Part shown: one piece after another, positions 1 through 64,000 of the stretch | Position numbering within the stretch: the first letter of the stretch is position 1 | Layout of the letters: the number at the start of each line of letters is the position of its first letter | Assembly (NCBI GenBank): GCA_964658305.1 | Contig: OZ210885.1 | Span: 16,182,001 to 16,246,000 of the forward strand | DNA: 64,000 nt | Source: Leptogorgia sarmentosa | Taxonomy: Eukaryota | Direction: 5' to 3' | Made by a program: the position numbers and the translations under genes | The notes under the pieces: generated by a model | The model's input: the letters and a program-made list of their open reading frames with translations, nothing else | Databases searched by the model: none | What the model was told of the DNA's origin: nothing

Positions 1-1156
1 CCTTTGGTTCACTGGTGGTCTCCATTGCTTCGCTGAGACTGGGAAAATCTGCTTGGTACTGGAGGCAGTTGTTGGCTTCATGGCCCTTTTCCCCACAGTT
101 ATAACACCGTCGGTCGGGGCAGTCCCCTTTGGTGTGACCAGGTTTGCCACATCCTCGGCATACCCGGCCGGCTTGGCACTCTTTGGCCTCGTGGCCCGGT
201 TGATGGCAGTTTCGGCAGGTGCTAACTTGCCCTCTATATGCTGTACGCACCCTGTACTTTCCCACCAAGATGTACGAGGGGATGTTACCGTTGAGTCGTT
301 TGTACTGGGCAATTTTGATGCCCGTTTTGATTTGCAACGGTCCGTCGACGTCATCTGTGATCGATACAAGTTCTCCATGTAGGGCCATTTTCAGTCTCAG
401 TGTTTCGACCGGTGCATCTAGAGGATACCCGAAAAGTCTAACCCATGTATAGTTTACACGATTGATATTTGTGCTGGTCAGGATGAACTCTTTCCCGTGT
501 AACTGGAGTTTGGTATTGGTCGCTTCTCTTTGTCTCGTTGTGTGTGGAACACCATGTACCATAGCGCCTTGCTAAAACATTTGATGCCTTCTATTTTCTT
601 CATGCCCGTGCCAGAGTCCCGTAGACTATTATAAATCTCTGTTCAAAGGACAGCTGGTCCATCCACGGTAGCCTCAGCTGGGATTCCTTCCAGAGAAAGC
701 AGCAGAGAGCGCAGTCTCTGGATATTGGATCGTGCGCGTGCGCACCACTTGTTAAATAATGTGTCCCACAATAATACGATGCACAAAATGGCGTCCTCGC
801 TCGCTTAACGAAAATACAATTTAAAACACTGCACAGCTTGCCCGTTGATGATCCTTTCTGTTGCAAAAGGATATCATTCGAGAGCTACGCTCACGCCGGT
901 TCTGCTGATCTAATATTCTTCCTGAGACTCCCTTTCAAACGCGAGAAATTCGCCGCAGACGAGGCGACATGTAAACGATACTTCGTATCCCGTTTCGTTC
1001 GGAAATCGTTACAAACACTGGCTATTGGTGCTGGAAAGTTAGCTCATTGGACGCAGAACTTCCTTACGATGATTTTGATGTGTAAATGTCGAACCAGTAT
1101 TCAGGCCAAAAATCCAGATTTCGATGGAGCGCTACATAAGTGTGCCACGAGCGTGC
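1..1156 (-). mobile_element. 5' part of a Tx1/L1-type non-LTR retrotransposon (degenerate gag-like ORF1 with three CCHC knuckles), inserted after U2 nt 50; runs off the window edge
   Basis: Manual minus-strand translation of ~720-60 gives ...YTWVRLFGYPLDAPVETL...IPSYILVGKYRVRTAYRGQVSTCRNCHQPGHEAKECQAGRVCRGCGKPGHTKGDCPDRRCYNCG..., a Tx1/ZCCHC3-like ORF1 with a stop and frameshifts. The element starts GCACGC directly after U2 ATCTGTTCTTATC. Confidence 0.8.
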
Positions 1157-1169
1157 GATAAGAACAGAT
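1157..1169 (-). ncRNA. U2: U2 snRNA gene A, fragment 3 (nt 38-50)
   Basis: Reverse complement ATCTGTTCTTATC matches U2 nt 38-50 exactly. It is collinear with the fragments at 6512-6528 and 13639-13662 and follows the AATAAA-containing 3' end of the Utopia-like element. Confidence 0.8.
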
Positions 1170-2199
1170 CTTACAAATTTATTCAAAAAATAAATTTTTA
1201 CATTGGAATAATGAGATAGTGTCTAGATTGAGTTACTATTTACATAGAGGTTATATATACAAAAAGAAGAAATTAAGGAAAACCTTAAAAACTTAAGGAA
1301 ATTTAGACAACAAGGTGGAAGCCTAATAATGTTTGTGCCTGGTAGGTTTAAGACTATAAATCATTGAAATAAAATATATGGAATGCTACCTGTGCAGGAA
1401 CATGCCTGAAGCCATAATTAAATTCGTGGGTTACTCGCGCGCTAACACGTTTTTTGCGTGGTCCAAAGAGGCAGCTGCAATGTGTTGTTTTAGCTTTTCG
1501 AAGTTAAGGGGTTGAATTTTCATTCAAAAAAAGTACAAATCACATCTTTTCATTTCTTTTCATACGTCTATCCGATTGGTAAATCAGGGAAATAAAAGCA
1601 GACATTTTTGTTTAACTCAAATATGTACACAAACAATATGGATCAGAGATTTTCAAGACTGACATAACCAAATGAAGTTGTAAAATTGAATCACATCGTG
1701 GTCTTTTTTCTGGAAGCAAAATTTCGTGCTAAGATATAATCAAGTGAAGGTTTGCAGCACAAACGACTGTACTTGTCAGCTTGCAAAGGCTTTTTATTGA
1801 TCTTTTGAACATGATTCTCCCGGTTATTATTGTGTATGAATATAGGTCAAAAGTACATACAAAAATAAACTGAGTATGATTTTTATTTTTCGCACACAGC
1901 CCTGAAAAACAACGTTTTATCGTTATTGAGTGTTTTCCAGCTTCATCTAGCTTTCAAAAACAAGAAATTATTACCTTAGTGTAAATTCCGAAAGAAACTA
2001 GGCATACTATTCGTGAATTTCGTTAAAATCTTATAATAATATATACAATATCTTGAAGGTTTATAGCTAGGTAAGTACTGAGAGTGTACTACTATACTGA
2101 ACTATGGTAAAAGTCAAAACGACAAAGATAAAAAGTTTTTAATTACTATGGTACTGTTTGAGCACATGCACCTAGTGTGCATGGAATTATTTGCTGATG

Positions 2200-3378
2200 T
2201 GCTTATAGTAATTGTCAGCTGAGTGCTTAATAACGTCACTGCAGCAAAGTTTTCTAAATAGTTTACGATATGATAGAAACATGCGGAGATTGTTTAAAAC
2301 AGCTTCGTTATTGGGATCCAACCACCAAGAGCACCGACGACAAAGCCAAAGACACGACAAACTTTACCATGTTGATGGAAATGATGGATGAGATGCCTGT
2401 ACTTTTCCACCTTGCGATTTTCGGCATTGGTGAGAGCATCATGGCTATTTTCAAAGGGGCAAACGACATCGATTGACGGTGACTTCATTGTTTTCTTCAA
2501 ATTGAAGCGGACCGATTGTTTTAGCTCCGATTTGGCGATGGTTGAAACTAGTGGATCGGTGGAAGAAAGCATTTTAATTGCCTGAACGCCGGTTTGTACA
2601 TCTACTTCGATCAAGGGATCTTGAAGGTCAAGACCGCCGACTTTGGTGCTAGCGAAGATGATGGATTGCGTAGCTCTTGATGGAAGGTTACAAACATTGT
2701 GAACGACTTCGATTAGTTTCTTACGGTATTTGATTAAAGAGTTTTTTTCCGGTTCACCAGCACAGAGGGCAAACGTTAAAGATGGTTGAATGAAAGTTCG
2801 AATGCTGTCTAACTTCTGCCAGGGCGTCAATAAGGATTCGTTTATTTGTTCCAAGTCAGCGCAAAGGTCATCAACTAGGTGGTCCAGAGAGTCGACATCT
2901 TTCATCATCATGCCAATAGGGACTCCGAGGTAGCGGTAGTGTTCATGTTGTTTTAGTGTTGACATTGGATTGCCTTGGATTTTGAATTGAGATAGTTGGA
3001 TGTTATTTTGAACACGTTTGGAGTATGTGGCACACAGGGAGGCACACTTGTCAGGTCTGAATTCAAGTCCAATCAAGGTAGCCATATCACCAGCAGCATC
3101 GAGAAGTTGTTGGAGACATTTCTCATTTCTGGCAATCAGTACAAGGTCGTCTGCGTATACTAATACGGATATGGGGAGACCATGATGTTTAGCTGGATTG
3201 GAGGTGTTGGACTTAGCCAGGACAGCTCTGAGGATGATTTCAACGCTGAGGTTGAACAGAATGGGAGATAAGGGACATCCTTGTTTAACACCAGATAGAA
3301 TTGGGATGTTAGGAGTATCACCGGCAGGGGTACGAATAATAGTGGTGGCTCCAGTATATACATTTGATATTAAGTCTT
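2200..3378 (-). pseudogene. RT plus restriction-like endonuclease remnant of a Utopia-like element
   Basis: ORF 2294-3085 and the upstream frame carry RT motifs clearly homologous to 20957-22396. A deletion joins the post-RT region directly to the RLE 'IDVVCPFEN' segment. Confidence 0.85.
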
Positions 3379-3799
3379 ATTAGGTTAACTTGCGGATTTA
3401 TACCAAGTTTGGATGAATAGTTTAGGAAAAATTAAGCCAAGACGCGATGTGTCCAAATGTAAACAAATATTCGTATATTCACGCTATAAATCCGTATATA
3501 TGAAATAACGTTGATAAAATACGAACCACAGTACAAAACAGGATAATAATACACCAAAATACTCCAAATAACGATGTAGATATGATTGCGTCGACGAATT
3601 TGGGAAATTGGATAAGGATAGCGATAAAAATCCGAATAATATATAACCACGAACGTAATTAATATTCAAATAAATTCAAATGAAAAACCATGGTCAAAAG
3701 GTCAAAATCCAGATAACTTGGGAACTAAGTAACTTGAATGTACGAAACTTTGACACGAGGATACAGGTCAGAATCACAGATCACACACGAATTTTCACC

Positions 3800-4320
3800 A
3801 GCATAATATGTTCTTGTAGGTCCAGTGAGTGACGATCCTGGTTCGTGATATCGCAGCTTTCGTCCTGATGTGTGTTCTAATTCGCTGTACCGTTCGCCGA
3901 TAGATGTCACCTTCGTTAGTTAGAGTCCACGACGGCTGTGTTCCTGGTCGACCATAATACGTACGCGGTGTTGGCAATGACATAGTGTGTCAGGTATTTC
4001 TGTGGGTCCAGGTTTGGTATGTTCTGCTTGAAAACAATAGTTGCCAGGTTCACTAGAACCTGTTGTCCAGACAGTCGGTCAATTAACGGTTGCATTTTGT
4101 GCCATAGGCCCTGCGCTCGTGGACAGAGGATCAAGGTGTGGTCCCAGGTTTCTCGCTCGTCACAGTAAGGACACTTCGGAGAAATCGCCATGCCCCATCC
4201 TGCCAGGTAAGGTTTCGTAGGTAGAACTCGGTGTGCCAGCTGCCACAGAAACTCAGTTTCGACATTCGTTGTAAGGGACGTCCACATGTTCTCCCACGCG
4301 TCGAACAGACCAGGTACCGG
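3800..4320 (-). pseudogene. Fragment of a Tx1/L1-type ORF2 C-terminus (zf-RVT region)
   Basis: FLWQLAHRVLPT...CPYCDERETWDHTLILCP...YVLWSTRN, then frameshifted ...HWTYKNILC. Same domain type as the end of ORF 14893-16173. Confidence 0.8.
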
Positions 4321-5604
4321 GTATACAATTCGGAGTTGTTGTTTGTCAGTGGAGCAGGGTTGGATGGAATATCAGAGGGCAAGGGGTGGTCATTGATGGG
4401 GGTGGAGTCACTATTATGGTAGGTGGTATTGTTGTAATTGGTTGTGGTGTCATCGGTAGACAATGGAGAAACGGAAGGAGGTTTTGACTTTCCAACGTTT
4501 ACATCATCATCGTCATAGTCCAGATCTAAATCAACCATTTCAACTTGGTGTATATTGTGGCTAGTCGGTGGAAAGGACACAGCTGATGGATTCAAAGTTG
4601 AATGTATGGGTAGTGACATTTTAGGTGAGGTTGGATAAGGTGGGCTTGGGGGAAGTGGGGTAGTTGATGGGACTATTGGTACTGGGGGATTAGCTATGGT
4701 ATGGGAGTGGTTTGGTGTAAGGTCGGCATCCTTGGAACAGTTACTGTTGTCGGTGGTATCGAGCAAAGAAAGGGTCATAGGAATAGGTATGATAGTGCTA
4801 TCCACATTAGTGCAATCATTTAAGACGACCGAGGTTTCAAGCGTGTTATAGTATGACTTTGAGCTGTCCGTGGTACAATCAACGAGGGCAATGGATGGTT
4901 GCATGAGATTTCTGTGCAGGCATCTGGGAATGAACTGGTGTTTGACATTGGGGTGTGAGGGTGGATTGGTAACGTTTGGGACTTCGGGGGTATGAGGGTT
5001 GGGTTGATGGTATTTGGTGGGGGGTGGGGAACTGTTTGGCGTAGTTGGGGAATTAATGGAATTGGTGGGACATGTGGGAGTTGAGGTAAAAACCTGACAG
5101 GATAAACGTGGAGTTTGGGGTTTGGTAAGGATTGTTGTTTTACAGTTCTGTTTAGGTGGGAAGGGGTATGGGTTGTTGTCATCTTCTTGGGGATTAATGA
5201 ACGATGTGACAGGGGTAGGAGAGAGGGTATATGAAGTATCTTTAACCAATTTTGTGTGTTCGTTGTAGATGGATGCCAGCGCCGCTACAATTTGAAAAGG
5301 ATCGGTTGCATATTGAACATTTCGCTGAGATATTGAGTGTTATTTCTTTGTGTAAGTTTTGGAAATGACGTTTGAAATAAGCGAAGGACGCGATTACGGA
5401 ATTACATAGACAACAACTATATGATTTGCCATCAGGAAAAAGTCTAACGACGTTAACAGACTTTACGTTATCAGGTACGGTAACACGATGCATTTTTGCT
5501 TTATGGATACCAAGATGACCTTGTGACGATGCAATAAAACTACAGTTCAGACACTGGAGGAATGAAGATTGAGACATAATGGACATAGACCAACGAACGT
5601 ACAA
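4320..5604 (-). pseudogene. N-terminal C2H2 zinc fingers and Pro-rich linker of a Utopia-like ORF (frameshifted near 5245)
   Basis: CLNC...H...H, CCLC...HFQNLH and CSIC...HLQRTH are three C2H2 fingers, typical of the N-terminus of RLE-type elements. A low-complexity P/T/N-rich segment follows. Confidence 0.7.
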
Positions 5605-6511
5605 TAATTAAAATCCAAATAGTTTGAAGTAATTAGTATAGGACGGGAATTCCCCTAAAAATACTGATTGGCCATGTAGGAATGAATATTGATGAGCCAC
5701 AGGAATATAACGCCGACAGTTATGGAATTATAAATGTTGGAGTAAATCCGATCGTATTAACGGTGTGATAACCAAACTTCGTCAGGAAAATAAAGTGTAT
5801 ATAAACGATAATGTAGCAGAGTTCCAGTGACGAATGACAAATAGTTCACGAGATATTGGACCAACACGGAATGACTTTAGACATAAACAAATGATTATAG
5901 TTTCACGCTATAAATCCATATAATATTGGAAAACAGGAAAATCGCACGAACCACGGATCGAGAGAAGACAATAAATATATCAAAATGATCCAAATGACGA
6001 TACGAATACAGTTCCGTCAACGAAATTGGAGAAATATATGTGAATGGCGAGAAAAATCCGGGTAAACGCAATAAAGCATAACGTTTCCAACATAATTAAT
6101 ATTCAAATAAATTCAAAAATAAAACCAACGGTGAAAAGGTCAAAATCCAGATATCTTGAAAAAAAAGTATCTTGAGTATATAGAACTATGACACGGAGAT
6201 ACAGGACGGAATCGCAGTTCACATACGAGTTTTCACCTAGAAAGGACAATCCGCAATGAAGATACGAGACAAAATCCAAAACGAACACAATTATAGCGTA
6301 CGGCACGATAAGTGGACCAGTACAAGATGATAAAAACTCCAATATAGACACGCGACGATGACCAATTGGTATGACAGGTGGATAGGAATGTTCCAGACGA
6401 TCTTACGAATATTTTGATACCAAAAGTAGCATTCAGAAGCACAGATTAGATGTTGGAAATGGCCAGATTTAACAGAGCTTTCTCCAACGTAATCCGGCGT
6501 GCGTGCGTGCG

Positions 6512-6528
6512 TACTACACTTGATCTTA
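6512..6528 (-). ncRNA. U2: U2 snRNA gene A, fragment 2 (nt 22-38, includes branch-point recognition GTAGTA)
   Basis: Reverse complement TAAGATCAAGTGTAGTA matches U2 nt 22-38 exactly. Confidence 0.9.
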
Positions 6529-6681
6529 TTTTGATTTATTAAACGTTTTAGCTATATACAGAACGGAGTGCAATGTTCATAAACTAAAGTTCGGTGAAGA
6601 TCATACACATCGATAAGCGAGCGATTGATTGGCCACTGGCCCACACAACTAAAATATTAAAAGTCAAGCGCATTGTGCCCA

Positions 6682-7251
6682 TCAGCCCTCGAACTCGATC
6701 TTATTACCGGCGAGGATGGATTCTATAATTGTTTTCTTCGTGTCTTTGTCAAGTTTGTTTGAGCATTCCGGATGTGTGGAAGCGTAGAAGACGGAAAATG
6801 CGTATCGAGTGTCCTCAGGTAGGTTTTTTAGGTCGCGTACTGCATCTTCAGTTAAGTCGGGCAGGTCTGTATACTGTTTCTGGGCGTTGAGATAGGTTTG
6901 GATCATGTCGTATCTGCTGAACGGAATAGGAGAAGGCGTTGTGCCAGTTGGTAGAACCGGCTGCCAAACGTCGGAATAAGTCAAGTCGACCAACGAGCTC
7001 GACCACTGATCAGGGCTGATTTGTTTTAACAGGTTAGGAGGGAGCGGAGGCAAGGCTGGCGATGTTGGATGCCGAATCTGGAGCGTGTCGCGGTATGTTT
7101 GCCTGAGCGCTGGAGGGAGCCGGGAACATAAGGCGGTGATTTTGGCGAAGTCAGGATCAGTGGCTTTTGAACCAAGAACGTGGGCTCGTAAGTACTGACG
7201 TTCATACTGAGCATAGGTCGGGATCTCAGGCTTGTCCTTCTTCGAAGTGAC
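6682..7251 (-). pseudogene. C-terminal half of the ORF1-like protein of copy 1
   Basis: Open frame VTSKKDKPEIPTYAQYERQYLRAHVLGS...FSRYDMIQTYL...FYASTHPE aligns with 22768-23544 (KKDKPDVPTYDQYEREFLRANILGS...FYASTHPE). Confidence 0.85.
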
Positions 7252-7563
7252 GACATGTGTAAGCGATATTCGAGAATTCTTACTAATAGTCGAGAAATGT
7301 ATCCATTATTCGAGAACTTAGCTGCTGTATGCGATAGTCGAGAAAATGTAAACGATAGTTGAGATTTTCGTCTGCATTTTTGGTCAGCGGCAGTACATGG
7401 TCGGAAACCATCGGAATATACCGTTTGTTGTCATGTATGGAATATGATATTATGACATGTTTATATTTCCATGTGCTTATTTCCATGTGCTTCAGTGCTT
7501 GTCAGTGGTGCTTTCGGTCGCAATAAAATTGTCAAAAAACTGATTTAAATTAAATATTTATAT
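7252..7563 (+). repeat. Left terminal inverted repeat
   Basis: GACATGTGTAAGCGATATTCGAGAA...CTGATTTAAA is the reverse complement of 12256-12563, with few mismatches. Confidence 0.95.
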
Positions 7564-7592
7564 ATTATTTATGTCATGTGGAGTTGAGCATC

Positions 7593-9077
7593 ATGGCGGA
7601 TGATGTGAATGATGTGGAGGAGTTGCAGAATTTTCTTTGTGCTATTGATAGTTTGTTTAATCAGTGCCGGAGATCTCAATGCAATCGGGATTCGATAGGA
7701 TCGGAACATTGCAAAATCAAAATGGAAGACAACATTCTTATCGTAGTTGCTATAAAGGCAGCTGTAGATGAAAATGCAGCTGCAGATTCATCGTTAGGAG
7801 TTTTGCTCAATAATTTGATCGCTGCAATGGAGAGAGAACTCGAAAAACTAGCCGAGATTGTAGAGAATTGTCCTACCGAGGAAACAAGAAATGTTATTTC
7901 GCTTTTGCCCAGCACGGGAGGAAGACCTGCATATAATATCTCCAAGGTACAAATCGAACAGTTGAGGGAAACAGGATTAAAGTGGTGTAGTATTGCAGAA
8001 CTTTTGGGTGTGTCCGAGCGAACGCTACAAAGACGACGAATAGAATTTGGAATTGAACCAAATTTCTCAGAAATTTCAGATCATGAACTGGACAATCATA
8101 TCAGAGAAATTCTCCAATTGACACCATACAGTGGTGAGTCATACGTTAGAGGTGGCTTGAAGGGAAGACAAGTAAATGTCCAAAGACGCAGAGTTAGAGC
8201 CAGTATTCAAAGAGTCGATCCAATTGGTAGGAGCATACGAAAGAGGTATGCAATTTGTCACCGTGTCTACAATGTTCGTGGACCAAACCATTTGTGGCAT
8301 ATTGACTCGAATCATAAATTGATATCATGGAGATTTGTGATTCACGGTTGCATCGATGGCTTTAGTAGAGCAGTTATTTACCTAAAGGGTTGCACAAACA
8401 ATAGAGCTGACACTGTTCTCGGTTTGTTTGAAAATGGTGTGAGGGAGTTTGGTTTACCTTCTAGAGTGCGAGGTGACCATGGTGTTGAGAATGTTGATGT
8501 CGCAAGGTACATGGTCTACAATAGAGGCACAGATAGAGGCAGTTTTATTGCTGGTAGAAGTGTCCACAATCAGCGTATTGAGCGGTTGTGGGCAGAGGTG
8601 AACAGAGTTATGACAGCACTATATAAGGATTTGTTCCAGTTTCTAGAAAGAACTGAACAGCTTGATTCCTTTAACGAGGTACATCTATTCGCCCTTCAGT
8701 ATGTTTTCTTGCCTCGCATTAATGTATCTTTAGCTGAATTCCAGAGGCACTGGAATCATCATGGAATGAGAACAACAAATCACCAGTCACCATTAGCATT
8801 ATGGCACACTAACATGATAATGGCGGCTCCTGACGATTCAAGTGTTATTAACTGGGAATCCTATGGAACTGACTACAGCACTTCAGCACAACCAATTCAA
8901 ACAAACAACAATATTGTGATCCCAAATTCAGATATTGAACTCACTGAAGCACAGCTTCATTACCTGCAACAAATGGTAGACCCTTCACAAAATGATGGAA
9001 ATAATGGTATACAGCACTTTTTGAATACAGTGGACATTGTTGCTGGTTTCATGGGTGATGAAACAGTAGACATTTGA
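7593..9077 (+). CDS. DDE integrase/transposase (rve-like core, N-terminal HTH)
   Basis: Intact single-exon [32 protein letters not shown]. Catalytic motifs: [40 protein letters not shown]. Confidence 0.9.
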
Positions 9078-9489
9078 CTGACTTGTATTATTAAAAAGTA
9101 TAGCTGGCCAAAGATCTGGGTAATAGATTTGGTAGTCAATGTTCATACCCAAAATAACAGGGAAAAAACGCATTAAATGTAAATTGTAAACTATTTTGTC
9201 AAAACAATGTAATAACACAACAAAAAATCTATATAGTTATCCGCTAAACAATGTGAAACTGTGGTAATGTTTGTCTTGGTTCTTGGCAGTATTAACATTT
9301 ATATGTACTGTTGCATTAAAAATTGTTACATTACACAAAAATGCCAATAAATGTTTAGCCATCATGATGGTAAAATCTCATAAAAATCCTTGATAAAATC
9401 CCTGTAAAAAACAAGGGGTGTATAATCCACTGATCTGTGCAACTTAAACCATACCAAATCTGAACAAGTTATCAACTAGTAAGTACATT

Positions 9490-12248
9490 TCAAACAATGT
9501 CAAATGACCATGACTGATACCCCCTAATAATATTTAGGAATTCTTCCGAAAGAGCCAAATACGATTCGTACGTTGAAGGTAGCTCTATCAAAGGTGCACA
9601 TGTGCGGGCTATGGGCCGCCTTTCTAAACCAGTCATGGTATTGAAAGTAATGGAGATTGATTCACATGTGATGATGTCACTTCCTGTGCAAAAATGCAAG
9701 AACTTTCCCAATGTATGGCCTTCCAGGGATTTGACAAATCGCTTCAGATGGGCAAGACTTTCTCTTTCAGCATCATTGGAAGGTTCTGCTTGAAATAGCT
9801 TGATAATTTTTTTCGAAGAAGCAACTTTGCTTTTGTAGAACTCTTTGAGACCATCAAAGGTCCGGAATTCTGGATGACCTTGTAACAAATGCAATATAGG
9901 CGCCCAACAGTTGACAATGTATCTCGGTTTCTGTATCAGCTCTTGGTGCGCTAACTCATGGACAATTTCTTGTATGTTTTCTTGTGATGGTAGTTTGAAA
10001 CACTTCAAAGAAGACAGAAACTCGATGACATCTGTAGCATCTTTATCAAAGGTATCACCAAGACACTGATCTAGAACATCTTGATCTTCACATGGGGTGT
10101 ACTCTTTAAACGATGAAAGTAGAAATTCCAACGTGATGCATTCTTCCCCAAACAAGCATGATGCAATAAAAAGACAAGAAAGTTGGAGTGGGAAATAGCC
10201 ATACTTTTGGTACCCATAGACAAGGATCCGTGCAATAGCTTGCTACTCACGTTTCTGCATATCATGCCTAATGAATGGTGTTTTCTCCTTTCTTCCTACG
10301 GTTAATGATATGTAACAATTGTTCTAAAAATGGGTCAAAATATCTAATACAACACCTCTCCCCTTGCCTTTCTCCGGTTCACCACGTGCATCAATCACAA
10401 CCACATCAAGGTAACAGTTTAAAATACTTGGATCAGTAAATATTTCAGTTAGATCTTTACGAATGGTGGATCGATGGACAGTGACTGTTTTGGGAAGCAT
10501 TGGAGTGTACATTGATATTAATTCCAGATCATCTACAAAATCAAACAAAGTAAATAAATTAGTTCATTTGGTAGAACTGAATTAGAATGTAATATTTTTA
10601 GTAATTCACCAAACTTCTAAATGACAAGTAAATCATCGTCAATTGCCCATACAAATTAATAAGTTGTTTGTAGACATCAACAGATCCCAGGCCATTTTCC
10701 ACTTATTGCAGAAATGACATTGCAAGCAAGTGTTTTTATCCAATCATATTGCTCAAAATTTGTTTTAATTAGATGTGAACACTCACAGCAGACTAGCCAT
10801 TTGGTTTTGGATGAGTGAGCATATTTAAGGATATTCAAAACTTCAAGGATACTGAAATCATACCTTCATCCATGTCAGACAAAACCTGAGCCGTTTCCTG
10901 ATGTGGGCTATCAATCTGAGCAGGTTGGGTGTTACCATTGGCACTAGGGTCGTTGGAGTAGAAATTTGCTGAAAGGGGTTGAATGGTGGCTTCCACTGGC
11001 ATAGGATTGTTGATATTTGTCACAAGGGGTTGTGTATCAACATTAGCTGGAGGGTGGTCGGAGTTGACATCTGTTGAACAGGGGTTGGTGGTTGAATTCA
11101 TTGGATTAAGTCGGATGTTGACGTTAGCATGTGAGTGTTGGGAGTTGGTAGGGGTCTGGACGGTAACACTGGAAGCAGTGTTAACATTGCTTTGGTCAGT
11201 TTGGTGATCCAGGAAACACTCCTCTATTTCTTCTTCTTCTTGTACCAGGTTGGAGGGGGGATTTGATAACTCATTGGTTTGCTAAGGATAATAAATGTAT
11301 ATACACAATACCTCAATTAAAAATTCACCACAAATATTAAAACAGGATAAATGCTCAATATCTTACTTGGGCAAAATTAAATGATAGTTTTAGAAATAAT
11401 TGTAATATATTTTCTAGGGAAAATTGCATGAATGCAAGGTTGTCAATGGCAATATTCTGGCAGTATTCAGGAAGTAAATGTTTTTTTCTCAGAATATTAG
11501 TGATACTATAATAATCACAGTGCTTCTCTCTACAACATTTATTTATATAAAATACCTGTGACACAATTTCATATGATGCAAGTTCAAAGAGTTGTTGATT
11601 TGGGCGAATATAAACGGGCTTGTTTCTATAAAGTCGTTGTAGCAAGGCACCATCTATACCATGTTGGCCAGGTGCCAATGTTGGGACCACCAAACTTGAA
11701 TGAACAGAAATTAGTAACTCAATATCCACACCGGGTGGAATTTTACCGTCAAAAGCCTCGATTATCGTTCTTTCGACTTCTATCATCGACTGACCTCTTG
11801 TAAATGTGCACCCTGAAATAACGTGCCCCCTTTCATTTAGAGCAAGACGTGTTCCTTGCCGGGGTACGACTTGAGTGTCAGGACCGTTCAGTAAAACCAA
11901 ATCTTGCATAAAAGGCTTGTTATCGCTAGCGTTTGCCTTTTGTTTTCCCTCCTTGCGAGCCGAGCGCAAACGTCGTTGGCCTGAAAAATTTTGTCTAACT
12001 GAATAAGGTCTATATCTATTATTTGTCGGTTCATTTGACGATCTTGAGGTGAAGGGTGTTGAAGTAGATGGTCCACCTGAGTTTGTGCTTCTGTCTCTAC
12101 TTGTAAAAGTACGTCTCACTTCTGACTCGATGTTGTCTTGGTTCGGTCGCCCTGATATCGCATCAGACAGTTCGCCTATCCTTGAAAACAGCTGCCTTAT
12201 GACATCATTTGATTCGAGATTTTGCTGTTCATGATTCCTGTCTACCAT
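9490..12248 (-). pseudogene. Spliced HECT-domain E3 ubiquitin ligase (G2E3-like) passenger gene with two nonsense codons
   Basis: Predicted exons ~12248-11556, ~11281-10864 and ~10532-9490 with GT/AG boundaries. HECT-like motifs: EPEKGKGRGVV, ARILVYGY..YGYFP, FLHFCTGSD, RRPIARTC..LIELP..Y. In-frame TAG codons at ~10324 and ~10245 sit where Trp is expected. Confidence 0.8.
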
Positions 12249-12255
12249 ATTTCCA

Positions 12256-12563
12256 TATATAAATATTTAAATCAGTTTTTTGACAATTTTATTGCGACCG
12301 AAAGCACCACTGACAAGCACTGAAGCACATGGAAATAAGCACATGGAAATATAAACATGTCATAATATCATATTCCACACACGACAACAAACGGTATATT
12401 CCGATGGTTTCCGACCATGTACTGCTGCTGACCAAAAATACAGACGAAAATCTCAACTATCGTTTACATTTTCTCGACTATCGCATACAGCAGCTAAGTT
12501 CTCGAATAATGGATACATTTCTCGACTATTAGTAACAATTCTCGAATATCGCTTACACATGTC
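12256..12563 (-). repeat. Right terminal inverted repeat
   Basis: Reverse complement of 7252-7563. Confidence 0.95.
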
Positions 12564-12631
12564 TCAGCTATAGTATATATTTCTCATACATTGTATGCAG
12601 TTCTCGACTATTGCTTACAGTTCTCAATATA

Positions 12632-13495
12632 CTTTTGTCCAGTTTGGCTTGCCATAGGCGACGCCTCAACAGTGCCGGACAACTGCCGTTTGCTCGTATC
12701 TGGATTCACCGGAGTCGATGTAGAGGAGCTGCCCTCAGACACAGTGTCTTCATGTGTCTCAGACACTTCCATAGTTTGCGCGGGGGGAACCAGGGAGCCA
12801 GGAGGGCCGTCATCCGCGGAAGCGGTATCGTTCTCATCCGCAGCAGGAACAGAACCAACAGGATTAGTAGTCGCAGCCCCGGTAGGCGTCGACGGACGTA
12901 CAATGGTATCTCCTACAATTTGTGCAGGGGGAACACCACGGGATTTCTTGAACGGAGAGTCTTTAGATTGGTGACCGGTCTGTTCGCATCGGAAGCACTG
13001 CTGGACTTGTCCTCTGTAGAACACATTGACGGGGTAGTTGGCGATGGTCAGACGGGAAGGTATTGGCTTGCGAAGTTCCATCTTAACAGAATAAACCGAG
13101 ATTCCAATACCTTGAACAAGTTCGTGTCGGATTTTTTGCACGTTGCCGTAGTCTGAAAGCCGCGACTTTATCGCGTTTTCGGTCGTGCCATACATGACCC
13201 GGGTGAGTTTAACCCATTGCGTGTTGGGAGCGGCGACGAGTTTGACCAGCTGTCCACGGAACGTCAGCCCGGTGTGGAGCAGGGCTTCAGCCTGGCGACC
13301 ATCTCGGCAGTGCATGACAAAAGTCGATGCACCGCTTTGCATGATGTTGTCAATTTTCGTGGAGGCATCTGGAACTTGGCGGATGGAATCATCAATGATT
13401 TCTTTCAAAGTGACAGGGATAGTTGCAGCAGCTGCCATAACTTCATCAGGTAGCGTGCCCACCAGGGCTCTTGCAGCGAAAGGGACAGCAGCCAT
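12632..13495 (-). pseudogene. N-terminal half of the ORF1-like protein of copy 1 (RRM-like region plus degenerate CCHC knuckle)
   Basis: MAAVPFAARAL...QWVKLTRVMYG...IPSRLTIANYPVNVFYRGQVQQCFRCEQTGHQSKDS is Tx1/ZCCHC3-like. It is truncated by the DNA transposon. Confidence 0.85.
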
Positions 13496-13638
13496 TGGAT
13501 CAGGAACCAAGGACCACCAAACGTGAACAGCACCACGCCAATCCCCAACACCAAAGACTTCGTAAAAATCTCTTCTTCTTGAAATCTCTTCTTAAATTCT
13601 CCAAATAGCGGGACTCTTCTCACTTGATTAGAATATCG

Positions 13639-13662
13639 TTAGCCAAAAGGCCGAGAAGCGAT
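13639..13662 (-). ncRNA. U2: U2 snRNA gene A, fragment 1 (nt 1-24)
   Basis: Reverse complement ATCGCTTCTCGGCCTTTTGGCTAA matches the U2 5' end exactly. Confidence 0.95.
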
Positions 13663-13920
13663 GCCTTCTTCGCCGTTCCATGCCATCTTTAAGCGAGAAA
13701 AGCAGGTCCTCCTTCGCGCCGCCATTAGCAGCCGCGGCCGCGAAATCGCAAGCGAAACGAGCCGCAAACGTTGTGGCACGCGGTGATGATGACTCGTACA
13801 ATCAATCGTTTGTGCGCTGCTAATTAATTCGGGTGCACGCGCGAAACTTCTCGCGATGCACGCGCGAAACTTCTCGCGATGCACACGTGTTCTCCACGAA
13901 TTTCTGGCGATTTTTTGGCG
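13663..13920 (-). promoter_or_regulatory. U2 upstream promoter region, copy A
   Basis: Highly similar to 24301-24560. It has GCTTAA near -30 and lacks ~15 bp (including TTCACCT) that is present near -55 in the other copy. Confidence 0.7.
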
Positions 13921-14123
13921 GGTGCACGTGGCACTTTCTCCCATTCGCTGGCTCCGTGACCGATTCGGGAATGGCAAATGAGCGACATGCATTGAGTTGA
14001 ACGAAGCGTGTCCGGTTGCACTTCGGTTGGAGAAATGACGTGTGCATTTGAATTGGAAATGGTTGTTTAACATAAGTCTAGTATAAAATGCATGATCGGT
14101 TGGCAGCGCGTGTATGGATTGAT

Positions 14124-14149
14124 TGATTCATTCATTCATTCATTCATTC
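14124..14149. repeat. (ATTC)n microsatellite
   Basis: attcattcattcattcattcattc. Confidence 0.8.
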
Positions 14150-14376
14150 CATATGACGTGCATACAACAAGGTGTGAGTAATCCAATATTGATTGCATGG
14201 TTATGTATTAGTGTCGAATGACCGCGATGTAGTATCGAGTTACAGGTGTTCGTGAAACACATGGGCTGCATTGTGAAGAATACATGGAATTGTTGTCTCG
14301 TCAATATACTAGCATGCTCGACGACACTTATATTGGCAGTTTTGAGTATTGAAATGAGAATGATAAGATGAGGATG

Positions 14377-14539
14377 AAGGGGACGAGCGCGAACGCAGGT
14401 CCCCACTTCCAGAAATTATACGCTCGAGTTACCCACATTAGGGGTAATCGCAGGAGTCAACCCAGTCGAAGTGCAATGAAAGGGCATCATCCTGAGAGGA
14501 CCTCCTAGTTGATCAAGGTGCCTCTCGCGTCAGGTAAGT
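14377..14539 (-). ncRNA. U1: U1 snRNA gene body (nt 3 to 3' end)
   Basis: Reverse complement reads ACTTACCTG...GATCA (SL1 loop)...CATTGCACTTCG (SL2 loop)...ATAATTTCTGG (Sm site)...GGGGACCTGCGTTCGCGCTCGTCCCC (SL4). Confidence 0.95.
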
Positions 14540-14892
14540 TTATGTTGGATATAGGCAAATCCACCCCCACTTGGGAGCGTGCAATGGATTTCCCTAAATC
14601 GAGGAGGGTGCTACCGGCACGCAAACGACTAAGGGGACGATCCCTACCTCCTCATTAAATGCACCCCGAGAATATTTATTATTCTGACGCCTCGAGTAGT
14701 GCATTTAATTCTATATAAAAAACAACACATACTAGGACAGTACATGGACCGATGCTAGCCTGATACAGGCAGCAACGGGGATTTAAAAAGAGAAACGACC
14801 CTACCGAACCGATCGGGGCAGTACAACTAACTAAGGCGACCCCCCTTCACGGAGCGGCAGAGGAAGAAAAAAGGATCAAAAAACCTGAAAGA

Positions 14893-17800
14893 CTAAAAGG
14901 AGAAGACCAGCTCCTCCCCCTCGAAATGACCTACAATACCGCGAGCGAGCCAATCCCTCTCAAAAGATCGCACTTGAGCAGGGAGTTTGCACCGACGACC
15001 AAAGAGACGAAGAACAAACTTTACTTTGGCGATGGCTTTCGCCTGGCAATCCGAGGCGATTGGCCGCTTACCACAGAAACGGAAATCACAACGAGCCACG
15101 CAGATGGTATGTTTCATCACATGGAGCATGCACACGATGATTGGGGGCACGATGCGCCGTCGTTCGGACGAGAAGCCGAACAAGAGTTCCGTGACGGTAA
15201 ATGGTGCGGCAGTAGGACATATCTGCCATAAATTGTAGTGTACCCATGCCACCAAAAGGCGGGCCAGCTCACATTCGAAGAATAGATGTTCTAGAGTTTC
15301 TTCATCTGCTCGACAGAAACAGCGCATATCGATGTTCGGCATGTTAAAGCGGGTTCCCAAGCGAGAGCCTGTGTAGAGAATGCCATGCGCTATTTGCCAG
15401 TTCAGGTCGATCACAAGCCGGTCAAATGGACATAGATGAAGCTGACTCCAAGTTTGGGGCCAGTGTAGAGGTCCATACTGCAGCGTGAACTTGGCTATAC
15501 AATGTGGCTGGCTATTTAAATTGTTTTGACTTATTTGGTACACATTTTTACTTGATATGTTATCCACCAGGTGTGGAGAGGCAGACGAGGCAGCAATGCA
15601 CAAGTCATTGCCAGTAAGACCACCGTCGAGAGATTGCCACACCCGAAAGATGATACAATAGAACTCGGGCAAGGCTCTCAAACGACGTTGGGAAAAAGAA
15701 GTTAAAAAGGCCTCACGAGGCTCGCAACCAAGTGAGGCAGAAACAAAATGGGTAAAAAAGTCTTTCCATTTGCCACGATCTTCAGCGAACAAACGTTTTA
15801 CCCATTGAAGTGCAAAAGCATCTGCCTTGAGTTGGAAATCGATAACTCCAAATCCACCCTTGGATTTGGGAAGGCAGACTACTTTGCGGGCAACAAGATC
15901 CCGCTTGCCAGACCAGAAGAACTTCCAAACTGCCTTGTGTATTCTCTGAACCGCCCACTTCGGAACAGGGAAGACGTGACAAATGCCATATCTGGGACAA
16001 GGCCAAAGTGTTGATAATAGTGGCCTTGCCCTGAAAGGACAGTCTGCGTCCAGACCAGTCTGACAAACGTTTCTCCAAGTTGGAAACGGCTGGCTCGAAG
16101 GTCGGCTGACTATAGTCAGCGGCACTGAAGGTTGCACCAAGTAATGGGAGTTCTTTAACCCACTGGATACCATGAGGGGTATCGGTACGGTGCTTCCAGG
16201 AGCCCAACCACATGCTCTTAGATTTGCCGCGATTCAGACGAGCACCCGAGGCTTTCTCAAACTGAGAATACACCTCGAAGGTGGCCTTGATCGATTCATC
16301 CGTAGTAGGCGCAATCGTCGTATCGTCGGCATACCCAGAGCATTTAAACTGTTCCAGCGATTGAGGGAGAAAAACCCCAGTAATACCTGGGGCAGAGCGG
16401 ATGTTAGCTGCTAACACCTCAATCGACACAACGTACAATAGTGGAGAAAGTGGACAACCCTGCCGCACACCCGCAAAGCAGGAGGTCCAGCCATTGATGA
16501 CTACGGCCGATTCTACGTCAGAGTAAAACAACTTTACCCATCGGCAGAAATCCGGACCAAAATTCATGCTGTCCAGAGTCCGTAAGAGAAAACCCCATCG
16601 ACCCGATCAAATGCTTTTTCTTGATCCAAAAAGAGCAGAGCGAGGGGAATGTCCTCGTGCTCCGCATACTCAATTAGATCACGGATCAGAAAGAGATTCT
16701 CTGAGATGGTACGGCCTGGAACACCGCACGTTTGATCTGGCCCCACAACAGAGCCGATGACGGCTAGGAGACGACCCGAAATAGCGCGAGTAGCTATTTT
16801 GTAGTCTGCATTGAGCAGACTAATCGGCCGCCAGTTCTTTGTCTCCAAGCAGTCATTCTTTTTATAGAGGACAATGATCAAACCTCAACGCTGAGAGGTG
16901 GAAAGCTGGCCGGCCTCGTAAGCAACATTGAGGACACGAACCAGATCAGCCAAAACTTGAGGAAAAACTCCATGGGAAAGCCATCGGAACCCGGAGTCTT
17001 TCCCCTAGCCATACCCGACAGGGCAGTAAAACATTCCTCTAAAGAGAGAAGACCCTCACAACACGCATGTTCCTCCTTACTAAGGCGGCGAGACAGCTTT
17101 GACAGCATCTCATCCTGAGCAGATGTATCGCAGGGTGATGCAGTAAAGAGTTCGGTGTAATACCGCCACCAGACGTCCAAGATCTCAAAAGGGTCGTGGC
17201 GCACGGTACCGGTGTCGGGGTCTCGAATGGAGTGCATCTCTTGCTTTGCATGTCGCTTAGTGGCTAAATTGAGAAAAAAGGAGGAGGAAGTTTCCCCCTC
17301 CTCAGCCCACTGACAACGAGCACGAACTTGTGCCCCTCTCGCTTCATGCAAAGCAATGCCTCGGAGCTCTTCCTGAACCTCGCAAAGCTTAGCGAATGCA
17401 GAGGTATCCCCGGCTTCGAAAAGACGCTGCAGTCTGTGCATCTGCTTGGTCAGGAAGGATTTATGTTCCCGCCGGTCCAGCTCCTTTGACCGACTAAAAG
17501 TGCGTGTCACTTCTCTAAGGTAGAATTTCCCCTGGTCCCACCAATCCAAAATGGAGGGAAAGGCCTCAGGTGTATAATGGCCTGCCAGAAGGACCAAAAA
17601 GAAGTGACAAGGGCGCAATAGGTTTCGTCGTCCAGGAGGGAAGTATTAAACTTCCACACTCCAGGACCACTAACGATACGATCACCAAATTGGAACTTGA
17701 CCAGCAAGTATTGATGATCTGATAAAAAGGAGGGATGATATTCACATTCCCTAATATACTGTTCCAGACAAGTCGGGGCCCAGACCATATCGATGCGTGA

Positions 17801-18409
17801 GCCAAAGGTTCCGGACCCATGGGTCCAGGAATAAGCCGTCTGCGTGGGATGTAACGTACGCCACACCGGATATGTCTGGGTATGAGATAGTAGGGTCTGC
17901 AAGGCCCGGCCACTTTCTTGGGCGCGCGAAGAGGCAGCACCAGTGTAAGAAGCACGCCGAAGCCTATCCCGATCATCGTCTAGAACAGAATTAAAATCAC
18001 CACAAACAAATGTGGGCCTGGTAAGATCAATTAAACCAGGAATTGAAGCGAAAAAAGCGTTACGAGCCGGATTCTTATTTGGGGCATATAATGAGACGAA
18101 ACTTAGCTGATCTTCCCCAAAATCAACGAAGACTTGGACAAATCGTCCATCATCATCTGGAATCACTTGTTTAACCTTGTGACAGTCTTTAATAAGAATG
18201 GCCGTGCCACAACGCTTATTTGACACTGACGACGAGACAACTCGAAAGCCAGAATTAGCGAACCACTTTCTGATGGATTCGTGTGAAGGAGCATGCGTTT
18301 CTTGCAAACATGCAACATCCACCTTCATACATTTTAACCAATCCACCAGGGCGGTTCGTTTAATACGGTCGTTAAGACCATTAATATTGATGGACAACAG
18401 ACTCGCCAT
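14893..18409 (-). pseudogene. Tx1-type ORF2 (AP endonuclease, RT, zinc-binding C-terminus), several frameshifts
   Basis: APE motifs: SININGLN, ACLQETH, YAPN, CGDFN, SRID, SDH. RT motifs: GVWKFN, KNWRPISLLNADYK, LDQEKAFDRVD, GVRQGCPLSP, YADD. C-terminus: CFCRADEETLEHLFFEC. Confidence 0.95.
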
Positions 18410-19580
18410 CAGAATCTGATGTCCCAGATGTGGGCAGCTCACCAATAAGGAGCTCCTCGAGTTGATCAGCACGAAGCTGATCACTAAATGACGTGCATGT
18501 CGAAGATGCACCCACCTCACTGACATCATTGCGAAGACGAGACCGTGAGTCTTCATGGATGGCGGCCAGTGCCTCAAAGAGATCGAGGGATGACTCAGAC
18601 TGCTGTGATACATCCACTGCAGGAGGATCCTGCGAAGCAGCGTTGTCATCATCCACATCAGCCTGAGGAGGCATGGGAGCATCATCCATACGCTCCGGGG
18701 ATCCGACTGGCTCAGTAAAGTCAAGATCAGGCGCAGATTCCTGAGTGATGATCGGATCAACTACCGTATCACCACTCAAACATTTGTTCACTTCAGCCTC
18801 TGCCTCCATGGCCTCCGGAGTGGCAGTTGGACTAGAAGGGCTCGTGAACCCTGGCCACACGCTAACGTTGGTCGGAGTCGAAGGAGCAGGAGCGGACTGG
18901 CATACCCTCTTGGACACTATACCCTCTTTATCGTCACTACTCGAGGAGGAAGAGGGAAAAGGAGCATCCCTGGTGGAGTTGGCCCTAACACCCTTAGGTG
19001 CCTTGGATGATGACTTGCCAAGGGGATGTGGGCTTGCATAGGGTATGGGAAGCGCAAAATCAAAGGATTTGCGCTTCAAATGCTCCGCAGTCAGGGGTGT
19101 GACGGTGGTGGCATCCGACGGCTCGGTGGCCTTGGGAGCCTTCTTCCTCAGCTTCTCCCAAAGGTCTCTAGGGCGAGAAGAAGAGGTTGATTTAGAAGGG
19201 CCGGACGAGGCCGGCAAGAAGGTGCTCTCCTTAGCCGAAACTAATAGGGGATTAACCCCCTTAGCCTTAGGAGCATTCTCCTTAGCCGCTACAGCCGGAA
19301 CAGATGGCAGTGCTGGCTCGCTTGTCTTCTTCTTCTTTAACTTCTCCCGAAGGTCACCCGTGCGAGAAGAAGAAGAAGAGGATGACTTGTCCTTGAGCGA
19401 ACCTTTTGCCGGCTTAGTTGTACTGGTAGGTTTGGGCACTGCCGACTTACTAGCCTTTGGTGTTAACTTCTCGCAAAGGTCTCCAGTGCGAGAGGCAGAG
19501 GACGATTTAGAAAGGCCGGACGAAGCTGGCGAGTTATTACTATCCTCAGCCTCTGTAGGCGTAGATTTACCAGTACTATT
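18381..19580 (-). pseudogene. Low-complexity C-terminal part of Tx1 ORF1
   Basis: S/K/P-rich frame directly upstream of and overlapping the ORF2 start, with three SR(T/P)(G/R)DLxEKL repeats. Confidence 0.7.
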
Positions 19581-19606
19581 AAGAATACGAATTAACAAAA
19601 AAATCA

Positions 19607-19612
19607 AAGTAT
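19607..19612 (-). ncRNA. U1: U1 snRNA 5' stub (nt 1-6, ATACTT)
   Basis: ATACTT lies exactly at the element's 5' junction and completes an ACTT duplication. A GCTTAA motif ends 26 nt upstream, the same spacing as in U2 promoter A. The match is short, so confidence is moderate. Confidence 0.65.
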
Positions 19613-19876
19613 GTAAATCTCATGAACAGCGATGCTGCTTAAGCTTTGTTGGCCAACGAGCAGCTACCCAAGACTATTATAACATGAATGTGTTAGGCTG
19701 CTTACCATAATTCGTTTGTCGTCGGTCATCCGCACTGAATATGTCATTGTATACGTATCTCTTGCCAAATGCCGGTTCGCGGCGAGGATCTATCTGTAAA
19801 GTCAAGAATAATTTGTAAGAATTTTTTTGAACTGATAGTGAGTGAGAAATCTTCCCCCAATAATGAAATTGGGGGA

Positions 19877-20026
19877 AGTGGGCCATACTCGGAGGTAGTG
19901 CAATACCGAGACAACCCGTGGCCAGGGCGAAGCAAGCTTCAATCCCATGGCCGAGGTCCAAAATCAGTTTAATATATGAGTTAGGACATTGCCTAACATA
20001 TCAGATATTAAGCTGATAAAAACAGA
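19877..20026 (-). ncRNA. U2: U2 snRNA gene B, 3' body (nt 39 to end)
   Basis: Reverse complement reads TCTGTTTTTATCAGCTTAATATCTGATA...GATTTTGG (Sm site)...GCTTGCT...CTCGGTATTGCACTACCTCCGAG (SL IV). Confidence 0.92.
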
Positions 20027-22601
20027 AATTTTTTATTATGGATAAAGAAATGTTACAAGCTATGTTATATATATACGGGTTAATGACTTAGAAGTTAATG
20101 ACAATAGAATGTTATATACAAAGGTTTGAAATGACTGATTGAAACGTTCAGTAGGAAAGAAGTTGTTTGGAAACTACTACTATGGTAATATTATTATAAG
20201 TTACTATAATAATCTAAGAAGTTCTAGTGAATTAGATCTTTTTAAAAGACGTTTGATAAAGTTATTGTGGGACACCTGTAAGGTGTTGGACATAAATGTT
20301 TGTAGAGATGCGAATGGCATCTGCGCAACATAGTTTCCTAAATAGGGTTCTATATCTTAAATTAATGTCAAGTTCGTTAAGGACAGCTTCATTCTCGTTG
20401 TACCACGCACCAAGGGATCCAACGACGAAACCGAACACTTTGGCATCTTGGATGTGTTGCTGGAAGTAGTCGATCAGGTAGTCGTACTTGTTGGTTTTCC
20501 TTTGGGCAGCCATTTCCAGTGATGTATCATTGTTCTCGTAGGGGCATGTGATGTCAATGATGGTTACTTTGTTTCCTCTACGAACAACGATATCTGGACG
20601 GTTAATACCGGGAGCTCCAGGCACTATTTGATCAACTGTGACGTCGCCAGTATTGATTGCATTTAGAAGGCGATTTAGTATTCGGTCGTGTCTAGCTGTG
20701 ATGGCCGTCATGTTTGGTTTGCAGTGGCATATGATGTGGGGTAGCGTTTCGGTGTTATTTTGGCTGTGACATCGTCGACAAACTGGACTGGTATCCGACC
20801 AACGGCTTTTAACATCATTAGTTCGTAGGGTATTGGTCCTTGCGCGATGGATAAACCTCCAATCACAGAATCGAAGGCCCGTTCCGTCAAACGCCCAGTT
20901 GTTGGTGGTGGCAATTCAACATGACTGCAGGCATCTGGCGACTTTACCTTGATCTTTTAGGGATAGCAAGTCATTTGCGTGTTTGGTTTTGAGATGGCTT
21001 TGAGATGGCGGTGAAGGAATGAGGATATTTTGTGGGGTGAATCTGTGGTTGAACCATTGATTGAAACGGATATGTTCGTTGTAGCGTTATGGATGGCGAT
21101 GTTTAATGCTCTGCTGGAAATTCGGCATCTTGACCAAAGGGAGGCACTTGAGTTTTGGTGATTGGCAAGGGGGCCCTCTTGGAAACCTGAGAGGAAACCA
21201 TCTATTACTTCGCTGGTTGGGTTGTCTTTGCATTTAACACAACGTTTGACAACTGATGTAAGTTGGTCACGGGAGATACTCTTAATGAGTGGATCGTTGG
21301 CTAAGAGGATCTTGACGGTATGGACCACAGTTTGAATGTGTCTCTCATCAAAGGGATCCTGGAACCCAAGACCTCCAACCGATTTGTCAGCGAACAGGTA
21401 TGCATTTGAAACCCTCTTTGGTAGGTGACAGATAGATTTAATTGTCTCTATGAGCTTTGACCAATAATCTTTAAGAGAATCACGTGGCACAGGACATGAT
21501 CTGAGTGCGTAGGTTAAACCTGGTTGGATAAAAGTTCTGATAGCATCAAGTTTCTGCCATGGAGTTAGAAGGGAGTCACGGATTTTGGAAAGGTCTTCAA
21601 CTACTTTTTCGGTAATTGATTTCATGTCTGTAGCATCATAGATTAGACCAATGGGTACACCAAGGTAACGGTAGGATTCTTCTCTCTTAAGGCATGGGAT
21701 TTCCCCGTTTTCGACAATGAAGTGGAATTCAGAAACTCTATCAGGGTGTTTGTTGGAGCATGTTAGGCTGAGGGTAGCGCATTTATCTGGTCTGAATGAA
21801 AGGTTAAGGGTGTCAGCGGCAGAGGAAACACTATTCAGAAATTCTTGAAGGCCATTCTGTGTTCGGCTAATTAACACGAGGTCATCAGCGTAAGCCAGGA
21901 TAGATATTAGCTGGTTGTGTAGTTTAAAAGCCATCTTGGGGTTGTTTTCGGCTTTTGAAATCACTGTTCTAATTAATAGTTCGGTTGTAAGATTGAACAG
22001 GATTGGGCTGATAGGGCAACCTTGTTTAACGCCAGCGTTGGTATTGATGGGTGATGTTTCGTCTTCTCGCGATGTGCGTATAACAGTTGAGGCATTAGTG
22101 TATATGTCCTTAATTAAGTCTGTGAAGGTTGATGGGAAGCCCATATGGGATAGAGATGTATAAATGGCTTCGTGGTTTATGCTACCGAAGGCGTTTCGTA
22201 AGTCCAACCATGCAATGTAACAATCCTTATAGTTTCTTTTACAGTCCGAGATAATTGATTGACGGGTAAACGTATGTTCGTGGCATCCTTCAGCGGGTCT
22301 AGCACTCTTTTGTTGGGTGGAGAAAGTAGGTTGTGGTGGATGGCAAAGGTTGTAGCTCTCGATGCAAGGATAGCTGTGAAAAGTTTGTACAAACATGACA
22401 TTAAAGCAATAGGTCGAAAGTTGCTTGGATCATCACTGTTTCCCTTTTTGTATATGAGGATGGTCGTGGAGGTTTTCCAGACAGAAGGGATTTGTTTGTT
22501 ATTTAGACAACGATTGAAGATGAGTGATAAGACTTTACAGCTTGGATCAACTTGTCGGAGGTGGCGATATTCAACTCGGTCTTTGCCAGGTGCAGAATTA
22601 G
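20027..22601 (-). mobile_element. 5'-truncated Utopia-like RLE retrotransposon at U2 nt 37/38
   Basis: RT motifs: AWLDLRNAFGS, GVKQGCPISP, LAYADDL, YRYLG. CCHC: RRCHS...ETLPHIICHC. RLE: RHDRIL...RPDIVV...IDITCPYE...KTNKY. The 3' end is AATAAAAAA, and the element is bounded by U2 nt 22-37 and nt 39 onward. Confidence 0.92.
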
Positions 22602-22617
22602 ACTACACTTGATCTTA
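22602..22617 (-). ncRNA. U2: U2 snRNA gene B, middle fragment (nt 22-37)
   Basis: Reverse complement TAAGATCAAGTGTAGT. Confidence 0.9.
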
Positions 22618-24276
22618 ATTTGTTTAATAATCGTTTTAGCTATTTACATAAGGCGAAAGTGCAATGCCCGCAAGCCAAAGTCCAAAAGATCATATACACT
22701 GGACTAGACCAGCTAGCTGTTCGTTAATGGCTTAAAAGCCCACACATATAAAAGAAAGCGTCCAGCGCTAATTGTCCTCGTAGCTAATGGGACACATGTT
22801 CAGGATGGCCTCATAGAGACCCTCCTTTATGTCCGAGTTTACACTGCCCATGCTCTCGGGGTGCGTGGATGCATAAAAAATGTCATAGGCTATCCGCGCA
22901 TCAGATGGTATGCCATCAAGTTCTTTCTGGGCATCAGCAGGAAGGTCGGGAAGGTTTGCAAATTTGTCTTTGGCATCAACATACGTCCGGATGCGATCAT
23001 ATTGGGCAAAGGATATACCAGGGGGGGAGGTACCAGGAGGAACCACAGGATCGAGCAGCGTGGAGGTGGATAGATCCATACAGTCAGTCGGCCACTGGAG
23101 GGAGTGGAGACTGTTCAACATGTCCGAACTTGGAGTCGGAAGAGCCTTCCAAACAGGGTGACGATACAGAAGGGTTTTCTTGTATTTCGCGTGTAACTCG
23201 GGCGGAATCCGGCGTGACACCGAGGACACCCGTTCACGATCAGCAGCTGTTACATTGGACCCGAGGATATTCGCTCGCAAAAACTCACGTTCATACTGGT
23301 CATACGTGGGCACATCGGGCTTGTCTTTCTTCGCAGGAAGAGCAGGACCAGATGTGGATCGCTGACGCTTTCCAGTATCTGGATTAAGCATGGTAGACGT
23401 GGAGGAGGTATCATCTTCAGGGAGTTGCTCGGAATTGTTCCCACTGGGAAGCACAGGAGAGGCGGAGGTATCTGAGGCAGCTCCAGGCGGAGTAGGGGGT
23501 GTCAAGGGAGGGGGGTCATCGACCACCATAGCAGGACCGGCCACGGTCTCACCAATGATACGGGCTGCAGGAACTTTACTGGTCTTCTTGAACGGGCAAT
23601 CTTTCGAGATATGCCCCGTCTGTTCGCAACGAAAGCACTGTTGTACTTGGCCGCGATAAAAAACATTAACTGGATAATGCGCGATGGTAATACGAGACGG
23701 GATGGGCTTTCATACTTCCATTTTCACAGAGTAAACAGAAATTCCAATCCCGTTGACGAGTTCTCTGCGAATTTTCAAAATGTTGCCATACTCGGATAAC
23801 CGCGATTTAATTGCATTTTCGGTGGTCCCATAGACCACCCTCGTTAGTTTGATCCACTGGGTATTTGGAGCAGCGACCAACTTGACCGGATGCCCACGGA
23901 AGGTCAGCCCGGCATGAAGTAGCCCTTCAGCCTGACGACTGTCATGACAGTGCAGAACAAAGGTTGTAGCCCCAGACTGCATAACATTATCGATGTGTGT
24001 CGATGCTTCAGGAAGTTGACGACAGAAGTCTTCTATCATCTCTTTCAACGTGACAGGAGCGGTAGCTGCGTTCTCCATAACAGCAGCTGGAATCGTGCCC
24101 ACCAGGGCTCTAGCGGCGAAAGGGACTGCAGCCATTGATACCAGCGAACCAACGACCACCGACAGCAAACCAACAGGACGCCAATCCTCAGCCAAACTTC
24201 TCCAAAACTTCTTCTTTTTCTTCTTCTTCTTCTTCTCTTCAAGATACTTCGTTAATCAACAGGACTCTTCTCTCTT
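22618..24276 (-). mobile_element. ORF1-only (HAL1-like) Tx1-type retroelement, copy 2 (~1.66 kb), at U2 nt 22-24
   Basis: Flanked by U2 nt 1-24 and nt 22-37 (TAA duplicated). The 5' end GAGAAGAGTCC is shared with copy 1. It has a GAA-rich leader, a single ORF and a ~150-bp 3' UTR. Confidence 0.9.
22768..24135 (-). pseudogene. ~455-aa ORF1-like protein (RRM-like region, CCHC knuckle, disordered linker, conserved C-terminal domain), one in-frame stop
   Basis: ORFs 23710-24195 and 22768-23544 are in the same frame, separated by TGA at 23710-23712 where copy 1 has Arg. Knuckle: CFRCEQTGHISKDC. Confidence 0.88.
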
Positions 24277-24300
24277 TTAGCCAAAAGGCCGAGAAGCGAT
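24277..24300 (-). ncRNA. U2: U2 snRNA gene B, 5' fragment (nt 1-24)
   Basis: Reverse complement ATCGCTTCTCGGCCTTTTGGCTAA. Confidence 0.95.
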
Positions 24301-24560
24301 GCCTCCTTCGCCGTTCCACGCCATCTTTTAAGCGAGAAAAGCAAGGTGAAAAAATGCGGTCCTCCTTCGCGCCGCCATCATCAGCCGCAACAGCGAAATC
24401 GCAAGCGAAACGAGCCGCAAACGTTGTGGCACGCGGCGATCATGACGCGTACAATAAATCGCTTGTGCGCTGCTAATTAATTCGGCTGCACGCGCGAAAT
24501 TGCTCGCGACGCACGTGTGTTCTCCACGCATTTCTGGCGATTTTTCGGAGGGCGCAGTGG
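24301..24560 (-). promoter_or_regulatory. U2 upstream promoter region, copy B (candidate PSE TTCACCTTGCTTTTCTCG at about -51 to -34)
   Basis: Conserved with 13663-13920 and immediately 5' of U2 +1. The PSE assignment is an inference. Confidence 0.65.
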
Positions 24561-24585
24561 AGGGCGAAAATTTCAAAATTTATAT

Positions 24586-25069
24586 TATAGCAAAATTTCA
24601 CCACATTTAACCTACCTTGATAAATTAAACGCCACATCGTCAATGACTCAAAAAAAACAAGATTGCTTCTTCATATATCACTGTTATGAAGGGTGTTAGA
24701 GAAGTTGGTTAAATTATAGCAAAATTTCACCATATTTAACCAACCTTGATAAATTAAACGCCACATTGTCAATGAAGATTGCTTCTTCGTATATCACTGT
24801 TATGAACAGTTTTAGAGAAGTTGGTTAAATTATAGCAAAATTTCACCATATTTAACCAACCTTGATAAATTAACCGCCACATCGTCAATGACTCAAAAAA
24901 ACAAGATTGCTTCTTCGTATATCACTGTTATGAACGGTGTTAGAGAAGTTGGTTTAAATATAGCAAAATTTCACCACATTTAACCAACCTTGATAAATTA
25001 CGCTACATGGTACATGACTATAAAGAACGAGTTTGCTCCTTCATATATCACTCTTATTAAGGGTGTTAG
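24586..25069. repeat. Tandem repeat, ~115-130-bp unit, 4 copies
   Basis: TATAGCAAAATTTCACCA(C/T)ATTTAACC...GGTGTTAG recurs at ~24586, 24715, 24831 and 24959. Confidence 0.9.
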
Positions 25070-26562
25070 TACGATGGCCGAGGAGGGCCACTTCAGACTT
25101 CTAACTTCTAAGTTCCGATTTCTGACTTCTCACTTCCGTCTTCTAACTTCCGCCTTCTAACATCTGACTTCTAACTTCCAACTTCTAACTTCCGACTTTT
25201 AACTTCCGACTTCTAACTTCCGACTTCTAACTTCCGATTTCCGAATTCGAATTTCTCCCTTCAGTATGGATCCATCAAAGGCGTCTCTGGAGCGAAGAGA
25301 TAAAATTTTAAAACTTGTTTCACAAATAAGAAAGGAAGAAAAAGATCAACGCCTGAGCGAAAAGAGAAAAATGGAGGTTCAAGACAAGAAGAAGAAGGTA
25401 AATATCGAATTAGACAATGTATGTTTTCTGAGATTTGTGGTTGTTGATCTTCACTCTGCAGGGGGCTGTTGTCCCTTCAGTCTTCACTCGCACAGAGCAT
25501 AAATTTGATAGTTTATTCCATTAAATCAAGATACTAAATACGCACGTATACTTGAGTGAAGTGTTAAAATTGAGGTTGATTATATTTGTAATTTGTATAG
25601 ATTCTGTGTATATTTGTAATTTGTGACAACATCATCAATTTGTTGTCTCTTTTTCCTTGTTGATAATATAGCTTGTGCATTGTCTAGAATACAAGGAACA
25701 ATAGTATTATACAACATTTGTGACAAATATATCTCTTTTATTGACACTGTCCTATCAATTAACCATTTGTAGAAACAAACTCAAAGTAAGGGGTTTATTT
25801 ATCTTGGCTGGAGACATAGGCATTCTGTATCCACCCCATATGTGCAAATACGTGGCATTGAAAAAGGAGGAGGACTACGGAGAATCCCATTCCAAGAATT
25901 TACAGTCTCCCAATTGCTTGACGAAGCCAAAAACATCTTTTTCCCCGAAGGTAAAAGTGGTTATGCGAAAGCATGTGAGCTTGATCTCTGCAAATGCAGC
26001 TTAGGAAATTTCACTGGACAACCTCTACCATTAGATGATCCTGACTTTTCATTTTCTCAGTATCTGGCTGATAATGGATTATATGCATCCCGTGTGAGAT
26101 TTTATTTACTCACAACACTCAAAGATCAAGATACTCTCGTCAACAGTAATTCAAGCTGTGGATCTGGACAATTTGATCAAAATTTGTCTACAACAACACA
26201 AACGGAATGTGGCAACGATGATGCCTTTGATCCAAGAATGGACAATGAAAAAGTTGAATTTGAAAAAGATGCATCTGAAAGTCTCTTATATGTTGATGAT
26301 AAAAAAAGATCAATTTTGCTGGAATTTTGCCGGCATAAAATCTCAAACTACACAAGTGAGGTTAGTTCCCAGTTTGTAATTGGTTGGGATCATTGCTATT
26401 CAGCTAAATCCAGCAAATTTTTGGAATGTGAACCAAACCTATACCACCCATGTGATCACAATTTTACTGTATCATCTATCACAATCGATAACAACACATA
26501 TGTCAAACCAGTTGTTGACAAAGATGCCTCACAGTCTGAGAATATCATGCAAGATACGTACT
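25070..26562 (+). mobile_element. Left end of a second IS3EU-like DNA transposon, truncated by the 5S array
   Basis: Begins TACGATGGCCGAGG, interrupting the tandem repeat. A 7-mer subterminal repeat (ACTTCYR/ACTTCTA)n spans 25100-25245. A spliced gene follows (exon from 25266; exon ~25772-26560 with YLGWRH...YVQIR...GGGLR...AKNIFFPEGKS), recognised from memory as the N-terminus typical of TE-borne HECT genes. Confidence 0.6.
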
Positions 26563-29500
26563 GTTCTCGTCTGATCACCGAAGTTAGGCCTAGGTGGGAA
26601 AAGTTAGTACTTGGATGGGTGACCACCTGGGAATACTTTGTGTTGTAGACTTGCTTCATTTTATTGTATGTGTGTTTGTAAATAGGTTTGCTTTCAATTT
26701 CAACTTCAGGATTTTGTTATTGTTACACGTTTAAAAAGTGTAACTTCCATCAACAAATGTCTACGACCATACCAGTAGGAAAATACCGGTTCTCGTCTGA
26801 TCACCGAAGTTAGGCCTAGGTGGGAAAAGTTAGTACTTGGATGGGTGACCACCTGGGAATACTTTGTGTTGTAGACTTGCTTCATTTTATTGTATGTGTG
26901 TTTGTAAATAGGTTTGCTTTCAATTTCAACTTCAGGGTTTTGTTATTGTTACACGTTTAAAAAGTGTAACTTCCATCAACAAATGTCTACGACCATACCA
27001 GTAGGAAAATACCGGTTCTTGTCTGATCACCGAAGTTAAGCCTAGGTGGGCAAAGTTAGTACTTGGATGGGTGACTACCTGGGAATACTTTGTGTTGTAG
27101 ACTTGCTTCATTTTATTGTATGTGTGTTTGTAAATAGGTTTGCTTTCAATTTCAACTTCAGGGTTTTATTGTTACACGTTTAAAAAGTGTAACTTCCATC
27201 AACAAATGTCTACGACCATACCAGTGGGAAAATACCGGTTCTCGTCTGATCACCGAAGTTAGGCCTAGGTGGGAAAAGTTAGTACTTGGATGGGTGACCA
27301 CCTGGGAATACTTTGTGTTGTAGACTTGCTTCATTTTATTGTATGTGTGTTTGTAAATAGGTTTGCTTTCAATTTCAACTTCAGGGTTTTGTTATTGTTA
27401 CACGTTTAAAAAGTGTAACTTCCATCAACAAATGTCTACGACCATACCAGTAGGAAAATACCGGTTCTTGTCTGATCACCGAAGTTAGGCCTAGGTGGGA
27501 AAAGTTAGTACTTGGATGGGTGACCACCTGGGAATACTTTGTGTTGTAGACTTGCTTCATTTTATTGTATGTGTGTTTGTAAATAGGTTTGCTTTCAATT
27601 TCAACTTCAGGGTTTTGTTATTGTTACACGTTTAAAAAGTGTAACTTCCATCAACAAATGTCTACGACCATACCAGTAGGAAAATACCGGTTCTCGTCTG
27701 ATCGCCGAAGTTAAGCCTAGGTGGGCAAAGTTAGTACTTGGATGGGTGACCACCTGGGAATACTTTGTGTTGTAGACTTGCTTCATTTTATTGTATGTGT
27801 GTTTGTAAATAGGTTTGCTTTCAATGTAAACTTCAGGGATTTTGTTATTGCTACATCTGGAAATACTTTGTATTGTTGTTTTGCTAAATGTTATTTAATG
27901 CCTATTTGTAAATATAATTCCTTTCAACTTCAACTTCAGGGTTTTGTTATTGTTACACGTTTAAAAAGTGTAACTTCCATCAACAAATGTCTACGACCAT
28001 ACCAGTAGGAAAATACCGGTTCTCGTCTGATCGCCGAAGTTAAGCCTAGGTGGGCAAAGTTAGTAGTTGGATGGGTGACCACCTGGGAATACTTTGTGTT
28101 GTAGACTTGCTTCATTTTGTTGTATGTGTGTTTGTAAGTAGGTTTGCTTTCAATTTCAACTTCAGGGTTTTGTTATTGTTACACGTTTAAAAAGTGTAAC
28201 TTCCATCAACAAATGTCTACGACTATACCAGTAGGAAAATACCGGTTCTCGTCTGATCACCGAAGTTAAGCCTAGGTGGGCAAAGTTAGTACTTGGATGG
28301 GTGACTACCTGGGAATACTTTGTGTTGTAGACTTGCTTCATTTTATTGTATGTGTGTTTGTAAATAGGTTTGCTTTCAATTTCAACTTCAGGGTTTTGTT
28401 ATTGTTACACGTTTAAAAAGTGTAACTTCCATCAACAAATGTCTACGACCATACCAGTGGGAAAATACCGGTTCTCCTCTGATCACCGAAGTTAAGCCTA
28501 GGTGGGAAAAGTTAGTACTTGGATGGGTGACCACCTGGGAATACTTTGTGTTGTAGACTTGCTTCATTTTATTGTATGTGTGTTTGTAAATAGGTTTGCT
28601 TTCAATTTCAACTTCAGGGTTTTGTTATTGTTACACGTTTAAAAAGTGTAACTTCCATCAACAAATGTCTACGACCATACCAGTAGGAAAATACCGGTTC
28701 TCGTCTGATCACCGACGTTAAGCCTAGGTGGGCAAAGTTAGTACTTGGATGGGTGACCACCTGGGAATACTTTGTGTTGTAGACTTGCTTCATTTTATTG
28801 TATGTGTGTTTGTAAATAGGTTTGCTTTCAATGTAAACTTCAGGGATTTTGTTATTGCTACATCTGGAAATACTTTGTATTGTTGTTTTCCTAAATGTTA
28901 TTTAATGCCTATTTGTAAATATAATTCCTTTCAATTTCAACTTCAGGGTTTTGTTATTGTTACACATTTAAAAAGTGTAACTTGCATCAACAAATGTCTA
29001 CGACCGTACGAGTAGGAAAATACCGGTTCTCGTCTGATCACCGAAGTTAAGCCTAGGTGGGCAAAGTTAGTAGTTGGATGGGTGACCACCTGGGAATACT
29101 TTGTGTTGTAGACTTTCTTCATTTTATTGTATGTGTGTTTGTAAATATAATTCCTTTCAATTTCAACTTCAGGGTTTTGTTATTGCTACATCTGGAAATA
29201 CTTTGTATTGTTGTTTTGCTAAATGTTATTTAATGCCTATTTGTAAATATAATTCCTTTCAATTTCAACTTCAGGGTTTTGTTATTGTTACACGTTTAAA
29301 AAGTGTAACTTCCATCAACAAATGTCTACGACCATACCAGTAGGAAAATACCGGTTCTCGTCTGATCACCGAAGTTAAGCCTAGGTGGGCAAAGTTAGTA
29401 CTTGGATGGGTGACTACCTGGGAATACTTTGTGTTGTAGACTTGCTTCATTTTATTGTATGTGTGTTTGTAAATAGGTTTGCTTTCAATTTCAACTTCAG

Positions 29501-32500
29501 GGATTTTGTTATTGCTACATCTGGAAATACTTTGTATTGTTGTTTTGCTAAATGTTATTTAATGCCTATTTGTAAATATAATTCCTTTCAATTTCAACTT
29601 CAGGGTTTTGTTATTGTTACACGTTTAAAAAGTGTAACTTCCATCAACAAATGTCTACGACCATACCAGTAGGAAAATACCGGTTCTCGTCTGATCACCG
29701 AAGTTAAGCCTAGGTGGGCAAAGTTAGTACTTGGATGGGTGACCACCTGGGAATACTTTGTGTTGTAGACTTGCTTCATTTTATTGTATGTGTGTTTGTA
29801 AATAGGTTTGCTTTCAATGTAAACTTCAGGGATTTTGTTATTGCTACATCTGGAAATACTTTGTATTGTTGTTTTGCTAAATGTTATTTAATGCCTATTT
29901 GTAAATATAATTCCTTTCAATTTCAACTTCAGGGTTTTGTTATTGTTACACGTTTAAAAAGTGTAACTTCCATCAACAAATGTCTACGACCATACCAGTA
30001 GGAAAATACCGGTTCTCGTCTGATCACCGAAGTTAAGCCTAGGTGGGCAAAGTTAGTACTTGGATGGGTGACTACCTGGGAATGCTTTGTGTTGTAGACT
30101 TGCTTCATTTTATTGTATGTGTGTTAGTAAATATAATTCCTTTCAATTTCAACTTCAGGGTTTTGTTATTGTTACACGTTTAAAAAGTGTAACTTCCATC
30201 AACAAATGTCTACGACCATACCACTAGGAAAATACCGGTTCTCGTCTGATCACCGAAGTTAAGCCTAGGTGGGCAAAGTTAGTACTTGGATGGGTGACCA
30301 CCTGGGAATACTTTGTGTTGTAGACTTGCTTCATTTTATTGTATGTGTGTTTGTAAATAGGTTTGCTTTCAATGTAAACTTCAGGGATTTTGTTATTGCT
30401 ACATCTGGAAATACTTTGTATTGTTGTTTTGCTAAATGTTATTTAATCCCTATTTGTAAATATAATTCCTTTCAATTTCAACTTCAGGGTTTTGTTATTG
30501 TTACACGTTTAAAAAGTGTAACCTCCATCAAAAAATGTCTACGACCGTACGAGTAGGAAAATACCGGTTTTCGTCTGATCACCGAAGTTAAGCCTAGGAG
30601 GGCAAAGTTAGTACTTGGATGGGTGACTACCTGGGAATACTTTGTGTTGTAGACTTGCTTCATTTTATTGTATGTGTGTTTGTAAATAGGTTTGCTTTCA
30701 ATTTCAACTTCAGGGTTTTGTTATTGTTACACGTTTAAAAAGTGTAACTTCCATCAACAAATGTCTACGACCATACCAGTAGGAAAATACCGGTTCTCGT
30801 CTGATCACCGAAGTTAAGCCTAGGTGGGAAAAGTTAGTACTTGGATGGGTGACCACCTGGGAATACTTTGTGTTGTAGACTTGCTTCATTTTATTGTATG
30901 TGTGTTTGTAAATAGGTTTGCTTTCAATTTCAACTTCAGGGTTTTGTTATTGTTACACGTTTAAAAAGTGGAACTTCCATCAACAAATGTCTACGACCAT
31001 ACCAGTAGGAAAATACCGGTTCTCGTCTGATCACCGACGTTAAGCCTAGGTGGGCAAAGTTAGTACTTGGATGGGTGACCACCTGGGAATACTTTGTGTT
31101 GTAGACTTGCTTCATTTTATTGTATGTGTGTTTGTAAATAGGTTTGCTTTCAATGTAAACTTCAGGGATTTTGTTATTGCTACATCTGGAAATACTTTGT
31201 ATTGTTGTTTTCCTAAATGTTATTTAATGCCTATTTGTAAATATAATTCCTTTCAATTTCAACTTCAGGGTTTTGTTATTGTTACACATTTAAAAAGTGT
31301 AACTTGCATCAACAAATGTCTACGACCGTACGAGTAGGAAAATACCGGTTCTCGTCTGATCACCGAAGTTAAGCCTAGGTGGGCAAAGTTAGTAGTTGGA
31401 TGGGTGACCACCTGGGAATACTTTGTGTTGTAGACTTGCTTCATTTTATTGTATGTGTGTTTGTAAATATAATTCCTTTCAATTTCAACTTCAGGGTTTT
31501 GTTATTGCTACATCTGGAAATACTTTGTATTGTTGTTTTGCTAAATGTTATTTAATGCCTATTTGTAAATATAATTCCTTTCAATTTCAACTTCAGGGTT
31601 TTGTTATTGTTACACGTTTAAAAAGTGTAACTTCCATCAACAAATGTCTACGACCATATCAGTAGGAAAATACCGGTTCTCGTCTGATCACCGAAGTTAA
31701 GCCTAGGTGGGCAAAGTTAGTACTTGGATGGGTGACTACCTGGGAATACTTTGTGTTGTAGACTTGCTTCATTTTATTGTATGTGTGTTTGTAAATAGGT
31801 TTGCTTTCAATTTCAACTTCAGGGATTTTGTTATTGCTACATCTGGAAATACTTTGTATTGTTCTTTTGCTAAATGTTATTTAATGCCTATTTGTAAATA
31901 TAATTCCTTTCAATTTCAACTTCAGGGTTTTGTTATTGTTACACGTTTAAAAAGTGTAACTTCCATCAACAAATGTCTACGACCATACCAGTAGGAAAAT
32001 ACCGGTTCTCGTCTGATCACCGAAGTTAAGCCTAGGTGGGCAAAGTTAGTACTTGGATGGGTGACCACCTGGGAATACTTTGTGTTGTAGACTTGCTTCA
32101 TTTTATTGTATGTGTGTTTGTAAATAGGTTTGCTTTCAATGTAAACTTCAGGGATTTTGTTATTGCTACATCTGGAAATACTTTGTATTGTTGTTTTGCT
32201 AAATGTTATTTAATGCCTATTTGTAAATATAATTCCTTTCAATTTCAACTTCAGGGTTTTGTTATTGTTACACGTTTAAAAAGTGTAACTTCCATCAACA
32301 AATGTCTACGACCATACCAGTAGGAAAATACCGGTTCTCGTCTGATCACCGAAGTTAAGCCTAGGTGGGCAAAGTTAGTACTTGGATGGGTGACTACCTG
32401 GGAATGCTTTGTGTTGTAGACTTGCTTCATTTTATTGTATGTGTGTTAGTAAATATAATTCCTTTCAATTTCAACTTCAGGGTTTTGTTATTGTTACACG

Positions 32501-35500
32501 TTTAAAAAGTGTAACTTCCATCAACAAATGTCTACGACCATACCACTAGGAAAATACCGGTTCTCGTCTGATCACCGAAGTTAAGCCTAGGTGGGCAAAG
32601 TTAGTACTTGGATGGGTGACCGCCTGGGAATACTTTGTGTTGTAGACTTGCTTCATTTTATTGTATGTGTGTTTGTAAATAGGTTTGCTTTCAATTTCAA
32701 CTTCAGGGTTTTGTTAAAAAGTGTTACTTCCATCAACAAATGTCTACGACGATACCAGTCGGAAAACACCGGTTCTCGTCTGATCACCGAAGTTAAGCCT
32801 AGGTGGGCAAACTTAGTACTTGGATGGGTGACTACCTGGGAATACTTTGTGTTGTAGACTTGCTTCATTTTATTGTATGTGTGTTTGTAAATAGGTTTGC
32901 TTTCAATGTAAACTTCAGGGATTTTGTTATTGCTACATCTGGAAATACTTTGTATTGTTGTTTTGCTAAATGTTATTTAATGCCTATTTGTAAATATAAT
33001 TCCTTTCAATTTCAACTTCAGGGTTTTGTTATTGTTACACGTTTAAAAAGTGTAACTTCCATCAACAAATGTCTACGACCATACCAGTAGGAAAATACCG
33101 GTTCTCGTCTGATCGCCGAAGTTAAGCCTAGGTGGGCAAAGTTAGTACTTGGATGGGTGACTACCTGGGAATACTTTGTGTTGTAGACTTGCTTCATTTT
33201 ATTGTATGTGTGTTTGTAAATAGGTTTGCTTTCAATTTCAACTTCAGGGATTTTGTTATTGCTACATCTGGAAATACTTTGTATTGTTGTTTTCCTAAAT
33301 GTTATTTAATGCCTATTTGTAAATATAATTCCTTTCAATTTCAACTTCAGGGTTTTGTTATTGTTACACATTTAAAAAGTGTAACTTGCATCAACAAATG
33401 TCTACGACCGTACGAGTAGGAAAATACCGGTTCTCGTCTGATCACCGAAGTTAAGCCTAGGTGGGCAAAGTTAGTAGTTGGATGGGTGACCACCTGGGAA
33501 TACTTTGTGTTGTAGACTTTCTTCATTTTATTGTATGTGTGTTTGTAAATATAATTCCTTTCAATTTCAACTTCAGGGTTTTGTTATTGCTACATCTGGA
33601 AATACTTTGTATTGTTGTTTTGCTAAATGTTATTTAATGCCTATTTGTAAATATAATTCCTTTCAATTTCAACTTCAGGGTTTTGTTATTGTTACACGTT
33701 TAAAAAGTGTAACTTCCATCAACAAATGTCTACGACCATACCAGTAGGAAAATACCGGTTCTCGTCTGATCACCGAAGTTAAGCCTAGGTGGGCAAAGTT
33801 AGTACTTGGATGGGTGACTACCTGGGAATACTTTGTGTTGTAGACTTGCTTCATTTTATTGTATGTGTGTTTGTAAATAGGTTTGCTTTCAATTTCAACT
33901 TCAGGGATTTTGTTATTGCTACATCTGGAAATACTTTGTATTGTTGTTTTGCTAAATGTTATTTAATGCCTATTTGTAAATATAATTCCTTTCAATTTCA
34001 ACTTCAGGGTTTTGTTATTGTTACACGTTTAAAAAGTGTAACTTCCATCAACAAATGTCTACGACCATACCAGTAGGAAAATACCGGTTCTCGTCTGATC
34101 ACCGAAGTTAAGCCTAGGTGGGCAAAGTTAGTACTTGGATGGGTGACCACCTGGGAATACTTTGTGTTGTAGACTTGCTTCATTTTATTGTATGTGTGTT
34201 TGTAAATAGGTTTGCTTTCAATGTAAACTTCAGGGATTTTGTTATTGCTACATCTGGAAATACTTTGTATTGTTGTTTTGCTAAATGTTATTTAATGCCT
34301 ATTTGTAAATATAATTCCTTTCAATTTCAACTTCAGGGTTTTGTTATTGTTACACGTTTAAAAAGTGTAACTTCCATCAACAAATGTCTACGACCATACC
34401 AGTAGGAAAATACCGGTTCTCGTCTGATCACCGAAGTTAAGCCTAGGTGGGCAAAGTTAGTACTTGGATGGGTGACTACCTGGGAATGCTTTGTGTTGTA
34501 GACTTGCTTCATTTTATTGTATGTGTGTTAGTAAATATAATTCCTTTCAATTTCAACTTCAGGGTTTTGTTATTGTTACACGTTTAAAAAGTGTAACTTC
34601 CATCAACAAATGTCTACGACCATACCACTAGGAAAATACCGGTTCTCGTCTGATCACCGAAGTTAAGCCTAGGTGGGCAAAGTTAGTACTTGGATGGGTG
34701 ACCACCTGGGAATACTTTGTGTTGTAGACTTGCTTCATTTTATTGTATGTGTGTTTGTAAATAGGTTTGCTTTCAATGTAAACTTCAGGGATTTTGTTAT
34801 TGCTACATCTGGAAATACTTTGTATTGTTGTTTTGCTAAATGTTATTTAATCCCTATTTGTAAATATAATTCCTTTCAATTTCAACTTCAGGGTTTTGTT
34901 ATTGTTACACGTTTAAAAAGTGTAACCTCCATCAAAAAATGTCTACGACCGTACGAGTAGGAAAATACCGGTTCTCGTCTGATCACCGAAGTTAAGCCTA
35001 GGAGGGCAAAGTTAGTACTTGGATGGGTGACTACCTGGGAATACTTTGTGTTGTAGACTTGCTTCATTTTATTGTATGTGTGTTTGTAAATAGGTTTGCT
35101 TTCAATTTCAACTTCAGGGTTTTGTTATTGTTACACGTTTAAAAAGTGTAACTTCCATCAACAAATGTCTACGACCATACCAGTAGGAAAATACCGGTTC
35201 TCGTCTGATCACCGAAGTTAAGCCTAGGTGGGAAAAGTTAGTACTTGGATGGGTGACCACCTGGGAATACTTTGTGTTGTAGACTTGCTTCATTTTATTG
35301 TATGTGTGTTTGTAAATAGGTTTGCTTTCAATTTCAACTTCAGGGTTTTGTTATTGTTACACGTTTAAAAAGTGGAACTTCCATCAACAAATGTCTACGA
35401 CCATACCAGTAGGAAAATACCGGTTCTCGTCTGATCACCGACGTTAAGCCTAGGTGGGCAAAGTTAGTACTTGGATGGGTGACCACCTGGGAATACTTTG

Positions 35501-38500
35501 TGTTGTAGACTTGCTTCATTTTATTGTATGTGTGTTTGTAAATAGGTTTGCTTTCAATGTAAACTTCAGGGATTTTGTTATTGCTACATCTGGAAATACT
35601 TTGTATTGTTGTTTTCCTAAATGTTATTTAATGCCTATTTGTAAATATAATTCCTTTCAATTTCAACTTCAGGGTTTTGTTATTGTTACACATTTAAAAA
35701 GTGTAACTTGCATCAACAAATGTCTACGACCGTACGAGTAGGAAAATACCGGTTCTCGTCTGATCACCGAAGTTAAGCCTAGGTGGGCAAAGTTAGTAGT
35801 TGGATGGGTGACCACCTGGGAATACTTTGTGTTGTAGACTTGCTTCATTTTATTGTATGTGTGTTTGTAAATATAATTCCTTTCAATTTCAACTTCAGGG
35901 TTTTGTTATTGCTACATCTGGAAATACTTTGTATTGTTGTTTTGCTAAATGTTATTTAATGCCTATTTGTAAATATAATTCCTTTCAATTTCAACTTCAG
36001 GGTTTTGTTATTGTTACACGTTTAAAAAGTGTAACTTCCATCAACAAATGTCTACGACCATATCAGTAGGAAAATACCGGTTCTCGTCTGATCACCGAAG
36101 TTAAGCCTATGTGGGCAAAGTTAGTACTTGGATGGGTGACTACCTGGGAATACTTTGTGTTGTAGACTTGCTTCATTTTATTGTATGTGTGTTTGTAAAT
36201 AGGTTTGCTTTCAATTTCAACTTCAGGGATTTTGTTATTGCTACATCTGGAAATACTTTGTATTGTTCTTTTGCTAAATGTTATTTAATGCCTATTTGTA
36301 AATATAATTCCTTTCAATTTCAACTTCAGGGTTTTGTTATTGTTACACGTTTAAAAAGTGTAACTTCCATCAACAAATGTCTACGACCATACCAGTAGGA
36401 AAATACCGGTTCTCGTCTGATCACCGAAGTTAAGCCTAGGTGGGCAAAGTTAGTACTTGGATGGGTGACCACCTGGGAATACTTTGTGTTGTAGACTTGC
36501 TTCATTTTATTGTATGTGTGTTTGTAAATAGGTTTGCTTTCAATGTAAACTTCAGGGATTTTGTTATTGCTACATCTGGAAATACTTTGTATTGTTGTTT
36601 TGCTAAATGTTATTTAATGCCTATTTGTAAATATAATTCCTTTCAATTTCAACTTCAGGGTTTTGTTATTGTTACACGTTTAAAAAGTGTAACTTCCATC
36701 AACAAATGTCTACGACCATACCAGTAGGAAAATACCGGTTCTCGTCTGATCACCGAAGTTAAGCCTAGGTGGGCAAAGTTAGTACTTCGATGGGTGACTA
36801 CCTGGGAATGCTTTGTGTTGTAGACTTGCTTCATTTTATTGTATGTGTGTTAGTAAATATAATTCCTTTCAATTTCAACTTCAGGGTTTTGTTATTGTTA
36901 CACGTTTAAAAAGTGTAACTTCCATCAACAAATGTCTACGACCATACCACTAGGAAAATACCGGTTCTCGTCTGATCACCGAAGTTAAGCCTAGGTGGGC
37001 AAAGTTAGTACTTGGATGGGTGACCGCCTGGGAATACTTTGTGTTGTAGACTTGCTTCATTTTATTGTATGTGTGTTTGTAAATAGGTTTGCTTTCAATT
37101 TCAACTTCAGGGTTTTGTTAAAAAGTGTTACTTCCATCAACAAATGTCTACGACGATACCAGTAGGAAAACACCGGTTCTCGTCTGATCACCGAAGTTAA
37201 GCCTAGGTGGGCAAACTTAGTACTTGGATGGGTGACTACCTGGGAATACTTTGTGTTGTAGACTTGCTTCATTTTATTGTATGTGTGTTTGTAAATAGGT
37301 TTGCTTTCAATGTAAACTTCAGGGATTTTGTTATTGCTACATCTGGAAATACTTTGTATTGTTGTTTTGCTAAATGTTATTTAATGCCTATTTGTAAATA
37401 TAATTCCTTTCAATTTCAACTTCAGGGTTTTGTTATTGTTACACGTTTAAAAAGTGTAACTTCCATCAACAAATGTCTACGACCATACCAGTAGGAAAAT
37501 ACCGGTTCTCGTCTGATCACCGAAGTTAAGCCTAGGTGGGCAAAGTTAGTACTTGGATGGGTGACTACCTGGGAATACTTTGTGTTGTAGACTTGCTTCA
37601 TTTTATTGTATGTGTGTTTGTAAATAGGTTTGCTTTCAATTTCAACTTCAGGGATTTTGTTATTGCTACATCTGGAAATACTTTGTATTGTTGTTTTGCT
37701 AAATGTTATTTAATGCCTATTTGTAAATATAATTCCTTTCAATTTCAACTTCAGGGTTTTGTTATTGTTACACGTTTAAAAAGTGTAACTTCCATCAACA
37801 AATGTCTACGACCATACCAGTAGGAAAATACCGGTTCTCGTCTGATCACCGAAGTTAAGCCTAGGTGGGCAAAGTTAGTACTTGGATGGGTGACCACCTG
37901 GGAATACTTTGTGTTGTAGACTTGCTTCATTTTATTGTATGTGTGTTTGTAAATAGGTTTGCTTTCAATTTCAACTTCAGGGATTTTGTTATTGCTACAT
38001 CTGGAAATACTTTGTATTGTTGTTTTGCTAAATGTTATTTAATGCCTATTTGTAAATATAATTCCTTTCAATTTCAACTTCAGGGTTTTGTTATTGTTAC
38101 ACGTTTAAAAAGTGTAACTTCCATCAACAAATGTCTACGACCATACCAGTAGGAAAATACCGGTTCTCGTCTGATCACCGAAGTTAAGCCTAGGTGGGCA
38201 AAGTTAGTACTTGGATGGGTGACTACCTGGGAATTCTTTGTGTTGTAGACTTGCTTCATTTTATTGTATGTGTGTTTGTAAATATAATTCCTTTCAATTT
38301 CAACTTCAGGGTTTTGTTATTGTTACACGTTTAAAAAGTGTAACTTCCATCAACAAATGTCTACGACCATACCACTAGGAAAATACCGGTTCTCGTCTGA
38401 TCACCGAAGTTAAGCCTAGGTGGGCAAAGTTAGTACTTGGATGGGTGACCACCTGGGAATACTTTGTGTTGTAGACTTGCTTCATTTTATTGTATGTGTG

Positions 38501-40407
38501 TTTGTAAATAGGTTTGCTTTCAATGTAAACTTCAGGGATTTTGTTATTGCTACATCTGGAAATACTTTGTATTGTTGTTTTGCTAAATGTTATTTAATCC
38601 CTATTTGTAAATATAATTCCTTTCAATTTCAACTTCAGTGTTTTGTTATTGTTACACGTTTAAAAAGTGTAACCTCCATCAGCAAATGTCTACGACCGTA
38701 CGAGTAGGAAAATACCGGTTCTCGTCTGATCACCGAAGTTAAGCCTAGGTGGGCAAAGTTAGTACTTGGATGGGTGACCACCTGGGAATACTTTGTGTTG
38801 TAGACTTGCTTCATTTTATTGTATGTGTGTTTGTAAATAGGTTTGCTTTCAATTTCAACTTCAGGGTTTTGTTATTGTTACACGTTTAAAAAGTGTTACT
38901 TCCATCAACTAATGTCTACGACGATACCAGTAGGAAAATACCAGTTCTCGTCTGATCACCGAAGTTAAGCCTAGGTGGGCAAACTTAGTACTTGGATGGG
39001 TGACTACCTGGGAATACTTTGTGTTGTAGACTTGCTTCATTTTATTGTATGTGTGTTTGTAAATAGGTTTGCTTTCAATGTAAACTTCAGAGATTTTGTT
39101 ATTGCTACATCTGGAAATACTTTGTATTGTTGTTTTGCTAAATGTTATTTAATGCCTATTTGTAAATATAATTCCTTTCAATTTCAACTTCAGGGTTTTA
39201 TTATTGTTACACGTTTAAAAAGTGTAACTTCCATCAACAAATGTCTACGACCATACCAGTAGGAAAATACCGGTTCTCGTCTGATCACCGAAGTTAAGCC
39301 TAGGTGGGCAAAGTTAGTACTTGGATGGGTGACTACCTGGGAATACTTTGTGTTGTAGACTTAATTCATTTTATTGTATGTGTGTTTGTAAATAGGTTTG
39401 CTTTCAATTTCAACTTCAGGGATTTTGTTATTGCTACATCTGGAAATACTTTGTATTGTTGTTTTGCTAAATGTTATTTAATGCCTATTTGTAAATATAA
39501 TTCCTTTCAATTTCAACTTCAGGGTTTTGTTATTGTTACACGTTTAAAAAGTGTAACTTCCATCAACAAATGTCTACGACCATACCAGTAGGAAAATACC
39601 GGTTCTCGTCTGATCACCGAAGTTAAGCCTAGGTGGGCAAAGTTAGTACTTGGATGGGTGACTACCTGGGAATACTTTGTGTTGTAGACTTGCTTCATTT
39701 TATTGTATGTGTGTTTGTAAATAGGTTTGCTTTCAATGTAAACTTCAGGGATTTTGTTATTGCTACATCTGGAAATACTTTGTATTGTTGTTTTGCTAAA
39801 TGTTATTTAATGCCTATTTGTAAATATAATTCCTTTCAATTTCAACTTCAGGGTTTTGTTATTGTTACACGTTTAAAAAGTGCAACTTCCATCAACAAAT
39901 GTCTACGACCGTACGAGTAGGAAAATACCGGTTCTCGTCTGATCACCGAAGTTAAGCCTAGGTGGGCAAAGTTAGTAGTTGGATGGGTGACCACCTGGGA
40001 ATACTTTGTGTTGTAGACTTGCTTCATTTTATTGTATGTGTGTTTGTAAATAGGTTTGCTTTCAATTTCAACTTCAGGGTTTTGTTATTGTTACACGTTA
40101 AAAAAGTGTAACTTCCATCAACAAATGTCTACGACCATACCAGTAGGAAAATACCGGTTCTCGTCTGATCACCGAAGTTAAGCCTAGGTAGGCAAAGTTA
40201 GTACTTGGATGGGTGACTACCTGGGAATACTTTGTGTTGTAGACTTGCTTCATTTTATTGTATGTGTGTTTGTAAATAGGTTTGCTTTCAATTTCAACTT
40301 CAGGGTTTTGTTATTGTTACACGTTTAAAAAGTGTAACTTCCATCAACAAATGTCTACGACCATACCAGTAGGAAAATACCGGTTCTCGTCTGATCACCG
40401 AAGTTAA
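26563..40407 (+). rRNA. 5S: Tandem array of variant 5S rRNA genes (roughly 50 units of 226 or 329 bp)
   Basis: 120-nt unit, e.g. 26759-26878: GTCTACGACCATACC...GGTTCTCGTCTGATCACCGAAGTTAAGC...GTTAGTACTTGGATGGGTGACCACCTGGGAATAC...GTTGTAGACTT. A-box, IE and C-box are recognisable. TTTT lies 6 nt downstream and TTTAAAAA near -28. Copy number is estimated from length. Confidence 0.93.
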
Positions 40408-41788
40408 AGGTGATGTCCACTCCGTTCTGCGCATGCTCGCGTTTTGTTTACATGGCATGTTTACGATACATTTTGTTAGAACTTATATAAAGTACTTCAC
40501 GAGATTCGCAACAATGACTTCGCGGTAACAATGGCGGCATATCATTCACACCTGTGATTTACATACATGAATATGGATGAGAGCTTTACACTAGATGAAA
40601 TTGAAGATGATGAAATCCAGCAGGCAGCGGAAATACCGAATATCGACAACATATCGGTTAATAAAACACGCAATTCGTTTTTGGCGATTTGTGGGTGACG
40701 GAAAGTGCGGTTTCTGGGAGTAAGGGCCCCCGGAGAAAACAACATCAGGGTGAGGGTAAGGGCCCTCACCGTTGTGGACGTTGAATCTCATGTCCAAGCC
40801 GGGCTTCCCCCTGGTGAAGTGACCGGGAGATGCAAAGATCAGAGCGAGGATAAGGGCCCCCACTGTTATGGACCTTCCTCTCCTTTGCCGGTGTGAGCTT
40901 CACCGTGGGTGAAGTGTGGCCGTGTGGACACCACTTTCCGCCCCGATGTTCTTTTATTTCCTTTCAAATAGCTAGACTACATATGTACAAGTGTAGTAAA
41001 GTTAAATATGGGTGTCACTGCGTCTTCATGGGAGATAAAGTTAGACATGGTGGAACAAGCTATGCTGGTTGGTTGTCTCTGTCTTCTTTCTTGTTGTGTG
41101 TTTCTTCTGGGTGGGTGGGTGGGTTTTTCAATTTTCCAATGTGTCTACCGAATGGCAGTTAAGACCAGTATGGACTACGGAGGCTTTGATAGCTATTTAT
41201 ATCCGTTGAACAAACTCAGGAATGACGGCTTAACCGAAACCCAATCAGTGACAAAATTAGTTGCCACGAAGGCTTAGAGATTAACAACTTCCTAAGATAC
41301 TTATTTCTTTTAAGCTGTCTATACTTTATGTCTTTTACGTATGTGAAAGAATTTGCTTCTTATTAATCCCAATTTATTACTATGATAATAAATTGGCCCT
41401 TAATAAAACACGCAATTCGTTTTTGGCGATTTGTGGGTGACGGAAAGTGCGGTTTCTGGGAGTAAGGGCCCCCGGAGAAAACAACATCAGGGTGAGGGTA
41501 AGGGCCCTCACCGTTGTGGACGTTGAATCTCATGTCCAAGCCGGGCTTCCCCCTGGTGAAGTGACCGGGAGATGCAAAGATCAGAGCGAGGGTAAGGGCC
41601 CCCACTGTTATGGACCTTCCTCTCCTTTGCCGGTGTGAGCTTCACCGTGGGTGAAGTGTGGCCGTGTGGACACCACTTTCCGCCACTGATCAAACGAAGT
41701 GTAGATCCCCCACGGGAAGCTAGCAGTTTTTTATGGAATTAAACACAGTGATTGGGCAGTACATGGTTACTGTTGATATGGCTAATAT

Positions 41789-42770
41789 TTACAATATGGC
41801 TTTTGGACTAAGTACAGCAGCTAATTGCTGGGGGACGGACTGAATGATTGTTCGTGGTGTACGGATGTATAGTTCATAACAGTCCGAGCGCCATCTACCG
41901 AGAGTTTTTATGAGCCAAGGCGGTAGATTTGCAGCAGCAGCTGTAGTAGCTGCGCCTATTCTAAAACTATGCGGGGCGTACTCTGTCTCGTTATAACCTA
42001 ACATTTTTAAGAGTGCTCTGAGATTAGCGTTAAGTATAGTTCGCGTAAGGGGTTCCTTGGTTTGGAGCAGAAACAGTGGTTCGTCGGGATTAGCTGGGCT
42101 TCGTTGCAGTAGATATTCGCGTAAGGCTGTGACGGCGCATACAGACGAGTGGCTCCGAGCGATAACGAGCGTAGTTCCGTGGCGGAATGGATCGGTCTTT
42201 GATTGTTTGATGCGAACTTGGATGGAGGTTGGAGTGGTGATGTTAGGGACGAATGTGATGTCGTGAACAGCGAGGAAGGTCTTTGCACTGGAGTAGGTAA
42301 ACTCGCTGACGCGCAGGAATCCGAAGAAAGCCAATGTGAAGGCTGCCCAGAGCATGACAGTATCGAGGTCCTCGGAAAACGTGGGACGCAGTAGTGTTGA
42401 AATCTGGGACAGAAGGTGTATGGTGATGGGGTGACGAGGCCGTTTTTGAGGAGTGGAAGTCCGCTTGATTCCCTTTAAGATGCGGTGGAGTTGGAGCATG
42501 GTAGTGGAGCGGAAAGGTTGGTTGTGCTCCACATAGAAGTTGGAAATTGCAGCGAGGTACAGCTTGACTGTTTGGTACTTGACTTTACCGTGGAGCGACG
42601 CAACAAAATACACCAAATTTTCTTCTGTAGGAGGTGGAACAGGGTTGCTGGGTGAGGCAAGGTTGTGAGCAAAACAAAAGTCCAAGTATTGGCGGACCCC
42701 AGAGGAATATGTAGTTCGCGTGGAAGAGGAAATGGCTTGGCCGAGCAGTGTGTTGACTTTTTGAGTTAGA
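41789..42770 (-). CDS. Tyrosine recombinase (Ngaro)
   Basis: FFGFLRVSE, KQSKTD, HSFRIGAAT, LGRWRS, YELYIR. The frame extends upstream of 42685 (LLGQAISSSTRTTYSSG). Confidence 0.93.
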
Positions 42771-44847
42771 CCTGAATCAAGGATTCGGGGATGACGGTAG
42801 GGTGTGGGTAGGCAGCGGGAGCTAGTTGATGGAATCGGTGTGTCTGAAACCGTGATAATGCGTCAGCGATTGAGTTGTCTAAGCCGGGAACATGCTTGGC
42901 ATTCAGTGTGAAATTGTGAATGAGTGTTTGAACGGTAATTTTTCTAACTAGGTCCATTATTTTGTTGATTTTCGAAGATTTTGAATTGAGAATCTGAGTG
43001 ACAGAGACATTGTCGCACCAGAGTATAATGCGTTTGCCGGACCATAGGTGGCCCCAAACTGAGCAGGCAAGATAAACGGGAAAAAGCTCTTTCCATGCTA
43101 TGCTCTGCTGTTCCTTGTGCGCATGAAACTGTTTTGACCACTTGCCCTGAAACCAGAGATCGTTGAAAAACGCGCCATAGCCTAACGAGCCCGATGCGTC
43201 GGTGGAAAACTCGAGTTCGAGTGAATTTGTGGGCGAAATATCGAGAAAAATATTGGAGCCATTCCATTGCTGCAGGAAAACGAGCCACATGGCGACGTCC
43301 TTGCGAAAGGATGAATTTAGCTTTACGTGGTGGTGTGGTTTTGTAACGCCGCGCGTAAGATTTATCATGCGTTGGAGAAAAGCGCGACCGGGCACAACGA
43401 CGCGGCATGCAAATTGGAGCGTGCCGATTAAGGACTGAAGCTCTTTTAGAGTGCACGATTTTTTGGAAAGCCACACTAATAATGACTGTTTTGCTCGCGT
43501 TAGTTTATCCGCGGGCAAGCAGGCGATCATCTTTTCCGAGTCTAAGAGTACCCCAAGGAATTCTAATTCGGTAGACGCCGGATAGGTCTTTTTGTTCGCG
43601 ATAGGAATGTTAAGATTCGTCATAAGTGTAAGCAATTTGCATAAGGATGTCATGCAGTTTGACCTAGGAGGCGGTTCAATCAGGAAAAAATCATCTAAAA
43701 TATGTAAAACATGTTTAATGCCGTAATTGGTTTTTGCGATCCATTCGAGGGCATCGGAAAGCTGATTAAAAATGAAAGGCGCGCTACGAAGGCCAAATGG
43801 TAATACTTTATCGAAAAAATATAGGCCCTGCCAATACATGCCTAATAATTCCCAGTCGTTAGGATGAACAGGAACATTACGGAAAGCAGAACAAATGTCC
43901 GTTTTCGCCATAAAAGAGCCGCGGCCAAGCTGGATAATCAGATTAATCGCATCATCGATTTTTACGTATTGAAGAGAGTAGTTTTCTCTGGAAATGTAAT
44001 CGTTAACGCTGTTGCCGGATGTTTTTGGATGCGATAGGTGAAAAATTGTTCGCCAGTCAGACGAATACTTTTTGGGTACTACGCCGATTGGATAAATTTG
44101 GAAATTGGGGAAAGGCGGGGAAAGGAACGGCCCGGCGGTGCGGCCTAACCTAACTTCATGTAGCAAGTTTTTTGTGACTAGATCGGGGTGGTCGTCCGCA
44201 GACTTCAGGTTGCGTGAAAAACGTGGCGCTCGGGGCCCCTCAAAACCAATAGAAAAACCGGCCCGGAATCCTTGGACCAAATTAGACACAAATAAGGCGT
44301 TAGGATGATTTTTTAATTCATGTTGCAAGTAGGTTACATTAACTGGTGTGATGGGATGAAGGTTGTGGAGGTAGGACTTAACGGTCTCGTTTGGTACTGC
44401 TCGGCTCCGCAGCTCTTGCATCGTGGTCGAGTGCTGAATGGTGGCCAGCGCAGCCTGGTCGGTTACAGCGATGTTTGAAGGGACAGGGAGTAGTGACGCA
44501 GGGGACCTTGCGGTTGTAGTTGCGACAACGATCGTCTGCGGGTCGTTGTGTGGATCTGGTAGGGGCAATAGGACATGCGTTAACGAAGTGGTCGGCGCTA
44601 CCACAGACATGGCACGCCGTCTTTGCGAGCCCGGTAAATTTTTCGAGGTACAGTTGAGGATCACGGTGAGCCCAAGAAACTGAAACATCGTTCGCTGCCT
44701 TTTTGCGGAAGGCGATGTCGTAAGCATACCAGGCCATGCCGGAAAATTTTCGGTGCGCATCACGAATAGCTTGTTGGTAGACGAAAAGTTCAGACGCCTT
44801 GTACGGGAAAAAATGGACAACAACGCGTGCAAAAATGTTGAAGGCAT
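42766..44847 (-). CDS. Reverse transcriptase/RNase H (Ngaro); true start uncertain, overlaps gag
   Basis: WRTIFHLS, KTDICSAFR, LPFGLRSAP, HILDDFF, FLGVLLD, STDASG, IAWKELFP, WCDN, NSIADALSR. Confidence 0.93.
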   Translation of the reverse strand: MPSTFLHALLSIFSRTRRLNFSSTNKLFVMRTENFPAWPGMLTTSPSAKRQRTMFQFLGLTVILNCTSKNLPGSQRRRAMSVVAPTTSLTHVLLPLPDPHNDPQTIVVATTTARSPASLLPVPSNIAVTDQAALATIQHSTTMQELRSRAVPNETVKSYLHNLHPITPVNVTYLQHELKNHPNALFVSNLVQGFRAGFSIGFEGPRAPRFSRNLKSADDHPDLVTKNLLHEVRLGRTAGPFLSPPFPNFQIYPIGVVPKKYSSDWRTIFHLSHPKTSGNSVNDYISRENYSLQYVKIDDAINLIIQLGRGSFMAKTDICSAFRNVPVHPNDWELLGMYWQGLYFFDKVLPFGLRSAPFIFNQLSDALEWIAKTNYGIKHVLHILDDFFLIEPPPRSNCMTSLCKLLTLMTNLNIPIANKKTYPASTELEFLGVLLDSEKMIACLPADKLTRAKQSLLVWLSKKSCTLKELQSLIGTLQFACRVVVPGRAFLQRMINLTRGVTKPHHHVKLNSSFRKDVAMWLVFLQQWNGSNIFLDISPTNSLELEFSTDASGSLGYGAFFNDLWFQGKWSKQFHAHKEQQSIAWKELFPVYLACSVWGHLWSGKRIILWCDNVSVTQILNSKSSKINKIMDLVRKITVQTLIHNFTLNAKHVPGLDNSIADALSRFQTHRFHQLAPAAYPHPTVIPESLIQV

Positions 44848-45445
44848 TGAGCCAGCGTTCTATTGAATCGATTCGTTGGCGTTTGTGTTGAGACATAGAA
44901 ACGGGGATAGAAAACCCCGACCCAAGGGCATCAAACGATATCTTCAAATGCTCGTCGTGACCATCAATGTTATCGGGCAGTAAAGAATTGAAGTCAATGT
45001 ACTCACCATTGCGAATTGACGAGAGGGTTTTGGTTGGCAAGTGTGGCGGGAACGATGGTGAGACCAGTTCTGGTGAGACAGCGGTACTGGTGGATTGTTG
45101 AACCGTGGCGTCGCGAATGGATGAGGAGATCAAGGATTGCAACGTTTCGTATTGTTCAGCCGTAAATCCGTTGGGTTGTCGTTCCGCTTCGGTTGGTGGC
45201 GTAGTTGGACGATCGGTGGCTGATCCAGGTTGTTCAGGGTCGGAGTGAGGTAGATCAGCATCAGCAACTTGGGGTGGGTGAGCACGAAGACGAGCAAGGA
45301 GTGTTTGGCGAGATCCAGTGGCGGAGAGTTTTTGTTGGTCGCAGCGAAGGCGAAGGACTTCAGTGGTTAGCTGGGTTAGATCAGACGACGTCGACTGTGT
45401 AGTACGACGAGAGGCGGTTGACTTAGAGCGTCGGATGCGAGGCAT
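44378..45445 (-). CDS. Gag-like ORF (Ngaro) with SAP-like N-terminus and CCHC/CCCH fingers
   Basis: LTTEVLRLRC...LSATGSRQTLLARL; IRNGEYIDFNSLL; WYAYDIAFR; CHVCGSADHFVNAC; CRNYNR..PC...PCPFKH. Confidence 0.88.
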   Translation of the reverse strand: MPRIRRSKSTASRRTTQSTSSDLTQLTTEVLRLRCDQQKLSATGSRQTLLARLRAHPPQVADADLPHSDPEQPGSATDRPTTPPTEAERQPNGFTAEQYETLQSLISSSIRDATVQQSTSTAVSPELVSPSFPPHLPTKTLSSIRNGEYIDFNSLLPDNIDGHDEHLKISFDALGSGFSIPVSMSQHKRQRIDSIERWLNAFNIFARVVVHFFPYKASELFVYQQAIRDAHRKFSGMAWYAYDIAFRKKAANDVSVSWAHRDPQLYLEKFTGLAKTACHVCGSADHFVNACPIAPTRSTQRPADDRCRNYNRKVPCVTTPCPFKHRCNRPGCAGHHSALDHDARAAEPSSTKRDR

Positions 45446-46526
45446 TCTGCTTTAGGTTTAGTATTTTCAATTTTCAAAAAGTTTTTTCAATTTTCCAATG
45501 TGTCTACCGAATGGCAGTTAAGACCAGTATGGACTACGGAGGCTTTGATAGCTATTTATATCCGTTGAACAAACTCAGGAATGACGGCTTAACCGAAACC
45601 CAATCAGTGACAAAATTAGTTGCCACGAAGGCTTAGAGATTAACAACTTCCTAAGATACTTATTTCTTTTAAGCTGTCTATACTTTATGTCTTTTACGTA
45701 TGTGAAAGAATTTGCTTCTTATTAATCCCAATTTATTACTATGATAATAAATTGGCCCTTTGTTCTTGTAAAGGGACTTGTCTACGTGAGAGCGGGCGCA
45801 ATGCGTGTCCCTGCAAAATTATTTCGCAGTACTGTTCTACAGCATGTCATCATGCAAATTCGCTTTGTATGAACAAGCAAAGTTTATTAGGTGATGGAAG
45901 CGATTCGGATGAAAGTGAATCGAAGTCGGAGGGATACCAACAAGAAACATCGGTAAGTTTCTGATCGGTAAGCTGACTTTCTAGTAGTTTTTCTAACATG
46001 ACTTATTTCATCTACTGACCATAATTGTATAAATATGTCTTCAGTCTTGCTATTTTCAACCTGATTCTTAGGATCATAGTTCAGAATCACTATCTGACAA
46101 CGTGGAAAGATTTCGGGGAAAGCCGAGCACGAGAGGTGGCCGAAGAGGTGGACGAAGAGGTGTGAGAGGACAGAGTCAGAGACGAGGCAACCGGGGTCGA
46201 TCAAGAGGTAGAGCAGAAGGTAATCGAGGACATAGCCGAAGCCCAGTAAGGAGAAGAGGCAGAAAAACCAGAAGAGGCCGAGGCCAAGGAAGATTGGTAG
46301 AGGAAGACAACTCCAGAGAAAGAGCTGCTGAGCATGAACAATAATTAGAGGTAAATTGTAGTGTTAATTGTAGCGTTCTTTATAAACAAACTAGTCTAAG
46401 TACATTAATATATTTTATGTATTATTTACTGTACTCTTCATGTTCATATCAGGTCAAATATTCCAGTAAAATGCATGCGAGAATAACATATAAATTAAAC
46501 ACCATTACATTGCTAAAAAAACACCA

Positions 46527-47541
46527 TAGGTTTGCTTTCAATTTCAACTTCAGGGATTTTGTTATTGCTACATCTGGAAATACTTTGTATTGTTGTTTTG
46601 CTAAATGTTATTTAATGCCTATTTGTAAATATAATTCCTTTCAATTTCAACTTCAGGGTTTTGTTATTGTTACACGTTTAAAAAGTGTAACTTCCATCAA
46701 CAAATGTCTACGACCATACCAGTAGGAAAATACCGGTTCTCGTCTGATCACCGAAGTTAAGCCTAGGTGGGCAAAGTTAGTACTTGGATGGGTGACTACC
46801 TGGGAATACTTTGTGTTGTAGACTTGCTTCATTTTATTGTATGTGTGTTTGTAAATAGGTTTGCTTTCAATGTAAACTTCAGGGATTTTGTTATTGCTAC
46901 ATCTGGAAATACTTTGTATTGTTGTTTTGCTAAATGTTATTTAATGCCTATTTGTAAATATAATTCCTTTCAATTTCAACTTCAGGGTTTTGTTATTGTT
47001 ACACGTTTAAAAAGTGCAACTTCCATCAACAAATGTCTACGACCGTACGAGTAGGAAAATACCGGTTCTCGTCTGATCACCGAAGTTAAGCCTAGGTGGG
47101 CAAAGTTAGTAGTTGGATGGGTGACCACCTGGGAATACTTTGTGTTGTAGACTTGCTTCATTTTATTGTATGTGTGTTTGTAAATAGGTTTGCTTTCAAT
47201 TTCAACTTCAGGGTTTTGTTATTGTTACACGTTAAAAAAGTGTAACTTCCATCAACAAATGTCTACGACCATACCAGTAGGAAAATACCGGTTCTCGTCT
47301 GATCACCGAAGTTAAGCCTAGGTAGGCAAAGTTAGTACTTGGATGGGTGACTACCTGGGAATACTTTGTGTTGTAGACTTGCTTCATTTTATTGTATGTG
47401 TGTTTGTAAATAGGTTTGCTTTCAATTTCAACTTCAGGGTTTTGTTATTGTTACACGTTTAAAAAGTGTAACTTCCATCAACAAATGTCTACGACCATAC
47501 CAGTTGGAAAATACCGGTTCTCGTCTGATCACCGAAGTTAA
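46527..47541 (+). rRNA. 5S: Duplicated block of 5S units (copy of ~39390-40407)
   Basis: Carries the same private variants in the same order (AAGTGCAAC, CGTTAAAAAAG, AGGTAGGC) at an offset of 7134 bp. Confidence 0.92.
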
Positions 47542-49255
47542 AGGTGATGTCCACTCCGTTCTGCGCATGCTCGCGTTTTGTTTACATGGCATGTTTACGA
47601 TACATTTTGTTAGAACTTATATAAAGTACTTCACGAGATTCGCAACAATGACTTCGCGGTAACAATGGCGGCATATCATTCACACCTGTGATTTACATAC
47701 ATGAATATGGATGAGAGCTTTACACTAGATGAAATTGAAGATGATGAAATCCAGCAGGCAGCGGAAATACCGAATATCGACAACATATCGGTTTGTTCAT
47801 GTAAAGGGACTTGTCTACGTGAGAGCGGGCGCAATGCGTGTCCCTGCAAAATTATTTCGCAGTACTGTTCTACAGCATGTCATCATGCAAATTCGCTTTG
47901 TATGAACAAGCAAAGTTTATTAGGTGATGGAAGCGATTCGGATGAAAGTGAATCGAAGTCGGAGGGATACCAACAAGAAACATCGGTAAGTTTCTGATCG
48001 GTAAGCTGACTTTCTAGTAGTTTTTCTAACATGACTTATTTCATCTACTGACCATAATTGTATAAATATGTCTTCAGTCTTGCTATTTTCAACCTGATTC
48101 TTAGGATCATAGTTCAGAATCACTATCTGACAACGTGGAAAGATTTCGGGGAAAGCCGAGCACGAGAGGTGGCCGAAGAGGTGGACGAAGAGGTGTGAGA
48201 GGACAGAGTCAGAGACGAGGCAACCGGGGTCGATCAAGAGGTAGAGCAGAAGGTAATCGAGGACATAGCCGAAGCCCAGTAAGGAGAAGAGGCAGACAAA
48301 CCAGAAGAGGCCGAGGCCAAGGAAGATTGGTAGAGGAAGACAACTCCAGAGAAAGAGCTGCTGAGCATGAACAATAATTAGAGGTAAATTGTAGTGTTAA
48401 TTGTAGCGTTCTTTATAAACAAACTAGTCTAAGTACATTAATATATTTTATGTATTATTTACTGTACTCTTCATGTTCATATCAGGTCAAATATTCCAGT
48501 AAAATGCATGCGAGAATAACATATAAATTAAACACCATTACATTGCTAAAAAAACACCATACACATTATTGGATATCTTATATCCATAAAAATGATCAAT
48601 TTCCAGAATTTGGTTGGAAACCTTGACCGTGACCTGTTACAGCGGCTTGCTTTGGAGTTGTTGCGTCGACAGCCCGCAGTTTTTGCTGACCTAGTAAATG
48701 GCGAGTTTCCTACAAACCAAAATGTGGAGGTAGTGCCAGGTGGTGATCCAGAAATAAAATTTCCCCGGAGGGTCTTACCTGAAGGGGAGATGTAGTTCTC
48801 CGAGGACCTTCGAAGACTGATATGAGCAATACTGTCGCAGATCCACGGCCAGCTGCGGTCTGGAACCCACAAACTTTTTGACATGCGTACTAACCATCCT
48901 CTTATTGAGTTTACTGCAAGCTGAGGTTTATGATTTACATAGCAGGGAGGGGTGGATTAGATTAGCCACCAAGGTAGGGGATCCAGTATTGCTCATATCA
49001 GTCTTCGAAGGTCCTCGGAGAACTACATCTCCCCTTCAGGTAAGACCCTCCGGGGAAATTTTATTTCTCCTTCGTACCTTCTCCGAATGATACTCGCAAT
49101 ACTGTCGCAGATATACAAAGAAAGCTATGTAAATCATTTCATTGAGATTCGTAACCTGAGTATACGTTCATTTAGAGAATAGTAACATGAGTATATGTGT
49201 AATTAACCAGAACAATAAACAAGTCAAGCAGATTTGATCTTAGTAGCCCAAGTGC

Positions 49256-50135
49256 CTAAGAGTTTATGGCATCCAGTACCTTGTGGGCGTAATGGTTTTT
49301 GTCTACCTGTTTGTGATAGTGTTTCTCGAACGTTTGGGCCGAGGACCGATCTGCAGCTTCCAGGACGACCTCGATCGGCACTCCACTATCAACTGCTTCA
49401 GAAGTAGAAGCTGCCCTTGTAGAGTGTCCCGTGAAATCAATTCCCACTCCTGCCAACCGAAGGAGTCCACAAAGCCATCTTGATATGGTCTGGCTTCCGA
49501 CAGGATTGTGCGGGCGGACATAAGAGAGTAAAAGGTCCTGGTGCCGTCTATGACCACTCGTGCGCTGTAAGTAATGCTCCAAGCATCTCACCACACAGAT
49601 GGAGGATTCCACATGGTAGCGTCCAAAACGAATCTTTCGTGGAGGGTGATAAGGCCTTGAATTCTTCACATGAGTTGGGATAATAAACTCCATGCTGTCA
49701 GCCTTTTGGGAAAGGTGGTTGCAGTCCAGGGCAGCTATTTCATGAGCTCTTGCCGCTGATGTCAAGGCCAGAAGAGTAGTCAGCTTAAGAGTCAGTACCT
49801 TTAGGGAAAGGTCTTCTTGAGGTTCTAAGGAGGACAAGTATCGCAGTACATGGCCGACGTTCCACGTAGAGCACGTTCGAGGAATAGCTGGTCGTAATTG
49901 GAACAGACCTTTCATGAATCGCGACACAACGGGTAGGCTGCCAAGTTGTAACCCGTCAACTGGGTCGTGCATCTGGGAAATACATGCCTTGTATACCCCC
50001 ATCGTCCTGTAGGCTAATTTACGGGTGGTAAATTGTTCTGCTAGGAAAGCTAAGACATCCGTCACAGGGGCTGAAAATGGACATTTATTCCGTTGTAGAC
50101 ACCAGCAAGCCCATAGTTGCCAGGGTCCCTCATAT
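49256..50135 (-). pseudogene. Tyrosine recombinase part of the DIRS1 long overlapping ORF (49256-51379)
   Basis: TSAARAHEI, GHSTRAASTS, AADRS (the usual W is replaced by R), FEKHY. A deletion near 50135 removes the RNase H end and the YR start. Confidence 0.85.
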
Positions 50136-51455
50136 CTTTCATCAGCAGCTGAATGTGACGAGGATATGGTGGTCCTTTCACCAGTGCTTGAAGTGCAAGA
50201 TACGCAGCCTTCAGTTCCAGCACATTGATGTGTGCCCTGGATTCCTCCTTCTGCCACTGACCTCCTGTCTTCTGATGAAGATAACTGGCTCCCCAACCTT
50301 TCGTTGAGGCGTCTGTTGATACTATCATATCGATTGCTGGTGCGGTTAACTTCATCCGGTTGACATGGGTTAGCTGATGTGAGGTCCGCCATTGTAGTTC
50401 TGTTGATGCTTGCTGCGTCATATAGATCCGAAAGCTCTTGGATCTCGTGAAGTGCCCTTTCTTGTGTAAGGATGAGATGTACAGTCTTTGAAGTGCTCGA
50501 TAGTGGAGAGGTGCTTCCCAGATCCCAATACGGGCAGTTTGATTCATGCAACCCAACAGCGCGGAAAGCTCCAGCATGGAGCACCACTGTCGGCCCAGAA
50601 TACCCTTGCACTCCGACTGCAATTGGCGGAGTTTCTCCTGAGGGACTGCTATGGTCAGGTCTGTGGAGTTCAGCCGTGCACCCAGAAAGATGATTGTTTG
50701 CTCTGGTGATTGAGAGCATTTCTCGAGTTTGATTGTAAAGCCCAAGTCCATAAGGAGGGTTGTTACAATGTGGAAAATGTTCTGTAGTTCCACAGCCTCG
50801 TGGTGGAGTAGTAGAAGGTCGTCCAAATATATCACCACTCGGATGCCCGATGATCTCAGGGTGGCAACCACTGGTTTCAGTAACTTGGTGAATGCTCGAG
50901 GTGCCGAGGACAGACCGAAGGGTAAACACTGGTACTCGTAGGTCACACCTTGAAATTGGAATCTCAGATACTTTTTGTGATCTTCCGCTATTGGCACCGA
51001 ATAATAGGCATCTTTCAGATCCAGTTTCATGAGATAATCGTTTCGCTTGAGCATTGACTTCACAAGGTCCAAACTTTCGAGTTTGAACTTCTCTGTGTGT
51101 ACGTGATTGTTCAATGTCTTTAGGTTGAAAATGGGTCGAGTCTTGCTTGCTTGCTTCACAAGAAACAGAGTTGACAGAAACTGATCTTCCGTTTCCACCA
51201 CTTGACGCACTGCTTCTTTCGAAACCAGATCGGATATTGCTTGTAACAGTAATGCTCTCTGCTCCAGAGATCTGGCCTTGGTAACGCGCTTGCGCCATTG
51301 GTGGGGTCTGGATAGGAGGGGAATTCGATAACCCCTCACGGTCTCTAGGACTGATTGGTCTGACGTGAGAAGTTTCCAATTGTCTATAAAATGCTTTAGT
51401 CTGCCAGCTACTAGCTGCGGTCCTGGTGGAGTTATTTTGTTGAGTCGAGGAATCA
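50135..51455 (-). pseudogene. DIRS1 reverse transcriptase and partial RNase H
   Basis: VAGRLKHF...W, RPIFNLK, KLDLKDAYY, LPFGLSSAP, IYLDDLL, STDAS..GWGA, HINVLELKA, then truncated. Confidence 0.9.
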
Positions 51456-51460
51456 TATAG

Positions 51461-52540
51461 TCAGCTGGCGCTGTGGCTGGAGTTGGGATCCTTGGAAGCT
51501 CGTGGTCGTTTGGCAAAGGAGGGCCTGGTGGATGTGGGGCGGGCGTAATCCGTTGTGTGACTTCCGGAAGCCTTGTATGGCCATTTACGTTTTCCCCATC
51601 GGCGGGGGCCACTGGAGGTTGGAGTAGCATAGGTACGAAAGGGCTGCTTTGAGCTCTCTTTCTGGAAGGCTGGTTTGGGAGGAGCTGCAATGACTTTGGA
51701 GTTTGTCTTCGAATGATCATGCTCACTTTGAACAACCTGGTGAAACTTGTCAGGGAAGAGATGTTTATCTGTGGGAATATCTTCCTTTAGGATTCGCTTT
51801 CCAACATCAGTAAGATACTCCGTGAAGCGCTTCTGGCGCCAGGCATTGAGCCGGAAGTTGGCGTTGCCCAAAAGGACAAGGGCGTCCTCGAGATAAGCTT
51901 TTATTTCATCTGGGTCAGGGCCAGATATCTCATCTCCTTCTTCCATGGCGGAAGGTCCCTCCAAACTCTCTAGTGCTGGGGCAAGAGGCTGCGCAACTGC
52001 TAGAAATGGGCCTTGTCGCTCAACCAAGCCATCATCTGAGGCAAAAACCTCTTTGGTTTTGTGATAGCCAAACTTTTGCTTTATGTGTTCTCTTGTACCA
52101 GTTTCCATAGTTGGGGCAACGAGAACTTCATCCATCCCTTTTATGGGGGGATATTTCTGCATAAGCTCACTCCAAACATTCTTGGAGAGGCGCTTAGTGA
52201 AGGCGGTGGTCAGAAATGTGGTAACTTCTTCAGATAGTTGAGCCTCCGTTGTTTCAGTATAATACTTGGCAAGGCGGCTGTTCAAATGAGGTGTCTCAAG
52301 TGGATCGTCCTCTGTAGCAACTGCTGTTGCTGTAGAGAATGGCGACTGGGTTGTGCTGTGGAGCTGAGATGGGTCAGGCAACTGAGATGTGTTCAGTTGC
52401 TGGAGTGGAACTACATCTTTTAATGCTTCTTTTAGCAGCATGGGTAATGTCTGCTGAATTGTGTCAGTGATAAGACTGCGGATTTCAGGAATTGTTGGTG
52501 GCGATCTGTCCGGGCTGGTACCCTGGGCAGTATCCTCCAC
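51461..52540 (-). CDS. DIRS1 gag-like ORF
   Basis: 359-aa ORF upstream of and overlapping RT, with a DALVLLGNAN...LN..R...LF...F pattern. Confidence 0.75.
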   Translation of the reverse strand: MEDTAQGTSPDRSPPTIPEIRSLITDTIQQTLPMLLKEALKDVVPLQQLNTSQLPDPSQLHSTTQSPFSTATAVATEDDPLETPHLNSRLAKYYTETTEAQLSEEVTTFLTTAFTKRLSKNVWSELMQKYPPIKGMDEVLVAPTMETGTREHIKQKFGYHKTKEVFASDDGLVERQGPFLAVAQPLAPALESLEGPSAMEEGDEISGPDPDEIKAYLEDALVLLGNANFRLNAWRQKRFTEYLTDVGKRILKEDIPTDKHLFPDKFHQVVQSEHDHSKTNSKVIAAPPKPAFQKESSKQPFRTYATPTSSGPRRWGKRKWPYKASGSHTTDYARPTSTRPSFAKRPRASKDPNSSHSAS

Positions 52541-53545
52541 TTCCTGCGAGGCTGATACCTGCAGGATGTAAACAGCCAGTTAGACTGTGTCACTGTGTAG
52601 CCAGTTTTCAATAGGTTATTTAATATGAAGTAGCCATATCCGTACAGGAATGTGGATAGTACCACGGAAGTCTAGTCCCTTGATAGGCTGATAGCGATAA
52701 TGCAGCCAGAATCCGGGCAAACAAACATTGTATGTGTGGAACGTGTCACCTACGCTCATCAACAGCCATATTTAATACTCAAAATAAGCTAATCGATTGA
52801 ACTCAGAGCAGTACAGTAACGAGGAGTGTTTACTTACCTGGTTAGTAGCCATAAGTTGTCAAAATCTGTTCGGATGATGAATATTTATGAAGGATTGTAA
52901 CGAATAACACTTCGCTTGAAAAGTGAGTCCAAACCGAAAGCTTGCCCACGAAATAAGAGGATGGTTAGTACGCATGTCAAAAAATTTGTGGGTTCCAGAC
53001 CGCAGCTGGCCGCGGATCTGCGACAGTATTGCGAGTATCAGTCGGAGAAGGTACGAAGGAGAATTCCCTGGCCCAGGTGATGTGCCAGACATACAGATTC
53101 CTGATTGGTGCTCATGTGGATTGTGCAGACCTATGCCTACACAAGTGGAAAACAAGTGTTGCTGTAACAAAAAGATGGCATGTATTACCACAACACCACT
53201 TTTTCACCAACTTGTGCTGGATGGGAATGTGTTAGATTTGGCCATGCGTTATCGGGAAGATGTACTAGCATTAGATCATCCCAGGAACAATGAAAATTTT
53301 AGGCATGCTGCCTATCGCCAATATGTACTTTGGCAACATGGAAGATTGGGCCAAGGCAACCGTAGGGTTGTGCCCAGCTGTTGTGTTTTGGCAATTAGGG
53401 CACGATACCCTTCACCAAACAATATGTACACTGGTTTTCTGCCTGCTAGGTTATAAGATTTAAAATATTTAAATCAATATAATGCAAACCACACTTGCAT
53501 GCAGACACTTCCTGATATATGGATATAACCACAGTTACATTTAAG

Positions 53546-56500
53546 TTAGTCAACAAAACGGGATTTTTGTGTTTCCAATATTTCCTCCATTGTTGGGCGT
53601 GGTGTTATGGCTATGTTAGGAGCAATCCTCCGTGTGTCATCGTCAGACATTGTCAGCTTTTGGTTCACTGGACCGGGTACATTCTTCCTTTTAATGAAAA
53701 TTTGTTCCAGCAAGGCAGGTATATATTCATATTTCTTTGGCTCTGGTACAGTCACTGCACGCCACCTCTTCGTTCTTTTGCTGTATTGTGCTGTATGCCT
53801 ATATTATGTATTATGTTAATAAATAAATAAATATTATATTGTATATTATGTTAATAAATAAATAAATAGGTAAATAAGTATGTGAATGCACAAATGTCTT
53901 GTAGTAGTAAATACAGCCAAATTAACCCTTTGCTGTTGGTAAGTTACTCCATGACAAGTAAAATTGCTGTTGGATGTAACATCTGTTAAGAGGCTAGCTC
54001 CAGTCAGATTGAGTATCGATGGGCTAAAGAGTCTCAGGGTACTAGTTTCTTCATTACATGGCAGTAAATACTTACTTCACTTTGCCATCAGCACTTTTAG
54101 CAACTGGTCGCTTCCTGTGGCTGTTGAAATCTATTGCTGCCAATTGGTTTCTCATCTTGTATCCAACAAATCTATATTTAATTACAGTTGTGGTATAACC
54201 ATGGTGTAACTGACCTTAGTCAGTTACACCATGGTTATCAGTCTAGAAAATACTTATACAAGCATACTGATATGTGAAAACTGTTCATTGTCATATGAAT
54301 TGACACCAATATGACTTTACAAAATGACTTTATACATACGAGTAGCTATGCCTTTTGGGACAATACATAAGCAGATGATTGTGGAATGATTCAAGAAAAC
54401 CTGTGTGCCTATAACAGAAGACACTGTTATGATAAACAAAATGTCAGATCAAAGACATCAACAAATTGTAGGTTTATTGCATCTACATACTGTACAAGTA
54501 CCTGAAATTTGTATAATATGGCAGAGTGTTTAAGAATTGTTTTTTCAGGATCACTTTGCGCAGGGCTTCATGGTTTGGAGAATTTTTGACCAGGTTTAGG
54601 TTTATTTTTTGACTAGGTTTCTCTCTCTCTTTTCCATCTAGCTCCTCATGTGCACACTGTCCATTTGCCTTTCCTTCAACTAAAACCCACTTGTGCTCAT
54701 TCACCACATGATGTAATAGGCCAGCCCACATATGCTGTATATGAAATGAACAAACTGGGTTACATAGTGGCAGTTTATATTAAAGCTATTCTGGTTTGCC
54801 ACCACCCACATTTAGTAATTAACCCATACCCCTTCTGCAGGAACTTTATGAATGGGCACAGGAGTGAGTGGGTCAATTATAGTCCCTGTCTAACACACAA
54901 TGGTTGCATTGCCAACCATTAGTCTCAAGGTAGGAAGTACACCAAAGAGGTTTGCACCAGGGCACCATGAGGCTTGTGTGTTCTACTTCTTTTCCCGCAA
55001 TTCACCCACATGCAGCTGTCTACTACAAGAGAGAAAGGACAAATATTGTAGTGAAATAAATAACACTTACTTACTTTGAAATCAACTACACTTCCATCAC
55101 ATTTTCGGCTACAGTACCAAAAATGATTTCTGACTGCACTGACCCAAAATGACAAATCTCCTTTGCCTTTCTCTTTGGCAACCTATCAATGAAAATAAAT
55201 ATGTATACAATAACACATTACATTACATTACATTACTCAATCTCAAGAAACAGTATGTTGATCTTCATGTGTAAGTTCTGTTGTACCTGGTGCTGGGTGA
55301 TAAAAAGCAATGTTATGATTTTTTCATTAACCTTGAAAGTAGCAGTCCCAATGCTACCTAGGGTACCTACACTAGCTACATGAACACCAAATGAGTCTAC
55401 TATTTCCAATATCCTACTGAGTATTAAGCAGATAATTGTTTACATATAAAAGTAAAAAAGGCTTACAGAAGCAACTTTCTTTGCTATTGACTTTCCACCA
55501 TGCCATACATCCCTTTGGTGGCAAATTGCTTTATACTTCTCTGCATACTCTGAAACAACATACAGCAGGACATCTGATTATACCCAGTTTAGGCAAAACT
55601 GAGTGACATTGGAAAATTCTAGAAAATTATTACTTACTCATGAGTGCACCAATCTCCAGATGACCATCAGTCACAATCTCTTTGATATTTATCTGAGACT
55701 GCAACATTTCATCTAATCCTCTCTCAAAACCAAGACGCTCCATATTTGGACTCTTTCTGCCCTCCACCTCCCTAACATCAACAATATTCACATTTAAAAT
55801 GCTCTTTGTCTCCATGTCTGCAAAGGTGTAAGTGCAGTATTGTGCACAATGACCTGGGGAGTCATTGCGCCCATCTGAACTTAAAATAACATCATTTCCA
55901 GCTCGTTCAGACCACAGATCGCTTTGCATCTTTTCCCAATAATCGTTGACTGTTGGGGCAATATAGAGGCTTTGGTACTGGTTGTACAGATTCCTCGAAA
56001 AGTAACCAAGGTTCAGTATTTTGAACAGAAAACCTGTTTTTGTGAAAGAGCTGCCAGAAAGTGCAATAGCTGATGCCAACAGTAGATTCCCAGCTCTAAT
56101 TCCTTCACAGGTAGGCTGAGATGCCCATCGTCCCCCAAAATGACCAGCACTGCATTTCCAGTTGACAACAAAGCATGTACCAACAAATGATTCATGGTAA
56201 TCGAGCACTCTTCCACATGCTTCTCTCTGGCAAGTGCGACCATGTATCCCAACAAGCAACTCAATGATCCTGTCACAAAAAGTTATACACTTTTGCTTCT
56301 GTACAACTTCTTGTGGCATAACCACTGCTGATGCTTGCTGTGGTGGGTCTAGTTGTCTCTCAGGAGGGTCTAACTGGGGTTGCTCATCACTGCCATCCAC
56401 ATCCAGATCAAACACCTCGCTCTCAAGTGATGTTTTTTCAAGATCATCAAATGTCTCCCTAATAGAAGAAAGACAGATTTATACTACAGCACATCGGACA

Positions 56501-57838
56501 CATGAGGTACAGCCAAAAGGGGTAGGGAGTGCAAACATGGGACTGCATACACCTTGCATGTCAGACATGAAATGTGCTAAAGGACTTGGACCCAAACTTT
56601 GACTTGAATGCACTTATTGTGCCTGTTTTTGTGGCATGTGACTGCCTGTCCAATTCTGTTTAATACATCTCTATTCTTGTGTGTAATAATTACCTTTGTG
56701 TGCATGTCTCAATTTTATTGCTTATTTTTATATTCTACTCACCCAGTCATATTTCTAGTAGAAGTTAGCATGTCATCTATTGAAGCCCTAAACTCATCAT
56801 CAGATTGATCATCCTCAGACTCAGAAGCTGTCAAGGTTTCCTCGGCTTCAGGCAGATCCCTTTAAAGTAAAATTGTATATAATTTAGATTGGGGATAAAA
56901 TGACAACACACCCAGGACTAAATCTGTATAGGACAAATAATTGTCAATAAGCCTCCTATTTCTAGAAGTACACAATCATTGAACTCAAAACATTCTCATC
57001 ATATTATACTAGAGTATTTATCAATAAAGGGACCCTGCATGGTCCAAGAACATTCAAACTGGTTGGGATTTAAGCCAGGCTGCTGCACATAATTACAGTA
57101 CATAAAAGTCATTAATAGAAAAATAAGAAAGCAATATTTACATATTTTGCGTACCTGATTCGGTATGGAGAACTTGGATCCAACAAACGTCGTCGCTTTG
57201 AAGGAGAAGGACGTTTTCTTTTAGGTAGCTTGGCAGTTGTTTGGAGTGGTGTAGAAGTCATCACTGTTCGAAGTAATCATTTGTGAATTAAACTTAAAAT
57301 AGTGAGTTACATACTAGTGTCTATTACAACTTCTTATAATTTAAGTGTTTACCAGGTGGAAGAATGGGTGACAGGACATCTGGAACTGAAAGACGACTTG
57401 AAGTTGAAATATTAAGAGGGTCATCTTGTATAAACACACGTTCTGTTTGTGTCTCCATTTCGCTATAAAAATACATGAAATTAAATGCGTATTGCGTTAC
57501 ATAACAAAACGAACCACCTTACATAGTTACACCTTTGACTTATGTTTAAACAGGCTTTAAATTCGTTACCTGACGTTTCGTGCCACCGAGTTAGCAGAGT
57601 AAAAGTCCAACAACAGTGCTGCTAGTTCTTTGTCACCATTCAACTTCATTTCATCTCGCAAAGTACGCCATCTCGCGTACTGGTCGTAGAGATAAACTTT
57701 CGACGAGTCTCTTTCAGAATAGTAACGCTTCCTTTTAGCAGCCTTATCGTCTTCAGTCGCCAAGCGAAACTCTGCGACTGAGAAGGAAGATCTTGCCTCA
57801 GACGTTGCGCTGGCTTCTTCGCTTGCTTTGTCCGCCAT
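53546..57838 (-). CDS. Kolobok DDE transposase (multi-exon; exon structure only partly resolved)
   Basis: Exon 1: MADK...KVYLYDQYARWRTL...DKELAALLLD. Core: C.AGH...WASQP, AGNLLLASAI, SDGRNDSPGHCAQYCTY, SPNMER, IVTDGH, HQRDVWH..K, VRNHFWYC, W..LLHHV.N.H.W, HT..LE..H. Last exon: VPEPKKYEYI...IAPNIA...SRF. Confidence 0.85.
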
Positions 57839-57941
57839 TGTGATTACCACACGCGGCCGCGTTAATTGAATTAACATTCCAAGCGTCGGGTCCCGACGCT
57901 TGGAATGTCCGCACATGCGCAGAACGGAGTGGACATCACCT

Positions 57942-60900
57942 TTAAGCCTAGGTGGGCAAAGTTAGTACTTGGATGGGTGACCACCTGGGAATACTTTGTG
58001 TTGTAGACTTGCTTCATTTTATTGTATGTGTGTTTGTAAATAGGTTTGCTTTCAATGTAAACTTCAGCGATTTTGTTATTGCTACATCTGGAAATACTTT
58101 GTATTGTTGTTTTGCTAAATGTTATTTAATGCCTATTTGTAAATATAATTCCTTTCAATTTCAACTTCAGGGTTTTGTTATTGTTACACGTTTAAAAAGT
58201 GTAACTTCCATCAACAAATGTCTACGACCATACCAGTAGGAAAATACCGGTTCTCGTCTGATCACCGAAGTTAAGCCTAGGTGAGCAAAGTTAGTACTTG
58301 GATGGGTGACTACCTGGGAATACTTTGTGTTGTAGACTTGCTTCATTTTATTGTATGTGTGTTTGTAAATAGGTTTGCTTTCAATTTCAACTTCAGGGTT
58401 TTGTTATGTTTACACGTTTAAAAAGTGTAACTTCCATCAACAAATGTCTACGACCATACCAGTAGGAAAATACCGGTTCTCGTCTGATCACCGAAGTTAA
58501 GCCTAGGTGGGCAAAGTTAGTACTTGGATGGGTGACCACCTGGGAATACTTTGTGTTGTAGACTTGCTTCATTTTATTGTATGTGTGTTTGTAAATAGGT
58601 TTGCTTTCAATGTAAACTTCAGGGATTTTGTTATTGCTACATCTGGAAATACTTTGTATTGTTGTTTTGCTAAATGTTATTTAATGCCTATTTGTAAATA
58701 TAATTCCTTTCAATTTCAACTTCAGGGTTTTGTTATTGTTACACGTTTAAAAAGTGTAATTTCCATCAACAAATGTCTACGACCGTACGAGTAGGAAAAT
58801 ACCGGTTCTCGTCTGATCACCGAAGTTAAGCCTAGGTGGGCAACGTTAGTAGTTGGATGGGTGACCACCTGGGAATACTTTGTGTTGTAGACTTGCTTCA
58901 TTTTGTTGTATGTATGTGTGTTTGTAAGTAGGTTTGCTTTCAATTTCAACTTCAGGGTTTTGTTATTGTTACACGTTTAAAAAGTGTAACTTCCATCAAC
59001 AAATGTCTACGACCATACCAGTAGGAAAATACCGGTTCTCGTCTGATCACAGAAGTTAAGCCTAGGTGGGCAAAGTTAGTACTTGGATGGGTGACTACCT
59101 GGGAATACTTTGTGTTGTAGACTTGCTTCATTTTATTGTATGTGTGTTTGTAAATAGGTTTGCTTTCAATTTCAACTTCAGGGTTTTGTTATTGTTACAC
59201 GTTTAAAAAGTGTAACTTCCATCAACAAATGTCTACGACCATACCAGTAGGAAAATACCGGTTCTCGTCTGATCACTGAAGTTAAGCCTAGGTGGGAAAA
59301 GTTAGTACTTGGATGGGTGACTACCTGGGAATACTTTGTGTTGTAGACTTGCTTCATTTTATTGTATGTGTGTTTGTAAATATAATTCCTTTCAATTTCA
59401 ACTTCAGGGTTTTGTTATTGTTACACGTTTAAAAAGTGTAACTTCCATCAACAAATGTCTACGACCATACCACTAGGAAAATACCGGTTCTCGTCTGATC
59501 ACCGAAGTTAAGCCTAGGTGGGAAAAGTTAGTTCTCGTCTAATTACCGAAGTTAAGCCTAGGTGGGCAAAGTTAGTACTTGGATGGGTGACCACCTGGGA
59601 ATACTTTGTGTTGTAGACTTGCTTCATTTTGTTGTATGTGTGTTTGTAAGTAGGTTTGCTTTCAATTTCAACTTCAGGGTTTTGTTATTGTTACACGTTT
59701 AAAAAGTGTAACTTCCATCAACAAATGTCTACGAGCATACCAGTAGGAAAATACCGGTTCTCGTCTGATTACCGAAGTTAAGCCTAGGTGGGCAAAGTTA
59801 GTACTTGGATGGGTGACTACCTGGGAATACTTTGTGTTGTAGACTTGCTTCATTTTATTGTATGTGTGTTTGTAAATATAATTCCTTTCAATTTCAACTT
59901 CAGGGTTTTGTTATTGTTACACGTTTAAAAAGTGTAACTTCCATCAACAAATGTCTACGACCGTACGAGTAGGAAAATACCGGTTCTCGTCTGATCACCG
60001 AAGTTAAGCCTAGGTGGGCAACGTTAGTAGTTGGATGGGTGACCACCTGGGAATACTTTGTGTTGTAGACTTGCTTCATTTTGTTGTATGTGTGTTTGTA
60101 AGTAGGTTTGCTTTCAATTTCAACTTCAGGGTTTTGTTATTGTTACACGTTTAAAAAGTGTAACTTCCATCAACAAATGTCTACGACCATACCAGTAGGA
60201 AAATACCGGTTCTCGTCTGATCACCGAAGTTAAGCCTAGGTGGGCAAAGTTAGTACTTGGATGGGTGACTACCTGGGAATACTTTGTGTTGTAGACTTGC
60301 TTCATTTTATTGTAGGTGTGTTTGTAAATAGGTTTGCTTTCAATTTCAACTTCAGGGTTTTGTTATTGTTACACGTTTACAAAGTGTAACTTCCATCAAC
60401 AAATGTCTACGACCATACCAGTAGGAAAATACCAGTTCTCTTCTGATCACCGAAGTTAAGCCTAGGTGGGAAAAGTTAGTACTTGGATGGGTGACCACCT
60501 GGGAATACTTTCTGTTGTAGACTTGCTTCATTTTGTTGTATGTGTGTTTGTAAGTAGGTTTGCTTTCAATTTCAACTTCAGGGTTTTGTTATTGTTACAC
60601 GTTTAAAAAGTGTAACTTCCATCAACAAATGTCTACGACCATACCAGTAGGAAAATACCGGTTCTCGTCTGATCACCGAAGTTAAGCCTAGGTGGGAAAA
60701 GTTAGTACTTGGATGGGTGACTACCTGGGAATACTTTGTGTTGTAGACTTGCTTCATTTTATTGTATGTGTGTTTGTAAATATAATTCCTTTCAATTTCA
60801 ACTTCAGGGTTTTGTTATTGTTACACGTTTAAAAAGTGTAACTTCCATCAACAAATGTCTACGACCATACCAGTAGGAAAATACCGGTTCTCGTCTGATC

Positions 60901-63900
60901 ACCGAAGTTAAGCCTAGGTGGGCAAAGTTAGTACTTGGATGGGTGACCACCTGGGAATACTTTGTGTTGTAGACTTGCTTCATTTTATTGTATGTGTGTT
61001 TGTAAATAGGTTTGCTTTCAATGTAAACTTCAGGGATTTTGTTATTGCTACATATGGAAATACTTTGTATTGTTGTTTTGCTAAATGTTATTTAATGCCT
61101 ATTTGTAAATATAATTCCTTTCAATTTCAACTTCAGGGTTTTGTTATTGTTACACGTTTAAAAAGTGTAACTTCCATCAACAAATGTCTACGACCGTACG
61201 AGTAGGAAAATACCGGTTCTCGTCTGATCACCGAAGTTAAGCCTAGGTGGGCAACGTTAGTAGTTGGATGGGTGACCACCTGGGAATACTTTGTGTTGTA
61301 GACTTGCTTCATTTTGTTGTATGTATGTGTGTTTGTAAGTAGGTTTGCTTTCAATTTCAACTTCAGGGTTTTGTTATTGTTACACGTTTAAAAAGTGTAA
61401 CTTCCATCAACAAATGTCTACGACCATACCAGTAGGAAAATACCGGTTCTCGTCTGATCACCGAAGTTAAGCCTAGGTGGGCAAAGTTAGTACTTGGATG
61501 GGTGACTACCTGGGAATACTTTGTGTTGTAGACTTGCTTCATTTTATTGTATGTGTGTTTGTAAATATAATTCCTTTCAATTTCAACTTCAGGGTTTTGT
61601 TATTGTTACACGTTTAAAAAGTGTAACTTCCATCAACAAATGTCTACGACCATACCACTAGGAAAATACCGGTTCTCGTCTGATCACCGAAGTTAAGCCT
61701 AGGTGGGAAAAGTTAGTTCTCGTCTAATTACCGAAGTTAAGCCTAGGTGGGCAAAGTTAGTACTTGGATGGGTGACCACCTGGGAATACTTTGTGTTGTA
61801 GACATGCTTCATTTTGTTGTATGTGTGTTTGTAAGTAGGTTTGCTTTCAATTTCAACTTCAGGGTTTTGTTATTGTTACACGTTTAAAAAGTGTAACTTC
61901 CATCAACAAATGTCTACGAGCATACCAGTAGGAAAATACCGGTTCTCGTCTGATTACCGAAGTTAAGCCTAGGTGTGCAAAGTTAGTACTTGGATGGGTG
62001 ACTACCTGGGAATACTTTGTGTTGTAGACTTGCTTCATTTTATTTTATGTGTGTTTGTAAATATAATTCCTTTCAATTTCAACTTCAGGGTTTTGTTATT
62101 GTTACACGTTTAAAAAGTGTAACTTCCATCAACAAATGTCTACGACCGTACGAGTAGGAAAATACCGGTTCTCGTCTGATCACCGAAGTTAAGCCTAGGT
62201 GGGCAACGTTAGTAGTTGGATGGGTGACCACCTGGGAATACTTTGTGTTGTAGACTTGCTTCATTTTGTTGCATGTGTGTTTGTAAGTAGGTTTGCTTTC
62301 AATTTCAACTTCAGGGTTTTGTTATTGTTACACGTTTAAAAAGTGTAACTTCCATCAACAAATGTCTACGACCATACCAGTAGGAAAATACCGGTTCTCG
62401 TCTGATCACCGAAGTTAAGCCTAGGTGGGCAAAGTTAGTACTTGGATGGGTGACTACCTGGGAATACTTTGTGTTGTAGACTTGCTTCATTTTATTGTAG
62501 GTGTGTTTGTAAATAGGTTTGCTTTCAATTTCAACTTCAGGGTTTTGTTATTGTTACACGTTTACAAAGTGTAACTTCCATCAACAAATGTCTACGACCA
62601 TACCAGTAGGAAAATACCAGTTCTCTTCTGATCACCGAAGTTAAGCCTAGGTGGGAAAAGTTAGTACTTGGATGGGTGACCACCTGGGAATACTTTCTGT
62701 TGTAGACTTGCTTCAGTTTGTTGTATGTGTGTTTGTAAGTAGGTTTGCTTTCAATTTCAACTTCAGGGTTTTGTTATTGTTACACGTTTAAAAAGTGTAA
62801 CTTCCATCAACAAATGTCTACGACCATACCAGTAGGAAAATACCGGTTCTCGTCTGATCACCGAAGTTAAGCCTAGGTGGGCAAAGTTAGTACTTGGATG
62901 GGTGACTACCTGGGAATACTTTGTGTTGTAGACTTGCTTCATTTTATTGTATGTGTGTTTGTAAATATCATTCCTTTCAATTTCAACTTCAGGGTTTTGT
63001 TATTGTTACACGTTTAAAAAGTGTAACTGCCATCAACAAATGTCTACGACCATACCACTAGGAAAATACCGGTTCTCGTCTGATCACCGAAGTTAAGCCT
63101 AGGTGGGAAAAGTTAGTTCTCGTCTAATTACCGAAGTTAAGCCTAGGTGGGCAAAGTTAGTACTTGGATGGGTGACCACCTGGGAATACTTTGTGTTGTA
63201 GACTTGCTTCATTTTGTTGTATGTGTGTTTGTAAGTAGGTTTGCTTTCAATTTCAACTTCAGGGTTTTGTTATTGTTACACGTTTAAAAAGTGTAACTTC
63301 CATCAACAAATGTCTACGAGCATACCAGTAGGAAAATACCGGTTCTCGTCTGATCACTGAAGTTAAGCCTAGGTGGGAAAAGTTAGTACTTGGATGGGTG
63401 ACCACCTGGCAATACTTTGTGTTGTAGACTTGCTTCATTTTATTGTATGTGTGTTTGTAAATAGGTTTGCTTTCAATTTCAACTTCAGGGTTTTGTTATT
63501 GTTACACGTTTAAAAAGTGTAACTTCCATCAACAAATGTCTACGACCATACCAGTAGGAAAATACCGGTTCTCGTCTGATCACCGAAGTTAAGCCTAGGT
63601 GGGCAAAGTTAGTACTTGGATGGGTGACTACCTGGGAATACTTTGTGTTGTAGACTTGCTTCATTTTATTGTATGTGTGTTTGTAAATATAATTCCTTTC
63701 AATTTCAATTTCAGGGTTTTGTTATTGTTACACGTTTAAAAAGTCTAACTTCCATCAACAAATGTCTACGACCATACCACTAGGAAAATACCTGTTCTCG
63801 TCTGATCACCGAAGTTAAGCCTAGGTGGGAAAAGTTAGTTCTCGTCTAATTACCGAAGTTAAGCCTAGGTGGGAAAAGTTAGTACTTGGATGGGTGACCA

Positions 63901-64000
63901 CCTGGGAATACTTTCTGTTGTAGACTTGCTTCATTTTGTTGTATGTGTGTTTGTAAGTAGGTTTGCTTTCAATTTCAACTTCAGGGTTTTGTTATTGTTA
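57942..64000 (+). rRNA. 5S: Continuation of the variant 5S array (roughly 25 units, mostly 226 bp)
   Basis: Same unit as 26563-40407. Several copies carry an internal ~40-bp duplication (near 59530, 61716, 63116, 63838). Confidence 0.93.

Follow-up and report, generated by a model that had tools for sequence, protein, structure and literature searches.

The window examined in this study is a 64,000-nucleotide stretch of Leptogorgia sarmentosa DNA that carries two U2 snRNA genes, both on the minus strand and both broken by insertions. In gene a, an upstream/promoter region (13663..13931, 91% identical to 24301-24560) leads into U2 nt 1-24 (13639..13662), followed by nt 22-38 (6512..6528) and nt 38-50 (1157..1169). 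Each piece is an exact match on the minus strand, as the sequence-only reading had claimed, and the first two overlap by a 2-3 bp target duplication. When the 13.6 kb were simulated 300 times with a first-order Markov model, any match of at least 13 nt to U2 nt 1-60 appeared in 2 runs, nt 39-50 was covered in 1 and a length of 17 nt was reached in none. One contig each in sequencing runs X1 and X6 (the latter under another organism label) spans the nt 38-50 junction, which is thus not an assembly artefact. These X1 and X6 contigs constitute the read evidence on host U2 junction diversity; one X1 contig carries on from the nt 22-38 piece with U2 uninterrupted as far as about nt 47.

Gene b contains exact matches to U2 nt 1-24 (24277..24300) and nt 22-37 (22602..22617), as well as a piece running from nt 39 to the end of the gene (about 19873..20026, all minus strand) that matches Rfam RF00004 with 104 bits and bears one C>T change at nt 45. 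Locating these pieces bears out the earlier claim that the first two insertions recur in a second U2 gene; nt 50 of gene b is without insertion. The proposed layout of an ORF1-only element, a Utopia-like block and a Tx1-type element was upheld with three refinements: the first element is split by a DNA transposon, the Utopia block is composite, and the third element lies in the window with its 5' UTR and ORF1 only.

The first insertion in gene a, element A, begins with a UTR and the N-terminal half of an ORF1-like protein (12658..13638, minus strand, ATG at 13495), in which a family model and a fold search identified two RRM-like domains and one zinc knuckle. It is interrupted by a 5.4 kb DNA transposon (7252..12657) with 314 bp inverted repeats, the left end shortened, which encodes an integrase-core protein (rva_4, 7554-9077, plus strand) and a HECT protein (9490-10242, minus strand). 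The 3' part of element A (6529..7251, minus strand) contains a helical C-terminal domain, a 3' UTR, AATAAA and a short A-rich tail. Element B in gene b (22618..24276, minus strand) is a complete 1659 bp unit with one ORF and one internal stop. Both junctions are visible in each element, and nt 22/23 is the 3' junction common to the two. A and B are 69% identical to each other, compared with 91% for the promoters and complete identity of U2 nt 1-24 in the two genes, which fits independent insertions. Unit B is complete without an ORF2 and the 3' ends lie on nt 22/23, which sets A and B apart from Keno.

Several observations lead to the conclusion that these elements are a real family, with a single ORF coding for an ORF1-like protein with a helical C-terminal domain. 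Among short contigs encoding the family protein, 16 of 25 measure 1.5-2.0 kb, the size of the unit (~1.7 kb), and full ORFs of 440-500 aa occur in many family contigs across many assemblies. A single ORF1-like gene, with no reverse transcriptase (RT) or endonuclease, is the natural form of the family. Its ORF1 is a separate lineage in the ORF1 tree. The 3' tails of A and B matched only each other when compared with the window and 112 surveyed U2 loci, and no autonomous partner was found in this host. A third tail variant, representing a third subfamily, adjoins the same U2 piece in X1 reads and likely in X6 as well. Nt 22/23 is thus shown to be a second U2 landing site, apparently undescribed: our literature search returned no paper on this site, on other U2 sites or on ORF1-only U2 elements, while the 2004 Keno paper and Repbase, both outside that search, may describe such sites.

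The C-terminal domain of the family protein (~170 aa) yielded a confident predicted model (pLDDT 90.6, pTM 0.82). This domain had no Pfam match, no Foldseek match reaching E 0.001 and no usable Atlas match, and its best VIA comparison among 48,161 chains gave Z 4.5 (rmsd 5.2, 66 aligned). These searches are not a demonstration that the fold is new.

The second insertion is a Utopia element at the known Utopia/Keno site. In gene a, the nt-38 block opens with a leader (5587..6511, minus strand like the Utopia-a pieces and the nested Tx1 fragment), in which a 400 bp segment is 71% similar to 3416-3799; the Utopia-a N-terminus (4331..5586) follows, with three C2H2 zinc fingers from the ATG at 5586 and a P/T-rich linker. 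A nested Tx1/L1 ORF2 C-terminus with 3' tail (3380..4330, boundaries approximate) gave tblastn matches to Keno-like ORF2s with E down to 4e-13. Beyond it lie an RT fragment (RVT_1) and the C-terminus of the restriction-like endonuclease (RLE) (2193..3376), with an internal deletion and 30-38% identity to Utopia ORFs, and then the 3' end with AATAAA (1170..1358), adjoining U2 nt 38. The 3' UTR is interrupted by a nested 690 bp high-copy insert (1359..2048) that is skipped by X1 and X6 contigs and has an X1 depth of 700-980, compared with 100-200 nearby. A Tx1 tail had been considered as the neighbour of U2 nt 38-50; it was dropped, as 1359-2048 is this nested insert and the real neighbour is the Utopia tail. 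At 3374-3366, 9 nt that match U2 nt 53-61 had suggested a target mimic used by the nested Tx1 fragment; they were also left uncounted because they fall within conserved RT codons (D-L-I) and no junction could be positioned.

Utopia-b in gene b (20027..22601, minus strand) is 5'-truncated and retains the RT; the CCHC finger and the RHD and PD..D motifs of the RLE were read in this copy, Utopia-a keeping only the RLE C-terminus. The two copies are sisters (support 0.994) and are 30-47% identical to RLE-type ORFs whose elements have their 3' end at U2 nt 38; their RTs group in a single clade that excludes the Tx1 RTs (support 1.0, in a tree built without any named Repbase Utopia). U2 resumes from nt 38/39 directly after the 3' end of both copies.

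The third, leftmost insertion consists of a Keno-like Tx1 5' UTR and ORF1 with an RRM region and three zinc knuckles (1..1156, minus strand) and runs off the window's left edge, so its Tx1 label rests on ORF1. This ORF1 is 25-30% like the ORF1s of Tx1 elements ending on U2 nt 35 or 38. The nt-38 block and this element share their first 7 letters, but their leaders cannot be aligned. The element is seen by its 5' junction (nt 49/50) at one locus (the window, an X1 variant and X6), and its family has about two copies in X1. Among short contigs of the family, 11 of 20 measure 4.9-5.7 kb. Six of its 29 long contigs equal in exact size one of 37 from the nt-22/23 family, where 0.002 coincidences would be expected; judged by these equal sizes, relatives of the two families may share contigs elsewhere, which is uninformative on the insertion site. 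Locus scans with alignments of either ORF1 found no relatives in viral or prokaryotic contigs.

To place these junctions we turned to the survey of 112 U2 loci, none of which is of this host lineage; one further locus with a U2 pattern, in viral contigs, was left out of use. Elements ending at nt 38 have 5' junctions anywhere from nt 22 to 55, so the 5' junction does not define the site and it is the 3' junction that marks the nick. The spacing of ~13 nt that the sequence-only reading gave to the U2 sites is therefore an artefact of numbering them by 5' junctions (24, 38, 50); by 3' junctions, the two sites shown here lie 15 nt apart. The nt-34/35 site is common, at 20 of 112 loci. A 3' junction at nt 23 was found at 4 loci with 2 distinct elements, both from metagenomes and unrelated to the A/B family: an autonomous Tx1 of another organism whose ORF2 tail lies on U2 nt 23 (L064), and a ~215 bp insert on nt 23 with a 10 bp duplication (L089, L100 and L106). 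The 3' junction classes begin at nt 23, 35 and 38, each right after a TpA step. No retroelement 3' junction or tail falls at nt 48-51 at any of the 112 loci; L030 and L061 start at nt 47 and lack an element ORF.

Taken together, we favor, with somewhat better than even confidence, a reading in which one U2 snRNA gene was split by three different sense-oriented retroelements, likely through target-primed reverse transcription, each from a nick of its own: one near nt 22/23, one at nt 37/38 and probably a third at or beyond nt 47/48. Two junctions are observed directly, that of the ORF1-only family at nt 22/23, where 2-3 bp are duplicated, and that of Utopia at nt 38/39. Having neither RT nor endonuclease, the ORF1-only family would borrow ORF2 from an autonomous Tx1 nicking at nt 22/23, of the kind present at L064. 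All three elements would probably be transcribed from the U2 promoter. The only unused TpA within U2 nt 1-50 is 47/48, which leads to the prediction that the A-tail of the left element meets U2 at nt 48 and that 2-3 bp are duplicated there; this TpA rule was drawn up after the fact, and A-tails partly impose it. That nt 50 marks a third site had been proposed from its single junction. The 5' junction is real, at one locus, but a third site is not established by it, as 5' junctions do not define a site; a separate third landing site is, by a small margin over even chances, likely.

The strongest competing explanation, which we regard as possible though doubtful, allows two sites only: the left element would be a Tx1 of Keno type that cuts U2 at the known position, nt 37/38 (or at 34/35), and leaves a 12-16 bp duplication, and nt 38-50 would be the duplication caught between tandem insertions. 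Consistent with this, the left-element ORF1 groups with the ORF1s of Keno-like elements that nick at 34/35 or 37/38 (a grouping with support 0.93 on long branches), and nt-38 insertions with duplications reaching nt 52-55 exist (L058, L002, L072 and L025/L081). Furthermore, the nt-35 and nt-38 classes account for 62 of the 112 loci and an nt-48/51 class for none, a 10 bp duplication is seen at L089, and accessible passages of the literature record a sandwiched duplication between tandem insertions for SINEU-3 (PMC4494074) as well as tandem Utopia and 20 bp duplications (PMC4640811). In contrast, both ends can be seen at 8 Tx1-type loci, of which 5 have lost target sequence, 2 duplicate 1-2 bp and 1 duplicates ~60 bp, while none duplicates 12-13 bp; the long duplications are those of Utopia, of ORF-less short inserts or of the ORF1-only L036. 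The lack of hits at nt 48-51 also carries little weight, since a survey without host-lineage loci likewise missed the window's nt-22/23 family.

Improbable, in our view, is that the left element is not U2-specific and prefers an RNA-gene cluster, or an element in it, having hit U2 once. It is known at one locus, another Tx1 in the window lies ~130 bp upstream of U1 and outside any snRNA, and a preference for the U1/U2/5S cluster would equally produce contig sharing with the nt-22/23 family. However, the left element has low copy number and is in sense orientation with its junction within a 13 nt remnant, and the 4.9-5.7 kb unit contigs resemble U2-bounded Keno units of 5.4-6.0 kb (L011, L048, L055, L057 and L063). 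Still less credible, and already disfavored, is that A and B are one old chance insertion duplicated with the U2 unit, nt 22/23 being no target site: the insertion order is identical in both genes and targeting by this family is known from the window and X1/X6 flanks, not from the flanks of homologues, but the elements have diverged far more than the surrounding promoters and U2 pieces (69% against 91% and 100%), their 5' junction sequences differ, a third subfamily is present in reads, unrelated elements in other organisms use the same 3' junction, and full-length ORFs are conserved across many assemblies.

Returning to the three-nick reading, unrelated site-specific families such as R1, R2 and R4, among others, share neighboring sites of one conserved multicopy RNA gene, the 28S rDNA. 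A community of this kind had been suggested for U2, and the suggestion holds insofar as several unrelated families use more than one site (nt 22/23, 37/38 and also 34/35); nt 50 is not established as one of them. U2 differs from the 28S system, where R2 has its insertion site (PMC4640811), in being a low-copy target, with one shared site known to the 2015 Utopia paper as far as its available text goes. More tentatively, and at somewhat less than even odds, the first 50 nt of U2 may be split among at least four nick sites, one per TpA (22/23, 34/35, 37/38 and 47/48), as a 28S-like community in a low-copy gene, with 22/23 occupied by a non-autonomous but protein-coding family of long standing that has a helical domain, so far undescribed, in its ORF1.

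The window copies of Utopia agree with the published description, in which Utopia is a U2-specific, RLE-type element of the NeSL clade with one to three N-terminal zinc fingers (PMC4640811, in part). They share the N-terminal zinc fingers, RT, CCHC finger and RLE in the same domain order, the 3' end on U2 nt 38/39 in sense orientation, and a 5' junction at nt 37-38 where duplication is slight or absent. In contrast, Table 1 of that paper, as available, lists no cnidarian host, and both window copies are broken. Keno is a U2-specific, APE-type element of the Tx1 clade with the same 3' flank as Utopia (PMC4640811, PMC4494074, both in part). The left element resembles it in its Tx1-type ORF1 with three knuckles and in the units of its family, about 5.3-5.7 kb, but joins U2 at nt 49/50 on its 5' side. 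Neither the nt-22/23 nor the nt-34/35 junction class appears in the Keno and Utopia descriptions in the sections available of these two papers. HAL1 (half-L1), described in excerpts of PMC5753468 as a non-autonomous mammalian L1 derivative encoding ORF1p only, with no target preference described there, shares with the A/B family a single ORF1-like gene, an A-rich tail and no RT or endonuclease. Unlike HAL1, the A/B family has a Tx1-type ORF1, one U2 site and the ~170 aa helical C-terminal domain.

According to the accessible text of the 2015 Utopia paper, Keno and Utopia alone target U2 and share one site, and how several families persist in such a small number of gene copies is not well understood (PMC4640811). 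Dividing the target into neighboring sites, which would let several families occupy a single U2 copy that is already dead, offers a testable way round this low-copy limit. Additionally, related Tx1 endonucleases that cut 3-15 nt apart in an invariant sequence provide material on how AP endonuclease specificity changes, and an ORF1-only family that is site-specific and carries an additional folded domain would represent a novel type of passenger on these elements.

The window opens, over its leftmost 25 kb, with a U1/U2 snRNA cluster next to 5S arrays. In U2 gene a, the pieces nt 1-24 (13662-13639), nt 22-38 (6528-6512) and nt 38-50 (1169-1157; nt numbers are U2 snRNA positions) are exact and collinear on the minus strand, just as the sequence-only reading had described them. 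Its further claim that gene b repeats the first two insertions was confirmed by the presence of nt 1-24 (24300-24277), nt 22-37 (22617-22602) and nt 39 to the end (about 20026-19873), also on the minus strand. The promoters upstream of the two genes are 91% identical. In Markov simulations of 13.6 kb, a match of at least 13 nt to U2 nt 1-60 arose in 2 of 300 runs and a 17 nt match in none of the 300. Furthermore, the nt 38-50 piece is bridged by contigs from two read runs, X1 and X6, the latter carrying a second organism label. Between the U2 3′ end and U1 lies a frameshifted Tx1/L1 element (APE, RT and zf-RVT domains; 14660-19640, minus strand), which stops about 130 bp upstream of U1 (14541-14378).

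The nt 22/23 site is occupied in both genes by an ORF1-only element, A in gene a (13638-6529, minus strand, interrupted by a DNA transposon) and B in gene b (24276-22618, minus strand, 1659 bp), which share 69% identity across an alignment of 1589 bases. Both start directly after U2 nt 24 and end in AATAAA or ATTAAA plus a short A-rich tail joined to nt 22/23, with a target duplication of 2-3 bp. Element B contains a single ORF with one internal stop, and RT was absent from the complete 1659 bp unit. A protein search returned 41 homologues, and an alignment of 24 sequences (A and 23 homologues) showed that the N-terminal half is kept, that the linker behind it varies, and that most also have a conserved C-terminal domain. 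In the predicted structure, two RRM-like domains and one zinc knuckle are accompanied by a helical domain at the C-terminus. Among contigs below 10 kb that encode the family protein, 16 of 25 distinct sizes are 1.5-2.0 kb, so the ORF1-only form represents the natural unit rather than a truncation product. A loose end in X1 has a third tail variant at the nt 22/23 junction, with U2 then uninterrupted to about nt 47, and the same variant is present in X6. We infer that the database homologues are likewise U2-specific. The transposon nested in A (7252-12657), putatively IS3EU-like, has integrase core and HECT ORFs and a left inverted repeat without about 90 terminal bases.

The element proposed to be Utopia-like at nt 38 proved to be so in both genes. 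Utopia-b (gene b) has RT and RLE motifs; in Utopia-a (gene a), three C2H2 fingers and the RLE C-terminus are present together with a fragment of the RT. The two are sisters (support 0.994), nested in a clade of RLE-type elements ending on U2 nt 38. The gene a block from nt 38 to the nt 38-50 piece also contains the 3′ fragment of a Tx1 element, as well as an insert of 690 bp; with this insert taken out the Utopia tail adjoins the nt 38 piece. A direct repeat of 400 bp (71%) lies inside the block (3416-3799 and 5840-6237), one copy beginning at the stop codon of the nested Tx1 fragment and the other in the leader. In its accessible text, PMC4640811 gives nt 38/39 as the Utopia site, states the same 3′ flank for Keno, and names these two as the sole elements reported for U2. 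The host of the Utopia copies at 20027-22601 and 1170-6511 is probably cnidarian; Table 1 of that paper has no cnidarian host.

One scan of other sequences, which looked for U2 nt 51-68 behind an A-rich signal, found at least 112 loci; these were classed according to where the U2 match starts. Among the 112 listed, the match began at nt 38 in 42 (30 distinct tails), with both Utopia and Tx1 ORFs upstream; at nt 35 in 20 (18 tails), where matched upstream ORFs were all Tx1; and at nt 23 in 4 (2 tails). The remaining starts were scattered (24 loci), and U2 context was absent in 22, although L061 and L091 resemble decayed U2 by eye. A further common U2 site, nt 34/35, emerges from this survey. 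This class, ending on nt 35/36 and not 38/39, includes L011, L027, L035, L036, L074 and 15 more, and no description of it was found in the accessible parts of PMC4640811 and PMC4494074. L036 (1-2108) is a second, unrelated ORF1-only element in U2 with one 548-codon frame; its 3′ junction is at nt 35 and its 5′ junction near nt 96, so that about 60 bp are duplicated. In the nt 23 class, L064 is a Tx1 ORF2 tail, and L089, L100 and L106 carry an insert of ~215 bp without an ORF, flanked by a 10 bp duplication, which is a candidate U2-specific SINE.

The left element, which begins at nt 49/50 and runs off the window after its 5′ UTR and ORF1 (1-1156, minus strand), is by its ORF1 a Keno-like Tx1. 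This ORF1 has three knuckles, and a tree of 29 sequences, built from the N-terminal part only, groups it (support 0.93, long branches) with ORF1s from Tx1 elements inserted in U2. Its named close homologues come only from the octocoral Paramuricea clavata, so that the host, too, is probably an octocoral. The 5′ part of the element has about two copies in X1. In short contigs with a homologue, 11 of 20 distinct sizes are 4.9-5.7 kb. Among 29 long contigs (at least 30 kb), six match exactly in size a contig from the 37 long ones that carry the nt 22/23 family (0.002 coincidences expected). In other genomes, contig size alone thus suggests that the two families are tied to the same clusters, without fixing the left element's site. 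The nt 38 block (6511, minus strand) and the left element (1156, minus strand) share their first seven letters, CGCACGC, counting U2 C50; their leaders do not align.

With one 5′ junction to go by, we consider a separate third site for the left element, at about nt 50, somewhat more likely than not. Each 3′ junction class, marking the nick, follows a TpA step (22/23, 34/35 and 37/38), a pattern recognized post hoc. APE-type endonucleases of L1 nick at TpA. Only one more TpA exists in nt 1-50, at 47/48, and it precedes the nt 49/50 junction by 2-3 nt. No retroelement tail on nt 48-51 occurs among the 112 loci listed, where L030 and L061 match U2 from nt 47 without an element ORF; this blank is weak, since those loci include neither the host U2 variant nor anything that closely matches one of the two ORF1 families. 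Alternatively, nt 49/50 could mark one edge of a target duplication of 12-13 bp, given that 5′ junctions of nt 38-ending elements range over nt 22-55: nt 22-29 (L010, L048, L055, L063), nt 38-41 (L013, L021, L057, L062), nt 52 (L002, L058, L072) and nt 55 (L025, L081). We consider this less likely, as none of the eight Tx1-type loci with both ends among the matches listed has such a duplication; five have a target deletion, two a duplication of 1-2 bp and one of about 60 bp. Full-length Tx1 elements at L010, L048, L055, L063 and L011 have 5′ junctions at nt 21-29 and 3′ junctions at nt 35 or 38, with a recurrent 9-16 bp target deletion ending near the nt 22/23 site.

The 5S rRNA array is also broken, at 40400-58000, by two tyrosine-recombinase retroelements (RT and phage-integrase domains), presumably DIRS-like. 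Pieces of 5S occur in the repeats at their boundaries, which raises the possibility of a 5S preference. The right-hand array repeatedly contains 5S gene variants that exceed the usual length of 119 bp by about 44 bp (59457-59619, 61642-61804, 63042-63204 and 63764-63926).

Junctions, domain content and orientation of the U2-inserted elements are directly observed. By analogy with non-LTR retrotransposons, insertion would proceed by bottom-strand nicking and target-primed reverse transcription, the ORF1-only family would be mobilised in trans by Tx1 ORF2, and transcription may read through from the U2 promoter. For R2 and SINEU, the accessible text of PMC4494074 discusses a dependence on transcription from the flanks, and HAL1 is treated in that of PMC5753468.

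Literature searches turned up no paper on U2 sites besides nt 38/39, and none on U2 elements that consist of ORF1 only; such sites may nonetheless be recorded in Repbase or in the 2004 Keno paper. The nt 22/23 site is apparently undescribed. The proposal that site-specific elements share U2 at more than one site holds for the window, where two are evident, the known nt 38 site and one at nt 22/23 with its own ORF1-only family. The observation is real and partly new.

What the first reader, a model, noticed from the sequence alone, without database searches (positions are those of the whole stretch)
6529..22670. snRNA-gene-targeting Tx1-type elements all carry a U1A/U2B''-type AUUGCAC stem-loop ~40 nt from their 3' ends
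Seen: on the element strand, ATTGCAC lies at 6568-6574 (3' end 6529), 14579-14585 (3' end 14540) and 22659-22665 (3' end 22618), i.e. 39-41 nt from the end in all three, although the UTRs are otherwise divergent. ORF1-only copy 1 reads GAAC-ATTGCACTCC-GTTC. Copy 2 reads GGGC-ATTGCACTTTC-GCCT, a different stem sequence that still pairs. The U1-inserted autonomous-type element reads AAATCC-ATTGCAC-GCTCCC-AAGT-GGGGGT-GGATTT, an internal-loop form. Established: AUUGCAC in a C-G-closed hairpin (U1 SL2, U2 SL4) or in an asymmetric internal loop (U1A mRNA PIE) is the binding site of U1A/U2B''/SNF, and PIE-bound U1A inhibits polyadenylation. Inference: these retroelement RNAs mimic an snRNA module to recruit a host snRNP protein (for 3'-end control, stability or routing to snRNA gene loci), and/or this is the shared 3' signal that lets the ORF1-only element borrow an ORF2. 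I know of no description of this.
Basis: partly seen in the sequence, partly recalled or inferred. Interest (0 to 1): 0.9.

Follow-up and report, generated by a model that had tools for sequence, protein, structure and literature searches.

The report
U1A-site mimic in retrotransposon tails
Jumping genes of two related-looking groups in an animal (likely a coral) end in a conserved RNA stem-loop with the same sequence as the binding site of the host splicing protein U1A/SNF, which likely lets them recruit that protein to control their RNA's tail; other jumping genes that insert into the same splicing-RNA genes lack it.

Summary
The three ATTGCAC sites are real, 39-41 nt from the element ends. 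They belong to two lineages, not three. Wider data confirm a conserved RNA element. In a second animal's U1-U2 array, 13 of 13 U1(+3) Tx1 junctions carry TTGCAC within 95 nt. Five of five ORF1-only U2(+22) subfamilies carry C-AUUGCAC...G. The loop-closing C-G is invariant (10 of 10), stems vary with compensatory changes, and 1 of 94 background sites has this context. Five of nine U1/tRNA families have a second site, as the U1A PIE does. The general claim fails: 0 of 22 Keno-type families (two of them U1-targeting) and 0 of 14 Utopia families have it, while a tRNA-targeting relative does. It marks one likely anthozoan Tx1 clade plus an unplaced ORF1-only family, not snRNA targeting. Best reading: a host U1A/SNF site used in cis at the 3' end. 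Binding and function are untested. Ten paper searches found no such link. The scan earlier noted U1-targeting Tx1 elements on other DNA, but not this motif.

The parts
24277..24300 (-). U2 snRNA nt 1-24, 5' flank of ORF1-only copy 2 (TAA at nt 22-24 is duplicated at the 3' junction)
22618..24276 (-). ORF1-only Tx1-type element, copy 2 (1.66 kb). ORF1 runs from ~24135 to 22768 with an in-frame stop at 23710-23712: predicted tandem RRM, CCHC knuckle, linker and helical C-terminal domain. No ORF2.
22633..22680 (-). 3' hairpin of copy 2: 11-nt loop beginning AUUGCAC (22659-22665), C-G closing pair, outer helix shared with copy 1
22602..22617 (-). U2 nt 22-37, between copy 2 and a Utopia-like element
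20027..22601 (-). 5'-truncated Utopia-like element (RT plus restriction-like endonuclease motifs) at U2 +38; its 3' end lacks TTGCAC (internal control)
19873..20026 (-). rest of U2 (from nt ~39), with SL4 AUUGCAC at 19898-19904
14540..19583 (-). 5'-truncated Tx1-type element: ORF1 remnant and frameshifted APE-RT-zinc ORF2 ending at 14893; 3' junction at U1 +3
14552..14596 (-). 3' stem with AUUGCAC (14579-14585) 3' of a C-G pair and capped by a 6-bp hairpin; PIE-like internal-loop form predicted 2.2 kcal/mol above the ensemble
14378..14539 (-). U1 snRNA nt 3-164, with SL2 AUUGCAC at 14471-14477
13639..13662 (-). U2 snRNA nt 1-24, 5' flank of ORF1-only copy 1
6529..13638 (-). ORF1-only element, copy 1, split by a ~5.4 kb inverted-repeat transposon (about 7252-12658); ORF1 ends at 6682
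6545..6590 (-). 3' hairpin of copy 1: 10-nt loop AUUGCACUCC (motif 6568-6574), C-G closing pair, AATAAA 27 nt downstream
6512..6528 (-). U2 nt 22-38, followed by a second Utopia-like region (6511 to ~1170) whose 3' end lacks TTGCAC

Best explanation
The 3' ends of one Tx1 retrotransposon clade, and of an ORF1-only family inserted in U2, carry a conserved AUUGCAC loop on a C-G-closed stem that likely binds the host U1A/SNF protein and likely controls how the element RNA's 3' end is made. Shown: the motif, its position 19-44 nt from the 3' junction, the invariant closing pair, compensatory stem changes, a second site in 5 of 9 U1/tRNA families, its retention in short non-autonomous families, and its restriction to this clade and family. 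Inferred: (1) SNF binds (about 0.7). (2) Full-length copies are transcribed from the host snRNA promoter and read through into the target gene. (3) SNF sitting 21-34 nt upstream of the terminal A-rich hexamer restrains poly(A) addition, PIE-fashion. The RNA would then keep a short, target-matching 3' end that can pair with the nicked target to start reverse transcription, as reported for R1Bm.
For: Second host (animal contigs inside MAG G001): 13 of 13 U1 +3 junctions have TTGCAC within 95 nt, 11 of 13 with exact ATTGCAC at the last site. ORF1-only family: 5 of 5 subfamilies seen (two window copies plus three contig loose ends) have C-AUUGCAC, a 3-5 nt variable linker and G, on five different stems. 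Over 11 families, C(-1) and UUGCAC are invariant and A1 is 10 of 11, while the commonest base at stem positions -2 to -9 is found in only 4-8 of 11. The closing pair is C-G in 10 of 10. Pairs -2 to -4 are 30 of 30 paired with three pair types each; 1 of 10,000 arm swaps reached this, but the arms were chosen for pairing, so the control leans in favour. RNAalifold on a plain MAFFT alignment finds the same stem with both-side changes at 4 of 5 pairs. Context test: 14 of 15 last sites pass versus 1 of 94 background ATTGCAC. U1A contacts exactly AUUGCAC and the closing C-G, in a hairpin or an internal loop, in various loop sizes (PMC2203988, passages). Non-vertebrate metazoans use one SNF for U1 SL2 and U2 SL4 and prefer a C-G closing pair (PMC5992148, passages). 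The motif is unchanged across ORF2s separated by more than 0.5 substitutions per site, whereas ORF2-read tails are family-specific in zebrafish LINEs (PMC4176376, abstract). A polyadenylation-signal-like hexamer lies 21-34 nt downstream in 10 of 10. U1 elements carry U1 nt 1-12 to 1-19 at their 5' ends. R1Bm needs downstream target sequence (PMC7265360, passage).
Against: No binding or expression data. PAP inhibition needs two U1A molecules (PMC6884704, passage), but the three window elements and 4 of 9 U1/tRNA families have one site only. Rfam's U1A PIE model is not matched, and the loops are 9x1, 7x0/8x1 or hairpins, not 7x1. That invertebrate SNF inhibits poly(A) polymerase is not shown in anything I read, and I recall the inhibitory segment as a vertebrate U1A feature. 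One family reads UUUGCAC at A1, a position where a change to G costs U1A 5 kcal/mol, and one family has lost the 3' arm (C57). The hexamer evidence is weak because A-rich ends match one of 12 variants easily. R7Ag and SART1 need a long poly(A) for accurate priming. The presence of the motif is one evolutionary origin (at most two), so the Fisher p of 5e-9 is not an independent test.
Confidence: 0.45

Rival explanations
1. The element's own protein (the ORF2 tail-binding region, or the tandem RRMs of ORF1p) reads the loop, as in stringent LINEs. The identity to the U1A site is a relic of a captured snRNA loop or a convergence.
For: ORF2p binds the cognate 3' stem-loop, and specifically its loop, in zebrafish LINEs (PMC4176376, abstract). 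ORF1p has a predicted tandem RRM fold. The motif follows the ORF2 clade rather than the target, and non-autonomous families keep it.
Against: The exact U1A footprint (7 nt plus closing C-G, free 3' linker, hairpin and internal-loop forms interchanged) is kept across divergent ORF1s and ORF2s and in a family whose ORF1 is not placed in the clade. U1A/SNF is not among the listed best fold matches of the ORF1 RRMs, which are generic tandem RRMs at 10-15% identity.
Confidence: 0.25
2. SNF binds, but as a scaffold: it stabilises, retains or traffics an snRNA-promoter transcript that lacks a normal poly(A) tail, or hands it to ORF2p. Routing to snRNA gene loci is the first reader's version.
For: Same binding-site evidence. 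Single sites suffice for binding but not for PAP inhibition. Elements carry U1 or U2 5' leaders.
Against: For routing: Keno-type, Utopia and two U1 +45 families hit the same genes without the motif, and a tRNA-upstream family has two sites.
Confidence: 0.17
3. The site is a brake. Free SNF rises when U1/U2 genes are disrupted, binds the element RNA and blocks its polyadenylation, so that the element limits its load on the snRNA array.
For: PIE senses free U1A in this way. Arrays in both hosts keep many intact units beside inserted ones.
Against: Short non-autonomous families keep both sites, although they would gain by losing a pure brake. The tRNA-targeting family keeps it too.
Confidence: 0.09
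4. Neutral relic or chance.
For: The heptamer is not enriched in the window. The window hairpins are weak. One or two origins only.
Against: Invariant motif in variable, covarying stems across 11 families, two hosts and three more subfamilies.
Confidence: 0.04

Closest known systems
U1 snRNA stem-loop II / U2 stem-loop IV bound by U1A, U2B'' or SNF (PMC2203988, PMC5992148; passages read)
   Same: AUUGCAC at the 5' side of a 10-13 nt loop, C-G closing pair, variable 3' loop residues.
   Different: Lies in retrotransposon 3' UTRs on unrelated stems, also as internal loops; binding not shown.
U1A polyadenylation inhibition element (PIE, Rfam RF00460; PMC9977717 and PMC6884704, passages read)
   Same: U1A-type sites at a near-fixed distance upstream of the 3' end; internal-loop form with one opposing nucleotide in several families; two sites in 5 of 9 U1/tRNA families.
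   Different: No Rfam match. The two sites sit on separate arms of a junction, not as two 7x1 loops. The window elements have one site. It is in a mobile element of an invertebrate, not in the U1A mRNA.
3' tail stem-loops of stringent LINEs (ZfL2-1/ZfL2-2; PMC4176376, abstract and outline read)
   Same: Conserved stem-loop near the 3' end, shared with non-autonomous partners.
   Different: Those loops are family-specific and read by ORF2p; this loop is constant across families and equals a host-protein site.
Keno (Tx1 clade, U2 +38) and Utopia (PMC4640811, PMC4494074; passages read)
   Same: Site-specific insertion into spliceosomal snRNA genes; Keno has the same APE-RT layout.
   Different: Other sites (U1 +3, U2 +22, tRNA-Gln upstream), a separate ORF2 clade, and Keno-type and Utopia ends lack the motif. 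The 2015 paper lists only Keno, Utopia, Dada-U1 and Dada-U6 as snRNA-targeting; the SINEU figure legend also lists a U5 target.
HAL1 (half-L1; PMC5753468, passage read)
   Same: Non-autonomous element that encodes only ORF1p.
   Different: Tx1-type ORF1 with an extra helical domain, fixed U2 site, no long poly(A), partner unknown.
Alu RNA binding SRP9/14 (recalled, from no call)
   Same: A retroelement RNA that keeps a host RNP protein's binding site for mobilisation.
   Different: Alu derives wholesale from 7SL; here only a 9-nt footprint is shared with snRNA, at the 3' end of a protein-coding element.

Membership tests
U1A/SNF binding site | AUUGCAC heptamer | tested here: met
   Exact in 10 of 11 families, UUUGCAC in one; exact in three more subfamilies
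U1A/SNF binding site | C-G pair directly 5' of the heptamer | tested here: met
   C in 11 of 11, C-G in 10 of 10 with an intact 3' arm; C57 lost the arm
U1A/SNF binding site | heptamer single-stranded in a hairpin or internal loop | tested here: inconclusive
   Predicted opening cost 0.0-2.4 kcal/mol on the last 65 nt (up to 4.9 on 130 nt) versus 0.1 for host U1 SL2; the window U1 element's best fold pairs part of it
U1A/SNF binding site | specific binding by the protein | not testable with these tools
   needs EMSA, ITC or CLIP
PIE (RF00460) | two U1A sites in one structure | tested here: inconclusive
   Second site in 5 of 9 U1/tRNA families; none in the three window elements
PIE (RF00460) | match to the Rfam model / paired 7x1 internal loops | tested here: not met
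   No hit at E<=0.1 in the window or E<=5 in L186, L190, L195; loop sizes differ
PIE (RF00460) | conserved distance to the poly(A) signal | tested here: inconclusive
   A hexamer variant 21-34 nt downstream in 10 of 10, but A-rich ends match easily; list of variants recalled
PIE (RF00460) | inhibition of poly(A) polymerase | not testable with these tools
   needs a 3'-processing assay
Keno | APE-type endonuclease with RT, Tx1 layout | tested here: met
   U1 element: Exo_endo_phos, RVT_1, zf-RVT
Keno | 3' junction at U2 +38 | tested here: not met
   Junctions at U1 +3 and U2 +22
Keno | groups with U2 +38 Tx1 elements | tested here: not met
   Separate clade, SH-aLRT 100. No Repbase Keno was in the tree; 'Keno-type' is my label from site and domains
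HAL1-type ORF1-only element | encodes ORF1 only | tested here: met
   Copy 2 is 1.66 kb between U2 fragments; related contigs of 1.76-1.97 kb end at the same site
HAL1-type ORF1-only element | derived from an identified autonomous partner sharing its tail | tested here: inconclusive
   ORF1 clade unplaced; no partner found

The most novel reading that the evidence does not exclude
A Tx1 lineage has evolved a PIE-like mimic of the spliceosomal U1A/SNF site and depends on this host snRNP protein to shape its RNA 3' end for target-primed insertion. An unrelated ORF1-only family has converged on, or captured, the same signal to enter that pathway. Because free SNF rises when U1/U2 genes are disrupted, the same site could couple element activity to the state of the array it lives in.
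Probability: 0.3. Interest if true: 0.9.

Novelty: new variant of a known kind. Interest (0 to 1): 0.74.

Why it matters
How LINEs that sit inside snRNA genes, behind a promoter that does not normally make polyadenylated RNA, form a usable 3' end is open. A short, invariant, host-protein-type site with natural stem variants gives a direct test with standard U1A assays. If SNF binding is needed, it would be a case of a LINE using a spliceosomal protein as a cofactor. It would also show U1A-type 3'-end control outside vertebrates, and give a 3' signature for an undescribed clade of U1-, U2- and tRNA-targeting elements.

Tried and rejected
No whole genome was held. A short U2 junction pattern in viral contigs gave 35 chance phage matches. 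ORF1-alignment scans of metagenome and viral contigs found no relative. Two longer patterns found nothing in viral contigs. No RNA holder was listed among sequencing runs, so expression and RNA ends were not examined. I first read ATACTT at 19612 as the 5' U1 half; rejected, because normal repeat units diverge at 19584 and the true U1 upstream sequence differs. The other ATTGCAC sites in the window (4810, 10230, 56061) are not at element ends. A pattern hit in G001:C31 is chance, and the dispersed LINE there lacks the motif. miR-92-family seed identity (AUUGCAC dominates the listing): rejected, since the motif is in sense and in a loop; that cnidarians lack miR-92 is recalled. RBPMS/couch-potato GCAC binding was seen in a search listing only and does not explain AUU plus the closing pair. 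The ORF1 C-terminal domain folded well (pLDDT 91) but had no Foldseek match at E<=0.001 and a best Z of 4.5; this does not show a new fold. The ESM Atlas gave no answer. The RT-only tree placed the window piece weakly (85/90). One row of alignment A6 was a wrong region, and that alignment was not used for counts. Supplements of PMC4494074 could not be read and may list Tx1 3' ends; PMC2080603 was not held.


Full report
Setting. The first 25 kb of the window is a U2-U1-U2 cluster next to a 5S array, filled with site-specific non-LTR elements, all on the minus strand. The order is: U2 nt 1-24, ORF1-only copy 2, U2 nt 22-37, a Utopia-like element, the rest of U2, spacer, a 5'-truncated APE-RT Tx1-type element, U1 nt 3-164, spacer, U2 nt 1-24, ORF1-only copy 1 (split by a ~5.4 kb inverted-repeat transposon), U2 nt 22-38, a second Utopia-like region, U2 nt 38-50 and another Tx1-type ORF1. 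The only named relative among 46 ORF2 hits is from the octocoral Paramuricea clavata (52% identity), so the host is likely an anthozoan (inference). Contig depth suggests that the U1/U2 unit and the U1 element are both multicopy (not a copy number).

Observation. The three motifs and their distances (39, 39, 41 nt) are as reported. The heptamer is not enriched in the window (8 versus 10.8 expected). Copies 1 and 2 are one lineage with alignable tails. Their hairpins are weak by energy, and the U1 element's best fold pairs part of the motif. From the window alone the case would be two events.

More members of the ORF1-only family. A protein search gave 33 relatives, many on contigs of 1.6-1.9 kb. 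Laying public contigs on copy 2 showed elements of 1.76-1.97 kb ending at the same U2 site, and three further tails read from 26-30 nt loose ends. With the two window copies, 5 of 5 subfamilies seen have C-AUUGCAC, then UCC, UUUC, CUCC, UUUAC or UUC, then G, on five different stems; one of them has only two pairs before a mismatch. Only subfamilies similar enough to be laid could be seen, and the loose-end table was cut.

A second host. Three of the latter lie in animal contigs inside MAG G001, which hold a U1-U2-5S array. I fetched eight such contigs, one in part, and a stretch of a ninth. All 13 U1 +3 junctions found have TTGCAC within 95 nt: 11 have exact ATTGCAC at the last site, one TTTGCAC, and one ATCGCAC with an intact upstream site. 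They include four autonomous families (ORF2 1175-1202 aa) and short elements of 1.0-1.8 kb. Two further copies have lost their 3' ends and four run off their contigs; these were not counted. A close relative inserted just upstream of a tRNA-Gln gene has an 11-bp stem with the same loop, 35 nt from its end.

Structure. Over 11 families (80% clustering of the last 100 nt), C(-1) and UUGCAC are invariant and A1 is 10 of 11, while neighbouring stem positions vary. The closing pair is C-G in 10 of 10; C57, which lost its 3' arm, was left out. The next three pairs are formed in 30 of 30 cells with three pair types each. The arm-swap control (1 of 10,000) leans in favour because arms were chosen for pairing. 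RNAalifold on a sequence-only alignment of nine tails finds the same stem with both-side changes at 4 of 5 pairs. A fixed context rule passes 14 of 15 last sites and 1 of 94 background ATTGCAC sites. Hairpin forms (10-12 nt loops) and internal-loop forms alternate between families. Five of nine U1/tRNA families have a second, upstream site, but its covariation is not significant (12 of 15 pairs, 987 of 10,000 swaps). Opening the site is predicted to cost 0.0-2.4 kcal/mol on the last 65 nt.

Limits of the pattern. None of 129 U2 matches in the 118 loci has ATTGCAC in the preceding 110 nt; some of these are intact U2 genes. After typing by domains, TTGCAC is absent from the last 150 nt of 24 Keno-type ends (22 clusters) and 20 Utopia ends (14 clusters). 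The Keno-type set includes two elements in G002 that insert in U1 at about +45 and contain no TTGCAC at all. The scan pattern favoured AATAAA-type ends. A full-length ORF2 tree of 35 rows joins P0046 (78% identical to the window ORF2 piece) with all motif-bearing G001 families at SH-aLRT 100 and excludes all 15 motif-less rows (quick search, no bootstrap). The 11 database proteins in it have unknown tails. The motif is thus a trait of one clade, plus the ORF1-only family that the ORF1 tree cannot place. It is not a trait of snRNA targeting.

Mechanism. The conserved footprint is what U1A contacts: the seven bases and the closing C-G, in hairpin or internal loop (PMC2203988, passages). SNF of non-vertebrate animals prefers the C-G closure (PMC5992148, passages). 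I put SNF binding at about 0.7. Short non-autonomous families keep the sites, which points to a positive role in cis. The position, 21-34 nt before an A-rich hexamer that lies 0-7 nt from the junction, and the two-site families recall the PIE (PMC9977717, PMC6884704, passages). Cleavage at the usual distance from such a hexamer (recalled as 10-30 nt) would fall inside the downstream U1 or U2 sequence. Restraining poly(A) addition would then leave a target-matching end, as R1Bm needs (PMC7265360, passage). This step is inference. Against it: single sites in the window elements, no evidence that invertebrate SNF inhibits poly(A) polymerase, and the poly(A) need of other site-specific LINEs. The main rival is recognition by the element's own protein (PMC4176376, abstract); ORF1p has predicted tandem RRMs of generic type.

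What is in print. Ten searches of the held library gave no paper linking U1A/SNF or AUUGCAC to a retroelement tail. For most papers I saw listings only, and one search listed 25 of 44. The SINEU paper has no 'U1A' or 'stem' in its text (part 1 of 5, section 15 and passages read; supplements unavailable). The Utopia supplements contain ATTGCAC once, in flanking DNA. Subscription journals and Repbase Reports were not searched, so the families may be catalogued there. Earlier notes of this scan describe U1-targeting Tx1 elements in other genomes; the word AUUGCAC is in none.

Verdict. A real, conserved and apparently undescribed 3' RNA element of one Tx1 clade and one ORF1-only family. It is built like a U1A/SNF site, it does not meet the PIE membership test, and its function is untested.

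Noticed in passing
window 22771-23330 and 6685-7240; P0001-P0017: The ORF1-only proteins end in a ~180 aa helical domain that folds confidently (pLDDT 91) and has no clear PDB match.
   Followed up: partly
window 6545-6553 and 22633-22641: The conserved 3' arm UAGCUAAAA of the ORF1-only tail could also pair (9 bp, one G-U) with U2 nt 15-23, which a transcript from the U2 promoter would carry at its 5' end.
   Followed up: no
L183-L190 tails, 130-165 nt before the U1 junction; window ~14640-14670: A second conserved hairpin with a T-loop/B-box-like GGTTCGATCC loop and compensatory changes lies upstream of the motif; it is degenerate in the window element.
   Followed up: partly
L191, L192 (G002:C984, C1279): Two full-length Tx1 elements insert in U1 at about +45 and nest among U2-targeting Keno-type elements, a target switch from U2 to U1.
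   Followed up: partly
G001, G002, G003: Three prokaryote MAGs contain animal contigs with U1/U2/5S/tRNA genes and dozens of LINE ORF2s.
   Followed up: partly
window 14519 and 14528: Contig loose ends suggest further insertions in this host's U1: an A-tailed 3' junction near +23 and a 5'-type junction near +14.
   Followed up: no
window 1-1169: U2 nt 38-50 is followed by another Tx1-type ORF1 that runs off the window, a third element type in the same U2 gene.
   Followed up: no
L054; L074, L093, L128, L131: An ORF1-only element at U2 +38, and insertions ending at U2 +19 to +24 in other animals; none has TTGCAC near its end.
   Followed up: partly
L183:2728-2919: The G001 host's U2 SL4 reads AUAGCAC, so position 3 of the loop tolerates change, the same position altered in one element copy.
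   Followed up: no
P0027/P0056 and P0031/P0048: ORF1-only relatives and ORF2 relatives report identical longest-contig lengths (707212; 52348), hinting that the two families also co-occur elsewhere.
   Followed up: no
window 7252-12658: Inverted-repeat transposon with an rva_4 integrase and a HECT-like fragment, inserted in ORF1 of copy 1.
   Followed up: no
window 41789-45451 and 49256-52579: Two tyrosine-recombinase (DIRS/Ngaro-like) retroelements interrupt the 5S rRNA array.
   Followed up: no

Follow-up and report, generated by a model that had tools for sequence, protein, structure and literature searches.

Non-autonomous LINEs that have kept an ORF1 are an accepted class, represented by HAL1, HeT-A and Ag-Sponge (PMC5786205). 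As far as the available part of that paper describes them, the elements characterized here from U2 snRNA genes resemble these three in encoding one ORF1-type protein under selection, in lacking reverse transcriptase (RT) and endonuclease, and in their presumed mobilization in trans (PMC5786205). HAL1, HeT-A and Ag-Sponge come from the L1, Jockey and CR1 clades, whereas the ORF1 of the U2 family is a Tx1/ZCCHC3-like RRM-RRM-CCHC protein with a helical domain, and the U2 family, unlike the other three, is fixed at one base of an snRNA gene. The telomere specificity of HeT-A is the sole comparable site restriction known. The ORF1 of HAL1 has the coiled-coil/RRM/CTD organization of the L1 clade, and HAL1 proper was rejected as an identity for the element, whose ORF1 is RRM-RRM-CCHC with zf-CCHC as the only Pfam domain.

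Insertion into U2 snRNA genes is shared with Keno (Tx1) and Utopia (RLE) (PMC4640811, PMC4494074). According to the parts of these papers available, both are autonomous and have U2 nt 39 as 3′ flank, whereas the U2 family has a 3′ flank from nt 22 (or 25), a 5′ flank to about nt 24 and no ORF2. Keno was rejected for the element, which has no APE endonuclease or RT and a 3′ flank from nt 22/25 instead of 39 (nt 39 would be hidden if a nick at 38/39 was borrowed, see below). Utopia, which has a single ORF with zinc fingers, RT and RLE and U2 39 as 3′ flank, was rejected for element A as well. R2 SIDE and R2/R1 SIDE are likewise non-autonomous and site-specific in a multicopy RNA gene, SIDEs being made from a co-transcript, but they consist of a 5′ ribozyme and the 3′ end of the partner and are located in rDNA (PMC3414825, in the part available), whereas the U2 family is protein-coding and no partner 3′ end was found for it in the window or the runs. 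The crocodilian SINEU and the U2-headed Tx1-Mar also have U2-derived 5′ sequence, and dependence on Tx1 machinery and on flanking promoters was proposed for them; SINEU is short, non-coding, poly(A)-tailed and inserted in Mariner (PMC4494074, in the part available), whereas the U2 piece of the present family is the target gene with its promoter. An ORF1-only U2 element or an nt 22–24 site was not found in the literature searched; Repbase, Dfam and the figures and supplements of PMC4494074 and PMC4640811 could list one.

The window, i.e., the whole stretch of 64,000 nt that was analysed, comes from an animal nuclear genome; it has long 5S arrays, and its U2 and U1 genes lie on the minus strand. 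Two elements, copies A and B, were found on the minus strand, each after U2 nt 24 and before U2 nt 22. They are broken members of a family of 1.7–1.9-kb ORF1-only elements at U2 24/22, which are probably non-autonomous LINE derivatives, copied in trans by the RT of another retrotransposon from an RNA that would start at the U2 promoter. The order at copy A is promoter, U2 1–24, element, U2 22–37, truncated RT element and U2 39 to the end. The features of both copies are as follows:

24301–24560, minus strand: U2 upstream (promoter) region of copy A, very deep in four sequencing runs
24277–24300, minus strand: U2 snRNA nt 1–24, 5′ flank of element A
22618–24276, minus strand: ORF1-only element A, 1659 nt
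24262–24272, minus strand: conserved head motif GAGAAGAGTCC of A, its GAGAAG complementary to U2 nt 5–10
22768–24135, minus strand: ORF1 of A, 455 codons, predicted RRM-RRM-CCHC, low-complexity linker and helical C-terminal domain
23710–23712, minus strand: nonsense TGA in ORF1 of A, codon 142 of 455
22618–22767, minus strand: 3′ UTR of A, A/T-rich tail with ATTAAA and without poly(A)
22602–22617, minus strand: U2 nt 22–37, 3′ flank of A
20027–22601, minus strand: 5′-truncated Utopia-like RT/RLE element at U2 nt 37/39 of the gene of copy A, with RVT_1, CCHC finger and PD..D motif, then U2 39
19873–20026, minus strand: U2 nt 39 to end, gene of copy A (Rfam U2, 104 bits)
13663–13931, minus strand: U2 upstream region of copy B
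13639–13662, minus strand: U2 nt 1–24, 5′ flank of element B
6529–13638, minus strand: ORF1-only element B including a nested transposon, ORF halves 13495 to ~12657 and 7251–6682
7252–12656, unstranded: nested DNA transposon in B with rva_4 transposase and HECT fragment, right end uncertain (12631–12656)
6512–6528, minus strand: U2 nt 22–38, 3′ flank of B, then the 5′ end of a second RT element

Each of the two U2 genes has a further insertion at nt 37/38, consisting of an RT element whose C-terminus is of the PD..D type. The one next to A (22601–20027) agrees with Utopia in its RT, its PD..D motif and its U2 39 flank. The one behind B is interrupted by a zf-RVT fragment and a 71% copy of 5840–6237 (window ~4330–3400, minus strand). 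The transposon nested in B has inverted repeats of ~314 nt (TIR match 96.8% over 314 nt) with one arm shortened, and from its TA terminus it may tentatively be called IS3EU-like (PMC10045372, in the part available). Upstream of the promoter of copy A, a degenerate repeat of ~120–130 nt and a short CTTCTAA-type repeat were found at window positions 24580–25262.

Other elements were detected in the window. A third U2 piece (nt 39–50; 1168–1157, minus strand) is followed by the 5′ part of a Tx1-like element with an RRM/CCHC ORF1 (1156–1); this may be a tandem insertion of the Keno type, the target piece being 12 nt long. TAAGA before the U2 piece gives an alternative reading as U2 22–28 fused to 41–50. 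A decayed Tx1-like element with APE, RT and zf-RVT (~19800–14540, minus strand) abuts nt 3 of a U1 gene, ahead of which no U2-like promoter was found. Two tyrosine-recombinase retroelements with RT and integrase are located within the 5S array (40658–45760 and 49256–52579), the first with flanking duplications and split direct repeats (40658–40942/41400–41684 and 41124–41401/45483–45760). Besides, in four 5S copies of the array (59457–59619, 61642–61804, 63042–63204, and 63764–63926) nt 31–76 are tandemly duplicated within the copy.

The first-pass annotation had placed the two diverged elements at the same U2 position with a common 5′ end, and both points were borne out. The U2 1–24 and U2 22 junctions are present in A and B, and the only two occurrences of GAGAAGAGTCC in the 64 kb are 4 nt behind U2 nt 24 in A and 17 nt behind it in B. 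The TAA duplication that it described was recovered in part: TAA is present in both copies, but because the 3′ TAA comes after an A/T-rich tail, the overlap is ambiguous and a 3-bp target site duplication and a blunt join look the same. The description of a single ORF lacking RT and endonuclease also agreed with the Pfam search, in which zf-CCHC was the only domain of the ORFs and the stretch from U2 piece to U2 piece contained neither RT nor endonuclease in A or B, with the addition that neither ORF is intact now, A being broken by the TGA and B by the nested transposon. In the elements 141–143 nt precede the ATG, behind a U2 promoter that looks intact. An AATAAA/ATTAAA signal lies 5–6 nt ahead of the 3′ junction, and the element has a conserved 3′ terminus, GTGCAATG...TAGCTAAAAC.

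Pairwise comparison of A and B showed 92% nucleotide identity (248/269) for the promoter with U2 1–24, 72% (397/551) for the N-half of the ORF, 61% (333/545) for its C-part, and 77% (117/152) for the 3′ UTR with the U2 piece. This contrast between flank and element is by itself no proof of independent insertion, because U2 arrays can homogenise by concerted evolution. In both ORF halves pS was 0.76, i.e., synonymous sites are saturated and no numeric dN/dS can be given for this pair, while pN was 0.12 over 183 codons of the N-half and 0.39 over 187 codons of the C-terminal domain. These values clearly point to purifying selection on the ORF, as had been suggested from the retained protein similarity.

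AlphaFold2 (26-row alignment) predicted two RRM-like domains followed by a knuckle, with a disordered linker leading to a helical domain (mean pLDDT 79.9). The tandem RRM fold was matched by Foldseek (E 7e-6) and by VIA (Z 9.0, rmsd 2.9 over 72 residues), and the look-alikes in the Atlas were clusters of CCHC plus ZCCHC3-RBD proteins. The protein showed 27% identity (E 2e-7) to the ORF1 of the Tx1-like element at the left end of the window. With its predicted tandem RRM and CCHC knuckle and this match, it is of the nucleic-acid-binding ORF1 type; the Tx1 affinity of the element is suggested by ORF1 alone, since the element has no RT. The helical C-terminal domain of 170 residues, modelled alone, was predicted with a pLDDT of 93 and a pTM of 0.88. 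Foldseek searches of PDB and BFVD gave no match for it at E ≤ 0.001, the Atlas gave no usable match, and the best VIA match was Z 4.3 over 51 residues. We therefore describe it as a clade-specific, confidently modelled domain lacking a clear structural match, which does not make it a proven new fold.

A protein search gave 39 homologues with 34–70% identity, and a profile search 2026 proteins at E ≤ 0.001. Several deeply diverged lineages occur together in a single species, and some even share a contig: in three clusters the longest contig is 650706. Among the 222 proteins fetched, 12 continue upstream of the element head straight into translated U2 1–24. These 12 represent five 90% clusters and one fragment, with three promoter types, and some of the records may be from the same species as the sequencing runs. 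By back-translation their U2/element junction falls at about nt 24–27, and the heads differ among lineages right at this junction. Of the close full-length relatives, 61 of 62 had the C-terminal domain, compared to 2 of the 68 that scored lower; both of these are family members truncated at the N-terminus. In a tree of 124 rows, from which near-identical rows and short fragments had been left out, the bearers of the domain formed one clade of 35 rows (FastTree support 0.999). The U2 flank was seen in one subclade (22 of these 35 rows), and the other 13, for which flank data are lacking, could belong to autonomous elements.

Family proteins on contigs shorter than 3 kb leave 207–466 nt beyond the ORF in 13 of 14 cases (median 394), and 1209 nt in the remaining one; for outgroup ORF1s on short contigs the range was 310–915 nt in six of seven. 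Short contigs were dropped as a sign of ORF1-only units, as outgroup ORF1s without the domain were mostly on contigs of 1.6–2.9 kb; these outgroup elements might be ORF1-only as well. The outgroup ORF1 clusters P0078, P0083, P0087, and P0088 occur in many assemblies on contigs with only 0.6–0.9 kb beyond the ORF, and this recurrence hints at further ORF1-only families. In the cluster of P0087 (P0261, P0263, P0265, P0266, P0269, P0270, and P0273) an endonuclease-like fragment is followed by a translated 5S rRNA piece and, just behind it, by an ORF1 without the C-terminal domain, possibly a 5S-associated relative. A metagenome scan gave, among the matches listed, at least six zinc-knuckle loci, all unrelated. 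In viral and prokaryotic contigs the junction pattern was absent (0 matches), which had been expected. Longer proteins with the C-terminal domain were not found in a search that also missed known relatives of 450–650 aa within its range, and an alignment search for fusion proteins (1144–3265 aa) was negative, which is weak evidence.

Part of A was present in 6 of the 14 sequencing runs listed; the six come from two studies, and none is recorded as RNA. Four runs were compared in detail (X1, X4, X5, and X6), of which X1 may be the source sample of the window itself and X4 is a different sample with the same species label. Alongside near-identical pieces, the runs carry diverged siblings, matching in conserved patches alone. 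Two unitigs of X4, one of 1810 nt at a depth of 35.2 and one of 1758 nt at 11.7 (near-identical pieces have ~3), terminate on U2 22–37, and contigs of equal depths lead step by step across the ORF up to U2 nt 24. Depth was used to pair the two ends of these unitigs, with length as a second criterion for the 1758-nt record. Both thus run from flank to flank and leave no room for ORF2; it is absent from A, B and the two unitigs alike. The same short 3′ UTR ending was found in A, B and at least two diverged deeper unitigs, all lacking ORF2. The same sibling joints were present in X1 at a depth of 740 versus ~70, and also in X5. Among the joint rows listed, 5 of 14 reach 24260–24278 (the U2 23/24 junction or the head motif), and 10 of 13 3′-end pieces cover the junction, every one with U2 22–37. 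The loose ends at the 3′ junction included no non-U2 flank, with a query that held U2 22–37 and so favoured U2-flanked pieces. The junction contig of X1 had a depth of 1700, and a further sibling in X1 and X5 (depth 76 in X1) is followed by a Utopia-like 5′ end. Contigs longer than 2 kb ending at the junction were not found in the runs, where unitigs at this place are often 32–89 nt. The sibling unitigs, which belong to several lineages, are ~4–10 times as deep as the near-identical pieces, and, with depth as a rough guide to copy number, this suggests many copies of sibling elements. The flank-to-flank unitigs, together with the U2 read-through in 12 homologues, support from outside the window the earlier reading as an ORF1-only family fixed in its position on U2, and extend it to several lineages under purifying selection.

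The proposed mechanism would start from the U2 promoter, which would give a U2(1–24)-element co-transcript ending near the AATAAA/ATTAAA signal. Co-transcription is plausible because the 141–143 nt before the ATG and the 24 nt of U2 lie directly behind an intact-looking U2 promoter. The ORF1 protein would bind its own RNA and deliver it to the ORF2 protein of an autonomous Tx1-type element, which would nick U2 near nt 21–25 and prime reverse transcription. The copied U2 leader could then anneal to the upstream target and so produce uniform full-length 5′ joins, as in R2, where uniform 5′ joins result from carried upstream 28S sequence (PMC3774820, in the part available). The TAA overlap would be a fixed feature of the family and not a duplication renewed at each insertion. 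GAGAAG in the head was predicted to pair with U2 5–10 in both copies (pairing 0.75–0.89 in short local folds), which is a lead only. The autonomous Tx1 partner with the same 3′ end that had been suggested was found neither in the window nor in the runs. Shared tails or heads with the Tx1-like and Utopia-like elements of the window were not convincing, the best being an 18-nt match in A only (p 0.02, uncorrected). Direct hallmarks of retrotransposition are thin; there was no poly(A) tail, and no copy truncated at its 5′ end was identified.

The same junctions might arise in an element that has no site of its own, which we regard as rather unlikely. An RNA with a U2 1–24 leader and a U2 22–38 tail would use the Utopia/Keno nick at 38/39, and the leader would anneal upstream and replace U2 25–38. 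This geometry would yield identical junctions, and Utopia and Keno both leave U2 39 as 3′ flank (PMC4640811, in the part available). RT elements are present at 38/39 in both disrupted genes of the window and behind the further sibling of X1 and X5, and the window and the runs contained no partner for a separate site. Moreover, the poly(A) signal is so near the junction that cleavage would be expected to fall inside U2. However, U2 22–37 was found without substitutions in the run contigs (one-base insertions at 22617 and 22622 only) and gave no sign of evolving with the element. Partners of R2/R1 type usually need their own 3′ UTR (PMC3414825, in the part available), and a tail common with the Utopia-like elements of the window was not found. 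Some heads also resemble a decayed U2 25–41, which would fit an ancestral long duplication from nt 22: an exact 8-mer was found in B, and p was 0.009–0.07 in three of nine proteins and 0.17–0.64 in the other six. This is a weak indication of decayed U2 25–41 in one lineage group, and it slightly favours a genuine nick close to nt 22. A separate target site near nt 22 is likely for the element, with hitch-hiking on the 38/39 nick giving the same product.

An old, protein-coding parasite of site-specific retrotransposons that is targeted by RNA homology, with the U2 1–24 leader and the 22–38 tail at a Utopia/Keno nick and a newly evolved 170-residue domain as adaptor to the partner RT, possibly across LINE clades, is an unlikely variant.

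It is quite improbable that the copies descend from one ancient insertion that became a variant U2 repeat, spread by unequal crossing-over with gene-converted flanks, and kept its ORF for a host function. Concerted evolution could give 92% flank identity beside saturated synonymous sites, no poly(A), partner or truncation series was seen, and the protein has an extra domain that is conserved and predicted to be well folded. On the other hand, both copies in the window are broken, several deeply diverged lineages coexist in one species, the heads vary between lineages right at the junction, and the 3′ terminus is more conserved (77%) than the C-terminal coding part (61%), as expected for a cis element in priming. 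It is very improbable that the copies arose singly, by deletion from an autonomous Tx1 element carrying this ORF1. ORF2 is missing, and the short 3′ UTR ends in the same way, in A, in B and in at least two deeper diverged unitigs, and identical deletions are unlikely to have happened independently, although many of the 13 of 35 clade rows without flank data are on long contigs where ORF2 could follow.

The lineage is best read as an old ORF1-only non-autonomous LINE of the HAL1/HeT-A kind with a Tx1-type ORF1. If this holds, the three origins of ORF1-only non-autonomous LINEs described in the available part of PMC5786205 would be joined by a fourth, the first found fixed to an snRNA gene within the literature searched. 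Its junctions also show a third geometry of insertion into U2 besides those of Keno and Utopia. Several lineages have coexisted at one base of the small U2 gene family until synonymous saturation, which is relevant to the question how a limited target is divided among site-specific elements. As the elements are compact and uniform, the role of an ORF1 that works with a borrowed RT, and the making of a long translated retroelement RNA from an snRNA promoter, would become testable.
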